Shown: positions 1 through 64,000 of the stretch, in pieces | How the letters are laid out: every line of letters starts with the position of its first letter | Numbering within the stretch: the first letter of the stretch is position 1 | Assembly: GCA_051313645.2 (NCBI GenBank) | Contig: JBNRSN020000015.1 | Location: 52,514,001 to 52,578,000, forward strand | Length of the DNA: 64,000 nucleotides | From: Centroscyllium fabricii | Taxonomy: Eukaryota | Direction: 5' to 3' | Notes under the pieces: generated by a model | What the model saw: only the letters and a program-made list of their open reading frames with translations | Databases searched by the model: none | What the model was told of the DNA's origin: nothing | Translations under genes and position numbers: made by a program

Positions 1-594
1 CGCCGGCCGCGGCGCCGGCGATGTCCAATTTGTCGGGGCTGGGCCCGCGTAGTTTCCAGAGTATGATGATAAATTCAACGATGCCACATCCAGCACATTG
101 CCCAGGTCCGCTGTTGCCTGCAGGTCAAGGCCGTTCTGCTCTAACAGCCTTTGTCTAATATAGTCCGACCTGAGGCCCGTCACATATGCGTCCCTGATCA
201 GGCTGTCCACATGGACCTGGGCCGATTGCGCTCTGCAGTCGCAGGCCCGGGAGAGTAGTCGCAGCGCGCATAGGAATTCCATGCTGGACTCACCGGGTTG
301 CTGTTTTCTGGTAGCCAAGATGTGTCTGGCGTGGACGATATTGGGTGCCCAGTTGTACTCCGCTTTGAGGATCCGGATTGCATCCAAGTACGATAATGCG
401 TCTACGATAATGGAGTATACCTGAGGGCCCACCCGGGCGTTGACGAGCCGCCGTTTGTCTTCTTCGGTCCTGACGACTGCTGCGTTTGCCTTGATGAATG
501 CATCAAAGTAGTCGAACCAGTGCGAAAAGGTATTTGATGCGCCTGGTGTCCTGGGGTCCAGCTCGAACATTGCTGGCTTGAGCATTGCTTCCAT
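1..594 (-). CDS. gag: Gag N-terminus of G0 (partial, runs off window; absent from the ORF track)
   Basis: Manual translation from ATG at 594: MEAMLKPAMFELDPRTPGASNTFSHWFDYF...ARHILATRKQQPGES...DAYVTGLRSDYIRQRLLE, collinear with the Gag of G2, G3 and G4. Confidence 0.85.
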   Translation of the reverse strand, partial: MEAMLKPAMFELDPRTPGASNTFSHWFDYFDAFIKANAAVVRTEEDKRRLVNARVGPQVYSIIVDALSYLDAIRILKAEYNWAPNIVHARHILATRKQQPGESSMEFLCALRLLSRACDCRAQSAQVHVDSLIRDAYVTGLRSDYIRQRLLEQNGLDLQATADLGNVLDVASLNLSSYSGNYAGPAPTNWTSPAPRPA

Positions 595-616
595 CGTCAA
601 ATTTAGTGAATAAAAT

Positions 617-907
617 TGTGACCGAAATAACGACCTCATGGACGAGTAGTTAAGAGGATGAAACAATAAGGCTTTTATTCACTAAAGGTGGACATGCACC
701 AGCTAGTCGACCGTCCCCAGGAATGGCAGGGGGAAGGGAGACGGCCGCTTATGTACCTGGTCGCGGAAGGGAGGAGTCGCAGGCGGGGCCAGCATGGGCA
801 TGTCCAGGTAATCGTACACAGTGAACTATATTACAACATGGTGAATAGTACGATTACAGCAATACATAAAATAGTGGGTATATATACATAAAGAGTGGTT
901 TAACACA
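617..907 (-). repeat. 5' LTR of G0 (291 bp)
   Basis: TG...CA ends, GTGAATAAAAGCC poly(A) signal, same layout as the other G-family LTRs. Confidence 0.85.
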
Positions 908-1058
908 GCTGCCACGTTTAACCCGGGCGTACCCAGCACAGAATCGGCCAGCATCACCCGCCTCTACAGGGAGAAACCTACAAGACGACCTGCGACTCCC
1001 ACAACTCGCCTCGATCACCCTGGATCAGACTCGGCCCCACCAACTTGCGCGATCCACC

Positions 1059-3871
1059 ATGGACATTGAGGTAAACGGCCGTGCGGTTAACTGCCTATTT
1101 GACTTGGGGAGTACCGAAAGTTTTATACACCCGGACACAGTGCGGAGGCTTTCCTTTACAGAACTCCGCGCGCGCCAGCGGATCTCACTGGCTTCCAACA
1201 CAGCGACTGCGGAAATCGGTGGTCTCTGCGTAGTTACACTTAAGGTGCGGGGTACTGTGTACAGCCGGTTTAAACTGTTCGTCCTCCCCCATCTCTGCGC
1301 TGGCGTCCAACTAGGCCTCGACTTCCAAAGCCACCTCGACAGCGTCATCATGAAATACGGTGGCCCCCTTCCCCCATTGACCGTCTGTAGCCAGCAGTTT
1401 TTGCAACGTAAGCCCCACACTGTTTGCAGCCTTTCAACCCGCAAGGTCGCCCCCCCTCATTATTTGCTAACCTCACCCCCGACTGTAAGCCCATCGCTAC
1501 CAAAAGCAGGCGCTACAGCACGGGGGACAGACTGTTCATTAAGTCTGAGGTCCAGCGGCTCCTGAGGGAGGGGATCATCGAGGCAAGCAACAGCCCCTGG
1601 AGAGCCCAGGTTGTAGTCGTCAAGACCAGGACCAAGCACCGCCTGGTCATTGACTACAGCCAGACGATCAACCGCTTCACTCAATTGGATGCATACCCCC
1701 TGCCTCGCATCTCAGACATGGTCAATGAGATCGCACATTACAGGGTGTTTTCTACAATTGACCTGAAGTTGGCGTATCATCAGCTCCCCATCCGTCCTGG
1801 AGACCGCCACTTCACCGCCTTTGAGGCGAATGGCCGCCTCTATCACTTTCTGAGGGTCCCTTTTGGAGTCACCAACGGTGTGTCAGTCTTCCAATGGGAG
1901 ATGGACCGGATGGTGGACCAAAACGGGCTGCTGGCTACCTTCCCCTACCTCGACAATGTCAACATCTGTGGCCACGACATGAAGGACCACGATGCCAACC
2001 TGGCCAAATTCCTCCACACTGCCCAGCTCCTCAACCTCACCTACAATGAGGAAAAATGCATTTTCCGTACCACCCACCTCGCCATCCTGGGCTGCGTCGT
2101 GGCAAACAGGGTCATCGGCCCGGACCCCGAACGCATGCGCCCCCTCATGGAGCTTCCCCTCCCCCAGAGCCCAAAGGCCCTGAAAAGATGCCTGGGCTTC
2201 TTCTCGTACTATGCCCAATGGGTCCCCCAGTACGCTGACAAAGCCCGTCCCCTCCTGAAATCAACCTCCTTTCCCCTGTCGAACGAGGCTCGTGCAGCCT
2301 TCGACAGCATTAAGTCAGCCATCGCCAAGGTGACCATGCACGCCGTGGACGAATCCACCCCGTTCCAGGTGGAAAGTGATGCCTCTGACTTTGCCCTGGC
2401 CACCACTCTCAACCAGTCAGGGCGGCCGGTGGCCTTCTTCTCCCGCATCCTCCGCGGCCCCGAAATCAGGCATTCATCAGTGGAGAAGGAGGCCCAGGCC
2501 ATCGTGGAAGCAGTGCGGCACTGGAGACACTAACTGGCCGGTAGAAGATTTACCCTGCTCACTGACCAGCGGTCGGTGGCTTTCATATTTAATAATAACC
2601 AGCGGGGTAAAATCAAAAACGATAAAATCTTACGGTGGAGAATTGAACTGTCCACCTACAATTACGATATCTTGTACCGGCCCGGTAAGCTCAATGAGCC
2701 CCTGGACGCACCATCCCGTGGAACCTGTGCCAGCGCACAAGTGGATAAACTGCAGTCCATCCACAACGACCTCTGCCACCCCGGAGTCACCCGGCGTTTT
2801 CACTTCGTGAAGTCTCGCAACCTGCCCTACTCCGATTCAGATGTCCAGGATGTCACCAGGCACTGCCCAAATTGTGCGGAGTGCAAACCAATTTTTTTTC
2901 GGCCAGACAGAGCCAGCCTGGTCAAGGTCACCCGCCCCTTTGAACGACTGAGCATCGACTTCAAGGGGCCCCTCCCCTCCACCAACAGAAACGTGTATTT
3001 CCTTACCGTCATTGATGAGTACTCACGCTTCCCCTTCGCAATCCCTTGCCCTGACATGACCACAGCCACGACCATCAGGTGTCTGCACAGCATCTTCACC
3101 ATGTTTGGCTTCCCCAACTTCATCCACACCGACAGGGGGTCGTCGTTCTTGAGTGATGAGATGCGCCAGTACCTGCTCTCCAAAGGGGTTGCAACGAGCA
3201 GGACCACCAGCTACAACCCCCGGGGCAACGGGCAGGTTGAGCGGGAGAACGGTACTGTCTGGAAGGCCATCAGCCTTGCCCTACGGTCCAGGGGCCACCC
3301 CGTCTCCCGCTGGCAGGAGGTCCTCCCCAATGCCCTCCACTCCATTAGGTCGCTGCTCTGCACCGCCACTAACGCCACCCCTCACGAGCGGATGTTTTGC
3401 TTCCCCAGGAAGTCTGCATCTGGGACCTCGCTGCCAACGTGGCTGACGTCCCCCAGGCCTGTCTTGCTCTGGAGACATGTGAGGGCCCACAAGACAGACC
3501 CCCTGGTTGAAAGGGTACAGCTCCTCCACACCAACCCCCAGTACGCCTACGTGGCATTCCCAGATGGGCGGGAGGATATGGTCTCCATTAGAGACCTCGC
3601 ACCCTTGGGTGCCCCCGAGACCACCGGCCCCCCCCACCCCCACCACCATTCCCCTTCACGAGACGGTGTCGGCTGTTTTTTTTACTGCTCATGTAGATGG
3701 CACGCCGGGGACTCGGGATTACCGATCGATGCACGACCCCCACCCCTCCACAACTGCATGACCACCGGCTTCAGAGGACACCACACAACCAGAACTGCAA
3801 CAACCGCTGGAGGCAGCACGGCCGCCAACCCTGGGATCGTCACCAAGACCGGCACTACGACGGTCACTTAG
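1059..3871 (+). pseudogene. pol: Disrupted pol of G1 (protease, RT, RNase H, integrase)
   Basis: Degenerate protease LFDLGS; RT IDYSQTINRF, PFGVTNG, YLDN; RNase H ESDASD; integrase HPG..C..C, IDFKGP, HTDRGS, GNGQVER; frameshift near 1450 and stop at 2531. Confidence 0.93.
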
Positions 3872-3961
3872 GCAGACCAGACCACCCGAAAGACTGAATC
3901 TCTGAACTTACGAAATCACGATGCCGCACCCCCGCCATTATTTTTTTAAACAGGGGGTGAA

Positions 3962-4260
3962 TGTGGTAAAACACCATATTGTATATATTGTATAGTGTCT
4001 CCCCCTTGTGTCCCCTCCTTGTAATTACTGTACCTGTATGTGTAGTTGTGACTCCTTGTCTTGTCTGGGAGGACTTGTCTGGGAGGACCCAGCTCCTTAG
4101 CTTCCTCTCCAGGCTCCGCCCACAAGGTATAAAAGTGCCTGCACACTTGGGTGCTTTCACTTTGACTCCGAAGATCGCCAGACCTGTGAGCAACAGTTCT
4201 AAGTCAATAAAAGCCTCGGTTGCATCGAACCTTCGACTGGTTGTGATTGATTGTGCATCA
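3962..4260 (+). repeat. 3' LTR of G1 (299 bp)
   Basis: TGTGGTAAA...GTGCATCA with TATAAAA and AATAAA, preceded by a PPT. Confidence 0.93.
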
Positions 4261-4263
4261 GGG

Positions 4264-4535
4264 TGATGCACAATCAATTACGCCAGTCGATGATTAGATG
4301 TAATCGAGGCTTTTATTCACATAGAACTGGACACAGGTCCGACGAACTTCCAAGCCAAAGTGAGAGCACTCAGGTGTGCTCTCACTTTTATACCCAGTGG
4401 GTGGAGCCTGGGGAGGAAGCCGAGGAGTGGAGTCCTCCCAGGTGAGTCCTCCCTGGCAGGGAGATGTTACGTGCAGTTACAGGGAGGGGGCACAAGGGGG
4501 AGACATATATATACAACATACAGTGGTTTACCACA
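4264..4535 (-). repeat. 3' LTR of G2
   Basis: Matches 13090-13347 apart from ~8 substitutions and a 14-bp indel. Confidence 0.95.
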
Positions 4536-4697
4536 TTCACCCCCTGTTTAAAAAATGAAGGCGGGGTGAGTGATCTTTTAATATATATACACACAAAGTC
4601 AAATATTCAGTCTGTCTGGTGGTCTGGTCTGCCGAGTCGACCGTCGCAGAGCAGGTCTTGGGGTCGTTTTCGGGGGTCTTGGGGTTGTTTCCGGGGT

Positions 4698-6344
4698 CTA
4701 TGGCCGTGCAGTCTCCAGCGGTTGTCCGATCTCCGTCCGTACGATGTCTTCCGAAGTCGGTGGTGGCGCAGCCGTGGGGGGGTGGGGGTCGTGCATCGGT
4801 CCGTCCCGCGTTTCCACTGTGCCGCCTACTAGTGCTATAAAGGAACCATACAACAGCGTCTCGTGAAGGGGAACGGTGGTGGGGGTGGGTATGGGGATGA
4901 GGGTCAGGTGGCTGATGGTCTCTGGGGCCCCCGAGGGCGCAAGGTCCCTAATGGAGACCGTGTCCTCCCGCCCGTCTGGGAACGCCACGTAGGCGTACTG
5001 GGGGTTGGCGTGGAGGAGCTGCACCCTCTCGACCAGGGGGTCTGTCTTGTGGGCCCTCACGTGTCTCCGGAGCATGATAGGCCCGGGGGACGTCAGCGAT
5101 GTTGGCAGCGAGGTCCCGGATGCAGACTTCCTGGGGAAGCAAAACATCTGCTCGTGGGGGGTGGCATTGGTGGCGGTGCAGACCAGTGACCTGATGGAGT
5201 GGAGGGCATCTGGGAGAATCTCCTGCCAGCGGGAGGCGGGGAGGCCCCTGGACCGCAGGGCAAGGCTGATGGCCTTCCAGACGGTGCCGTTCTCCCGCTC
5301 AACCTGCCCGTTGCCCCGGGGGTTGTAGCTGGTGGTCCTGCTTGTCGCATTCCCTTTGGACAGCAGGTACTGGCGCAGCTCGTCACTCATGAACGCTGAC
5401 CCCCTGTCTGAGTGAATATAGTTGGGGTAGCCGAACATGGTGAAGATGCTGTGCAGACACCTGATTGTTGTGGCTGTGGTCATGTCTGGGCACGGGATTG
5501 CGAAGGGGAAGCGTGAGTACTCATCAATCACTGTCACGAAGTACCCGTTCCTGTTGGTGGAGGGGAGGGTGCCCTTGAAATCGACGCTCAGTCATTCAAA
5601 GGGGCTGGTGGCTTGGACCAAGCTGGCTCTGCTAGGCTGGACAAATTTAGGTTTGCACTTCGCGCAGGTGGGGCAGTGCCTTGTGACTTCCCGGACGTCC
5701 GAGATGGAGTAGGGTAGGTTGCGGGACTTCACGAAGTGAAAGAGCCGCGTGACTCCGGGATGGCAGAGGTCATTGTGGATGGCTTGCAGTCTATCCACTT
5801 GTGCGCTGGCACATGTTCCACGGGATAGTGCGTCCGGGGACTCATTGAGTTTACCGGGCCGGTACAAGATGTCGTAATTATAGGTGGACAGTTCAATTCT
5901 CCACCTTAGGATTTTGTCATTTTTTATCTTACCCCGCTGATTGTTACTAAACATGAAAGCCACTGACCGCTGGTCAGTGAGCAGGGTAATTCTTCTACCG
6001 GCCAGGTAGTGTCTCCAGTGCCGCACCACTTCCACGATGGCCTGGGCCTCCTTCTCCACTGATGAGTGCCTGATTTCGGGGCCGTGGAGGGTGCGGGAGA
6101 AGAAGGCTACCGGCCGACCAGACTGGTTGAGAGTGGCGGCCAGGGCAAAGTCAGAGGCATCACTTTCCACCTGGAACGGGGCGGATTCGTCCACAGCATG
6201 CATGGTCGCCTTGGCGATGGCTGCTCTGATGCTGTCGAAGGCTGCACGAGACTCGTTCGACAGGGGGAAGGAGATGGATTTCAGGAGGGGGCGGGCTCTT
6301 TCAGCGTACTGGGGGACCCATTGGGCGTAGTACGAAAAGAAGCC
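4698..6344 (-). pseudogene. pol: G2 pol 3' part (RNase H, integrase)
   Basis: ORFs 5592-6356 and 4698-5537 with ESDASD, HPG..C..C, HSDRGS, GNGQVER; in-frame stop at ~5592. Confidence 0.92.
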
Positions 6345-6613
6345 TGATACCATCAATTACTCGAGTCAGAGAGCGAGTTAACATAGGCTTTAATAAACTT
6401 AGAACAAGCGTAAGGGATCACAGGTATCGTTAGTACAGTACAGTAGAGAGGAGGTCAGAACCCACGAGTGCTGACCTTTATACCCCCAGGGTCAGAGGCA
6501 TGGCCTACCCGAGGTCCTCCAGGTACAGGTCTCCCAAGTCTGGCTGGGCAAGAGTAGACACGCCCTAAGGCATGTACATACAGATAGTTGGTGTTATAGC
6601 CAATATCACCACA
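6345..6613 (-). repeat. 3' LTR of G3
   Basis: TG...CA, PPT AACAGGAGGTGAA adjacent, ATTAAA poly(A) variant. Confidence 0.95.
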
Positions 6614-6728
6614 TTCACCTCCTGTTAAATAATTTCAGTACCAGGGGGGGCACAAACAATACCTAACATATGTACAGACAGTATTTACAAAGGTTCCGAG
6701 ATGTTCCAAAAAAATTGTGGCCGCCTGT

Positions 6729-9700
6729 TCATGCCAGGTCACATTGAGCAGACCAGGCGGTCTGGCTGGCGTCGCACCCTCGACGACCGTCTGAGCTGCT
6801 GGTCCTGCCGTTCGGTATCGGTACCTGGGGAAGCCGAAGAATATACGTTAGCAGCGCGTCACCAGGGAATACGGCGGTATGGGTCGGTGGGGGGCTGGGC
6901 ACGGGCTGCGATGTGGTAGGTGCCGGCTGGGCCCACGACGAGAGGAAGGGGGGTGGGGGCGGAGTTGTGGTCGCAGGGGCGCCTGCGGGCGCCAGGTCTT
7001 TAATAGAGACTGTGTCCTCCCTGCCATCAGGGAACTCCACATAGGCGTACTGCGGGTTAGCATGGAGGAGGAGTACCCTGTCGACCAGTGGGTCGGTCTT
7101 ATAGTGCCGTACATGGCGCCGCAACAGTACTGGGCCCGGGGAGGCTAGCCACGACGGCAGCGACATCCCCGAGACGGACTTCCTGGGGAAGGAAAACATC
7201 CGTTCGTGCGGCGTTGCGTTGGTCGCTGTACAAAGAAGCGACCGTACGGCGTGTAGAGCGTCCGAGAGAACCGCCTGCCAGCGTGAGGCTGGAAGGCCCC
7301 TGGACCTGAGTGCCAGGCGGACCGCCTTCCAGACAGTGCCATTCTCGCGCTCTACTTGGCCATTGCCCCGGGGGTTGTAGCTCGTTGTCCTGCTCGACGA
7401 GATTCCTCTCGCGAGTAGGAACTGGCGCAGTTCGTCGCTCATAAAAGCAGACCCCCGGTCAGAGTGTATGAATGAGGGGAAGCCGAATATTGCGAATATC
7501 GGGGCGAGGGCGTTGATGACTGTGGCAGCAGTCATATCAGTGCAGGGTATTGCAATTGGGAAACGGGAGTATTCGTCCACGACTGTGAGGAAGTAGACAT
7601 TCCTGTCGGTGGACGGGAGTGGGCCCTTAAAATCAATACTAAGGCGTTCGAAGGGCCGAGAGGACTTAATCAGGTGTGCCTTGTCCGGTCGGAAAAACTG
7701 CGGCTTGCATTCCGCACAGACCGGACAATCCCTGACTATCTCCCTAACCTCCGCAATACTATACGGTAGATTGCGGGCTTTGATAAAATGATAGAAGCGG
7801 GTGACCCCCGGGTGGCAGAGGTTATTATGCAGAGCCTGCAGTCTGCCCGCCTGCACGCTGGCGCAGGTCCCGCGGGACAGTGCATCGGACGGCTCGTTGA
7901 GTCTACCTGGCCTGTACAAAATATCATAATTAAAGGTGGACAATTCGATCCTCCACCTCAAGATCTTATCGTTCTTAATTTTTCCCCGCTGTGTGTTACT
8001 AAACATAAATGCTACCGACCTCTGATCGGTGAGCAGGGTAAATTTTCTACCGGCCAGGTAGTGTCTCCAGTGGCACACCGCTTCGATAATGGCTTGGGCC
8101 TCTATTTCCACGGAGGAATGCCGTGCTTCCGAGCCCGAGAGGGTACGGGAAAAGAAGGCAACGGGTCTGCCTGCTTGGTTCAGGGTCGCCGCCAGGGTGA
8201 AGTCGGACGCGTCGCTCTCCACTTGGAAAGGCACGTCCTCATCAATGGCGGACATTGCAGCTTTTACTATATCGGCTTTAAGTTGCTTAAAAGCTGTTAG
8301 TGCCGCTGCCGACAGGGGAAAAACAGTGGCCCGCATCAGAGGCCGGGCTTTGTCCGCAAATTTCGGGACCCACTGCGCGTAATACGCGAACAGCCCCATG
8401 CACCGCTTTAGAGCTTTGGGTGTCTTGGGAAGGGGATACTCAATCAGCGGGCGCATTCGGTCAGGGTCCGGGCCGATTAACCCGTTTTCCACCACACAGC
8501 CCAAAATAGCCAGGCGTCTGGTGCGGAAAACACATTTTTCTTTGTTGTAGGTCAAATTCAGGGATTTGGCTGTTTTCAAAAATTTAGCGAGATTCTCGTC
8601 GTGGTCCTCGTCCGAGTGGCCGCAGATAGTGACGTTATCTAGGTAGGGAAAGGTGGCCCTGAGCCCGTGTTCGTCTACCATTCTATCCATTTCCCTCTGG
8701 AAGACGGACACTCCGTTCGTCACTCCGAAGGGAACCCGAAGGAACTGGTAGAGGCGACCATCCGCTTCGAAAGCGGTGTAGGGGCGCTCCTCTCTGAGGA
8801 TTGGGACCTGGTGATATGCCGCTTTAAGGTCTATAGTCGAATAGACTTTGTATTGGGCAATTTCATTTACCATGTCCGAGATCCGGGGAAGGGGGTACGC
8901 ATCGAGGAGTGTAAACCGGTTTATGGTCTGACTGTAGTCGACCACCATCCTGTTCTTCTCCCCCGTCTTTACCACTACTACTTGGGCCCTCCAGGGGCTG
9001 CGGCTGGCTTCAATCACCCCCTCTGCCAACAGTCGCTTCACCTCGGTGCCAATAAACGCCCGGTCTGCAGCACTATACCGCCTGCTCTTTGAGGCAATCG
9101 GTGCGCAGTCCGGCGTGAGGTTTGCGAACAGTTTCGGGGGTGAGATCCGTAAAGTGGTGAGCCCACAAAGCGGGCGCTCACGGGGGGTACTCGACTCGAC
9201 CGTCAGGGGTGGGAGAGGGCCGCCGTATGCCAAGGTGACATACTGCAGGTGGCTCTGGAAATCGAGCCCCAATAACACTGGGGCGCACAAGTGGGGTAAC
9301 ACAAACAGTTTAAAATTACAGTATTTTACCCCGCGAACTACAAGTGATACTACGCAACACCCCACGGCCTGCGCCGATTCTGAGTCCGCCGCCAAGGCGA
9401 TGCGTTTTAAACAGGGGCGGATCGATAGGTGAAGACGGTCAGCAGTCTCGGGGGAAATAAAACTATCAGCACTACCCGTATCAAATAAACAGTTACAGTT
9501 TTGTCCGTTTACCTGGATGTCCATCATTGATTTCTGCAGTTCATGGGGTTTTGATTGGTCCAAAGTGATGGACGCCAGCACGGTTGATGAGTCGTCTTCA
9601 TCCGAATATTCGGGGTCGGAGTCAAGTCGAAGACTCTCAAAATGGCCACTGCCTCGTGGTGATGAACTAAGATGGCCGCTCCTCCTAGCTGTGGCCTCAA

Positions 9701-10553
9701 GATGGCCGCCGCCTCGTGGTGCTCCCTCGCGGTCATCTACCTCCGTGTAGTAGGAACGTGGTGCCGCTCTCGCTCCGCTGCAGACGGGGGCTGCCTTCTT
9801 TTTCTGCCCTATTGCGCGGCACATCGCGGCATAGTGCCCCTTCTTTCCACACCCCGAGCACGTAGCATCTTTGGCTGGGCAGCGCAGTCTAGAGTGCCTA
9901 GCTTTTCCGCAAAAGAAACACTTTTGGTTGGTTTCAGGCCTGCTTCTTCCTGCCGCTGCCGTTAGCGCTGGGGTAGGAGTTGGGGCTGGGGATGCCCACG
10001 TAGGCGCGCTTGGTTGGCCATACGTGGTGGATCTCCGATCTGCATTGTCCAGATTTACAATCAGGGAGGCTGCTTCTTTTAACGTTAGCTCATCCCGTTC
10101 TAGCAGTCGGGCCCTGATATATGGGGAGTATACCCCTCTTACCAGAGCGTCCAGTGCCAGTTCGTTGTAGTGTTCGTCCGCCGTCAGGGGGCCAGGGGCG
10201 CAATCTCGGGTCAGCGCACAAATTTCTTTCACGAATTTGGCGCCCGGTTCCTCGGCGCTCTGGGCCCTCTGAGTCAACAAGTGCCTTAAGTGAACAGCGT
10301 TGGCTGCTGGCACAAAGTGTTCTTTCAGCTTCTCCATGGCCTGTTCGTAATCTGACTCCCCTTCGATGAGGTGGTAATGGTCAGCACTGATTCTGCAGTG
10401 TAGAATTCGGCTCTTCTGCTGATCAGTTGAAGCGGTCTTTTTCACTTCGTCGATATAGCTCCTTAGCTGTTGTTCCCAGTGTTTATACCGGCGTTCGATA
10501 TCGGGAGCAGTCGCATCAATTTCCAAGATCGGGACAGCCAGAATTCGGTCCAT
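6729..10553 (-). CDS. gag-pol: Single-frame Gag-Pol polyprotein of G3 (1274 aa): Gag with two zinc knuckles, protease, RT, RNase H, integrase
   Basis: CFFCGKARHSRLRC and CSGCGKKGHYAAMC; LFDTGS; YLDN; ESDASD; HPG..CPVC; HSDRGS; GNGQVER. No env or chromodomain evident. Confidence 0.96.
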   Translation of the reverse strand: MDRILAVPILEIDATAPDIERRYKHWEQQLRSYIDEVKKTASTDQQKSRILHCRISADHYHLIEGESDYEQAMEKLKEHFVPAANAVHLRHLLTQRAQSAEEPGAKFVKEICALTRDCAPGPLTADEHYNELALDALVRGVYSPYIRARLLERDELTLKEAASLIVNLDNADRRSTTYGQPSAPTWASPAPTPTPALTAAAGRSRPETNQKCFFCGKARHSRLRCPAKDATCSGCGKKGHYAAMCRAIGQKKKAAPVCSGARAAPRSYYTEVDDREGAPRGGGHLEATARRSGHLSSSPRGSGHFESLRLDSDPEYSDEDDSSTVLASITLDQSKPHELQKSMMDIQVNGQNCNCLFDTGSADSFISPETADRLHLSIRPCLKRIALAADSESAQAVGCCVVSLVVRGVKYCNFKLFVLPHLCAPVLLGLDFQSHLQYVTLAYGGPLPPLTVESSTPRERPLCGLTTLRISPPKLFANLTPDCAPIASKSRRYSAADRAFIGTEVKRLLAEGVIEASRSPWRAQVVVVKTGEKNRMVVDYSQTINRFTLLDAYPLPRISDMVNEIAQYKVYSTIDLKAAYHQVPILREERPYTAFEADGRLYQFLRVPFGVTNGVSVFQREMDRMVDEHGLRATFPYLDNVTICGHSDEDHDENLAKFLKTAKSLNLTYNKEKCVFRTRRLAILGCVVENGLIGPDPDRMRPLIEYPLPKTPKALKRCMGLFAYYAQWVPKFADKARPLMRATVFPLSAAALTAFKQLKADIVKAAMSAIDEDVPFQVESDASDFTLAATLNQAGRPVAFFSRTLSGSEARHSSVEIEAQAIIEAVCHWRHYLAGRKFTLLTDQRSVAFMFSNTQRGKIKNDKILRWRIELSTFNYDILYRPGRLNEPSDALSRGTCASVQAGRLQALHNNLCHPGVTRFYHFIKARNLPYSIAEVREIVRDCPVCAECKPQFFRPDKAHLIKSSRPFERLSIDFKGPLPSTDRNVYFLTVVDEYSRFPIAIPCTDMTAATVINALAPIFAIFGFPSFIHSDRGSAFMSDELRQFLLARGISSSRTTSYNPRGNGQVERENGTVWKAVRLALRSRGLPASRWQAVLSDALHAVRSLLCTATNATPHERMFSFPRKSVSGMSLPSWLASPGPVLLRRHVRHYKTDPLVDRVLLLHANPQYAYVEFPDGREDTVSIKDLAPAGAPATTTPPPPPFLSSWAQPAPTTSQPVPSPPPTHTAVFPGDALLTYILRLPQVPIPNGRTSSSDGRRGCDASQTAWSAQCDLA

Positions 10554-10588
10554 TTTTGGATTTTAGCGACGATCTAAGTTTATTAAAT

Positions 10589-10857
10589 TGATACCATCAA
10601 TTACTCGAGTCAGAGAGCGAGTTAACATAGGCTTTAATAAACTTAGAACAAGCGTAAGGGATCACAGGTATCGTTAGTACAGTACAGTAGAGAGGAGGTC
10701 AGAACCCACGAGTGCTGACCTTTATACCCCCAGGGTCAGAGGCGTGGCCTACCCGAGGTCCTCCAGGTACAGGTCTCCCAAGTCTGGCTGGGCAAGAGTA
10801 GACACGCCCTAAGGCATGTACATACACATAGTTGGTGTTATAGCCAATATCACCACA
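10589..10857 (-). repeat. 5' LTR of G3
   Basis: Direct repeat of 6345-6613. Confidence 0.95.
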
Positions 10858-10862
10858 AAGCC

Positions 10863-13058
10863 CAGGCACCTTTTCAGGGCCTTTGGGCTCTGGGGGAGGG
10901 GGAGCTCCATGAGGGGGCGCATGCGTTCGGGGTCTGGGCCGATGACCCCGTTTGCCACGATACACCCCAGGATGGCGAGGCGGGTGGTGCGGGAAACGCA
11001 TTTTTCCGCATTGTAAGTGAGGTTAAGGAGCTTGGCGGTGTGGAGGAATTTGGCCAGGTTGGCATCGTGGTCCCTGATGTCGTGGCTACAGATGGTGACG
11101 TTGTCGAGGTAGGGGAAGGTAGCCAGCAGCCCGTTTTGGTCCACCATCCGGTCCATCTCCCGCTGGAAGACCGACACGCCGTTGGTGGCCCCGAAAGGGA
11201 CCCTCAGAAAGTGGTAGAGGCGGCCATTCGCCTCAAAGGCGGTGAAGTGGCGGTCTCCAGTGTTGATGGGGAGCTGATGGTATGCCGACTTAAGGTCAAT
11301 TGTAGAGAACACCCTGTACTGCGCAATCTCATTGACCATGTCTGAGATGCGAGGCAGGGGGTATGCGTCCAATTGGGTGAAACGGTTTATCGTCTGGCTG
11401 TAATCGATGAGCAGGCGGTGTTTGGTGCCGCTCTTGACGACTACAACCTGGGCTCTCCAGGGGCTGTTGCTGGCCTCGATGATCCCCTCCTTCAGTAGCC
11501 GCTGGACCTCAGACTTAATAAACAGTCTGTCCCCCGTGCTGTAGCGCCTGCTCTTGGTAGCTATGGGCTTACAGTCGGGGGTCAGGTTAGCAAATAGTGA
11601 GGGAGGGGAGACTTTAAGGGTCGAAAGGCTGCAAATGGTGTGGGGTTCACGCTGCGCGAACTGCTGGCTACAGACAGTCAACGGGGGGAGGGGACTGCCG
11701 TATTTCATGATGACGCTGTCGAGGTGGCTCTGAAAGTCAAGGCCCAGTAGGACGGCAGTGCAGAGGTGGGGGAGGACTAATAGTTTTAAATGGTTGTACA
11801 CGGTACCCCGCACTTGCAATGTTACTACGCAAATCCCACCGACTTCCGCCGACGCGGCGTTGGAGGCCATTAGGATCCGCTGGCGCGCGGGGAGCACCGT
11901 GAGGGAAAGCCTCCGTACAGTGTCCGCATGTATGAAACATTCGGTACTCCCCGAATCAAAAAGGCAATTAACCGTACAGCCGTTTACCTCAATGTCCATT
12001 TTCGATCGCGCCAGTTGTTTAGGCTGGGTCTGGTCCAGTGTTACCGATGCGAGCTGCGGGAGCTCCGTCGTCAGGCATGGTGATGTCCACTGGTCGCACG
12101 CGGCTGAGTAGGCCTCAAGATGGCCGCTCCATGGGAGAAAACGTGGTGCTGGTCCAAGATGGCTGCCCCCATATTCACTGTGTGGAGGGGGGGAGGGTGC
12201 AAGATGGCCGTCCGATCCAAGATGGACGCTGCCACTGTCGCCACGTGGGGGTGAGTGCTGGTTGCCCCAAAATGGCCGCTCTGATGGAGCCCACGCGGCG
12301 CTGCTGGAGGGGGATGGTCTGCTCTTACAGACTGCTGCATAATGTCCCTTCTTCTTGCAGCTGGAGCACAGCGCTTCTTTAGCAGGGCAGCGCTGCCTGG
12401 GGTGTTTTGACTGTCCACAGAAATAGCACTTCTGGGGTCGGGCCGCTGCCGCGGACGTGAGTGGGGGCGCAGCGGTGGTCGTCTCGCCCGCCCACGAGGT
12501 CAGCGCTCGCGCACCATGCTGGTCGTAAGACTCTCTTTGCAAATGCACAGCCTCCAGCGATTCTGCCAGCGCTTCAGCTGCCGCCAGGCCTATGTTACTT
12601 TGCTCCAGCAGCCGCTGGCACGTGTAGGATGACCTGAGTCCAGCCACTAGCGCATCGCTAAGGATTATGTCCTGGTGCTCGTTGGCTGTCAGCGGCCTAC
12701 AATTGCAGGCATGCACGAGCGTTCGCAACGCTGCCATATAGTTCGTTACAGACTCACCAGGCTGTTGTTTCCTGTTCAACAGTAGATGCCTGGTGTAGAT
12801 CTCGTTCGTCGGTGTAGTGAACCGAGCTTTTAGGGTGTCCAGGGCGCTCCTGTAGGTCGTTTCGCCCTCGATTAAATTGAAGAGCTCAGGGCTGACCTGG
12901 GCCCGCAGGACGTTGAGCTTCCGCTGGTCTGTGTCCACGGTCAGGCGGGATTCCGTGAGGAAGGCTTCGAAGCAGGAGACCCAGTGTGTAAAGGCCCGCT
13001 CAGCGCCTGCTGATCGCGGGATGAGGTTGAGTCTGTCGGGCCTCAGGAACTTCTCCAT
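10863..13058 (-). pseudogene. gag-pol: G2 gag-pro-RT, open until interrupted by G3
   Basis: ORF 10809-13103; MEKFLRPDRL start at 13058, two zinc knuckles, LFDSGS, YLDN. Confidence 0.93.
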
Positions 13059-13089
13059 CCTCTTTGTAAAAAAACTATGTGAATAAAAT

Positions 13090-13347
13090 TGATGCACAAT
13101 CAATTACGCCAGTCGATGATTAGATTTAATCGAGGCTTTTATTCACATAGAACTGGACACAGGTCCGACGATCTTCCAAGCCAAAGTGAGAGCACTCAGG
13201 TGTGCTCTCACTTTTATACCCAGTGGGCGGAGCCTGGGGAGGAAGCCGAGGAGCGGAGTCCTCCCTGGCAGGGAGATGTTACGTGCAGTTACAGGGTGGG
13301 GACAGAAGGGGGAGACATATATATACAACATAAAGTGGTTTACCACA
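13090..13347 (-). repeat. 5' LTR of G2 (258 bp)
   Basis: Direct repeat of 4264-4535, followed by gag ATG ~30 nt downstream. Confidence 0.95.
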
Positions 13348-13352
13348 CAGGG

Positions 13353-13650
13353 GTCGAGCGGAGAGATCGAGGGGGGTTGGAGCTGGTGGTTTGGGGGTCC
13401 AATTGTGTGGGGGTTGCAGACAGATCCCAGGGAGTACACGGCTTGTTGGGCCGGGAGGAAACAGTCCTCCTTATAGGGTTTTACTGACTGACCCGCCTTC
13501 TGAGAATGGATTGGTCACCCGCCCCTCGTCCCACCTCCATTATCACCAGAAGTGGGTGGGTCTGAGGCAGTTTGGAGCCGGGTTTGAAATTTTAAAATGT
13601 TTTCACTTCTCACCCGACCAAACCCACAAGTCTTTGGGGGTTAAAATTAT
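13353..13650. mobile_element. Right end of an old non-autonomous DNA-transposon-like repeat that hosts the Gypsy stack
   Basis: 13490-13650 aligns by eye with 17370-17540 and partly with 56190-56260; ends in a GGGGTTAAAAT TIR-like motif. Confidence 0.55.
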
Positions 13651-13892
13651 ATTCAACCAGGTTAGTAGTGAGGAGCATGAACTTTGGCTGTAATTTTCTC
13701 TCCTCAAACCAAACATGCAGGTTAATTTTAACATTATTGTTGCCCTCTCCTGCCACCACCATCCCCCCAGCAGCTGAAAGCATCTAATTCAGCACAGAGC
13801 CCAGTGGTAATTTCAGATGATGTCACTGGCAGCCATTTTTAAACTGTTGAGTATGGCTCGTTACTGCACCAGGTGGAAAGCTTGTCCAGCGG

Positions 13893-14071
13893 GGGGATAA
13901 TCTTATCCTAACCCATCTGGTGGGAAGCTGACTGTATCAGATTGTCCCCCCACTGCTGCCGCCCCCCGCCCCCCCCACCGCCCCAGGTTTCATTGAAGTC
14001 AATGGAAAGTAAAACTGACCGGCCTGATCCCATCAGTTTCCCATCAGGTGCCTTAGGTTAAAATTATCCCC
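13893..14071. mobile_element. Small palindromic MITE (Harbinger-like TIRs)
   Basis: GGGGATAATCTTATCCTAA ... TTAGGTTAAAATTATCCCC, with internal arms also complementary; TSD not clear. Confidence 0.6.
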
Positions 14072-14378
14072 ATTGAATCTTTGGGGAAGTTGTGCACAGG
14101 ACTATTTTACAAAAGGGCTATAAAGTCAAGGCACCAGAGAGATTGATGGGACATTTTTGTCACTTGCTAATTATTTGGTTAAATCTTCATAAATGTCACA
14201 GAACTGAAAAAGAACAAAGACCTGTGAAAAATATACATATTCTGTAGCTTCCAGTACTGTAACATTCAGCCCCACTTCCATTGTGGGGAAGAGCTCTCTG
14301 GGTCCTCAGCAATTCGGAAACAACTGCACATTCCCAGTTGTTTGAAAGCTGGAAAAGATTACTTTCATTTCTACCTCT

Positions 14379-15804
14379 GGGCCTAAAAATTCGGTTGTTT
14401 TGCGCCTCCTGTTAGCAGCCTAAGAGGGTGATAAAGGGGCACAAAGCAACTAGCGCCTGGACGCGGCACCACCAACGTCTCCTGCGAGGTTAGCGGCAGC
14501 AGTAACTGTTAGCGCCCCATGGTGATGTGCCATCGATGATGATGTCATCGCTGTGCGCAGCGCCCTGCTTGAGCCGCAGCCGCGATCTTTGGTAGCTACC
14601 TACTGCCAGAGTGGCGCAAATTAAAGGGGAGGTGCTGGGTGGCCATTGTTGTTGCTGGCTGCCTGCCAGCACCTGCCCCCTCTACCATCCCCGGCCTCCT
14701 CTGCAGCTCCCCTGCGGAGTGTCGGCTGCGGTCCGTGAGCCTGGCATTTCTCGTGAGTGCTGGGCTCTTTTGCCGGCACTCCGATCCCCGGTGGCCCAGC
14801 TGGGCCCCGGGTTGTGCTGTGCTAGGCCCCTCCCTTTTAAGAAGGGGTGGATGGCCTGCAGTACCATGGCACGACATGCCGCAGAGTGTGGAACTGTGAC
14901 ACGGAGTGCCGCGATATTCGCTCACAGCGCCCCAAGAGGGAGGCGGGGCACTTCCAATAGCACCCCGCTTCTCTCTTGGGTCACTACCGGTGAATTTTGG
15001 CCGTGGGGGCGCTAGTTTTTCGGGGCATTAAAAATACCACCCCGACAAAGTTAGTGCCCCAATGGGGGTGCGTGGTCTTTTTCCGATGTCCAGGGTAGCT
15101 CTATATAGGCCAATAATTGGAAAAATGGATTGCTGGCTCATACAGGTGAGAGGAAAGGGCTACAGAGGCCATATTTGCATTGGCTGCAGGACAGCTATTG
15201 GATGTGGTTACCAATGGCTGCAGGTGGTAGTAGCATAAACATAAAGGGGCCATGAGCCACTTGTTTTGTCATTGAAAACCATGCAATGTAACTATACTCT
15301 GTTAGCCAATTAATTACTATGGTCCCGATATTTATCAGAGCGGGGGGTGGCGGGGAGGTGGAGCTATGGACGGGCCCGAACATCTTGTAGTTTTTAAAGG
15401 GGAGGGGCCTAGTGCGGCTGCGGCCAGAGCCCCACGGGGCCGCCAAAGGAGCAGAAGGTGGAGAACGAGCCCGGCACTGAAGGGAAGTGCCAGGCTCAGC
15501 TGAGGGAGGCCTCACCCTACTGGGGAGCAGCGGGGGAGGCCGGGGGAGGCCGAGGGGGAAGGTGCTGGTGATCGGCCAGCAATAAAAATGGACGACCGCC
15601 GCACTTTCCTTTAAGCAGTGCTCGAGCACTGCTATTTCAGCCATGGAAAGCGCTAAATTCATTGGGACACTACCAGTTAGCCCCCAACTTAGTCACCAGC
15701 CGAATTTAGCGCTGGGCGCTATTCTTAGTGCTAAATCTGTGGCGCCCGATTAGCGCCCATTTTGGGCGCTAATGGGCTGCTGCTAGAGAGCGAATTTTGT
15801 GCCC
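14379..15804. mobile_element. Non-autonomous Harbinger-like element
   Basis: Ends GGGCCTAAAAATTCG / CGAATTTTGTGCCC; many subterminal TAGCGCCC/GGGCGCTA motifs; no credible ORF. Confidence 0.6.
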
Positions 15805-15809
15805 TTAGA

Positions 15810-16940
15810 CTTTTTAGAATTATTATTTACTATGGCCATGTTTGATTTAAACCCTTGATTTCTCTGACTGTCACTTTTGCTTTTCTCCTTCCTGCCTTTT
15901 GCTTCTATCCTTGTTTCCCTTTCCTCTGTCTCCCTGCACAGGTTCCCAACCCCCTGCCATTTTAATTTAAACCCTCCCCCACAGCACTAGCAAACATTCC
16001 CCCTCGGACATTGGTCCCGGTCCTGCCCAGGTGCAAACCGTCCGTTTTGTACTGGTCCCACCTCCCGCAGAATCGGTTCCAATGTCCCAGGCATTTTAAT
16101 CCCTCCCCTTTGCACCATTCCGCTAGCCACATATACATCTGAAATATCCTTCTATTTCCACTCTGACTAGTACAAAAGCACTGGTAGCAATCCTGAGATT
16201 ACTACCTTTGAGGTCCTATTTTTTAATTGACCTCCTAACTCCTTATGTTCAACTTTTAGGACCTCACCCCGGGTTTTATCTATATTGTTGGTACCTATAT
16301 ACACCATGACAACTATCTATTCACACTCTCCTTCTAAAATGTTCGGTAGCTGCTCTGAGACATCCTTGACCCTTGCACCAGAGAGGCAACATACCATCCT
16401 GGAGTCTCGTTTGCGGCCCCAGAAATGCCTATCTATTCCCCTTACAATAGAATTCCCGATCACTATAGCTCTCCCACTCTTTTTCCTCCTGTCCTGTGCA
16501 GCAGAACCACCCATGGTGCCAGGAATTTGGCTGCTGCTGCCTTCCTCTGATAAGCCATCTCCCTCATCAATATCCAAAGCAGTATATCTGTATGTGAGGA
16601 GGATGGCCACAGGGGACCCCTGCACTACCTGCCTGCACCTACTTCTCTGCCTGGTGGTCACCCTTTCTCCTCCTGCCTGTGCAGCCTTTACCTGCGGTGT
16701 GGCCAACTCCCTAAATGTGTTATCCACGACGTCCTCATCATCGCGAATGCTCCAGTATATATCCATTTGCAGCTCCAGCGCCGCAATGCGATCTAGTAAC
16801 TGCATCTGGATAGACTTCCCGCACACATGGTCAGCAGGGACACAGGAAGGGTTCCTGATTTCCCACATAGTGCAGGAGGAGCATACCATGGCGCCGAACT
16901 GTCCTGCCATGAGTTATCCTTTAATGAATTCAAATTAAAT
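15810..16940 (-). mobile_element. CR1 LINE 5' fragment, ORF1 (zinc-finger-like N-terminus, coiled coil, SGNH esterase-like domain), degraded
   Basis: ORF 16317-16910: MVCSSCTMWE...HVCGK..QLL...IVIGNSIVRGIDR...VCCLSGARV. Confidence 0.85.
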
Positions 16941-16999
16941 TAAATCAAATCAATCCCAGCAATTACACTACAATTGTAATTGTAAAAGAACACAACAAA

Positions 17000-17540
17000 G
17001 GAGTGGGTAGGTCTAGTGGTGGGAGAAGGAGAGATCATGGTTGGGGGTGGGCTGAGATGCTGGTTGGCGGGTCAAGATAGTGTGGGGGTGTCAATGAGCA
17101 TAGGGGGTCGGGGATGAGATCGGGGGTCGGAGATCATGAAGGTGGGGGGGTTGGGTAGTTTTACAGGATGAGCTTGTTGGGTGTCGAGGACACACTCTAA
17201 CTCCTCCTGGTCCACAAGCAGTGCTGTATAGGCACTTACCTTATGGATCCAGCCCTTCACACCTCCTTTTACCTGTCGGGTTTCCCAATTCCTGGGAAAC
17301 CCGACTGACACGAGTTAAAAATAGAAACCTTGTTAAAAAGGAGGCACACATCCTCTTTAAAAGCTTATACTGACCAACCCACCGCCTGAGAGCGGATTGG
17401 TCACCTGCCCCCTTCCTGCCTCCGTTAAAACCAATAAAGGGCGGGATCGAGGCAGGTTGAGGTCGGTTTGAAATTTTGAAAATTTTAACTTTCCAACTGC
17501 CCCAAATTCACCCATTTTTGTGGGTCAAAATGAATCCTCT
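17000..17540. mobile_element. Second copy of the G-rich non-autonomous repeat end
   Basis: Similarity to 13353-13650; contains TCGGGGGTCGGAGATC motifs. Confidence 0.5.
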
Positions 17541-19655
17541 TTCTCTAAATATAATTTTGGTTCAGGACTCTCGAATTCGATGCAAACATATATCAATTTA
17601 ATCTTTATTTTATAGCAGTTTTATGTCCAGCAAAACATGCTGCAGTACATTGAGCATAACACTATGAGGGCATGTCATCATGGGATGTTAACTTACATCA
17701 TATAGTAGTTAACTAACCCTGGGAGCATAGCCAAACAATCACTACCACATCCTTGGCCTCCCAGTTGCTCTCTCTCGCTCTTTAGCTGGAATTTTCTGTA
17801 CCTGGGCAGGTCGGTGTGGCAGGTCACGACCTCGTTGTTGCTTCCTTCCCAGTGCAGAAATCGACTTTGAGATAATGGGGCCTGTTAAGTCCATCCTGCA
17901 CATTACCCGGCCCAATTAATTGGTGCGGGTCTCATGACATCATCCATGACATCATCCATGACATGTTTTCAGCTGGTATATTTAAATGAGCCATGGCCAC
18001 ATTGCATTTGAAGGTTCATCTAGGAGTGTGCAGGCAGCACACTGGAGGCTTTCATTGCTCCCAACAGTTGAAGAAATGACTGCACAGAGACAGCGGGCTG
18101 CATCCAGGTTCTCTGATGACTCCCTCCATATGCTTGTGGAGGGAGGCAGAGCTCGCAGGGAGGTCCTCTTCCCTTCCAATGGGCGAAAGAGACCTCCCCA
18201 GGAGACAAAAAGAGCCTGGCTCCAAATTGCAGAGGAGATCTGGAAAGGTGAGTCCAAAGCAACACTCAACCTCATCCTGCTGTGCCTCTCATCACATCCC
18301 CATCACTCTGCCTTCCCAACCCTACTTCTGCACATCCTTACTCACACCAACATACCTTGCATGTCCTCCCATCCCTCTCTCTCTATCTACATTATCACAT
18401 CCCCATCTAACTAGCCACCCCTCACACTCAGCCTCATCCTAATCCAATCATACCAACTAACAACATGCAAGGAGGCCAACCCAATCCATCATAGTCGCAC
18501 TCTAAAGATGTAACCCATCTATTCCTTACACTCATTCCATCTCTCTCACTCAACCTTCTCTTATTTCCCTCCTTTCAGGAGAAGAGAGCAAACAATAAGA
18601 GGGAGAGGGAGAGAACTGGAGGTGGGCCTCCTTCTTTTGCAACCCTCACAACAGCAGAGGAGGCTGCGTTGGAGGTTTCTGGAGTCGTCGAGCAGCTGGA
18701 GGTGGACGTCGAAGAGAGGGGGACATTTCAGCAATCTGGTGACAAAATTACATATCATAAAGCTATATGGCATACATCAGTCACTCATATGGGGACCGAT
18801 GTCATCAGCCACTGAATGGTCATCATGTGCATAATAGTATGTGTACCCATTTTTCATATGGCATATCTAACTCATCTCTTTAATCTCCCACAGGTCCATC
18901 AAGAGCTACCCCCACTGTTTAGGAGGAAGAGCAAGATGACTCCTCAGAAGAGCCTCCAGCTTCTGACGGTGCAGCGCCATCCGACATGAGCACACCCAGC
19001 ACCAGTGTAGAGATGCACACCTCATGGGTCCCATGCGAGATAGAGTAGTGTTGTCACCTGGTCCGTTACAATGCACAAGTGAGCAAGCGCAGATGGTGGA
19101 GGCAGGGACAACAGTGTGGAGTTCACAGAATGGTCTTAGCTCTGCCCAGCTGCATGCAGAGGCTGAGCCTTGGTGGACATCCAGAAAGAGGGCGATCCTG
19201 GAGGTGCAGGAAGAAGTGCATGAAGGTCTGACAGGGTTTGTGAGCGCGATGTCTGCAAATGTGCAGAGAATGGAGGAGTCCATCTTCAACATGAACACCA
19301 CTATGACGCAGGCGATGGTGACTGTGGGCTCTTCCATGAATAGGACCTGCATGGAGCAGCTATTGTGTAGCATAGCCACTCTAGAGAGTCATCCGATCTC
19401 TCTAGGACCTCAGAATCCACCTTACCCGAGCGGACCCTCCCCCATTTCCCTATTGGTCAGGTTGGATCAACGGTTACAGTTCCTCATTGGTCCGTAGGGC
19501 TGTCACTCAAGAGACCCCACAGTGCTTTGTGTTTTCGCGCCGTTTTCTCTCAGTTCTGCGTTGTTGTGATTGAATAAAGACTTATTGGATTTTGCTCCGC
19601 TGCTTTCTTCCGTTTCTCGATTATTTAAGAGTGGGAAACTTAGGTTCCCCACAAT

Positions 19656-19667
19656 TGGTGACCCCGA
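19656..19667 (+). promoter_or_regulatory. Primer-binding site complementary to tRNA-Trp
   Basis: TGGTGACCCCGA 2 nt after the 5' LTR; complementary to the tRNA-Trp 3' end (...UCGGGGUCACCA). Confidence 0.85.
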
Positions 19668-20435
19668 ATGTCAGACATCGAGAATGCTGACCCGAACGTG
19701 TGCACAGCGGCCCGCCAGACCGAACGGCCATCGACTACAAGTCTCCCTCCTTCCTGGGAACACCAAGCAGCCGCTTGGTTCATACAAATTAAGGCGCAGT
19801 TCCGCCTACGACGCATTACCCAAGATGAGGACCGCTATCTCCTCATTGTTGCAGCCCTGCCGAGCCATGTCGCCGCTGACATAGTCGACCTGCTCCACGA
19901 CCCACCGACAGGTACGCTGCCGTGAAGAAGCGCTTGCTGCAGGCCCACAACCTACCGGAGGCCGTGCGGGCCTGGCAACTTCTCGAACTCCCGGTTCTCG
20001 GGGACGCCACGCCCACATGTTTAATGAACCGGATGCTCGCCCTGCTCGGCGACCACAGGGGGTGCCGTTTGTTCAGGGCACTCTTCATCAACTTGCTTCC
20101 ACAACCGGTGCAGTCCGCGTTGGCATACTTCAGAGGTGAGGACTATGATGATTTGGCCGCCGCAGCAGACCGCATCTGCCTGTGCACACCTTACACGGGC
20201 GTCGCCACGAGGCCCCAACCCTCTCGCCGCAGCCAACGCCCCGACCTCGGCCGGAGCTTTGCTAATATCACGCACGCTTCGGCCCGAACGCCCACCGCTC
20301 CCGACCGCCTTGTTCCTTCGATGGAAAACTGGCCCAACCCAAGCCCAAGCTTTCGAATCAGCCACGCCGCCAAGGTCCAGCCGCTGCTAATGGGCACAGC
20401 AGGTCAGTTGCTCTATATTACAGACTCTCTGTCCT

Positions 20436-20606
20436 GACTCCGCTCCTCGGCTTCCTCCCCAGGCTCCGCCCACTGGGTATAAAAGTGATAGCACACCTGA
20501 GTGCTCTCACTTTAGCTGGGAAGATCGTCGGACCTGTGTCCTGTTCAATGTGAATAAAAGCCTCGATTACATCTCACCATCGACTGGCGTGATTGATTGT
20601 GCATCA
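20436..20606 (+). repeat. 5'-truncated LTR of the G2 family inside the protease region of E
   Basis: Closely matches the last ~170 bp of the G2 LTR (GGGTATAAAAGTG...GTGCATCA); host sequence follows directly. Confidence 0.88.
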
Positions 20607-23442
20607 GCGACCAACACTTTGCATGGGACTTTGTCACAGCCAACATTGCACGTCCATTGCCGGGCACAGATTTCCTTTGTGCCCACGGCCTGCTCATGGA
20701 CATGCGGGGCAGACGTCTGATGGACGCATCTACGTTTACATCGTTTCCCTGCCAGCGAGGTGATGGACAACCCCTCGTTAGCTCTTGTTCTCCTCCTCCG
20801 GGTGACAAGTACGCACGTCTGCTGGCCAAGTTTCCGGCCATCATGCAGCCAACTTTCTCCGACGGTTTGACAAAACACAGCATCCAACATCATATCGCCA
20901 CTACTGGCCCGCCGGTTTTCGCCAGAGCTGACCGCCTCGACCCTACGAAGATGGCGGTGGCCAAGCAAGAATTCTCTGCCCTGGAGAAGCTAGGGATCAT
21001 TCGGCCTTCCAACAGTCCGTGGTCGTCCCCACTCCATATCATCCCCAAGCCAGGAGGCGGCTGGCGACCATGTGGTGATTATCGACGCCTTAATGACGCC
21101 ACCACGCCGGACAGATTCCCGGTGCCTCATATTCAGGACTTTTCAGCCCATTTGGTGGGCGCTACCATATTTTCAAAGATTGACCTCGTCCGAGGGTATC
21201 ACCAGGTCCCGGTCCATCTGGATGACATTCAAAAAACAGCCGTTATTACGCCTTTCGAACTTTTTGAATTTTTGTGCATGCCTTTCGGGTTAAAGAATGC
21301 TGCACAAGTTTTTGAACGTTTGATGGACTCTGTCCTTCGGGACTTGGACTTTTTGTTTGTTTCTCTTGATGATATTTTAGTTGCTAGTGTTAACGAATCT
21401 TAACATGTGATGCACCTGCGCTCTCTTTTTCAGAGATTGGCCCATCACAGCCAAATTGTTAACCCAGTCAAATGCCAATTCGGCTGCCGTGAGATTGATT
21501 TTCTTGGGCATCACATTTCCCCCGCAGGAGCTGTCCCTTTGCGCTCCAAGGTACAAGGGATCGCGGATTTTCCCCAGCCTAACTCGGTTAAGTCACTCCA
21601 AGAATTTCTTGGAATGGTTAATTTTTACCATCGTTTCATTCCTCGAGCGGCCTCCATCATGCGCCCCTTGTACGAGGCTACCAGGGGTAAGACCGGCAGA
21701 GATGGCCTTCAGTGGTCGGCTGATATGCTTCAGGCTTTTCACCTCGCTAAGTTGGCTTTGGCTGAGGCCACTCTTTTGACCCACCCCATTCCGGGAGCTC
21801 CACTGTCGTGCACGACGGACGCCTTGGACCATGCCATAGCCGCCATTCAGCAGCAATGGGTGGACGGTGCCTGGCAACCCCTCGCCTTTTTTAGCCACCA
21901 ACTACGGAAAAACGAGCTCTCATATAGCACGTTTGATCATGAACTGCTAGCTCTTTTCCTCGCGGTATGTCATTTTCACTTCCTGCTAGAGGGCCGTCCT
22001 TTTATGGCCTACGTGGACCATAAGCCACTCATCTTTGTCATGTCTAAGGTCTCAGAGCCTTGGGCAGGTCGCCAACAGCATCACCTGACTTTCATTTCCG
22101 AATTTACAACGGATATTCGCCACGTGTCCGGTAAAGACAATGTCGTTGCGGACTGCCTGTCCCGTCCTTCTCTCAACGCTGTCCACGTTGGTGTTGACTA
22201 TGCTGAAATGACACGCGCCCAGCGAGCAGACACTGAGCTGCAGGTTCTTCATGACACGTCCACCAGCCTGACCCTGACAGACGTTCATTTTCACGACGCC
22301 GGCCTGACCCTTTTGTGTGACGTGCCCGTCCCCACCCCCAGGCCGTTGGTTCCTACCTCCTGGCACAGGCGCATTTTTCAGTTGGTCCATGGCTTCTCAC
22401 ATCCTGGAATGCGGGCTTCTCAGAAGCTTATGTCCGCCAAGTTCGTTTGGCCAGGCCTGCATAAAGCCGTGCGTGACTGGACTAACGCCTGCCAGGACTG
22501 TCAGCGCGCCAAGGTCCATCAACATACTAAGGCCCCTTTGGAAAAAATGTCGGTGCCCGAACGGCGCTTTGATCATGTCCATGTTGACCTGGTGGGCCCA
22601 CTGCCCCCATCCTAGGGTTTCACCCATCTCCTCACTGTCATTGACCGCACCAGTAGGTGGGCAGATGCTGTACCTCTTTCTTCCACTACTGCGGCCGACG
22701 TCGCTCGTGCCTTCATTCTTTCCTGGGTGGCCCGTTTCGGGGTACCGTCGGACATCACTTCCGACAGGGGCCCTCAGTTCACCTCTCAACTCTGGAGCGC
22801 AGTTGCCTCTGGTCTAGGTACACAAGTGCACTGCACAACTGCACACCACCCACAGTCGAATGGCATTTGTGAGCGTTTCCACCGCGCCCTTAAGGCCTCA
22901 CTCCGAGCTAGCCTGTTTGATGCCAATTGGCTCGACAGGCTACCTTGGGTTTTGCATGGGTTGCGTTCTGCACCCAAGGACGACCTCGGCACTTCATCTG
23001 CCGAACTTGTTTTTAGACAGCCTTTCCGTGTTCCAGGAGAATTTTTCCCCTCCACTACCGACTCTTGGTCGGACAGCGAGCAATTCGCTCAGCTTACTGA
23101 CGCGGCACACCGTTTTCTCCCTGTGCCCACCTCTTGGCATGGCGTCCGCTCAACTCACATACCTACTGTGATGAACCATTTGGGGTGGTTCACACTGTGC
23201 TATTATTGTATATAGTTTGTGTTAATAAATCTGTACCTTTCTGTAAGGACCTGGACCTGGACCGGCTGACCCCGCCTCTGAGTATGGGTATAAAGGAGAA
23301 TGCTTCGCCCACCTGGCTCTCATTCTGGGCGGACTCATCGCAGACCAGGTTCAGTTCTTTGTGAATAAAAGCATTCAATTACTTTTCACCAATGACTGGC
23401 GTGATTGATTTGCACATCAATTTTATTCACAAAGTTACAAGA

Positions 23443-26400
23443 ATGCAGAATGATGATCAACAACAGAGCCACCAGCCAGCAGCACACCAGCCAACACCTT
23501 CAGAATGCTTGAAAACTATCCTTAAACCGAAAACTCTCGACCTCAACCCCCAGGCTCCGAACGCGTCGAACGATTTTGAGCACTGGCTGAGCTGCTTCGA
23601 ATCGTTCCTGGTAATGGCCGAAGTCAGCGATGCGCACAGGAGACAAGTCCTGGTCTCATGCATGAGTGGCAGGGTGTATTCTATTATTAAGAATGCCACT
23701 GACTACGATGCAGCATTGGAGCTGCTGAGTGCTCGATACCTCCAGCCAGTCAACGCCGTCTACGCTCGCCATCTACTCGCCACGTGGAGTCAACAGCATG
23801 GTGAGTCGAATGAAGCGTTTCTGGAGGCTCTTCAAGCTCTCGCTCTGCGCAGCGGATGTGCCCCTGTTAATGCCCAGGAGCACATGGACCTCCTCGTCCG
23901 CGATGCCTACGTGGCAGGAATCAGATCGGCCCCAGCTCGCACCCGCCTGCTCGAGCAGGATAATTTGTCCCTGAATCAGGCGCTGAAGCTCTCCAACGCG
24001 GTGGATGGGGCCCTCCGAAGCCTGGATTCGTACACGGTGTATGGCTCCCACACGGTTTCCCCTGGGCCTTGGGACTCGTGTTCGGCGCCCTCGACGGCGG
24101 CCACGGCGCCATCTGGACAGCCAGCGCCTCTGAAATGCTATTTTTGTGGCCAGAAACGCCATCCACGAAGCTCCTGCCCAGCAAAGTCGTCATCCTGCTC
24201 CAAATGTGGCAAGAAGGGCCACTTTGCGAAGGTCTGCCGATCGGCCCCGGAATCTGCAAGCAAAACAGCAGCAGCCTGCGATGACCATGCCACAGAGTGG
24301 CCTCAGGTACCTGGCGCCCCCCAACAGCGGCCCCCAGAACAATTCCTACTTACCTTGCCTCGGGTGCGGCCTGCTAGCGTCGTTTCCAGCGCTCCGCCAT
24401 CGTTGGGGGCGTGGGCGTCTTTTCCCTCCATCGGATCCCGTGCTGTATTGCCATCTTTGAGGGTGCGGCCTTCTTCTTCATTGGAATGGCGCGAAACGCG
24501 GGCGCGTTGTGCCTCCGGGCAGCAGAGGCCCTGCCCCATCACGTGACGCTGCCATCTTCGTGCAGGACGGCAGTAGCGGACCCACCCCATCACGTGACGC
24601 CGCCATCTTCGTGCAGGACGGCCTGCATCCCGGCAACAGAGGCCCCGCCCCATCACATGATGATGCCATCTTCCTGCATCACGGCTGCAGCGGCCCTGCC
24701 CCATCACGTGACATCACCATCTTTGTATAGGACAGCCCGCATTCCGACTGCAGCGGGCCCGCCCCGTCACGTGATGCCGCCATCTTGGTGTAGGAACAAT
24801 TTAAAAGAACAGGCTCCTGCAGTAACAGGCAACTTCACAGCAACCACTACGATTCTGGCAGCAGCAACAGTCCACTCCAGACCAATTCAGCATTCGGGCG
24901 CACAACTCACCCGACGGGCCGAAACCCCACCGCGGCATGCCGCGTGCGAATCACGGGCGCCGCCATCACCCGCGGACCCAGCTTTGCACAAGGGCCAAAG
25001 CGCGCACACCACACTTGCCTCTACGGCCCCGAACCCGTCTCTTATTTTATCAATGATGCCCGTCCGGGTGGAGGGGCACCTCACCCGCTGTCTGTTCGAC
25101 ACTGGGAGTACGGAGAGCTTCATACACCCTGATACAGTGAGCCGTTATTCCCTCAGGGTTAGGCCCGCACATCGTAAAATCTCCCTCGCCTCTGAGTCCC
25201 AGACTGTGGACGTCATCGGCTGCTGTACAGTCACCATTACTGTGAAGGGGACGACATACCGCAACTTTCCACTGTACGTCCTCCCACAGCTCTGCGCCCC
25301 TGTGTTGCTTGGCCTAGATTTCCAGTGCCACCTGCAGAGCTTGACGATGGCGTACGGCGGTCCCCTGCCTCCTCTCACGGTCAGCAGCCGTGACTGCCCT
25401 GCCTCACAACCACACTCCTCTTGCGGTCTGTCTACCTTGAAGATGGACCCCCCCTCACTGTTCACCAAACTTGACCCTGACTGCAACCCATTGTAACCAA
25501 GAGTCGGCGATACAGCGTGGGGGACCGCACCTTTATTAAGGCAGAGGTTGCTCGGTTGTTGCGGGAGGGCATCATCGAGGCCAGTAACAGCCCGTGGCGG
25601 GCCCAGATGGTAGTGGTTAAGTCGGGCGACAAACAGCGCATGGTCATTGACTATAGTCAGACCATTAACCGCTACACTGGGCTCGACGCTTACCCGCTTC
25701 CTAGGATCAATAACATGGTCAATCAGATTGCCCAGTATAAGGTCTTCTCCACCATCGACCTTAAGTCGGCCTATCACCAGCTCCCCATCAGAGCTGAGGA
25801 CCGTAAATACACTGCCTTCGAGGCAAATGGGCGCCTTTTTCATTTCCTCCGGGTCCCCTTTGGGGTTACCAACGGAGTTTCGGTCTTCCAAAAGGAGATG
25901 GACTGAATGGTTGACCAGTACCATTTGCAGGCCACATTCCCGTATTTGGACAATGTCATGATCTGCAGCTATGACCAGCAAGATCAGGATGCCAATTTGG
26001 ACAGGTTTCTCCGTACGGCCCAGCGTCTGAACCTCACTTACAATGAGGATAAGTGCGTTTTCAACACTAACCGGTTGGCTATCCTCGGCTACATAATTGA
26101 GAACGGGGTCCTCGGCCCTGATCCCGAACGTATGCGCCCCCTTCAGGAGCTGCCCCTGCCGCACTCCCCCAAATCTTTGAGGAGATGCCTGGGGTTTTTC
26201 TCGTATTATGCACAATGGGTTCCCCATTATGCTGATAAGGCCCGGCCTCTCCTCAGAGCTACCTCCTTCCCGCTCCCGTTAGAGGCCCAAATTGCATTTT
26301 CGCATATCAAGCAAGACATCATCAAGGCAACCATGCACGCCATTGATGAGTCTCTTCCCTTCCAGGTCGAAAGCGACGCCTCAGACTTCGCCCTGGCCGC

Positions 26401-27958
26401 CACCCTTAACCAGGCAGGCAGGCCCGTCGCTTTCTTCACCCGTACCCTACAGGGCCTTGAAGTCCGCCACTCTTCAGTGGAAAAAGAGGCCCAAGCAATC
26501 GTGGAAGCAGTGCGCCACTGGCGCCACTATTTGGCCGGTAAACGTTTTACCCTTCTTACTGAGCAGCGGTCAGTAGCATTTATGTTCCACCATAAACAGA
26601 GGGGTAAGATCAAGAATGACAAGATCCTCAGGTGGCGGATCGAACTCTCCGCTTTTGAGTACGACATTCTGTACCGGCCAGGGAAGCTTAACGATCCCCC
26701 GGACGCCCTGTCCCGAGGATCGTGTGCCAGCGCCCAGTCGGGTAGTCTGAACACCCTCCACGCTAATCTCTGCCACCCGAGGGTCACCAGGCTCGCTCAC
26801 TTCGTCAAATTATGCAATCTCCCTTATTCCATTGCGGAGATCAAGGCGATGACGCAGGAGTGCCCTGTCTGTGCTGAGTGCAAGCCCCAGTTTTACAGGC
26901 CTGACAGGGTGCACCTCATCAAGGCCACCCGCCCATTCGAGCGCCTGAGTGTGGACTTCAAAGGTCCCCTCCCCTCTACCAACCGTAACTCGTACATTCT
27001 CACTGTGGTCGATGAGTTCTCCCGTTTCCCTTTTGCATTCCCATGCCCAGATATGACGAGTGCAACAGTGATAAAGCATCTTATCACGCTATTCGCCATT
27101 TTCGGCCTTCCCGGCTTCATACACAGCGACCGGGGGTCCTCATTTATGAGTGACGAACTGCGTCATTTTCTGCTCGTGAGGGGGGTTGCCTCGAGCAGAA
27201 CGACCAGTTACAACCCCCGGGGGAACGGTCAGGTAGAACGTTATAATGGGACCATCTGGAAGGCCATCACCCTGGCTCTTCGATCCAGAGGCCTTCCAAC
27301 CTCCCACTGGCAGGAGGTACTCCAGGATGCACTCCACGCTACCCGTTCCCTCTTGTGTACAGCCACCGGTTGCACGCCTCACGAGAAACTCTTCTCTTTC
27401 CCCAGGAAATCGACTTCGGGGACGTCTCTGCCGACATGGCTTACCAACCCGGGGCCGGTTCTGCTTATGAGGCACGTCCGTGGACACAAGACAGACCCTC
27501 TTGTTGAACGTGTGCACCTGCTGCATGCCAACCCTCAGTATGCTTACGTGGAGTACCCAGACGGGCGTGAGGACACCGTCTCGATTAGAGACCTTGCGCC
27601 CGCTGGAGACGTTCACTTACAGTTGTTGGCGGAGCCCTTGCCCTCCCAGGTCACATTTTCGCAACAGGGGCCGTCTTCTCGTTCACCTGCGCACACTACA
27701 TCGGGGCCCTCATCACCCACAATGCACGACGGAGCTCATCACGTTGCTCAGCCTACCCTTCCGGCGGCTGCTACACCTCCACCAGATCTTCCTGCGCCTG
27801 AGGTACCTCTTCCACCGGTGGAGTCCCTGTTCACGTCGGAAGCTCCGTCGGCACCTTTTCCGATTGAGACTGCTCCCGCCTATTCGCAAGAGCCGCCACT
27901 GCCTCGCAGGTCTGTTCAGACTGTTCGACCTCCTCAAAGACTGATAACACAGTGCTGA
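23443..27958 (+). pseudogene. gag-pol: gag-pol of G4, about two frameshifts and one premature stop
   Basis: ORFs 23392-24546 (two zinc knuckles), 24411-25496 (LFDTGS), 25517-25906, 25907-27958 (YLDN, ESDASD, HSDRGS). Confidence 0.93.
24525..24790 (+). repeat. Five tandem ~48-60 bp units in the G4 gag-pro linker
   Basis: Unit core GGCCC(T/C)GCCCCATCACGTGACGCCGCCATCTT recurs five times with variants. Confidence 0.9.
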
Positions 27959-29100
27959 TATTCGCCCCGCGTGACTTGTTTTTGAGAACGGGGTGAATAT
28001 GATGAACCATTCGGGGTGGTTCACACTGTGCTATTATTGTATATAGTTTGTGTTAATAAATCTGTACCTTTCTGTAAGGACCTGGACCTGGACCGGCTGA
28101 CCCCGCCTCTGAGTATGGGTATAAACGAGAATGCTCCGCCCACCTGGCTCTCATTCCGGGCGGACTCATCGCAGACCAGGTTCAGTTCTTTGTGAATAAA
28201 AGCCTTCAATTACTTTTCACCAATGACTGGCGTGATTGATTTGCGCATCACCTACCGAGCTCCTTCGGGCTAAAATTGTCTTTGTGCGTCGCGATGCTCC
28301 CAGAACCCCCTTGCAGGCGCCATACACTGGTCCTTACTGGGTGCTGGAGGTTGGCAACAAAGCTTTTCTCTTGGAGGTCAGGGGTCGACAGGACTGCATG
28401 TCTATTGATCGTCTTAAGCAGACCCAGTTCAACCCCACCTTACAGGAACAATCTTCCCCAGCTCTGCGCCAGGAGCCCTTCTTTGTTCCGAGCGTACCCG
28501 CGGCAGGTCCCACAGTCTTTACGCCTTCGGGTACGGCTCCAGTTGCAGTTTCACCCCTTGTTTCACCTCCTTTCATGCCTGTGGCGCAGTTACACCCTAG
28601 TCCAGTACACGGCTCTGCGGTGTCCTCTCCTGCACCGGCGGCCTATCGCACTCACAGCGGCCGCCTCATCAAACCTCCTCGGAGGTTGACGTACCATGTG
28701 TATGAGGATTCTGAGGGGTGTGTGTAGCATAGCCACTCAAGAGAGTCATCCAATCTCTCTAGAACCTGAGAATCCACCTTACCCGAGCGGGCCCTCCCCT
28801 GTTTCCCTATTGGTCAGGTTGTGTCAACGGTTATGGTCCCTCATTGGTCCATAGGGCTGTCACTCAAGAGCCCCCACAGTGCTTTGCGTTTTCGCACCGT
28901 TTTCTCTCAGTTGTGCGTTGTTGTACTTCAATAAAGACTTATTGGATTTTGCTCCGCTGCTTTCCTCCGTTTCTCGATTATTTAAGAGTGGGAAACTTAG
29001 GTTCCCCACAATTGCACCACTCACAGGAGCACATAGTCTCTATGGAGAATAAATGGCTATCTACGGAGCATAGATGGCAGAGGCTCATAGACCTTCTGTG

Positions 29101-29519
29101 TAGAAACATAGAAACTAGGAGCAGGAGTAGGCCATTGGGCCCTTCGAGCCTGCTCCGCCATTCAATGAGATCATGGCTGATCATCCAAACCCAGTACCCT
29201 GCCCCTGCCCTCTCCCCATATCCCTTTCGAACCTGCACGGACACATATCCCACCCTATCCCCGTAACCCCACATATTCCACCCTATCCCCGTAACCCCAC
29301 ATATTCAATCCCCCTAACACTAAGGGTCAATTTATCCTGGCCAATCAACCTAACCCGCACATCTTTGGACTGTGGGAGGAAACCGGAGCACCCAGAGGAA
29401 ACCCACGCAGACACGGGGAGAATGTGCAAATTCCACACAGATAGTCACCCGAGGCCGGATTTGAACCTGGGTCTCCAGTGCTGTGAGACAACAGTGCTAA
29501 CCACTGTGCCACCGCGCCC
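29101..29519 (-). mobile_element. tRNA-derived V-SINE (HE1-like) with CR1-type tail
   Basis: A box TGGCACAGTGG, B box GGTTCAAATCC, V-domain TTCTCCCCGTGTCTGCGTGGGTTTCC, tail GGCCTACTCCTGCTCC-(TTTCTATG)n. Confidence 0.9.
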
Positions 29520-29775
29520 CCCATATGGGGGGATGTCAGCATAGATGTCGGTCTTCATGGCCCCACTGATGTGTAGCAAGGTGCTCTCCAGCTCCTTGTT
29601 AGCAGGGATGTGCAGGTGGCTAATGAGAGTGATGACAGTGAGAGGGGAGAGGGAAGTGTGGGGTCCTCTCAAAGCACTTACACTTCTGTCCCGTTGCCAC
29701 CCCCTCAATCAGAACCCCAGATGGCTTCTTGGATCGCGATGGCCAAGTCTGACCCTGCACACTCACAGGAGGAGC

Positions 29776-30607
29776 TGTAACGGAGGGGTGTGGGGCCCAA
29801 ATGCAAAGACACTGATAAAACTGTCTAGGTCTTAAATCCTTTAATACCAAACAGTAATGAAAAAACATACATGCATACATTCAAGAAGTTACAAAACATA
29901 ATTAAATGACATACAAAGTTAGAAACAGAAAACAAGTTCATTTCCGAACTGGTACAAACTTCCCTTGGTGCATGGAACGATACGCAGCCAAGCGCATCAT
30001 AGTGTTGTGAATTACATGTCCAACCCTGACAACAGGTGGTGTAGAGAAAATGTCCAGGAAGTTGAATTAGGAATACTTCCGAGTCCGCCCTACGGTCGAA
30101 ACTCACTCCAACGGAGTCTTCAGAGGAAGAATACCTTATCTACTTAGCAGGGGAACGCCCTTACTTAACTAATGGAATGTCCAAACCTGAGCCCAGGTGG
30201 CAGAACGCAATGTCCAGAATGTAGACAATCGTAGTTCTCCGAAGTCCGCTCCACAGCTAAGACTTTACTCTACCCGAGTTTCCAGAAGAGAATAACATCA
30301 TCTACAAGGCAGGGGAACGCCCAAACCCATTGCCTCTCCAGCAGCTCAGACAGCAACCACTTCTTCCAATGGTTCGTAGTAAGTAGAGTCTAATCTAATG
30401 ATCCGGCACCTGCCTGGTCCAAGCACCCAGCTTATAAGCCAAACAGGCAAACCAGATTATTTAGTGTTAGCCAATAAGCTGCAGGTATTGATAACCAGGA
30501 ACACACAGGTATGTGAAACAGTTAATTGAGATACTATGAACAAGAATAGAGAAACAAAACCTAGAATTCCAAAATGGATTCCTTAAAGGGGAATGCCATA
30601 TGTGACA
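29776..30607 (-). mobile_element. Solo LTR (832 bp) of an unrelated family
   Basis: TGTAAC...GTGACA ends; TSD GGAGC at 29771-29775 and 30608-30612; host Myb exon rejoins across it; strand inferred from TATA-like and ATTAAA motifs. Confidence 0.75.
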
Positions 30608-31832
30608 GGAGCAGACTTTGGCAGGGCCCTGACAGGCTCCAATACCCAGAGGATGTCCACCAAAAGCGCCTAAGCAGTTGCTGCAGGGAAGTGAGCAAGG
30701 TGCCTCTACATTTGCTGAAGTCACAGAGGTAGTACCTCTTAGAAGCATGCAGAAGAGAAAGTTGACATACAAGCAGATTCACATGGGTAGCCACTTGGGT
30801 GTTTTATTCAATGTTAATGTCAAATTTCCATTAATGTATTGTCAACCATAAAAATCTTTATCTTCACCACTTTCTCATCTTGAGCACATATGTGTGCACC
30901 TTTGGAAGTGGCTTAGTGAGTTTCAGTGAATGGTGAGAGATAATGGAACCTCCAGCAATGGTGGTCAGTGTGAAAGGAATGGCTTGGTCATTATAGGGGT
31001 TCTTTATGGTGTTGCTGTGGGGTGGTGCCAACCTGTCACAGCATGCAGCAGCCATATGTATGTACTGCATAAAGTTAAGAAAATCTGGATATGATGAGGC
31101 CATCCCTGGCTTCCCGGGCAGCAATTTAGTCGGGTGCTGATGCCCTCTGTCCTTTGCAGCATCAGGTGGTTGTGGAGAAGGTTGGTGTTGTTGTTGTTGG
31201 TGCTGCTGGTGTGCCTGGTGCTGTTGCTGTTGGAGCTCATTGTGGTAAGTTTCTGATGACCAAGGTGAGACAGTATACATGGCACCTATGCTAATAGAAT
31301 AGATGGCAGGTCAAGTAGAGTTGACAGAAGCAATCTGTCAATGGTGAGAGAGGTTATTCCAATGAGGTGACACTGGCTGGAGACTTTGCTGGAAACACTT
31401 GCAGGCTGCAGAAAGATAAACCTGTGCTGGCAATGTAATTAGCAGCAGTTTCTGCCTGAGGAAAGTGCGGTCATAGCTTTCATAGTACATTTGATGCTGT
31501 CAAATGATCAGCTGGATCAATGGCCACTCAACTCCCGCCTCAGGTTGACAGTTATGGTTCCTGAGCTGTGTGAATCCCATGGCCATGCAGGGATATGTCA
31601 AAGGTAGGGGAGAAAGGCTCTTAAGTGTCTGACAACAAGCTGATAATAATTTCAACTAGGTTGCCCGCCTCTGCTGGTCGGGTCACTGCTGCATCGGCAA
31701 ATGCGTCCAAAGGAAAGACGCGATGACAGTGGGTTTCCGTCCCGCTCCTACTTTTTTTAAATTTCCCACCTGATCCACCTCCGATCGCGCCCCCGATCGC
31801 GCCCACACAGACCCCAGAAATGTCAGGCCTTT

Positions 31833-32229
31833 GTCTCTCTGTCTCTCTCTCTTGCTCTTTGTCCCTCACTCTCCATCTCATGCTCCGTCTCTCTCTCTCT
31901 CTGTCTCTCTCTCTTTCGCTCTCTGTCCCCCAGTCTCTCTTTCTCCCTCAATCTATCGCTCTCTTGCTCTCCATCTCGGTCTCTCTCTCTCACTCTCTGT
32001 CTCTCTCTCTCGCTCTGTCCCTTAGTCTCTCTCTCTCCCTCAGTCTATCTCTCACTCTCTGTCCACCTCTCTGTCTCTCTCTCTCACTCTCTGTCTTTCT
32101 GGTCTCTCTCGCTCTCTCTGTCCCTCAGTCTCTCTCCCTTGCTCTCTGTCTTGCACTCTCTGTCTCTCTTTAGCTCTCTGTCCCTCAGTCTCTCTATCTC
32201 TCACTCTCTGTCTCTCACTCTCTTTCTCT
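31833..32229. repeat. Degenerate (CT)n microsatellite
   Basis: Near-continuous TC dinucleotides with TCCCTCAGTC interruptions. Confidence 0.95.
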
Positions 32230-32439
32230 AGAGATTCAAGGCAGCTCACTGCCTAGGTGTAAGCTTTTTCTCTAATACCCTTTCTAATCACTGCTACATG
32301 ATAATCAGCATCCTGCTCCAGCCCCAACTTTCCTTTGTTTCCCAGACTTTACAGAAACTTTATTACATGAAGAAAGACCAAATTAGCCCTTAACCGTCTA
32401 AATTCTAGGGAATACAACCGTAGTTTGCGTAAAAGAAAA

Positions 32440-32692
32440 AGAGAAAGAGAAAGAAAGATCATCAGCCTTCCAGCACCTGCAGTATTTTCTTTTTTATTAG
32501 TGTTTAATTCACTGCCACCTCTCTTCTAGGAATGCCCACCTTGAAGAAGTTCTGCTGTCCGTCTCCGCAGCATCTGTTCTGACGATGCCACCTTCTGACG
32601 AAAGGTAATTGATCTGAAACGTTAACTGTTTCTCTCTTCACAGATGCTGCCTGACCTGCTGAGTTTCTCCAGCATTTTCTGTTTTTATTTCA
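32440..32692 (+). mobile_element. Rearranged Penelope-like terminal fragments including a minimal hammerhead core (32595-32623)
   Basis: Reverse complement of the 40040-40230 type sequence; CTGACGA-A-AGGT..ATCT-GAAAC-GTT. Confidence 0.7.
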
Positions 32693-33765
32693 TAGCTTGC
32701 GTAATCTCTCCTCATAATTTAACCCTTGGAGTCCAAGTATCATTCTGGTAAATCTACGCTGCACTCCCTCCAAGGCTAATATATCTTTCAAAGGTGTGGT
32801 GCCCAGAACTGCTCAAAGTATTCCAGGTGTGGTCTAAGCAGGGTTTTGTACAGCTGTAGCATAACCTCTACCCCCTTGTATTCTCGTTCTCTAAATATAA
32901 AGGCCAGCATTCCATTAGTCTTTTTGATTATTTTCTGTACCTGTCCATGACATTTTAATGATCTATGTACCTGGACCCCCAAGTCTCTTTGGACATCCAC
33001 CATTTCTAGCTTTTCACCATTTACTCTTTTCTATCCTTTTTAGGTCCAAAGTAGATAACCTCACATTTGCCTACATTGAAATCCATTTGCCACAGTTTTG
33101 CCGATTCACTTCATCTATTAATATCTGTTTGTAATTTTATGCCTCCATTGACAATGCTTACAATGCCGTCGATCTGTGTGTCATCGGCAAACTTGGATAT
33201 GTGGCTTTCTATCCTATCATCTAAGTTGTTAATAAATATGGTGAATAGTTAAGGCCCCATCAGAGATCTCTGCAGGACATCACTAGTCACATCCGGCCAA
33301 TTACAGTAGCTGGCCTTTATCCCTACTCTCTGTCTCCTGCCGCTCAGCCAATTTCCCAACCAGGTCAATGATTTGCCTTCAATTCAATGAGCTTCAACTT
33401 TAGCTGACTTTCTCTGATGAGGGACTTTATCAAATGCCTTTTGGAAGTCCATATAAATAACATCCACTACTACTTTAGTCGCCTCTTCAAAAAGTTCAAT
33501 CAGGTTTGTCAGGCATGAATGACCCTTAACAAATCCATGCAGGCTCTCTCTGATCAACTGAAAATGTTTAAGCTGCTCAGTCACTCCATCCTTAAATATA
33601 GGCTCTAGTAATTTTCCAACAACAGATGTTAGGCTAACTGATCTATAATTCCCTGGTTTCCGTCTCTCACCTTTCTTGAATAGCGGAGTGACACACACAA
33701 TTTTCCAATCTAAAAGTTCCTGAATCGAGAGAACTTTGGGAGATTATAGTTAAGGCATCTGCAAT
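32693..33765 (-). mobile_element. CR1 LINE ORF2 (RT) fragment
   Basis: PLFKKG.R..PGNYRSVSLTSVVGKLLE, YMDFQKAFDKVPH, KFADD, RPHLEY..QFW.P. Confidence 0.9.
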
Positions 33766-35746
33766 AGGGCATCACCATAAGTCTGGTTAATATTTATTGT
33801 TGGGAACCTGCTTAACAAACAAAAGCTTACAGGGGTTAAATGGGTTAATCGCCAAAAATGAGCATCGGGATGCGATTAACACATGCAGGCAGCACTTTAA
33901 ATTCGTGCTGCCTGCCATTTTAAATGATTGCTGTGTGCAATTGGCTGCCTGCATCAGCAAGTGGCCCAATATCCTGAGTGGCTAAAGCTACTTAAAGGCA
34001 GCCTTAAAGGGGAGGTGCATTGTGGCTGCAAGAAGTGGTGGGAGATTTTGAAAAGTGAATCTGGCCTGTGATACTTTGAGGAACAGCTGAACATATGAGA
34101 GAGCGAGCACCAAGGTTTTCAGACAATGCACTGGAATAAAAGCAGAAAATGCTGGAGAAACTCAGCAGGTCAGGCAGCATCTGTGAAGAGAGAAACAGAA
34201 TTAACATTTCAGGTTGATGACCTTTTGTCAGAACTAGAAAAAAGCAGGAAATGGAAAAGAATTTTAAGCAAGTGAAGAGGCTGGGAAATGGGGGAGGGGA
34301 TGAAAGAACAAAAGGGAAGGTCTGTGATAGAATGGAAGACAGAAGAGATTAAGAGGCATTAAGAGATATTCAAGGCAAAAGGAGATGGTAATGGACAGGT
34401 TAAGAAACAAAGGATGGCTCTAGATGAAGTGTAAATTGTGCTGGCAGAATAAAAGACAGCTGCCATGTGGGGGAGAAGAAAAAAAGACTGACAAAAAGTG
34501 TGGATAAGAAATATATATATATATATATATATATATGATAGGGGCTGAGGTTATGATCTGGAATTGTTGAACTCTATGTTGAGTCCGGAAGGCTGTAAAG
34601 TGCCTAATCGAAAGATGAGGTGCTGTTCCTCGAGCTTATGCTGAGCTTCTGTGGAACAATGCAAGAGGCCGAGGACGGTGAGGTCTGAGTGGGAATGGAA
34701 TGGTGAATTAAAATGACAGGCGACCAGAAGCTCGGGGTCCCCATTACGGACTGAATGGAGGTGTTCCTCAAAGCAGTTACCCACTCTGCATTTGGTCTCC
34801 CCACCTGTTTCCCCTGGAAGGGGTGTTTGGGGCCTTTGACAGTTGATAAGGGGGAGGTATAAGGGCAAGTCAAGGGCCATGTCAACCACTGTAGAGGGGA
34901 ATCCTCGGTTGAGGAAAAAGGAAGACATGTCGGAAGCACTTGTATGGAAGGTGGCATCGTCAGAACAGATGCGGCGGAGACGGAGATAATGGAAGAATGG
35001 AATAGTGTCCTTACAGGAGGCGGGGTGGAAGGAAGTGTAGTCCAGGTAGCTGTGGGAGTCAGTGGGCTTGTAGTGAATGTTTTTCAATAGGCTATCCCCA
35101 GAGATGGAGACGGAGAAGTCGAGGAAGGGAAGGGAAGATTTGAAGATAGACCATGTGAAGGCAAGGGAAGGGTGGAAATTGGAAGAAAAGTGAATGAAGT
35201 TGTCTGGTGCAGGGCGAGAGCAGGAAATGGCACTGATACAGTCATCAATGTACCAGAAAAAGAGGTGAGGGAGGGGACTCGAGTAGGACTGGAACAAAGA
35301 GTTTTCCACATATCCCATGTAAAGGCAGGCATAGCTAGGACCCATGCCAGTTCCCATAGCAACACCTCTGATTTGGAGGCAGTGAGTGGAGTCAAAGGAG
35401 AAGTTGTTCAATGTGAGAACAAGTTCAGCCAGGCGGAGGAGGGTGATGCTGGAAGGGGACTGGTTGGGCCTCTGTTCAAGGAAGAATCAGATTGCCCTCA
35501 GGCCATCCTGGTGGTGGATGGAGGTGTAGAGGGATTGTACTTCCATAGTGAAAAGGAGGCGGTTGGGGCCAGAAAACCGAAAACTGTTAAAGTGGCGGAG
35601 TGCGTTGGAAGAGTCGTGGATGTAGGTGGGAAGAGACTGGACAAGGGGAGTAAAAATGGAGTCGAGATAGGAAGAGATAAGTTCCATGGGGCAAGAACAG
35701 GCTGAAATGATGGGTCTACCAGGGCAGTCCTGTTTGTGGATCTTCA

Positions 35747-36233
35747 AATCAAATCAAATCAAATTCAATTTATTGTCATTGCATAGCAAAACACAATACA
35801 ACGAAATGCCTTCTTGCAAACTTCCCAAGAATGATGCAGATGTTAAAATGTCCATTGCTTTAAGTCCCAGACTGTTCAACTCCATGTTGGCCCTGGTGCT
35901 CCGACCACGCAGGCTCCGGCGCTCCGAACTCGCCGACCCCCGACGCCACGACCACCTCGGTGACCACGCAGGCACCGGCACTCCGACTCTGCAGGACCCA
36001 GTGCTCCGTACTTGCCGACCTCCGGCGCTCCGACCTCGTTGACCACGCAGGCTCCCCAGTGCAAACATCCCGGCGCTCCAGCAAGTCCGTTGCACCGACC
36101 TCAGTGAACCACCACGCCGAACCCGACATCCCCGCCGAGCGAACAGACCCAGGACTACCAGCGGACAGCATCCCCCGGGAGACGCAAAGCCGCTGCGTGT
36201 ACACGTGCCGCCATCTTGCCTCCAGGTGTTCAA
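35747..36233 (-). mobile_element. Short non-autonomous LINE derivative (5' end joined to 3' end, (TTTGA)n tail), possibly Rex1-like
   Basis: 5' GGCAAGATGGCGGC motif; 3' GCAATGACAATAAATTGAATTTGATTTGA tail; CpG-rich body; interrupts the Penelope RT frame. Confidence 0.65.
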
Positions 36234-37091
36234 GGAGATAGAAGTGAGCTGTGCGGGGTTGGGGAACTATGCCATCGGGGGAAGAGCTCCAGAGGAGATG
36301 AGGTCAGTGACAGTCTTGGAAACAGTGGCTTGATGTTCAGTGGTGGGGTCATGGTCCAGCAGGAGGTAGGAGGAGGTGTCGGAGAGTTGGCGTTCAGCCT
36401 CCGCACAGTGGGGGTCGGTGCGCCAAACAACAACAGCACCACCCTTGTCAGCGGGTTTAATAACAATGTTGGGGATGGATCTGAGAGAATGGAGTGCTGC
36501 AAGTTCAGAGGGAGGTAGGTTGGAGTGAGTGATGGGAGCAGAGAATTGGAGATGGCCAATGTCACGCTGGCAGTTTGCAATGAAAAGATCTAGAGAGGGT
36601 AAAAGGCCAGAGGGAGGGGTCCAAGTGGAATGAGAATTCTGAAAGCAGAAGAAAGTGTCAGCCGTGTGGAGGGAAGATTCCTGCCTAATGAAGTGGGCAT
36701 GGAGACGAAGGCGGTGGAAAGAGAGCTCAGCATCGTGCCGAGCTTGAAATTCATTGAGATGGGGGTGTAAGGGGATGAAGCTCAGACCTTTGCTAAGGAC
36801 TGATCGTTTGAGGTCAGAGAGGGGAAGTTCAGAGGGCATAGTGAAAACGCGGATGTGGGTGCGATTGGGGAAGAAGTTTCCGGAGGGGCGTTGGTGTCCA
36901 AGTGTTGTTAAAGCTTGCGATCCTTGACAAATGAAAGGAAGAAAAAAAAGGTTTTTTGTTAAAGCGCCAGATGAGGCGAAGGATAAAATGGAATTGCGAA
37001 CCAGGACAGCTTTGAGATAGAGTGATTTGGTACTGCTGAAGAGAGAGGTCGAGGGTGTGCATGTGGCATCGCATGGCATTCAGCGTGGTTC

Positions 37092-37520
37092 GGGCGGCAC
37101 GGTGGAATTAGTGTTAGCACTGTTGCCTTACAGCACTAGAGACCCAGGTTCAAATCCAGCCTCGGGTACGATCTGTGTGGAGTTTGCACATTCTCCCCGT
37201 GTCTGCGTGGGTTTCCTCCGGGTGCTCCGGTTTCCTCCCACAGTCCAAAGATGTGCAGGTTAGGTTGATTGGCCAGGATATATTGACCCTTAGTGTTAGG
37301 GGGATTGAATATGTAGGGTTACGGGGATAGGGTGGTATATATGGGGTTACGGGGATAGGGTGGGATATGTGTCGGTGCAGGCTCGAGAGGGATATGGGGA
37401 CAAGGCAGGAACAGGGTACTGGGTTTGGATGATCAGCCATGATCTCATTGAATAGCGGAGCAGGCTCGAAGGGCCGAATGGCCTACTCCTGCTCCGATCT
37501 TCTATGTTTCTATGTTTCTA
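37092..37520 (+). mobile_element. tRNA-derived V-SINE (HE1-like)
   Basis: Same family as 29101-29519 with A/B boxes, V-domain and (TTTCTATG)n tail. Confidence 0.9.
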
Positions 37521-37558
37521 TCTCAGGATATGGCGAGAGCAGTGGTTCGAGAAAAGCT

Positions 37559-39820
37559 GGGGGTGATTTTCCAGTCGGTACGGGAAGCTGGCGGGGAATG
37601 GTCGGCTCGGGTTTCTGTCCTGCCCACCCAAGGGCCTGGAAACCCGACAAAATTTTCCTTGAATCAATCAATTAAATCCCCGCATGCGGGGAGCCCCTGG
37701 TAATTGTCTCAATCGAGTCGGCAATCAGGGAGCTCCAGCTGGCTGCGAGGAGCTTGACAGACAGTTCCAGGGACTGGTTGTTGACAGTTCCCATGGAAAC
37801 ACTCCACTGTGACATCACAGTGGAGTGCAACCAATCGCAAAGGCCAAGTGCTTTGACAGACAGGTGGATGGGCGGGCTGCAAATCTTTGACAGAAGAACA
37901 TAAGAAATAGGAGCAAAAGTAGGCCAATCGGCCCCTCGAGCCTGCTCCGCCATTCAACAACATCATGGCTGATCTGATCTTAACCTCAAATCTACTTTCA
38001 CTCTCCATCTCGCCTGAACCCATGCGATCTGAATGGAGAGAAACTTCAAAGTGCTAAAGTACAAAGGGATCTGGGGGTCATCGTGCATGAAACACAGAAG
38101 ATTAGTATACAGGTACAGCAGGTAATCCGTAAGGCCAATAGAATCTTGGCCTTTATTGCAAGGGGGGTGGAGTATAAAAACAGGGAAGTCCTGCTGCAAT
38201 TATATAGGGTATTGGTGAGGCCACATCTGGAATACTGTGTACAGTTTTGGTTTCCATATTTGAGAAAGAATATACTTGCTCTCGAGGCAGTTCAGAGGCG
38301 AAAAATCAGACACAAATCCAGTGGCTAATTTGGGAGAACAAATCTGGGAAATTCCTCTCCGACCCATCTCGGCGATCGAAACTTGTCCAGGAGATCACAT
38401 GGTCGATCTGAACCAAGCCTCACGTCCACTTACTTGCCCGCTCACCGTAACCCCTAATTCCCTTTACTTCCAAGAAACTGTCTATCTCAGTTTTAAACTT
38501 ATTCAAAGTAGTAGCTTCCACAGCTCTCTGTTGCAGCAAATTCCACAGACCCACCACCCTCTGAGTGAAGAAGTTTCTTCTCATCTCAGTTTTGAAAGGG
38601 CAGCCCCTTATTCTCATATTATGCCCCCTAGTTCTCGTCTCACCCATCAGTGGAAACATCCTCACCGCATCCACCCAATCAAGCCCCTTCACAATCTTGC
38701 ATGTTTCGATAAGATCGCCTCTCACTCTTCTGAACTCCAGTGAGTAGAGGCCCAACCTACTCAATCTTTCCTCATAAGTCAACCCCCTCATCTCCGGAAT
38801 CAACCGAGTGAATCTTCTCTGAACTGCCTCGAGAGCAAGTATATTCTTTCTCAAATATGGAAACCAAAACTGTACACAGTATTCCAGATGTGGCCTCACC
38901 AATACCCTATATAATTGCAGCAGGACTTCCCTGTTTTTATACTCCACCCCCCTTGCAATAAAGGCCAAGATTCTATTGGCCTTACGGATTACCTGCTGTA
39001 CCTGTATACTAATCTTCTGTGTTTCATGCACGATGACCCCCAGATCCCTTTGTACTTTAGCACTTTGAAGTTTCTCTCCATTCAGATAATAATTTGCTCT
39101 TTGATTTTTTTTGCCAAAGTGAATAACCTCACACTTTCCAACATTATATTCCATCTGCCAAATATTTGCCCACTCACCTAGCCTGATAATGTCCCTTTGC
39201 AGGTTTTTTATGTCCTCCTCACTCACTGCTTTCCCTCCCATCTTAGTATCATCGGCAAACTTGGATACGTTGCACTCAGTCCCTTCCTCCAAATCGTTAA
39301 TATAGATTGTAAAAAGTTGGGGTCCCAGCACTGATCCCTGCAGAACACCAGCTAGGGACAATCTGTCAATGCAGCGTCAATGGAGCTGGCAAGTTAAGAT
39401 TTTTAAAGTTTTTTTTCCCACAGCTGGTCTTCACCCAAGGGAGTCACTTACAGCTCCAGGGTATTGAAGGCCTGGAAAGCATTCAGCTCTAGGTCCTTCA
39501 ATACCTTGAAGAAGAAAGTGACCAAGGCCACTGTGATCCCATTGGGTTTCACCAGGAGAGTTTCAGGATGGCGGGGTTTGGGTGGGAAGGGGTGGAAAAT
39601 AGGTGAGGGCCCTTAAAATGGCATTATGCAGACCAATAAAGGGCCCTCAATTACTTTACTGAGCATCCCCGCCGGCGGCGGGCGGGAAAGTTTCAGGACG
39701 GCGGGACACGCCATCCGAAACCTACAAGCCGGCGGTGATCTGACGGGGGCGGTGGGGGTCGTGATTTTAGGCCCTGCCCCACCGGATTGCCGCCCTCACG
39801 GACTGAGGAAAATCCCCCCC
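37559..39820. mobile_element. Non-autonomous Harbinger element containing a CR1 insertion
   Basis: TIRs GGGGGTGATTTTCC / GGAAAATCCCCCCC; right end resembles the left end of H3; Penelope sequence continues on both sides. Confidence 0.75.
37893..39361 (-). mobile_element. 5'-truncated CR1 LINE (RT C-terminus, 313-aa open frame, and 3' UTR) with internal inverted duplication
   Basis: GVLQGSVLGPQLF, KFADDTK, RPHLEYCVQFW; tail ...CCTATTTCTTATGT near 37900. Confidence 0.92.
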
Positions 39821-40783
39821 GCCGAATATCTTGGAGATATCTGTAGTCCTGGGTGGATCCTAAACATTTCAATTGGAATCCACATGGAGTAAGTCGGAGC
39901 CAGAGACAGTTGCTGAGGAAAGAGATGTGGCTGTGAAACCGAGTTTTGGTCGATGCATGATTAAACACGAGAAGGGAGACAGAAAGCAATGAAGATAAAC
40001 AAGGTAAAAGAGACAAATGGAACTCCCGTCAGAGAGAAGAACAGAATTTCTTCAAGGTGGGCATTCCTGGATGAGAAGTGGCAGTGAATTAAACACTAAT
40101 TCACTAAACACATAGTTTCTATGTTTAATACAAAAAGAATATACTGCAGATGCTGGAAATCTGAAATAAAACCAGAAAATGCTGGAAAACGCAGCAGTGC
40201 AGGCAGCATCTGTGAAGAGAGAAACAAAGTTAATGGGGGGGATTTTCGGAGGGCCGTGCGTGCGGGTTTCCAGCAGGGCGGGGCTTAAAATAGCAAAACC
40301 GGGGGGACCCGACCACTCCCGCCGGATCTCCGCCGCGTTGCAATTTTCGGACGGCGCGTCTAAGCGGCCCGAATCTTTCCTGCCCGCTACCGGCGGGAAT
40401 GCTCGTAATCCTCATTAAGGGCCCTTTATTGCTATGGATAATCCCATTTTAAGAGCCCCCGGCTATTTTAAAGCGTTTCCCACCCAAAACCCGCCATCCT
40501 GAAACCCCGCCGGTGAAACCTAACAGGAACATAACCAACCGGTTACCTGATTATCAGCAGCAGGTCCATTATTACGATTCACATTTAAGCTGCCTTCATT
40601 GGCAGCTGGGAGGACAGTCAGTCTCAGGCCTGGGGCAATCTGTTGCAGGCTTCACTAGTCTCTCGGAAGGCTCCAGCCCCACACACTTCTGCAGTGTAAC
40701 CTCCTGGGAAAGCCCTCTGTCTACCCTCACTCAGTGCTACACCATCAGTCAGTGCTACCTCAGTGGAGGCAGGCACCAGAAGC

Positions 40784-41932
40784 ATGGGAGGCCTTTTTTT
40801 CCTTCCCTTCCTGGCATTAGAGGATCTCCAGCAGCGGAGGCAGCAGCAGCAGATACAGCAAAAACAGCAGATGCAGCAACAGCAGCAGAACCAGGAGCGA
40901 CAGGCTCCTGCTCACCCTCCGGAGACAGCACAGGCCAGAAGGAGCCAGCGCTTGGAAGCCCGTCAGCGCAGGAGATACCCCCCAAACAGGGTTTACAGAC
41001 ACAGGGCCAGCTATCTCAATATGACTGAACGGCAGTGCCAAAGGTGGCTCTGACTTTCACGACAGGTAGTGACTGATATCTGCGCAATGCTGCAGCAAGC
41101 CCTGGAGCCCAGAGCACCAGTCGGACACTCCTTACCAGTGGCCATCAAAGTCACCACCGCATTCAACTTTTTTGCCTCAGGCTCATTCCAGGGATCATCA
41201 GCCGACATCAGCGACGTTTCCCAGTCAGCCGCGCACACTTGCATCATGCAGGTAACTGATGCCCTCTTTGCCCTCGTGCACAATCACATCCATTTCACCA
41301 GGGATCGCACAAATGTGAGGGCGCGAGCGATTGGCTTAGCTCATATGGTAGGCTTTCCAAGGGTGCAGGGCATCATTGACTGCACACATGTGGCTCTTAA
41401 GGCACTCCATGCCAACCCAGGGGCTTTTGTCAACCGCAAGGGCTTCCACTCCCTCAATGTTCAGCTGGTGTGTGACCACAAGAAGGAGATTTTGCATGTA
41501 TTTGCCAGGTACCCTGGCAGCTGCCATGACTCTTTCATCCTGCGCCAGTCTACTGTGCCTCTGCTCTTCAGCCCACCACATGAACTTGAGGGATGGCTAC
41601 TTGGAGACAAGGGCTATCCACTGAGGACTTGGCTAATGATGCCGTTGAGGAGGCCAGCCAACGAGGCTGAGGAGCACGACAACTCCAGCCACATTTCAGC
41701 AGACAGGGTCTCCAGAATGGTCGTGGTCTGCTGTACACTGCACAACATGGCACAGTGTCATAGCTTGCTGATGCCTGACGACCAAGAAGCTCCTCTCATA
41801 CCCTCCTCAGATGATGATGATAATGAGGAGGAGGATGAGTACAAGGAGGAAGGTGAGGATGAGGACAAGGAGGGCAAGGAGGCCGTGGAGGCCACAAACG
41901 AGCATCCTGCAGAAGCCCGTCAACCAGCGTGA
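40784..41932 (+). pseudogene. Harbinger (HARBI1-like) DDE transposase with one premature stop and a C-terminal deletion
   Basis: [45 protein letters not shown]; stop at 41051-41053; region with the catalytic E appears deleted near 41695. Confidence 0.9.
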
Positions 41933-42232
41933 GCATTATGCAAGACCGTTGCTTCCTGGGCTGCAAGGAACGCAATCATCCTGGGCAGATTTGCTTAGCC
42001 TACTCAATGAAACACTTTTGACTCACAGCTTCCTAACTGAGCCATGGCCAAGACCCAGTGGATTCCTAGCTAGTTCTCCAGCATACTAATAATTGCAAGT
42101 ACTCATAAGCTCTCAATGTGAAATCCCTATGCGCTAAATTACGCACGTCACAACTCCAACAGTTGCCATCAGATTTTTACTACAAATTACATAACTGATG
42201 ACAACACTTCACCCAAGTGACTAGCCTTGTGA

Positions 42233-44177
42233 TTATTTGTGCAGTATCTTTCTCTTACATGTGCTCCTACGTAGTGGTTCCCCTGTGGCTTCAGCAGATG
42301 TGGAGGCCCCTTGCTCACTTCCCTGCTGCTCCTGTCTCGACACCTTTGGTGGGCGTCCTCTGGGGTGGCGAGCCTGTGAGGGCTCACCAGCAGTCTGCTG
42401 CTCCTGCGGCTGTGCAGGGGTTGGGATGCCTATCTTGCTTGGGTGTGGACTCTGGTGGGGCTCTGACCGAGGCATGGAAGTGTAAGCGCGTGGAGAGGAG
42501 ACCCCACTTCCTTAAGGTGTGCCAGCAACCTCCCTCTCATGGGTCAACTCCCCCTCAGTGTCTGCAAGTGGCTGGAGAACAACTTGCTGCACATCAGTGG
42601 GGCCATGGGGACCCGCATCTGCAATGGCAGTCCTTCTCAGAAGGACTTCCATGAAGGCCTAGTTTTGGTGTTCAATAGCTGCCCATCACTCCTCCAGAGA
42701 TGTCAGTTGATTCTGAACACTCACCATGGTTTCATCACTCCGGCGACTTACTTTTTCCATGGCTGTAGCTAGCCTTTCCATGGAGGTTGCCATCCTTTCT
42801 GCGGTGCAGCGTTCATGCACCTGTGACTCCACAAAGGCTCTGCTCATGTTAGCTATAAACTCCTCCATTTGCTCCACACTCGCAGTGACCCTGGAGACAA
42901 AACCTGCCAGAGACTCCTGCATCTGCTCATGGAGTTCCATCACCTCTGCTGTCGCGGAGGGACCCAGAGGCTGAGGGTCGACATGCAGCTGAGCTGAGCT
43001 GGCAGAGTCCGGCACCCTCCGACTCGGACTCTCTACTGCTGTCGCTGTCTCCACAATCTGCTGATGCTCACTTGTGAGCTGTGATTCACCAGGTGGCAAC
43101 ACTATGCTATGTCCCGAAGGTCCCACCGAGGATTGAGTAAATGCACTGGTGCTGGGTGCACAGAATTCTGCTGATGCTGCACCCTCAGAGGTTGCAGCTT
43201 CCTCTGAGAAGTCTTCAGCCTCAGCCTCATCCTCCTGCACAGTGGGGATGGGGGCTCTCGCTGGTCCTGTGGGGGAGTAAAGGAAAGTGTTAGAGAAGTG
43301 ATGGCAAGGTTATATGCACATTGCATCTTGCAGATGATCATAATTCGATATGATGTAGATTCACCATCATTATCTGCCACTATTGCGATGTCAAGAGAGA
43401 GATGGGAAACGATTCTGTCACCAACTTGTGATGATGCCCCTGTCTCTCCATCCCCAACTTGCGCCATCACTTCATCCCCGGCTACCTCCACTGCTGCTTC
43501 CTCCCAGTTGGTCAGGTGTGCGATGGAGGGTAGGTCTCCTCCTGTCATTGCTTGCTCCTGTCCATTATGAGCTCTCTTTTCCTGCAATGAGGGAGACAAG
43601 TTGAGGTTCAGTGAGAATGAAGGAGTGAGTGCAAAGAGTGCCAGACATAGATAGTTGGAGGGATACAGAAAGATGCAGTGAAGTAGCAAAACCAAGGTCC
43701 CTTCCTGTGTTCTGTCAGTTGTGCTCCAAGTATCAGAGTGAGAGGGAGTGTGAGGGTTGCTCAGTGGAATAGTTAAGTGTTTGCAAGCATAGAGAGAAAG
43801 GGAATGGTTAAGGGTGCATGGATGTGAGTGTGAAGTGGGGTGTAGCGGAAGAGATTGGTGAAGCAAAGTGCTGGTGAGGAAAGGCAATCGGGATCAGATT
43901 GAGGGTGATGGGAACTTCATACTTACTTTTTCAGATCGATGCAGGTCATGGAATCTCTTTCTACACTGGATCCACAAACAAGGTGTCAGGGCGACGGAGT
44001 TCACTGCTTCAGAGATCTGCTGCCAGGACAGGGAGGTCTCTTCCTCCCTGATGCAGGGAAGAAAAACTCCCTGTGGGCCCTAGCCCCCTCTACCAATGCC
44101 TGTAGTGAGCCTTCGTCAAACCTTGGGGCGGGTCAGGCCCTACCACAGACACCAGCTGCTGCAGGCTCCTGCTCCAT
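42233..44177 (-). pseudogene. Harbinger Myb/SANT-like gene, three exons
   Basis: Exon 1 ..PRFDEGSLQALVEG.. (~44177-43927), exon 2 EKRAHNGQE.., exon 3 acidic/coiled-coil ORF 42686-43240; homologous to 58012-60462. Confidence 0.8.
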
Positions 44178-44195
44178 TCTCTGTGCTGTAATGAG

Positions 44196-44566
44196 GATGA
44201 CACGGCGGTGCAGTGGTTAGCACTGCTGACTTGCAATAAGGAGCTCCTGGGTTCGAATCCTGCTTGGCCCGGGATCTCTCTGCGTGGAGTTTGCATGTTC
44301 TCCCCGTGTTTGTGTGGGTTTCCTTCAGGTACTCCGGTTTCCTCCCACCACCCAAAGACATGCAGGTTAGGTGAATTGGAGATACAAAAAAAATAAATTG
44401 ACCATGAGTATGTGTGTGAGATACAGTTCTTAGAGTTGGGGGTGTCAGGGGAGAGGGTAGGAGGGGGATGCTGGGTTTGGATGATCAGCCATGATCTTGT
44501 CAAAATGGCAGAGGAGGCTCGAAGGGCCAAATGGCCTACTCCTGCTCCTATCTTCTGTGTTTCTGT
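44196..44566 (+). mobile_element. tRNA-derived V-SINE, different subfamily
   Basis: GGTTCGAATCC B box, V-domain, CR1-type tail; TSD ATGAG at 44191-44195 and 44567-44571. Confidence 0.85.
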
Positions 44567-45850
44567 ATGAGAAGCCTGCAGATCGAGGAAGGCTTGCTGC
44601 GTGCCTAAAAAGCAACAGACATGATGACGTCATGCTGTGCGACTTTCTGACTGGAAACAGTCAATTGGCAGGGGCTCTGACACGCTGGGAATTAATTGGC
44701 CAATTGAGCCAAAATATGCGTGGGGCTCCCAGGCCCTTAGACATTAGGGACAGTAACCTGATCCGTCCAAAACCCGCCAGTATCCCAGACCTTTGCAAAA
44801 ATGCCCCCCAATGTTTCAGGTCGATGACCTTTCATCAAAACTGGAAAAAAGCAGGAAATGGAACAGATTTTTAAGCAAGTGAAGAGGCTGGGAAAGGGGG
44901 GCGGGATGAATGAACAAAAGGGAAGGTCTGTGATAGGATGGAAGGTGGGAGACAGTAAGAGATATTCAAGGCAAAAGGAGATGGTAATGGAACAGGTTAA
45001 GAAGCAGAGGATGGCTCCAGATGAAGTGTAAATTGTGCTGGCAGAATGAATGCACTGGACATCTTGGTGCAAGATGTGGAGAGAAAGAGAGACATCCTAT
45101 ATCCGCGGGGGTGGGGTGGGGGCGGGAAGAGGCAGTGGGAAGAAATAACGGCAGTGGTGAATACCAGGAGTGTTGCTCCAAGAACATAGATGCCGAGCAG
45201 GAAGAAGTTTAATGATCTGACATAAGTTGTTAAGGTAAGTGAGTTTATTTTCAAATGGCATATCCTACCACTTGCACCAGTAGCCTCATCCATTGCTCAA
45301 TTCACCGCACCCATCACCCACCTACCAACAGTCTCTATCAATCAGTACTTAACCCTTTAATCAATACTTTATTTCACCCTCACACATGTAGTATTGTTAC
45401 AAGCCTCGCACACACATCTCACAGCTTGCACACACTGGCAGCTAATCAACTATGACAGCCACATCAGCCAAATATATTGCAGGACACTCACTGATACACT
45501 TCCATAGCTCATGGAATAGGTAGGTTAGTGGCAGCTTGGATAAGGAATTGGCTTAAGGGCAGAAAACAACGAGTTGTGGTAAACAGCTGTTTTTTAGACT
45601 GGACGATCGTAGACAGTGGTGTTCCCCAAGGGTCAGTGCTGGGGCCACTGCTTTTTTGATATATATTTATGACTTGGATATTGGAATACAGAGTAGAATT
45701 TCTAAATTTGCCGATGACACCAAACTTGGGGGTGTGGCAAACAGTGATAATGATACCAATTGACTGCAACAGACATAGAAAGGCTAGCAGAATGGGCAGA
45801 CAAGTGGCAGATGGAATTTAATACAGAGAAGTGTGAGGTAATGCATTTTA

Positions 45851-46146
45851 GCCCTGTTCCTGGGACTAGGGACAGTGTCACTGGCAAGGCTTGCAAGCTA
45901 AGCAGAGCCAGGCCTGGTTAATACTTGGATGGGTGACCACCAGGGAATACCAGGTGCAGAAGGTCACTGAAAGGGGCCCCGGGGAGGGGTGGTTGGCTGA
46001 AGATTGTCAGAATGATGGAAAGATGGAATGGCGGCGTGCACAGACACAGCGGCTTTGCTAGACTCTTGGGAGCTTGCAAGATCACATTTGATTGTTCATA
46101 TACTTGTACATTGTATAATGACAATAAAGTTGAATTATTATTATTA
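45851..46146 (+). mobile_element. 5S rRNA-derived SINE (SINE3-type)
   Basis: 45895-45957 AAGCTAAGCAGAGCCAGGCCTGGTTAATACTTGGATGGGTGACCACCAGGGAATACCAGGTGC matches the 5S internal control region; tail GACAATAAAGTTGAA(TTA)n. Confidence 0.8.
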
Positions 46147-48132
46147 GGCAGCAGGAACAGGGAGAGGCAATAAACACTTAATGGCACAGTTTTAAAGAGT
46201 GTGCAGGGATAGACGGACCTGGGAGTAAATGTACATAGGTCCCTGAAGGTGGAAGGACATATTGAGAGAGTGGTTAGCAAAGCATATGGGATCTCTGGCT
46301 TCATAAACAGAGGTATTGAGTACAAAAGTAGGGAAGTTATGCTGAACCATTATAAAGCGCTGGTTAGGCCACAACTGGAATATTGCGTCTAGTTCTGGTC
46401 ACCACACTTTAGGAAGGATGTGAAGGCCCTTGAGAGGATGCAGAGGAGATTTACCAGAATTGTTCCGGGGATGGGGGATCTGAGCTACAAGGACAGGTTG
46501 GAGAAGCTGGATTTGTTTTCATTAAAGCAAATGAGGTTGAGGGTGATTTGATAGAGGTGTACAAGATTATGACAGGTCTGGATAGGCTAGATGGGGAAAG
46601 GCTGTTCCCACTAGTTGATGGTACAAGGATTGGGGACACAGATTTAAGGTTTTGGGCAAGAGATACAGGGGGTACGTGAGGTAAAACTTTTTAATGCAGC
46701 GAGTGGTGGTGGCCTGGAACTTGCTGCCGACAGAATTGGTGGAAGCAGACACAAAGGGGTAAATATTCCCTGAGGTGTGGGGTATTGGCAGATTTCCGGC
46801 AGGTCAGGTTTACCACACAAATCCTAGGCCTGGGAGCCCCATGCAATTTTGGCTAAATTGGTCAATTGATTTCCAGCGTGTGGGAACCCTTGGCAGGTGA
46901 GTATTTCCAGACAGAAATTCGCACAATATGATGTCATCATTGCTGGTGCATTTCTGGTCCACAGCAAGCCTTGCTTCTGTTGCGGACTGCCAACCTTTTG
47001 CCCTTTCATGCCAGAGAGACAAGGAGGCAGAATGACCATCGAGCGACCTAGGTCTGCTTCCAGGTTTGATTGATGTGGCCCTGCAAGCTTTAGTTGAGGG
47101 AGCAAGAGCTCATAAAGAGGTGCTCTTCCCTTCTTCAGGGAGGAAGAAGTCTCCCCAGCAGGCTGTGTGGATCCAGGTGGCAGAGGAGGGCAACTCATTA
47201 TCAGTACCCCGCAGAACCTGGATTCAGTGCAGGAAGAGATTTCATGACCTTCTGCGCACTGGAAAATTGAGGATGGAATTCCCATCACCCTCAGCCTGAT
47301 CCCCAATGTCTTTCCTCACCAGCACGCAGCTTCAGCAATCTCTTCCTCCACATCCCACTTGACACTCACATCCATGCACCCTTACCCATTCCCTCTCTCT
47401 CTATGCTCACATTCACATAACTATTCCACCATGCAGCCCTCACACTCCCTCTCACTTTGATGCTTTGAACACAACTGACAACACATATGGAGTGCCCTTG
47501 GTCTTGCCACCTCACTCCAACTTTGTCTCCTTCTAAGTATCAAGATAGGGACAGCAATGGAGAGTCCTAGTCGGAGGGCGCAGGACTCTGCCAGCTCGGC
47601 TCAGCTGCATGTCGACCCTCTGTCTCTGGGTCCATCCATAAGGTTGGCGGTGCAGGAACGCCAGGAACGGGTGCAGGAGTGGGTGGGTGAGCAGCAGCCT
47701 GGAGCTCCTGCTGCTGCTGTTCTTCCTGGTTCTGCCGATGCCACGCCTGGTGTGGGAGCTCATCTAATGCCCAGAAAGGAAAAACGTGAATGGCTTCCAT
47801 GCTTCTGGCATATGCCTCCGCTGAGGAAGCACTGAATGAAGGTGCCAAGAGGGGATTCCCAGGAGTTCACACTGGAAATGTGTGTGAGGCTCCAACCTAC
47901 CACAAGTGTGCTTAAGACTTCTAAATGTTGCCCCAATCCTGAAAAATAAGGTCTTGCCACCTGCATATGATGGCTGATTCAATCTCATGCTTTATGATGG
48001 ACCTGCTGCTGAGAATCAGCAATCCGATTGTGTCCCCACTAGGTTTCAATGGCGGGGTTTCCAGCTGGTGGGTTTTGTGTGGGAAAAGGCTGAAAATGGC
48101 AAGGGCCCCTTAAAATGGCATTATACATGTCA

Positions 48133-49056
48133 TAATGTGGAGGTGCCGGTGTTGGACTGGGGTGGACAAATGCAAGAAGTCACACAACACCAGATTATAG
48201 TCCAACAGTTTTATTTTAAATCAGAAGCTTTCAGAGCTTTTGCCCCTTCGTCAAGGTGAAAGAGAGAGACTGACTTAAAGAAAACACATATGTGATGAAG
48301 GGAGAAATCGGATATCTCCCACATCTCACCTCAGTAGAGATAGACAATGGATGAATGGGCACCGCGCAACAATCGCCAGGCAGGAGTGTTCCCTCCCAGT
48401 CGGGGAACATTTCAGCAGTCAAGGACATTCTGCTTCCGATCTTCGGGTGAGCATTCTCTAGGGTGGCCTTCGAGACACACGACAACGCAAAATCGTCGAG
48501 CAGAGGCTGATAGCCAAGTTCCGCACCCATGAGCACGGCCTCAACCATGATATTGGGTTTATGTCGCGCTACATGTGACCCCGCCTGACATAGAGTCATC
48601 CAGATGCGAACCATCTTTGGCTTGTTCTGCGATTTTAAGTAAGAAAAATCCTTGTTTTAAAAAAATCATTATGTGGGATTTAAAGCAGACTGTAGTGTTT
48701 GACCCTTTGTGACTGCACCCTTTGATCTCAGGCTGGCTGATATGTTTGAACACCTTTGATTGCTTTGATGTCCCTCAGCTGAGGTGTCATGTGAAACAAC
48801 TGGAGAGACCACATTGTTATCTCTATATATATATGCTATGTTTAAATGAAACACTTAAAATATGTTAATAAGCCTTTGTGTGTCTATCTCTACTGAGGTG
48901 AGATGTGGGAGATATCGGATTTCTCCCTTCATCACATATGTGCGTTCTTTAAGTCAGTCTCTCTCTTTCACCTTGACGAAGGGGCAAAAGCTCCGAAAGC
49001 TTGTGATTTAAAATAAAACTGTTGGACTATAATCTGGTGTTGTGTGACTTCTTGCA
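48133..49056 (+). mobile_element. Truncated Penelope-like element P2 with inverted pseudo-LTRs
   Basis: 13-bp TSD ATTATACATGTCA at 48120-48132 and 49057-49069; 176-bp inverted repeats 48171-48346 / 48881-49056; GIY-YIG C-terminus MNGHR...PVGEHF...EQRLIAKF...GLN. Confidence 0.88.
48968..49006 (+). ncRNA. Minimal hammerhead-ribozyme-like motif in the P2 terminal repeat
   Basis: TCAC-C(T)TGACGA-A-GGGGC-AAAA-GCTCC-GAAA-GCTT-GTGA: stem I TCAC/GTGA, 5-bp stem II, palindromic stem III; extra U in the core. Confidence 0.65.
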
Positions 49057-49410
49057 ATTATACATGTCAATTAAGGATGATTAAGGTGCCTAAAGACCAT
49101 TCCCACCGGTTGCGGGTGGGAAAGACTCAGGTTACTCAGACATGGCAGGGGTAAATCACAAGGTGTCAGGAAACCGGTGGGAGGGGCTGGGACCCCTGGT
49201 TTTGCAATTTTGCGGCCCACCCTGCCGAAAAGCCCGCCTGACGGCTCAAGAAAAATTGACCCCTGGATAGCCACTTGAGGGAAATAAAGTTGCAGAGCTA
49301 TGGGGATAGAGCAAGTGAATGGGACTGACTGGATTGCTCTACCGAGAGCGGCATGGACTTGATGGGCCGAATAGCCTCCTTCTGTGCCATTATGACTCTA
49401 TGACTATGAC

Positions 49411-50372
49411 TATAAATGACCTGGATACTGGAATACAAAGTAAAATTTCTAACTTTGCAGATGACACCAAAGTTGAGGGTGTGGCAACAGTGAGGAAGTT
49501 ACCAATCGACTGCAACAGGACATAGAAAGACTAGCAGAATGGGCAGACAAGTGACAGGTGGAATTTAATACAGAGAAGTGTGAGGCGATGCATTTTTGCA
49601 GAAGGAACAGGGAGAAGCAATATACACTTAATGGAACAGCTTTATAGAGTGTGCAGGGACAGAGGGACCTGGGAGTTAATGTGCATAGGTCCCTGACGGT
49701 GACAGGACATATTGAAAGAGGGTTTAGCAAAACATTCAGGATTTTGGGCTTCATAAATAGAGGTATTGAGAACAAAAGTAGAGAAGTTATGCTGAAGCTT
49801 TATAAAATGCTGGTTAGGCCACAACTAGAATATTGCGTCCAGTTCTGGTTACCACACTTTAGGAAGGATATGAATGTCTTTGAGAGGGTGCAGAGGATAT
49901 TTACTCGAATGTTTCTGGGCATGGGGGATCTGAGCTACAAGGACAGGTTGGAGAAGCTGGATTTGTTTTCATTAGAGCAAAGGAGGTTGAGGGTGATTTG
50001 ATAGAGGTGTACAAGATTATGACAGGTTTAGATAGGCTAGATGGGGAAAGGCTGTTTCCACTCGTTGATGGTACAAGGACTAGGGGGCACAGATTTAAGG
50101 TTTTGGGCGAGAGATACAGGGGGGATGTGAGGAAAAACTTTTTAACGCAGCGAGTGGTGAGGACCTGGAACTCGTTGTCGACGGAAGTGGTGGAAGTGGA
50201 GACACTAAATATTTTCAAAGGGAGACTGAATAGGCACTTGAGGGAAATAAACTTGCAGGGCTACAGGGATAGAGCGAGGGAATGGGACTGACTTGATTGA
50301 TCCACAGAGAGCTGGCACAGACTCGATGGGCCGAATGACCTCCTTCTATGCCGTATGACTCTATGTATGACT
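49411..50372 (+). mobile_element. Second 5'-truncated CR1 LINE, head-to-tail with the first
   Basis: NFADDTK, RPQLEYCVQFW, TRGHRFK, (CTATGA)-type tail. Confidence 0.88.
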
Positions 50373-53009
50373 TTATGATTTCCCTCTTTCTTGCAAGAGA
50401 AGGTGGCATATGACAGGAATCAGCAGGAAGGGACTGGAGGAGGACAAGCGCGCCTGCATGTTTCAACCACCATGGAGGAGACCGTGCTGGCTATCATGGG
50501 AAGGGGCTTCGCTGAGGCTGTGGCCACTGGTGGGGCTGGATCGATGGATGATGAGGGTATCTGCCTACCTAACCCTCCTTTTCTCTTTTTACTTCTCTCT
50601 CATCCCTCAATCTCTTCTCAGGGTGTTTACATTATAGCCTCCCTTCCTCTTCCTGTGCCTCCACTTCATGTTGCACTTCTTCCTCCTGCACTTCCTCGAC
50701 TTCTTCCTCCTCCTCCTCCTCATGCTCCTGCACCTCAGCTTCTCACCTGATAGGTGATGGGAAGGGCTGTTTATCATAATGGTAAGGTTTTGCAGCATGC
50801 AGCATACTAGTACAAACCTTGATACCCACTCAGCTGACTACAGGGCTCCTCCGGAGCAGTCCAGGCAGTAGAACCATTGATTGAGGACGCTGATGATGTG
50901 CTCTATAATGTTCATTGTGGCAGCTAGGCTCTCATTGTTAGTCTGCTGTGCACACGTGCGTGAATTCCAGACTGGAGTCATGAGCCATGCCATGAGTGGG
51001 TAACCCTTGTTGCCCAGCAGCCAGCCTTTGACATGCTGTGGTGGTTCAAATGTAGCTGGCACAGGGGACTACTGCAGATTGAAGGAATTGTCACTGCTGT
51101 CAGGATAACTGGCATTTATTTGCATGATGTGCTACCTGTGGTTGCACAACAGCTGCACATTGAGGGAGTGGAATCCTTTTCAGTTCAAGAAAATGGCCAA
51201 GTTCACATGAAGTGTACGCGAGGCAATGTGCATGCAATTAATGGCAGCCTGCACCATGGGAAATTTTGCAACCTGTACAACCGTTCACTCCACCTGTTTG
51301 TCTCTGACAAGTGGGAATGAGATTAAACTGTTTCTCTGTGTACAGATAGCTTTAGTGACATCCCTTATGCAGCAGTGTACTGCAGACTGCAAGATGTTGC
51401 TTACCTTAGATCTGCAACAGCAGCCTGGAAGGAGCCAGGCACATAAAAGTTAAGAGCCACGGTCCCCTTGATAACCACAGATAATGCTGTCCTTGCCCTG
51501 TATTGAGGTTGCAGTTGTGGTTGCAGCAGTGGGCAGATTTCAGTCATGACTTCTTTTGTGATGCAAAGATGTCTCATGCATCCTCACTGAAGTTGAGGAA
51601 AGAGACTTGCTCCCTAAAGATCCTTGGCGGATATGGCCACCTGCTGAGAGCCCTTCTCCCCCCACCCTTCCTCCTCCTTCCCCTTCTTGCAGCTAGTCCT
51701 GCTCTGCGTGGCCTCTCTTCATTCTCCCAGTCATGTTAAATCCCAAAGGAAGCTCTACCAGACCACTCATATCTGGAAGCAACTTCTTTCAGCGCAAGAT
51801 TTTAAATGAACAACAAAGTATTTCAACATTAACCAGACCACTCCCTGTATACTATTCAAACTTTAGTCAAGTATAGGAAAACTCCAAAAACATACAATTG
51901 CACCAGTAGCCAGAAGAAATAACACAGCAACTAACCTGCAAGTAGTTCATGATCTCTTTAAATAGCACTGGTGGAGGGGGCGGAGAGGGAAATCCTTCAT
52001 TCCGTTTAATGTTGTGTTCAGCTGTGTGAGGTTCAGATAGGGCTGCCGTTTACATTTGGAAAATGGCAGTGCTGGTGTCAAATCAAAGTTGCACCATGAT
52101 TTGCGTGAAGATCTGCCTGCTCTGCATGCTGCCACAGGACGTGAGTATATGCCCATGGCAACCCCTTTCCCAAAATAGCATTCTGTGCACTTCCCATCGA
52201 AAGTGTGTGCACGCATCTCGGATCCTATTTTTGAGCGTTATGTGGCTGCATAGCAACTAAAAAACGGACACTACAGAGCCCAATTTAGCCCTCTACAAGT
52301 CTAAAATATACTCAGTAGCCTTATTATATAAAACAAAGCATAGCAGTACTAGACTAGCAAATTCCATCAAATTGTTTAAGATTGTTGCTGGATTCCTGCT
52401 GCTACCTGACTAATCCTTTCCATTCTCGTACATTACATTCTCCTAAAATCATTATCTAGCAACTCAAAACATGGTATACATTACACACAGAATGATGGAC
52501 ATTGAAAGCAACAATTACATGGAGCAACAATTACATGGAGCAGTTCAGGTAAAATATTGAAATTTAAGCAGTTTCTAATTTGCAGCTAATCTCTGAGATG
52601 AGACCAGGGTCTTAAAATCACTGGTGGAGACCTACTGCATACACTGCAATGTTCTTGGAGCAATTTTATTCTGTACACAAAGGTTGTTGTATTCTCTGGG
52701 AGAGGGGGTCTGTCTTGGTGGACTCTTGTGTGCACTATGTTGTTAATGCAGAACAATGGCACCGATATTAACTTGGAAGGTGGGAGGGATCGAGGGGGGC
52801 AGGTGGTGCTGTTTTGTGGTCGGGAAACCTGGAAGAATGGGTTTCCCCCCAGGTCCTGCTGCATTTAATGACAGGGCCTGATTAATATTTTTGTCTTTGA
52901 GATTGAGACTGGCTGGCTGTTGGGTAGAAATGCCCGTGACACCCGGCCACAGCCGGGGAGCAGTGAGGAGGGAAGGAGAAATCGTGGATCAAATGCCGGG
53001 GATCGATCA

Positions 53010-55463
53010 GAGGGTCGGAGACATCGGGGGTCAGAGATATCGGGGGTTAGAGACATCGGGGGTCAGCGACATCAGGGGGTCAGCGACATCAGGGGGTTAG
53101 AGATATCGGGGGTCGGAGTCATCGGGGGTCGGAGACATCGGGGGTCGGAGTCATCGGGGGTCGGAGTCAACGGGGGTCGGAGTCAACGGGGGTCGGAGTC
53201 ATCGGGGGTCGGAGTCATCGGGGGTCGGAGTCATCGGGGGTCGGAGTCATCGGGGGTCGGAGTCACCGGGGGTCGGAGACATCGGGGGTCGGAGTCACCG
53301 GGGGTCGGAGTCACCGGGGGTCGGAGTCACCGGGGGTCGGTGTCATCGGGGGTCGGAGTCATCGGGGGTCGGAGTCATCGGGGGTCGGAGTCATCGGGGG
53401 TCGGAGTCATCGGGGGTCGGAGTCATCGGTGGTGGGAGACTTCGGGGGTCGGAGACATTGGGGGTTGGAGACATTGGGGGTTGGAATCATGGGGGTTGGA
53501 GACATCTGGGGTTGGAGACATCTGGGGTCGGAGACATCTGGGGTCGGAGACATCTGGGGTCGGAGACATCGGGGGTCGGAGACATCGGGGGTCGGAGTCA
53601 TCGGGGGTCGGAGTCATCGGGGGTCGGAGTCATCGGGGGTCGGAGTCATCGGAGGTCGGAGTCATCGGGGGTCGGAGTCATCGGGGGTCGGAGTCATCGG
53701 GGGTCGGAGTCATCGGGGGTCGGAGTCATCGGGGGTCGGAGTCATCGGGGGTCGGACACATCGGGGGCCGGAGACATCGGGGGCCGGAGACATCGGGGGC
53801 CGGAGACATCGGGGGCCGGAGTCATCGGGGGCTCGGAGTCATCGGGGGCTCGGAGTCATCGGGGGCTCGGAGTCATCGGGGGTCGGAGTCATCGGGGGTC
53901 GGACACATCAGGGGTCAGGACATCGGGGGTCAGCAACATCAGATGGTCGGAGACATCGGAGGTCAGCGACTTCGGGGAGTCGGAGACATCGGGTGTCGGA
54001 GTTATCGAAGGTCAGAGACATCGGGGGTCAGAGACCTCGGGGGTCAGCGACATCGGTGGTCGTAGACATCGCGGGTCAGAGACATTGCGGGCCAGAGACA
54101 TCGGGGGGACAGAGACATCGGGGGTCAGAGACATCGGGGGTCAGAGACATTGGAGGTCAGAGACATCGGGGGTCAGCGACATCAGGGGTCAGAGACATCC
54201 GGGGTTGGAGATATCGGGGGTCAGAGACATCGGAGGTCAAATATATCGGGGATCAGTGACATCAGGGGGTCGGAGTCATTGGGGGTCGGAGTCATTGGGG
54301 GTCGGAGTCATTGGGGGTCAGAAACATCGGGGGTTAGAGACATCGGGGGTCATAAACATCAGGGGGTCGGAGTCATCGGGGGATCAGAGACATCAGGGGG
54401 TCGGACATTGGGGGTCAGAGACATCAGGGGGTCAGAAACATCGGGGGTTAGAGACATCGGGGGTCAGAGACATCAGGGGGTCGGAGTCATCGGGGGGGTC
54501 AGAGACATCAGGGGGTCGGAGTCATCGGGGGGTTGTAGACATCGGGGGTTAGAGACATCAGGGGGTCGGAGCCATTGGGGGGGGTCGGAGACATCGGGGA
54601 GTCAGAGTCATCGGGGGGTCGGTGAAATCAGGGGGTCACAGACATCGGGGGGCCGGAGACATTGGGGGGCCGGAGACATCGGGGGGTCAGAGACATTGGG
54701 GGTCAGAGACATCGGGGCTCAGAGACATTGGGGGTTCGGAGACATTGGAGGTCGGAGACATCGGGGTTCAGCGACATCGGGGGGTCGGAGTCATCGGGGG
54801 TCAGAGACATTGGAGGTGTCAGAGAGATCGGGGTCGGAGTCATCGGGGGTCGGTGACATAGGGGGTCGGAGACATCGGGGGGTCAGAGACATCGGGGGTT
54901 GGAGACATTGGGGGTCAGAGACATCAGGGGGTCAGAGTCATTGAGGGGTTGTAGACACCGGGGGTTAGAGACATCAGGGCGTCGGAGTCATCGGGGAGGT
55001 CAGAGACATCGGGGGGTCAGAGTCATCGGGGGGTCGGTGAAATCAGGGGGTCAGAGACATCGGGGGGCCGGAGACATCAGGGGGTCAGAGACATCGGGAG
55101 GTCAGAGACAGCAGGGGGTCAGAGACATCGGGGGGTTGGAGACATCGGGGGGCTCAGAGACATCGGGGGGTCAGAGACATCGCGGCTCAGCGACATCGGG
55201 GGGTCGGAGTCATCGGGGGTCAGAGACATCGGAGGTGTCAGAGACATCGGGGTCGGAGTCATCAGGGGTCGGAGACATCGGGGTTTGGAGTCATCGGGGG
55301 TCAGAGACATCGGGGGTCAGAGTCATCGGGGGTCAGAGTCATCGGGGGTCAGAGTCATCGGGGTCAGAGTCATCGGGGGGTCGGAGACATCGGGGGTCAG
55401 AGACATCGGGGGTCAGAGACATCGGGGGTCAGAGACATCGGGGGTCAGAAACATCGGGGTCAG
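53010..55463. repeat. G-rich minisatellite, ~16-bp unit GGGGGTC(G/A)GAG(T/A)CATC, roughly 150 copies
   Basis: Directly visible tandem array; the long ORFs over it are translations of the repeat. Confidence 0.97.
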
Positions 55464-55465
55464 AG

Positions 55466-55968
55466 TTTCTTTTTATCCATTGATGGGATGTGGGCATCAC
55501 TGGCTGGCTAGGCCTGCATTTAGTGCCCATCCCTAATTGCCCTTGATAAGATGGTGGTGAGCCACCTTCTTGATCCGCTGCAGTCCATATGGTGTAGGTA
55601 CACCCACAATGTTGTTAGGAAGGGAGTTCCAGGATTTTGGCCCAGCGACAGTGAAGGAGCGGCGATACAGGTCCAAGTCAGGATGGTGTGTGGCTTGGAG
55701 GGGAACTTGTAGGTGGTGCTGTTCCCATGCGTCTGCTGCCCTTGTCCTTCTAAGTGGTAGAGGTCGCGGGTTTGAAAGGTGCTGTTGATGGAGCTTTGGC
55801 GAGTTGCAGCAGTGCATCTTGTAGATGGTACACACTGCAGCCACAGTGCGCTGGTGGTGGAGGGAATGAATGTTGAAGGTGGTGAATTAGGTGCCAATCA
55901 AGCGGCCTGCTTTATCCTGAATGGTGTCGAGCTTCTTAAGTGTTGTTAGAGCTGCACTCATCCAGGCA
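55466..55968 (-). mobile_element. 3' fragment of a CR1/L2-group LINE inserted near the end of the minisatellite
   Basis: AAVCTIYKMHC..RRSFTVAGPKSWNSLP C-terminal motif and A-rich tail; repeat units resume at 55969. Confidence 0.75.
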
Positions 55969-57129
55969 AGACATCGGGGGGGTCGGAGACATCGGTGGTG
56001 GGGGCTGGAAGGACTGGAAAGGCCAGAGAAAGAAGCATGTGGTTGAAGGGGAGAAAAGAGGCCTGGGGTGGGGATGGGCAGTTTGTACGTATTGGGGGGG
56101 GGGGGGGGGGTGTCAATCGGAAGTCAGGGGGGAGATTCGGGGGTGGGGGGAGTGGGTGTGAAATCGGAAGGATCAGAGGTGAGATGTGGGTTTGAGCTTT
56201 TTTAATTTTTGTATCCCGCCCGACCCAAACCCACCTGTTTTTGGGGTTAAAATCCCGACCAATGTATTCAGTTGACAATTGAAATATGTGGCAAAAACAG
56301 AAAATGCTACAAATGCAGGGCAGGACTGTTAGCACCTGTATGGGGAAAAGCCAGGTTACAGTCCTATTAGCCAAGCAAGCTAATTTGTAAATGTAGTGCA
56401 GAGACAAACTGGGCTGGGAGGGGGGAGGTGGGGAGCTAACAGCTGCTACTTTTCAGTTCAGATTCGACAGACTTCAAAAGGGTAACAAGATTTAGCTTTG
56501 GGCAGATCTGCACCATGTGTAGGCTGTGGGGGTTTGTGAAGTGTGTGAGTGAAGGTGAGATGCAGGCTTTCAATCTGCTGTGTGACTAAAGAAGCTGTTG
56601 ATCTCCTCTTGAGCGATGAGGAGAGGAGTCGTGAACTCATTCACTAAGCTGGGCTAATTGTTTTAATTAGAAAAGCAAACGGAATTCAGCACTTGTACAG
56701 TGAAATAGATATGAAGCTGTGAGATTGAGGCCATTACAGTTAAGTGATTGACTGTCTGTATATGCCAGTTGCTGAGATAGATAATAGATGTACTCCCTCT
56801 CTTTTGATAGATATAATTTGGTGATTAGATTAATAGGAAAAATATACCAGATGTGGGAGAATTTTTAGTTTCAACATCAGGGTTCTGCAACATGTGCATG
56901 AGTGTTTTCTTTTCACGATGATTGCCAGTCATTAATGACATCAATGTTGGTTGTGATCTTATTCTGAAAACTGTTCTTTAACTTTTGTTTTGGATGTAAT
57001 AGGACGATTCCCTCTGGTGGTTAGGAGGTCTGATTGTTGGGAATGACTAACAATGAGGCTCTTAAAAACATGCTTAATGGTTGAGAGAAACATTTCACAT
57101 TAGGGGAAAAAGCAATGATGATATCTTAC

Positions 57130-57373
57130 TGGATATTTCCTGAAATTTCTTTCAGTATCTCATTTCCAGTAATGGTCAAAATGTAATTGAAATGTTCACT
57201 GCTCGCTGCTTTTGCATACCAGTGGATCACCTCCTTCCATTCCACAGGCCTCTCCATGGCTGGTATCAGCACTGCTCTGTGGTCATGTGACAGGAATTGA
57301 GTTTTTGTAGAGGTTAGAATGCCAAGCGTTTCAAAACACTGCCTCCCACCATCCTTGGAATGATTGCTGCGAC
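57130..57373 (-). CDS. Candidate host-gene exon (80 codons, product unknown)
   Basis: TTCCAAG| acceptor, open frame RSNHSKDGGRQCFETLG...EWKEVIHWYAKAASSEHFNYIL...SGNI, |GTAAGA donor, in non-repetitive AT-rich DNA. No homology recognised. Confidence 0.3.
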
Positions 57374-58011
57374 CTTGGAAATATTATGCCAAAGAAGACA
57401 ACTGATCAAAATTGAATAATATTGGTAGTACTAGTAGATGCTGCAGTTTACAAACCTGAGAAAACACAAAATAAGTAGAAGCCATTTGTCCAATCAAGTC
57501 CAATCCTTCCACAGACAATCTGCTCTATCAGGAACTCTACCCAATCCATTTAATATCCTGGAGAATGGTTCTGTTCTGAACAATATGCCCTTCCACTCAC
57601 CAAAGAGTCCAAGACTCCACTGTTCATACAATAGCAAAAGACTGTGGATGCTGGAAATCTGAAATAACAACAGAAAATGCTGGAAACACACAGCAGGTCA
57701 GGCAGTATCTGTGGAGGGAGAAATAGAGTTAATGGGGTCGATTTTAACTCGGGTGCGGGCAATTGTCGGGTTACCCGAATTTCGTGTTTCCCACACGAAT
57801 CTAAATGGGTGTGTGAGATTGATGCAATGTTAACTCAATTGACCAATTGATTTCCAACATGTGGGAACCCTTGGCAATTGAGTATTTCCAGTCAGAAAGT
57901 CGCAGAATATTACATCATCATTGCTGCTGCTTTTAAGGTCCGCAGCAAGTCTTGCTTCTTCTGCAGGCTTCCAAGCTTTACCATTATGATGCAACAGGAG
58001 CCTGCAGGAAC

Positions 58012-60462
58012 AATGGCCAGCAGGAGGGCAAGAGCTGCTCCAAAATTTGATGAGGCTTCACTACAGGCATTGCTGGATGGGGCCAGGGCCCACAGGGAGG
58101 TCCTGTTCCCTTCTTCAGGGAGGAAGAGGACTCCCAGCCACAGCAAGGCTGTTTGGCAACATAGAAACATAGAAGATAGGAGCAGGAGTGGGTAATTTGG
58201 CCCCTCGAGCCTGCTCCGCCATTCGATGAGATCATGGCTGATCATCCAAACTCAGTACCCCGTACTTGCCTTCTCCCCATATCCCTTGATACTTTTAGCT
58301 CTAAGAAATATACCTAACTCCTTCTTGAATATATTATATGACTTGGCCTCAACTACATTCTGTGGTAGAGAATTCCACAGGTTCACCACTCTCTGGGTGA
58401 AATTCTTCCTCATCTCTGTCCTAAATGGCTTACCCTTAATCCTTAAACTATGACCCCTGGTTCTGGACTCTCCGACCATCGGGAACATTCTTCCTGCATC
58501 TAGTCTGTCCAGACCTGTCAGAATTTTATAAGTTTCGATGAGATCCCACCTCATTCTTCTAAACTCCAGCGAGTATAAGCCCAATTGACCCAATCGTCCC
58601 TGTATGTCATTTCTGCCAGCCCAGGTATCAGCCTTGTGAATTTTCGCTGAACTCCTTCCATGGCAAGAACATCCTTCCTCAGATAAGGTGACCAAAACTG
58701 CACACAGTACTCAAGGTGTGGTCTCACCAAGGCCCTGTACAACTGCAGCAGGACATCCTTGTTCCTGTACTCAAACCCTTTCGCTACGAAGGCCAACATA
58801 CCATTTGCTTTCTTCACCGCCTGCTGCACCTGCATGCTTACCTTCAGCGACTGGTGCACAAGGGCATGCAGGTCTCGTTGCACTTCCCCTTCTTCCAATC
58901 TATTGCCATTCAGGTAATAGTCTGCCTTCTTGTTTTTGACACCAAAGTGGATAACCTCGCATTTATGCACGTTATATTGCAACAGGTGGCTGGGGAAGTC
59001 AACTCCTTGGGGCTCACACGAAGTACGTAGATTCAGTGCCGGAAAAGATTCCATGACCTTCATTGCACTGGAAATGTAAGTATGAAGCTTCCATCACCCT
59101 CAATCTGATCCCCATTGCTTTTCCTCACCAGCACTCAGCTTTAGCAATCTCTTCCTCCACATCCCACTTGACACTCACATCCATGTACCCTTACCCATTC
59201 CCTCTCTCTCTATGCTCACAGTCACATAACTATTCCACCATGCAGCCCTCACACTCCCTCTCACTCTGATGTTTTGAACACAACTGACAACACACAGGGA
59301 GGGCCTTTGGTCTTGCAACCTCACTCCATCTTTGTCTCCTTCAAAATATCTATGCTATGCAATCTCTACACTCACTCCTTCATTCTGACTCAACCTCCAC
59401 TTTTCTCCCTCATTGCAGGAGAAGAGAGCTCACAACAGGAGAGAGCGAGCCAGGGCAGGAGGAGGCCCACCCTCATTAGCCCAGCTCATCCCCTGGGAGA
59501 AAGCCATCCTGGAGTTAGTAGGGGCTGATGCAGATGTGGAAATTGGGGAAGGACAGACAAGTGCATCCTCGCAAGCTGGTGACAGAATAGTTTTCCATCT
59601 CTCTCATTGACATTGCATGAGTCGCTGATAATGATTCTGAAACAATATCATATGGACTTATGATCATCTGCAAAATGCAATGTGCATGTAACCTTGGCAT
59701 CACATCTCTAACTCTTTCCATTACTCCCCCACAGGACCATCGGGAGCCCCCGTCCCCACTGTGCAGGAGGAAGAGCCTGAGAATCCAGACCCCTCAGAGG
59801 AATCTGCAACCTCTGAGGACGCAGCTTCAGCAAAAATAAGTGCACCCAGCACCAGCACAGACACTCACATCCGGGGGGAACCTTTGGGACATAGAGTAGT
59901 GTTGTCACCGGGTGTATCACAGCTCACAAGTAAGCATCAGCAGATTGTGGAGATAGGGACAGCAGTGGAGAGTCCTCATTGGAGGGCGCAGGACTCTGCC
60001 AACTCGGCTCAGCAGCATGTTGACCCTCTGCCTCTGGGTCCATCCATAAGATCAGAGGTGATGGAACTCCATGCACAGATGCAGGAGTCTCTGGCAGGTT
60101 TTGTCTCCAGGGTCGCTGCGAGTGTGGAGCGAATGGAGGAGTCCATAGCGAACATGAGCAGAGCCTTTGTGGAGTCAATGGCGCATGAATGCATCAACAT
60201 GGAAAGGATGGCTACCTACGTGGAAATTATTGCTGCCTCCATGGTAAGGCTGGCTACCGTAGAGGAGAGGATGGCTGCGGTAGAGGAGAGGAGGACTACG
60301 GTTGCAGAGAGGAGGGCTACGGCCATGGAGCAGGTTAGTCACCAGGGTATGGAAAACATGGTGAGTGTTCAGAATAGAATGACATCTCTTGAGGAGCGAT
60401 GGGCATCTATTGAACAGAGAAACCAGACCTTCATGGAAGTCTTTCTGAGGACTGCATTGTAG
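58012..60462 (+). pseudogene. Harbinger Myb/SANT-like gene, three exons, exon 1 broken by CR1
   Basis: MASRRARAAPKFDEASLQALLDGARAHREVLFP; donor GTAAGT ~59076; exon 2 EKRAHNRRERARAGGG; exon 3 ORF 59761-60462. Confidence 0.85.
58162..58978 (-). mobile_element. 5'-truncated CR1 LINE
   Basis: KCEVIHFG, RPHLEYCVQFWSP, TRGHSL, (TTTCTATG)n tail; probable TSD GCAACA. Confidence 0.9.
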
Positions 60463-62109
60463 ATATGGTTCTCCATGGCCCCCCTGATGTGCAGCAAGGT
60501 GCTCTCCAGCCACTTGCAGGCACTGAGGGGGACCTGACCCATGAGAGGGAGGTTGGTGGCAGACCTCAAGGAAGTGGGGGCTCCTCTCCAAGTGCTCATA
60601 CTTCCATGCCACTGCAGAGCCCTCGGTCAGAGCCCTGCCGGAGTCCACACCCAAGTGAGATAGACATCTCAACCCCTGCACCGTCGCAGGAGCAGCAGAC
60701 TGTTGATGAGCCCTCACAGGCTCACACCCCAGAGGACGCCAGCCAAAGGTATTGAGGCAGGGGCAGCGGGAAAGTGAGCAAGGGGCCTCCACATCTGCTG
60801 AAGCCACAGGGGAACCACTACATAGAAACATAGAAAATAGGAGCAGGAGTAGGCCATTCGGCCCTTCAAGCCTGCTCCACCATTCAATTAGATCATGACT
60901 GATCTGTAGGAGCATGCGTAAGAGGAAAATAAAGCACAACTAGTCACAAGGGTAGTCACTTAGGTGAAATGTGTATTTTGTAAAAATCCTATCAGTTGTT
61001 TGTTTTCCATAAAAAATCTGATGGCAACTGCTGCAGTTCTGGCGTGTGTCATTTCGGGAATGGGGTGTTCATATTGAGGGCTTAGGATTACTTGCAGTTG
61101 TCAGGATGCTGGTCAAATAGCAAGGAATCTGCAGGGTTTGGACATTGTTGATGCTCAGGTAAGAAGCAGTGAGGCTAAAGTGTTTGATGTACGAGGCTAA
61201 GCAAACCTGGCCAGGATGAATGCGTTCCTTGCATCCTGGGCAGCAATGTTCTCGCGTAATGCTGCCGCTGGTTGATGGTCCTCTGCAGGATGCTCGTTTT
61301 CACCCTCCTCCTCCTCAGCATCATCATCTGAGGCGGTTATGTGAGGAGCCACTTGGTCCTCTGGAATCTGCAAGTCACGACGCTGTGCCATGTTGTGATG
61401 GCTCCCATGCTTCTGGCATATGCCTCCACTGAGGAAGTGCTGAGTGAAGGTGGCGAGAGGGGTTTCCCAGGAGTTCACACTGGAGATGTGTGTGAGGCTC
61501 CAACCTTCCACAGGTATGGTTAAGCCTGGTAAAGGTTGCCCCAGGCCTGAAACAACAAAGTCTTTCCACCTGCAACTGATGACTGATGAAATCTCCTCTT
61601 TAATGGTGGACCCGCAGCTGATAGTCAGCAAGCCAATAGCGCTCACACCCAGTTTCACAGGCGTGATTCCCACCAGGCGTGTTTTATGTGGGAAAAGGGT
61701 TAAAATTGCAAGGGACGGTTAAAATTGCATTATAAAGGCCAATTAGTGCTGATTAAGGGCCCTAAAGATTAGTCCCACCTGTTGCAGACAGGACTGATTC
61801 TGGACCAACAGATACGCCTGGGTAAAAATGGCTAGTTGTCAGAAACCAGGCAGGGCGGGTCCCGATCCCTAGTTTTTGCAATTTTAACTCCCCACGCGCC
61901 TCAAAGCCCACCTGATGGCTGAGTTAAAATCAACCCCAATGTTTCAGGTTGATGACCCTTTATCAGAACTGGAAAAAGTTAGAGATGTAACAGATTTTTA
62001 AGCAAGTGTGGGGGCAGGGAAAGGGAGGATAGTACAAAGGAAAGACCTGTGATAGGCTGGAAGGCAGGAGAGATTAAAAGACAAAAGGGACGATGGTGCA
62101 AGACAAACT

Positions 62110-62520
62110 CAACTGTTCATGTTCTGTCCCATACTAAATTTCATTCATCCATCATTCACACCCTTGCTGGCCGTCACTGGCTCCCAATCTCCCAATGTAT
62201 TAAATTTAAAATTCATATTGTTGTCTCTATATCTCCCACTTGTCCTACATCTGCCGATCTCCTCCAGCCCTATATTATCTCCTGAATGTTTAACTGCTCT
62301 CATTTGCCCTTCTATTCAGCATCCCCTGTCTTCACTCAACCATTGGTAGCAGTCCCTTCAGTAGTGGCCCTAATCTTTGGAATCTCTCCCTAGATCTCGC
62401 CGTCTGCTGATCTCGCCTTCTGACAATCTCTTTCTTCACTTTCACAATCTTATCAAAATCCATCTCTTCAGCCATGCTTTCCATCATCTTTTCAAATCTC
62501 TCTTTATAGTTTGGCATTCA
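62110..62520 (+). mobile_element. Old L2-type LINE 3' remnant
   Basis: HWLPISQCIKFKI motif and WNLSL-like remnant. Confidence 0.6.
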
Positions 62521-62581
62521 TTTCAATTTCCTACACCCATCTCTGAACTGTCTTGGGATATTCCTCATGAAAAAGAAGCTA

Positions 62582-62991
62582 CAGGTTGAGCACCAGTAAT
62601 CCGGCACCCGATGGTCTGGCAGCTTCAGTGGTTCCTCACGATTGGAAACCGGCACTCTTCATTTTGCGGAGCAGCCGCTCGGCGGTGCCACCGTTTCCCA
62701 CGAAGGGTGAGCGAGCGCCGAAGGCGTCGGGTGTTTGGGTTTCTGTTTTTTTAGGTTTTGTATGTGTTCTATCCCCGGGCTCCCTCCCGGGGAGTGTTCT
62801 ACCTGCACGCTCCGGGCCCCGGGGAGTGTTCTACCTGCACGCTACGGGCCCCGGGGAGTGTTCTACCGCGCGCTTCGGGCCCTGGGGAGTGTTCTACTGC
62901 ACGCTCTCCCCGAACCTTCCGTGGTTTGGAATTTTCAATGGTCCGGCACCAGCCTGGTCCCGAGGGTGCCGGATTAACGGTGCTCAACCTG
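62582..62991. mobile_element. Tc1/mariner (Tigger/pogo-like) MITE with internal ~33-bp tandem repeat
   Basis: TA TSD; ~28-bp TIRs CAGGTTGAGCACC(AG/GT)TAATCCGGCACCC; four GGGGAGTGTTCTAC units at 62788-62905. Confidence 0.88.
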
Positions 62992-63203
62992 TATACAATT
63001 TCAGGTTGTTATTGTTGTAGCATTATGCCATGTAAGAAGTGAACAGCCATTTTCAGGAATCTATGTTGAAAAGCAACTCAGGGGAAGAGTATTTAATGTT
63101 TTGATATGAATCAAGGACATTTAAAAAAGTTTATAGTTACTGCAACATATGCTTTCGTGAACTGAATGATATTCATTAACCTGTCCTATGTTCACTAACT
63201 TGC

Positions 63204-63611
63204 CGTTTGGCTCATAGCCTGAGCCTCAGTCTGATGGAGAATATATTCAATCCACCTACAGGGATCAGGGGACGGCAAGTCTAAGAGAAAACAAACTTTA
63301 AAAAATTAAATAAACCACTTGAAAACATTCCAAAAAGCAGAATTATGGCACTGGTATGTGTGCCACGGCATTCAGTGTATTCATTTATTTTACATTTTAT
63401 ACAGTTATACTTTTTACATTCATTTACAAAGGTACTCTATATTTTCAAAGTTTCAAAGTTTAATTTAATTGGCTTTGGCCTTTAGTCAAGAGCCCTTTGT
63501 TCTGAAGCTGCTTTCTTTTATCTTACTATAAAAAAAAGAAATGATCATCTTACCTCCAGTTATCAATGCTGACAGCCTGCAATTAACCCCCAAGAACAGA
63601 AGAATTCCTCC
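63204..63611 (-). CDS. Two candidate small host exons (63611-63554 and 63280-63204)
   Basis: GAG|GTAAGA donor and TTTTCTCTTAG| acceptor join in frame: GGILLFLGVNCRLSALITG-D-LPSPDPCRWIEYILHQTEAQAMSQT; second donor would be GC-type and first acceptor is weak. Confidence 0.22.
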
Positions 63612-64000
63612 CTGTATTTAGATATTAAATGTGACAGGGTTGTCTTTTTTCAGGGTTTTTCCCCATTGATCTGAGCTCACATTTCAACATAAATTTGTCT
63701 ACCTGCTGTAATTGACTGTCTCAAAAACAGTTAGGTATTTTAGCTTAGTTACTCGTGTACATGTGGATTAAATAATACATTTCCACTTTATTTTTCTTGC
63801 GTTACTGTGATAAAAGCAGGGGCATAGGGGGCATCTTTTCCAGTTTCTGGTGCTGAAGTAGTGGCATCAGACTACAACAAGCTTTGCATTCACCAAAAAC
63901 ACATAGCAAGATCCCAGCCCAAATTGGGCTCACTGACATAATCTTGCCAAAGGCTGGGATACAGGAAAGAGCCACATGATCATCCCTTAAAGACCTGCAG

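What the first reader, a model, noticed from the sequence alone, without database searches (positions are those of the whole stretch)
10573..10647. The same duplex would mask the poly(A) signal only at the 5' LTR
Seen: the paired LTR segment always contains the whole hexamer (AATAAA in G0, G2, G4; ATTAAA in G3, where the partner strand has changed to TTTAAT accordingly), and the partner lies outside the LTR, so it exists only downstream of the 5' copy. Known: LTR elements must suppress the 5' poly(A) site; HIV-1 does so partly with a hairpin. Inference: one helix may both prevent premature polyadenylation and supply the primer, or poly(A) occlusion alone may explain the conservation.
Basis: inference. 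Interest (0 to 1): 0.7.

Follow-up and report, generated by a model that had tools for sequence, protein, structure and literature searches.

The report
Self-priming helix that covers poly(A) signal
In this animal retrotransposon lineage, the spot where a tRNA primer normally binds is instead a perfect complement of the element's own terminal repeat, likely to prime its own DNA copying; the helix is predicted to hide the poly(A) signal at the 5' end as well, but 8 of 25 families keep the helix without that signal, so masking is probably a side benefit.

Summary
In all four Ty3/gypsy elements of the window that have a 5' LTR, the 14-15 bases starting 2 nt after the LTR are the exact reverse complement of an LTR segment containing AATAAA or ATTAAA. 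The hexamer is predicted paired (0.92-1.00) in the 5' context and mostly open (0.29-0.42) at the 3' LTR (G2, G3, G4).

"Always" fails beyond the window. Of 25 families, 16 have the canonical hexamer in the helix, 8 lack it (at least 3 separate branches), and 3 of those carry it in the loop, predicted mostly open.

What is conserved looks like priming: fixed start at +2, sharp 13-14 bp length, 339 of 350 cells Watson-Crick, 76 two-sided changes, no G-U pairs, and no tRNA-type site. Best reading: Tf1-like self-priming, with the poly(A) signal held near the cut by the needs of strand transfer. Masking is plausible but untested; masking alone is unlikely.

The scan noted this self-priming signature before on other DNA (e1-7851694, e1-7814031). 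No RNA ends were measured.

The parts
10633..10647 (-). G3 LTR arm of the helix (candidate self-primer); its last six bases are the hexamer ATTAAA (10633-10638)
10573..10587 (-). G3 leader arm, at the primer-binding-site position, starting 2 nt after the LTR's terminal CA; exact reverse complement of the LTR arm
10589..10857 (-). G3 5' LTR, 269 bp, TG...CA
   Evidence: two differences from the 3' LTR
10721..10726 (-). TATA box of the G3 5' LTR (TATAAA), 93 nt upstream of the helix end; start site predicted about 30 nt further on, not measured
6729..10553 (-). G3 single open frame gag-protease-RT-RNase H-integrase (1274 aa from the first ATG), two zinc knuckles in Gag, no chromodomain hit, no env
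   Evidence: best solved relative Ty3 Gag-Pol, E 1.7e-58
6614..6629 (-). G3 polypurine tract
6345..6613 (-). G3 3' LTR; its hexamer (6389-6394) has no partner strand behind it and is predicted mostly open
602..686 (-). G0 helix: LTR arm 673-686 (AATAAA at 674-679), leader arm 602-615; 5' LTR 617-907
13075..13150 (-). G2 helix: LTR arm 13137-13150 (AATAAA at 13138-13143), leader arm 13075-13088; 5' LTR 13090-13347, 3' LTR 4264-4535; G2 is the host into which G3 inserted
23357..23434 (+). G4 helix: LTR arm 23357-23370 (AATAAA at 23364-23369), leader arm 23421-23434; 5' LTR 23167-23419, 3' LTR 27998-28250

Best explanation
The leader arm is a perfect 13-15 base complement of an LTR segment at the primer-site position, and the helix is likely a self-priming duplex, with masking of the 5' poly(A) signal a predicted by-product rather than the reason it is kept. 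Steps. (1) Shown: the arm starts at +2 after the LTR, the helix stops sharply at AAA followed by a purine, and no family has a tRNA-type site. (2) Inferred from Tf1: inside the particle the RNA is cut at the end of the helix, probably by the element's RNase H, leaving a 3' end on the last A, one base from the LTR end. (3) Inferred: the primer is copied back into the primer site during plus-strand synthesis, which keeps the two arms exactly complementary without G-U intermediates. (4) Inferred: strong-stop DNA then covers only the 23-65 nt between the cut and the LTR end, so the poly(A) site must fall inside that stretch for strand transfer to work. This confines the hexamer to the helix end or the first part of the loop, the only two places where it is found. 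(5) Predicted, untested: where the hexamer is in the helix it is hidden in the 5' RNA only, which may add to suppression by promoter proximity.
For: Register: an unbiased search for the longest perfect inverted repeat upstream of gag put the 3' arm directly after CAA in 34 of 45 regions, 5 more show the same helix broken by one substitution, 6 show none (counted by hand). LTR ends are fixed by 3' LTRs and 5-bp duplications in 12 elements. Pairing: 25 families, 339 of 350 cells paired, 76 cells changed on both sides, none on one side, 0 of 500 shuffles reach the score; slid controls pair 29-48%. Pairs per position are 23-25 of 25 to position 13, 20 at 14, then 12, 10, 9, 5; G-U appears only from position 15. 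The neighbouring hairpin uses G-U in 9 of 67 pairs (hand count). L038, 98.4-98.8% identical to its siblings, carries one substitution in both LTR copies and the complementary one in the leader arm. No TGG in the first 6 nt after the LTR in 0 of 25 families. Hexamer absent from the helix in 8 of 25, needing 4 changes on the RT tree, at least 3 forced by well-supported branches; in L002, L003 and L019 it lies in the loop with opening costs of 0.1-1.5 kcal/mol. Known: Tf1 primes with the first 11 bases of its RNA after RNase H cleavage (PMC7175516), and about half of Tf1 cDNA carries a copied primer site (PMC11042837); Ty3 plus-strand synthesis stops after 12 nt of primer (PMC5371799).
Against: No RNA end, cleavage or priming was measured. 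In the four window elements a TATA-like box lies 81-93 nt upstream of the helix end, so the arm is probably not the 5' end of the RNA, unlike Tf1. In Ty1 and Ty3 the primer sequence is reported not to be inherited (PMC5371799), so step 3 is not general. The hexamer is in the helix in 16 of 25 families against about 5 expected from composition, which fits selection for masking as well as geometry. Families are related, and L001, L002, L003 and L019 fall on one branch. The invariance of CAA and TTT among the 25 is partly circular, since selected junctions by that pattern. L004's helix runs to 19 bp with a mismatch at 14 in 5 of 7 copies, which copying alone does not explain.
Confidence: 0.6

Rival explanations
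1. Dual function under selection: the helix primes, and in the families with the hexamer inside it (including all four here) it is also a main suppressor of 5' polyadenylation, working like a built-in cis-antisense strand.
For: 5' versus 3' contrast in predicted pairing and opening cost in G2, G3, G4, L008, L009, L029; 16 of 25 families versus about 0.19 expected each; the partner is complete only about 60-70 nt after the hexamer; no consensus splice donor in the next 300 nt. RNA structure can mask AAUAAA from CPSF in HIV-1 (PMC2645353). Recalled, not checked: an inverted copy of a poly(A) signal placed shortly downstream blocks its use in cells (Martinson laboratory).
Against: 8 of 25 families do without it, 3 with an exposed loop hexamer. 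G2's 5' LTR and L084 have a second canonical hexamer in the loop. In L038 and L040 the hexamer is also predicted paired at the 3' LTR (0.82-0.90). A hexamer about 55 nt from the predicted cap may already be silenced by promoter proximity (PMC2645353), and MoMLV simply tolerates some premature polyadenylation (PMC3694450).
Confidence: 0.25
2. Poly(A) occlusion alone maintains the helix; priming happens some other way.
For: Hexamer inside the helix in 4 of 4 window elements and 16 of 25 families; TAAA end nearly invariant.
Against: Helix intact in the families without the hexamer; fixed +2 start and fixed length; zero G-U although wobble pairs would mask as well; G at -10 (22 of 25) and T at -9 (21 of 25) are better kept than the hexamer's A at -6 (17 of 25); no alternative primer site.
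Confidence: 0.03
3. The primer comes from another copy of the segment: a short transcript ended at an LTR poly(A) site (5' LTR or solo LTR), or the 3' R end of the genomic RNA, trimmed back to the helix end. Some premature polyadenylation would then be useful, the opposite of masking.
For: The segment is in both LTRs and overlaps the 3'-end signal; predicted start sites lie upstream of it, so the Tf1 geometry does not fit directly; sequence covariation cannot tell which copy pairs.
Against: Needs an unknown trimming step; the cis partner is only 24-66 nt away and should win; the short conserved loop and the hairpin directly behind the helix end (14 of 25 families versus 4.1 in shuffles) suggest a local fold.
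Confidence: 0.08
4. The helix serves packaging, dimerisation or translation control (the gag ATG follows within roughly 17-50 nt) and has nothing to do with priming or polyadenylation.
For: ATG abuts the helix in several families; HIV-1's 5' AAUAAA is itself a packaging signal (PMC5961354).
Against: Does not explain the exact primer-site register, the absence of G-U pairs or the lack of any tRNA site.
Confidence: 0.04

Closest known systems
Tf1/Tf2 of Schizosaccharomyces pombe and the Tf1/sushi group (self-primed Ty3/gypsy chromoviruses)
   Same: Primer site next to the 5' LTR is complementary to the element's own LTR; no tRNA site.
   Different: [quoted passage not shown] No chromodomain hit; single frame of about 1200-1270 aa with two zinc knuckles.
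HIV-1 polyA hairpin and LDI/BMH leader switch
   Same: Base pairing over AAUAAA is reported to block CPSF and help silence the 5' site (PMC2645353).
   Different: The HIV-1 hairpin is local, inside R and present at both ends; 5'/3' asymmetry comes from U3 enhancers, promoter proximity and U1 at the splice donor. Here the partner strand itself is 5'-specific and sits at the primer site.
Predicted self-primers of plant Tcn1 (Ty3/gypsy) and TAR (Ty1/copia) elements
   Same: Defined in PMC6317226 as an LTR region complementary to at least 10 nt starting 0-5 nt behind the 5' LTR; this lineage meets that test.
   Different: Animal hosts, different lineage; no link to the poly(A) signal was seen in the passages read.
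Mag/Cigr-1 group of animal Ty3/gypsy elements
   Same: Short LTRs, single gag-pol frame, twin-knuckle Gag (recalled description of Cigr-1 and Mag); Cigr-1 is listed under Mag in a supplement of PMC6238403.
   Different: No reference sequence was available, so the clade is not established; no self-priming was seen for it in the passages read.

Membership tests
Ty3/gypsy LTR retrotransposon | Domain order protease-RT-RNase H-integrase | tested here: met
   Ty3 Gag-Pol best
Ty3/gypsy LTR retrotransposon | TG...CA LTRs, target-site duplication, polypurine tract | tested here: met
tRNA-primed LTR element | Primer site starting with TGG close behind the 5' LTR | tested here: not met
   0 of 25 families; the TGGTATCA in G3 lies inside the LTR
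Tf1-type self-priming (works like) | At least 10 nt starting 0-5 nt behind the LTR complementary to the LTR | tested here: met
   22 of 25 families have a perfect run of 11 or more; 3 are interrupted by one mismatch
Tf1-type self-priming (works like) | The LTR arm is the 5' end of the transcript | tested here: inconclusive
   TATA-like boxes put the predicted start upstream in G0, G2, G3, G4; no start-site data; an initiator-like pattern at -13 to -8 is seen in many families
Tf1-type self-priming (works like) | RNase H cleavage at the helix end and priming from it | not testable with these tools
   needs biochemistry
Tf1/sushi group (membership) | Chromodomain on the integrase | tested here: not met
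   no chromodomain family hit in the G3 frame
Tf1/sushi group (membership) | RT groups with Tf1/sushi on a tree | not tested
   no reference sequences in session; the tree holds only this lineage
Structure-based 5' poly(A) occlusion (HIV-1 type) | Hexamer base-paired in the 5' RNA | tested here: met
   prediction only: 0.92-1.00 in G2, G3, G4
Structure-based 5' poly(A) occlusion (HIV-1 type) | Coverage of the hexamer is conserved with the helix | tested here: not met
   16 of 25 families; lost on at least 3 branches
Structure-based 5' poly(A) occlusion (HIV-1 type) | Breaking the helix raises premature polyadenylation | not testable with these tools
   needs 3'-end sequencing of reporters
Cigr-1 / Mag clade | RT/RNase H groups with Cigr-1 or Mag references | not tested
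   the searched supplements of PMC6238403 list names and accessions, and two RT motifs were not found in them; one file was unreadable and one was cut

The most novel reading that the evidence does not exclude
A widespread animal gypsy lineage uses one 14-bp helix as a three-in-one device: it hides the 5' poly(A) signal during transcription, is later cut at the end of that signal to give the primer, and is re-templated every cycle, so the poly(A) hexamer itself is the 3' end of the primer. This would be a 5'-specific occlusion mechanism with a partner outside the LTR, distinct from the three retroviral mechanisms listed in PMC3694450, and a self-primer taken from inside the RNA rather than from its capped end.
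Probability: 0.25. Interest if true: 0.75.

Novelty: new variant of a known kind. Interest (0 to 1): 0.52.

Why it matters
In the papers read, self-priming is shown only for fission-yeast Tf1 and predicted for its relatives and two plant groups. A non-chromovirus lineage whose protein relatives occur in corals, a sea cucumber, nematodes, a damselfly, sharks and rays appears to have the trait with a different geometry, and tools that look only for tRNA sites would miss it. If masking is real it adds a simple answer to how identical LTRs act differently at the two ends. The lineage supplies its own controls (hexamer in helix versus in loop), which makes the question directly testable. If masking is not real, the finding reduces to a geometric side effect of self-priming that this scan had already noted.

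Tried and rejected
No genome is held for the window, so copy-level statistics in the host were not possible. Viral contigs gave no relatives. No RNA holder was listed among 24 runs; four runs laid as contigs gave no usable start or end. No poly(A) tail behind an LTR was found in the 87 loci; the two A-runs found lie outside the elements. ARAGORN found no tRNA in the window; Rfam gave only a chance match (E 3.2). Rejected: reading G3's TGGTATCA as a tRNA-Met site (it is inside both LTRs); one shared host RNA as primer (the arm tracks each family's own LTR; cross-family matches reach at most 12, mostly 3-6). Rows dropped: of 87 loci, 49 reach the start of gag; 8 had too little upstream DNA; 7 of the remaining 41 failed the junction pattern (L036 and L080 show the helix with junction substitutions; L012 starts too close; L049 has a different 12-bp inverted repeat; L030, L051, L055 show none); 34 loci plus 4 window elements were grouped into 25 families at 85% similarity. 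L072 has a mismatch within the hexamer position and is counted in neither group. G0, L086 and L087 were left out of the tree for lack of RT sequence. Literature: searches showed no paper describing self-priming, or its overlap with the poly(A) signal, in this animal lineage; subscription journals and Repbase reports are not covered. The cis-antisense precedent could not be retrieved. The spacing between polymerase and RNase H sites as the cause of the 13-14 bp length was not confirmed in the passages read.

Full report
Setting. The window is a repeat-rich stretch of animal DNA. The closest named protein relatives of G3 come from a shark and two rays, so a cartilaginous fish is likely (inference). 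It holds nested Ty3/gypsy elements: G0 (minus, 5' LTR 617-907), G1 (plus, 3' part only), G2 (minus, 13347-4264), G3 (minus, 10857-6345, inserted in G2) and G4 (plus, 23167-28250). G3 has one open frame with protease, RT, RNase H and integrase, LTRs that differ at 2 of 269 positions, and a 5-bp target duplication.

Observation. It is correct to the base. G3's 10573-10587 pairs with 10633-10647, whose last six bases are ATTAAA. G0, G2 and G4 have 14-bp equivalents holding AATAAA. The partner starts two bases after the terminal CA, and the 3' LTR is followed by target DNA instead. None of 1000 shuffles reached these runs. Folding puts the hexamer of G2, G3 and G4 at 0.92, 0.99 and 1.00 paired in the 5' context and 0.33, 0.29 and 0.42 in the 3' context. 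These are equilibrium predictions on about 135-nt fragments, not measurements.

Relatives. An alignment-based scan gave 80 metagenome loci (the best 80 of 575 confirmed) and 7 genome-bin loci. Of these, 49 reach the start of gag and 41 have enough upstream DNA. With the four window elements, an unbiased search for the longest perfect inverted repeat found the arm directly after CAA in 34 of 45 regions, the same helix broken by one substitution in 5, and nothing comparable in 6. The 38 regions that passed a junction pattern form 25 families. Over 14 pairs, 339 of 350 cells pair, 76 through changes on both sides and none through a one-sided change; slid controls pair 29-48%. Pairing holds to position 13-14 and then collapses, and G-U appears only from position 15. 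Cells are not independent events, because the families are related.

A canonical hexamer lies in the helix in 16 of 25 families and is absent in 8 (GTTAAA five times, TTTAAA, GATAAA, GGTAAA); one family is unassigned. On an RT tree of 23 rows the label needs 4 changes, at least 3 forced by well-supported branches. Three hexamer-free families (one branch) carry AATAAA or ATTAAA in the loop, 23-30 nt from the LTR end, with opening costs of 0.1-1.5 kcal/mol. The hexamer's register also slides against the helix end (ending at -1 or -2), while G at -10 stays fixed in 22 of 25. So the helix does not need the hexamer. Against my reading, 16 of 25 is far above the 0.19 per family expected from composition, so the overlap is not chance. 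It reflects ancestry, geometry or selection for masking, and sequence cannot separate these. Whether GTTAAA works as a signal in those hosts is unknown.

How it most likely works. The arm occupies the primer-site position and no family has TGG there. Tf1 primes with the first 11 bases of its own RNA after RNase H cleavage (PMC7175516, passages), and about half its cDNA ends in a copied primer site (PMC11042837, passages). Copying the primer back into the site would explain the absence of wobble pairs and the case of L038, where a copy about 98.5% identical to its siblings has one change in both LTRs and its complement in the leader. Ty3 copies 12 nt of its primer, but the same review describes a route in which the primer is not inherited (PMC5371799, passages), so this step is an inference for this lineage. 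A cut at the helix end leaves 23-65 nt of LTR as strong-stop template. The RNA's 3' end must reach into that stretch for strand transfer, which places the hexamer at the cut or just behind it. This geometric argument explains both observed positions without selection for masking. A difference from Tf1: TATA-like boxes with initiator-like sequence about 30 nt later lie 81-93 nt upstream of the helix end in G0, G2, G3 and G4, so the primer may be internal. An initiator-like pattern (motif recalled) inside the arm at -13 to -8 leaves a second start open.

Is masking useful anyway? Possibly. Retroviruses silence the 5' site by putting the signal in U3, by U1 bound to a splice donor, or by tolerating a weak site (PMC3694450, Background section); HIV-1 adds a hairpin over AAUAAA and promoter proximity (PMC2645353, passages). 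Here no consensus donor follows within 300 nt and the partner is complete about 60-70 nt after the hexamer, which favours a real effect. The hexamer is also only about 55 nt from the predicted cap, which may suffice without it. I put required masking at 0.25, by-product at 0.6, masking alone at 0.03.

Known and new. It works like Tf1 self-priming but is not a member of the Tf1/sushi group by the chromodomain test. The clade is unassigned; Cigr-1 or Mag is a recalled lead. Six literature searches showed no description of self-priming in this lineage or of its overlap with the poly(A) signal; coverage is limited to open-licence papers. Papers seen as passages: PMC7175516, PMC11042837, PMC5371799, PMC2645353, PMC6317226, PMC3601003, PMC5341516, PMC5961354, PMC6238403 (plus supplement rows; one file unreadable, one cut), PMC8556966, PMC3670739, PMC12471100, and reference lines only of PMC9721619; PMC3694450 as its Background section and passages. 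Earlier notes of this scan report the self-priming signature in animal gypsy elements on other DNA; none was found on masking. My reading was formed before I opened them.

Verdict. The helix is real and deeply conserved, most likely as a self-priming device. The masking idea is a reasonable and testable add-on, not the explanation of the conservation. Interest 0.52; new variant of a known kind.

Noticed in passing
window 13193-13224 (G2, minus), 10695-10721 (G3, minus), 4132-4157 (G1, plus), about 709-747 (G0, minus): An inverted repeat begins right after the TATA box and spans to the predicted start site (13 perfect pairs in G2). It would fold only in the 3' copy of the RNA, or act as DNA. 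Not clear in G4.
   Followed up: partly
L001, L002, L003, L004, L008, L032, L033, L048, L054, L081, L084, directly after the helix: A short hairpin (purine-CC ... GG-pyrimidine) starts at the base after the presumed cut in 14 of 25 families versus 4.1 in shuffles; weak or absent in the window's elements. It may mark the cleavage site.
   Followed up: partly
helix positions -13 to -8 in alignment A2: G at -10 (22 of 25) and T at -9 (21 of 25) are kept at a fixed distance from the helix end across distant hosts; resembles an initiator, or a ruler for cleavage.
   Followed up: partly
window 4259-4263 and 13348-13352: G2 inserted at the very end of G1's 3' LTR (the target duplication overlaps G1's terminal bases); G3 sits in G2 and G0 in G1. 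This family may favour its own kind as target.
   Followed up: no
L045:150-260: The LTR end and the leader arm appear twice in tandem before gag.
   Followed up: no
L049, upstream of gag: A relative with a different 12-bp inverted repeat that does not follow the usual junction.
   Followed up: no
window 23224-23229 and the matching place in the G4 3' LTR: A second AATAAA in U3 of G4, 190 nt from the LTR end; if used it would end the RNA before R.
   Followed up: no
L081-L087: Animal-type retrotransposons with LTRs inside bacterial genome bins, most likely host DNA in the bins.
   Followed up: no
window 20436-20606: A partial lone LTR of the G2 type with the hexamer but no leader arm behind it.
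   Followed up: no
window 52900-55550 and 41054-41932: A 16-17 bp tandem array with long open frames, and a DDE transposase fragment (PF13359).
   Followed up: no

Follow-up and report, generated by a model that had tools for sequence, protein, structure and literature searches.

The 64,000-nucleotide window of Centroscyllium fabricii DNA analysed here, to which all window positions refer, carries two Harbinger transposons, H3 and H5, each inserted into a copy of a Penelope-like element (PLE). The features of both insertions, together with two empty copies of the same target, are as follows.

32595–32627 (core part 32595–32623), plus strand: empty target copy in another PLE repeat
34199–34235 (core part 34203–34231), minus strand: empty target copy downstream of the PLE ORF
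34551–35486, minus strand: decayed PLE ORF, 3' part (end of the endonuclease region), with 84% identity over 83 aa to the L244 ORF
40228–40231, minus strand: the H3 host PLE's hammerhead stem I, 3' strand, now parted from the core by the insertion
40232–40234: left copy of the H3 duplication, AAT (sequence read)
40235–44809, plus strand: decayed Harbinger element H3, whose TIRs are short, imperfect and G-rich
40453–41929, plus strand: broken transposase gene of H3, with a DDE_Tnp_4 match in 41054–41929 (Pfam E 4.1e-23)
44810–44812: right copy of the H3 duplication, AAT, at the N-U-H triplet position on the minus strand (sequence read)
44810–44842, minus strand: in the H3 host, the hammerhead-like core (first base mutated) together with stem II and the 5' strand of stem I
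57731–57733: left copy of the H5 duplication, AAT (sequence read)
57734–61937, minus strand: Harbinger element H5, of a family other than H3 and in reversed orientation, by comparison with H3
61404–61709, minus strand: N-terminal transposase remnant of H5, similar to that of H3
61938–61940: right copy of the H5 duplication, AAT (sequence read)
61938–61970, minus strand: in the H5 host, the hammerhead-like core (one base mutated) together with stem II and the 5' strand of stem I

The 3-bp target-site duplications, the short TIRs and the DDE_Tnp_4 transposase of H3 are those of PIF/Harbinger elements. In H5, the region 57851–58192 holds a candidate ORF start that we take to be Myb/SANT-like in appearance; a Pfam search for a Myb domain in this candidate second ORF gave no match. 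Since LINE fragments lie within both H3 and H5 (44448–44564 and 58158–58710, respectively), both elements are decayed. H5 aligns with H3 on the opposite strand only, at 67–84% identity, and the TIRs of the two differ. Their host repeats share 79% identity over 261 nt and are therefore separate PLE copies. Thus, the original prediction, which described two AAT-flanked insertions at the same base with different TIRs and opposite orientations, holds in both coordinates and features, and the unoccupied copies that it had described, here placed at 32595–32623 (plus strand) and 34203–34231 (minus strand), have the letters that it gave.

The host repeat runs opposite to the window's plus strand and lies downstream of a decayed ORF. 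Translations of host ORFs from elsewhere in the genome (L009, L026, L068, L244) presumably end in a reverse transcriptase, a Cys/His-rich linker and a GIY-YIG-like region, and the nearest Atlas clusters of the L244 ORF carry GIY-YIG and HTH_animal (0.96–0.97). Pfam gave no match on the decayed host PLE frames. Taken together with the match of the window's own ORF, the reverse transcriptase/GIY-YIG reading and the Atlas neighbours therefore identify the host as a Penelope-like element. Its motif comprises a four-pair stem I, a core box, a bulged base, a five-pair stem II, GAAAC and a triplet. Across 18 hand-picked copies, 96.9% of cells were paired and two pairs had changed on both sides; the covariation score of these copies, with kinship among them ignored, was reached by 7 of 500 shuffles. 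An Rfam scan of the window returned no hammerhead match. Judged by its core boxes, stems I and II, the bulge before stem II and the compensatory changes, the motif appears to be of the minimal-hammerhead type, in support of the Penelope host and hammerhead originally proposed. The duplicated bases correspond to hammerhead positions 16.2, 16.1 and 17, where a minimal hammerhead has its N-U-H triplet, and each insertion would thus part the hammerhead core from its stem I 3' strand.

Several other repeats were observed in the window. Two further Harbinger-type ends of the same G-rich kind lie off the PLE site, at 37559 and 39820. Several LTR-retrotransposon pieces, nested in one another and matching protease, RT, RNase H and integrase, occupy 870–28700, and a G-rich tandem array of 16–17-nt units occupies 52900–55500. 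A weak 5S rRNA match (45847–45962; 29 bits, below the gathering score) is perhaps the head of a 5S-derived SINE.

A genome-wide, base-precise Harbinger hot spot

The genome (7.21 Gb) was searched with exact patterns. One downstream pattern, applied genome-wide, recovered 28,856 empty sites and 2,863 filled right junctions (1,153 + 1,710), an occupancy of 9.0%; the pattern behind the 1,153 junctions also admits a CAT triplet, present in 5 of the 100 matches listed. Reversed-pattern controls gave 0 matches. With a TIR-anchored pattern, 4,407 element ends were found to adjoin the 8-base half-target, and 3,296 of these run on exactly as PLE; among sampled ends beside the half-target, 28/30 lay in PLE. 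The filled loci include at least six terminal types in both orientations. Consequently, the idea no longer depends on the two events from which it was drawn, and the single specialised Harbinger family that had been envisaged is replaced by several families sharing the site.

The share of each family at this site was read by hand in samples from one contig chosen by element end only. On-site insertions made up 13/85 for the N1 MITE, 8/29 for H3-type and 1/30 for H5-type elements, and 0/22 for the N3 MITE. Six loci without true termini were left out, and four others (L124 and L193, false automatic calls; L195 and L205, ambiguous) were all counted as off-site. These fractions differ from the pattern of target-specific transposons, nearly all copies of which occupy one target, and even the best families insert mostly elsewhere. 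The N3 MITE (L163–L192) has a nearly strict AWT duplication, and PLE-site cases of it exist outside the sample (L079, L213, L241). Given a site density in the flanks of ~57 per Mb, a figure based on 5 true filled-type matches counted by eye, the 21/114 on-site insertions of N1 and H3-type elements correspond to an excess of about 3,000-fold (3,200-fold) over chance. The genome-wide preference for this base that was originally proposed is thus supported, with both orientations represented.

The hot spot is also precise to the base. Among the matches listed and counted by eye, ~82/95 left and ~83/94 right junctions fell on the main triplet, i.e., ~85–88% of nearby insertions, and 8 junctions on each side lay 6–8 bases off it (-6/-8); the remaining junctions were unclear, and no clear one was seen on the stem II side of the triplet. 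Examples of the secondary sites 6 and 8 bases away are L115, L151, L208, L238, L252, L220 and L237, and PLE subfamilies with GUC-type triplets seem to favour the -8 site over the triplet. L256 and L257, an inverted PLE repeat pair, each carry an insertion in the motif; the two Harbingers differ and lie ~70 bases apart.

According to the original prediction, insertion took place in copies where CpG decay had already created AAT. The duplications of 42 insertions with both ends recovered, a set without three mis-paired loci, read AAC/AAC in 14 cases, AAT/AAT in 11, AAC/AAT in 10 and AAT/AAC in 7 (left/right). Hence the two duplicates differ (AAC versus AAT) in 17/42 insertions, the left and right states are independent (Fisher p 0.35), and AAC is commoner than AAT at filled right junctions. 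A G follows both copies of the duplication, and each can therefore decay at its CpG separately after insertion. These findings contradict insertion into pre-decayed copies: the duplication is natively AAC/GTT and decayed after insertion. The AAT share was ~39% in filled copies versus 15/100 in the empty copies listed, which suggests that the empty copies include many younger ones and that occupancy is at least 9%. By nearest-neighbour distance, the filled hosts were slightly but not significantly older (0.081 vs 0.058, p 0.11).

Two PLE-derived forms were noticed among the filled and empty copies. One subfamily (L062, L065, L067, L069, L070, L071) shares a 650–720-nt extension past the hammerhead-like motif, represents ~16/52 empty and 5/60 filled copies, and is possibly a non-autonomous, retrozyme-like element. 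The other, a near-identical fold-back PLE stub (L072, L286, L287, L290, L311, L313), represents 6/52 empty and 0/60 filled copies and may be carried by another young element.

Target letters, context and independence

Outside PLE, the targets of N1 and H3-type elements form a weak palindrome (G/C, A, A/C, A, C, then an A/T-rich triplet), giving a roughly palindromic 13-bp preferred target with GAAAC as its best half-site. GAAAC is also the conserved hammerhead box immediately before the cleavage triplet, and the 3-bp duplication therefore falls on this triplet. An additive matrix built from 46 decayed off-PLE sites ranked offset 0 first, followed by -6 and -8, among 61 surrounding positions, matching the observed order of junction positions.

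A comparison was provided by a second hot spot. Among the listed non-PLE ends with the same half-target, 40/100 lay at one place in a CR1-type LINE subfamily, the ORF2 coding motif RMFP (L373, L374, L390, L391, L393, L402; empty copy in L347). CCC-ending elements had filled this site 174/3,504 times (5%), and 5 further filled rows among the 100 matches listed end in GCC. These insertions show clean duplications, two families and both orientations, and no hammerhead was seen at the LINE hot spot. PLE subfamilies whose stem II differs had 372/23,744 copies (1.6%) filled, with ages uncontrolled. GUC-type triplets are the best-cleaving kind of hammerhead triplet. They occurred in 51/100 empty and 14/100 filled sites among the matches listed, counted by eye and with ages uncontrolled; a tally of 52 vs 13 gave p 4e-9. 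With subfamily age and chromatin uncontrolled throughout, the under-representation of GUC-type copies among filled sites and the filling of a LINE site where no hammerhead was seen argue against the special role of the cleavage triplet initially envisaged. Separately, Harbinger insertions were seen in short tandem repeats (L138, L242, L202, L053, L054) that we take to be LINE 3' tails, a possible third hot spot.

The LINE site is unrelated to PLE but similar in its letters, and its occupancy is about as high; the DNA letters, rather than the ribozyme, are therefore likely to be decisive. Our preferred reading, to which we assign a probability of about 0.7, is that many Harbinger families have independently hit one PLE triplet, with their transposition proteins reading DNA letters and not RNA or its cleavage. 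The link to the cleavage triplet would then most likely arise because GAAAC coincides with the Harbinger half-site. By analogy, the PIF/Harbinger transposase and a Myb-like ORF1 protein would perform the reading, and selection on the ribozyme would preserve the half-site across a few hundred thousand copies, making the repeat a sink.

The additive matrix is nevertheless insufficient as the whole cause. It predicts ~50-fold enrichment versus the ~3,000-fold observed: non-PLE sites of 4–6 bits were hit at 17 times the mean rate and those of 6–8 bits at 84 times, and the score of the PLE site ranges from 5.3 to 7.8 bits, so that the matrix under-predicts its rate 40- to 200-fold. By a rough estimate, plain half-sites are filled at about 0.2%. 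The weaker PLE half-site is a poor target by itself, with 6 non-PLE rows among the 100 listed versus ~300 ends at the best half-site, counts uncorrected for background abundance. Furthermore, the -6 site in the same PLE copies has a higher matrix score and received ~nine times fewer insertions (~460 vs 4,100).

As part of the preferred reading, this shortfall suggests that the actual target is longer and lopsided, spanning ~19 bp. Such a target would combine a perfect half-site with a purine-rich block located 3 to 11 bases past the other side of the duplication. The suggestion was drawn post hoc from two hot spots, PLE and LINE, which agree at 8/9 bases in the weak-side block from -11 to -3; the H3 and H5 hosts in the window each differ from the longer motif by one base. 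In a two-point scan of LINE variants, a variant with 7/9 bases showed 1 filled copy among 100 listed, of 16,246 sites (upstream flank seen in three loci; age uncontrolled), and this low filling fits a longer motif. The motif was absent at 12/12 ordinary strong half-sites with a readable other flank. A bolder and less probable version is that a vertebrate Harbinger clade reads this ~19-bp target, perhaps tuned to the conserved PLE hammerhead. If true, this would describe a semi-target-specific DNA transposon that parasitises the ribozyme of another mobile element, split in thousands of copies, and such a Harbinger could be directed to a chosen landing pad.

It is less probable, though still worth weighing, that the letters choose the base and the context makes the excess, through methylation at the edge CpG, young retroelements being transcribed or in open chromatin, an R-loop or hairpin, or overlapping bursts of PLE and Harbinger activity. 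An excess of 40- to 200-fold relative to score-matched sites points in this direction, as does the presence of 28/30 half-target ends in PLE even though the 8-mers are ~three times commoner outside PLE. Both hot spots also lie within retroelements, and inverted partner repeats accompany 10/60 filled versus 4/52 empty copies; the latter difference is not significant (p 0.25), and a cruciform context was set aside on this basis. Against a contextual effect, the -6 site is underused in the very same copies despite its higher score, which indicates that a regional effect is not the main factor, and the LINE site, without a CpG at the duplication, is still 5% filled.

Slightly less credible again is that Harbinger specificity evolved so as to make a safe harbour of the PLE motif, in the way that Dada uses small-RNA genes. 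The site takes 15–28% of the insertions of two families and hosts at least six terminal types, as such an adaptation would have it, but 72–85% of the insertions of these best families lie elsewhere, N3 contributed 0/22, and the occupancy of the LINE site is similar. Moreover, the preferred half-site resembles the zebrafish Harbinger3_DR target as given in the excerpted text of PMC3016246, which suggests that the preference is older than the use of PLE.

The preferred reading, that separate families read the same letters, also requires that the insertions be independent. On the N1 tree (65 copies), the on/off-site label needs 16 changes versus a shuffled mean of 16.1, and on the H3-type MITE tree (22 copies) 9 changes versus 7.2. 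On-site copies are thus scattered over the family trees, and the insertions are therefore independent; together with the two orientations and the several host subfamilies, this supports the independent insertion at the same base that was originally claimed. Amplification of a few composites was accordingly rejected: multiplication of a few insertions by PLE retrotransposition of a composite or by segmental duplication could account for one same-orientation on-site sister pair on the N1 tree (L008, L082) and one duplicated pair among the junctions listed, but it is very improbable as a general explanation, since on-site copies cluster no more than shuffled labels and involve many families. For H3 and H5 themselves, the identical site and AAT duplication might recall a single ancestral insertion, duplicated and later inverted between its TIRs, a scenario ruled out for practical purposes by the differing TIRs, the 67–84% internal identity and the 79% identical hosts, which indicate two events, as originally argued.

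Relation to known systems and significance

In Xenopus, the sequence-specific LINE Tx1L inserts into Tx1D. The present case is similar in that a mobile element occupies a fixed base of another mobile element, and differs in that a partly specific cut-and-paste DNA transposon does the inserting. PIF/Harbinger elements combine a 3-bp duplication with a palindromic preference beyond it, of 9 bp in plants and 15 bp in vertebrates, according to excerpts of PMC2836001 and PMC3016246. As far as these excerpts go, zebrafish Harbinger3_DR and plant PIF/mPing share with our elements the duplication, the extended palindromic preference and similar half-sites; unlike them, 15–28% of a family here sits on one base of another mobile element, at a rate 40- to 200-fold above the additive matrix. 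Dada and Pokey are described in the excerpted text of PMC3706591 and PMC8869645 as DNA transposons specific for multicopy RNA genes. On that description, the likeness lies in a DNA transposon inserted into a multicopy RNA-encoding motif, whereas here several families share a target that lies in a retroelement repeat, and their specificity is not strict.

The first half of the study on PLE minimal hammerheads (Cervera and de la Pena 2014, PMC4209133) describes a short stem I, an unpaired base before stem II, the absence of helix III, palindromic 15.2–16.2 positions, and thousands of mostly single truncated copies; it does not describe hammerheads as transposon targets. The layout of our host motif, known from sequence alone, is the same as the one described there. 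Term look-ups in PMC8437027 and bioRxiv 10.64898/2026.07.22.740005 showed no Harbinger insertion in PLE hammerheads in the text retrieved. We found no report of Harbingers in PLE hammerheads; subscription papers, Repbase reports and supplements lay beyond our scope and may hold one. Extended Harbinger target preference is thus known, and the new element is its concentration on one base of a PLE hammerhead-like motif.

In one PLE hammerhead subfamily, an inserted transposon now divides ~9% of the copies. Where the half-site is by chance contained in a conserved RNA motif with hundreds of thousands of copies, a loose target preference can come to work, in effect, as a safe harbour. Furthermore, the repeat subfamilies constitute a natural mutational scan of Harbinger target choice, in which an additive 13–15 bp consensus proves to be an incomplete description of Harbinger targeting. 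This bears on how ORF1 and the transposase choose a site, and on the use of PIF/Harbinger enzymes for targeted insertion.
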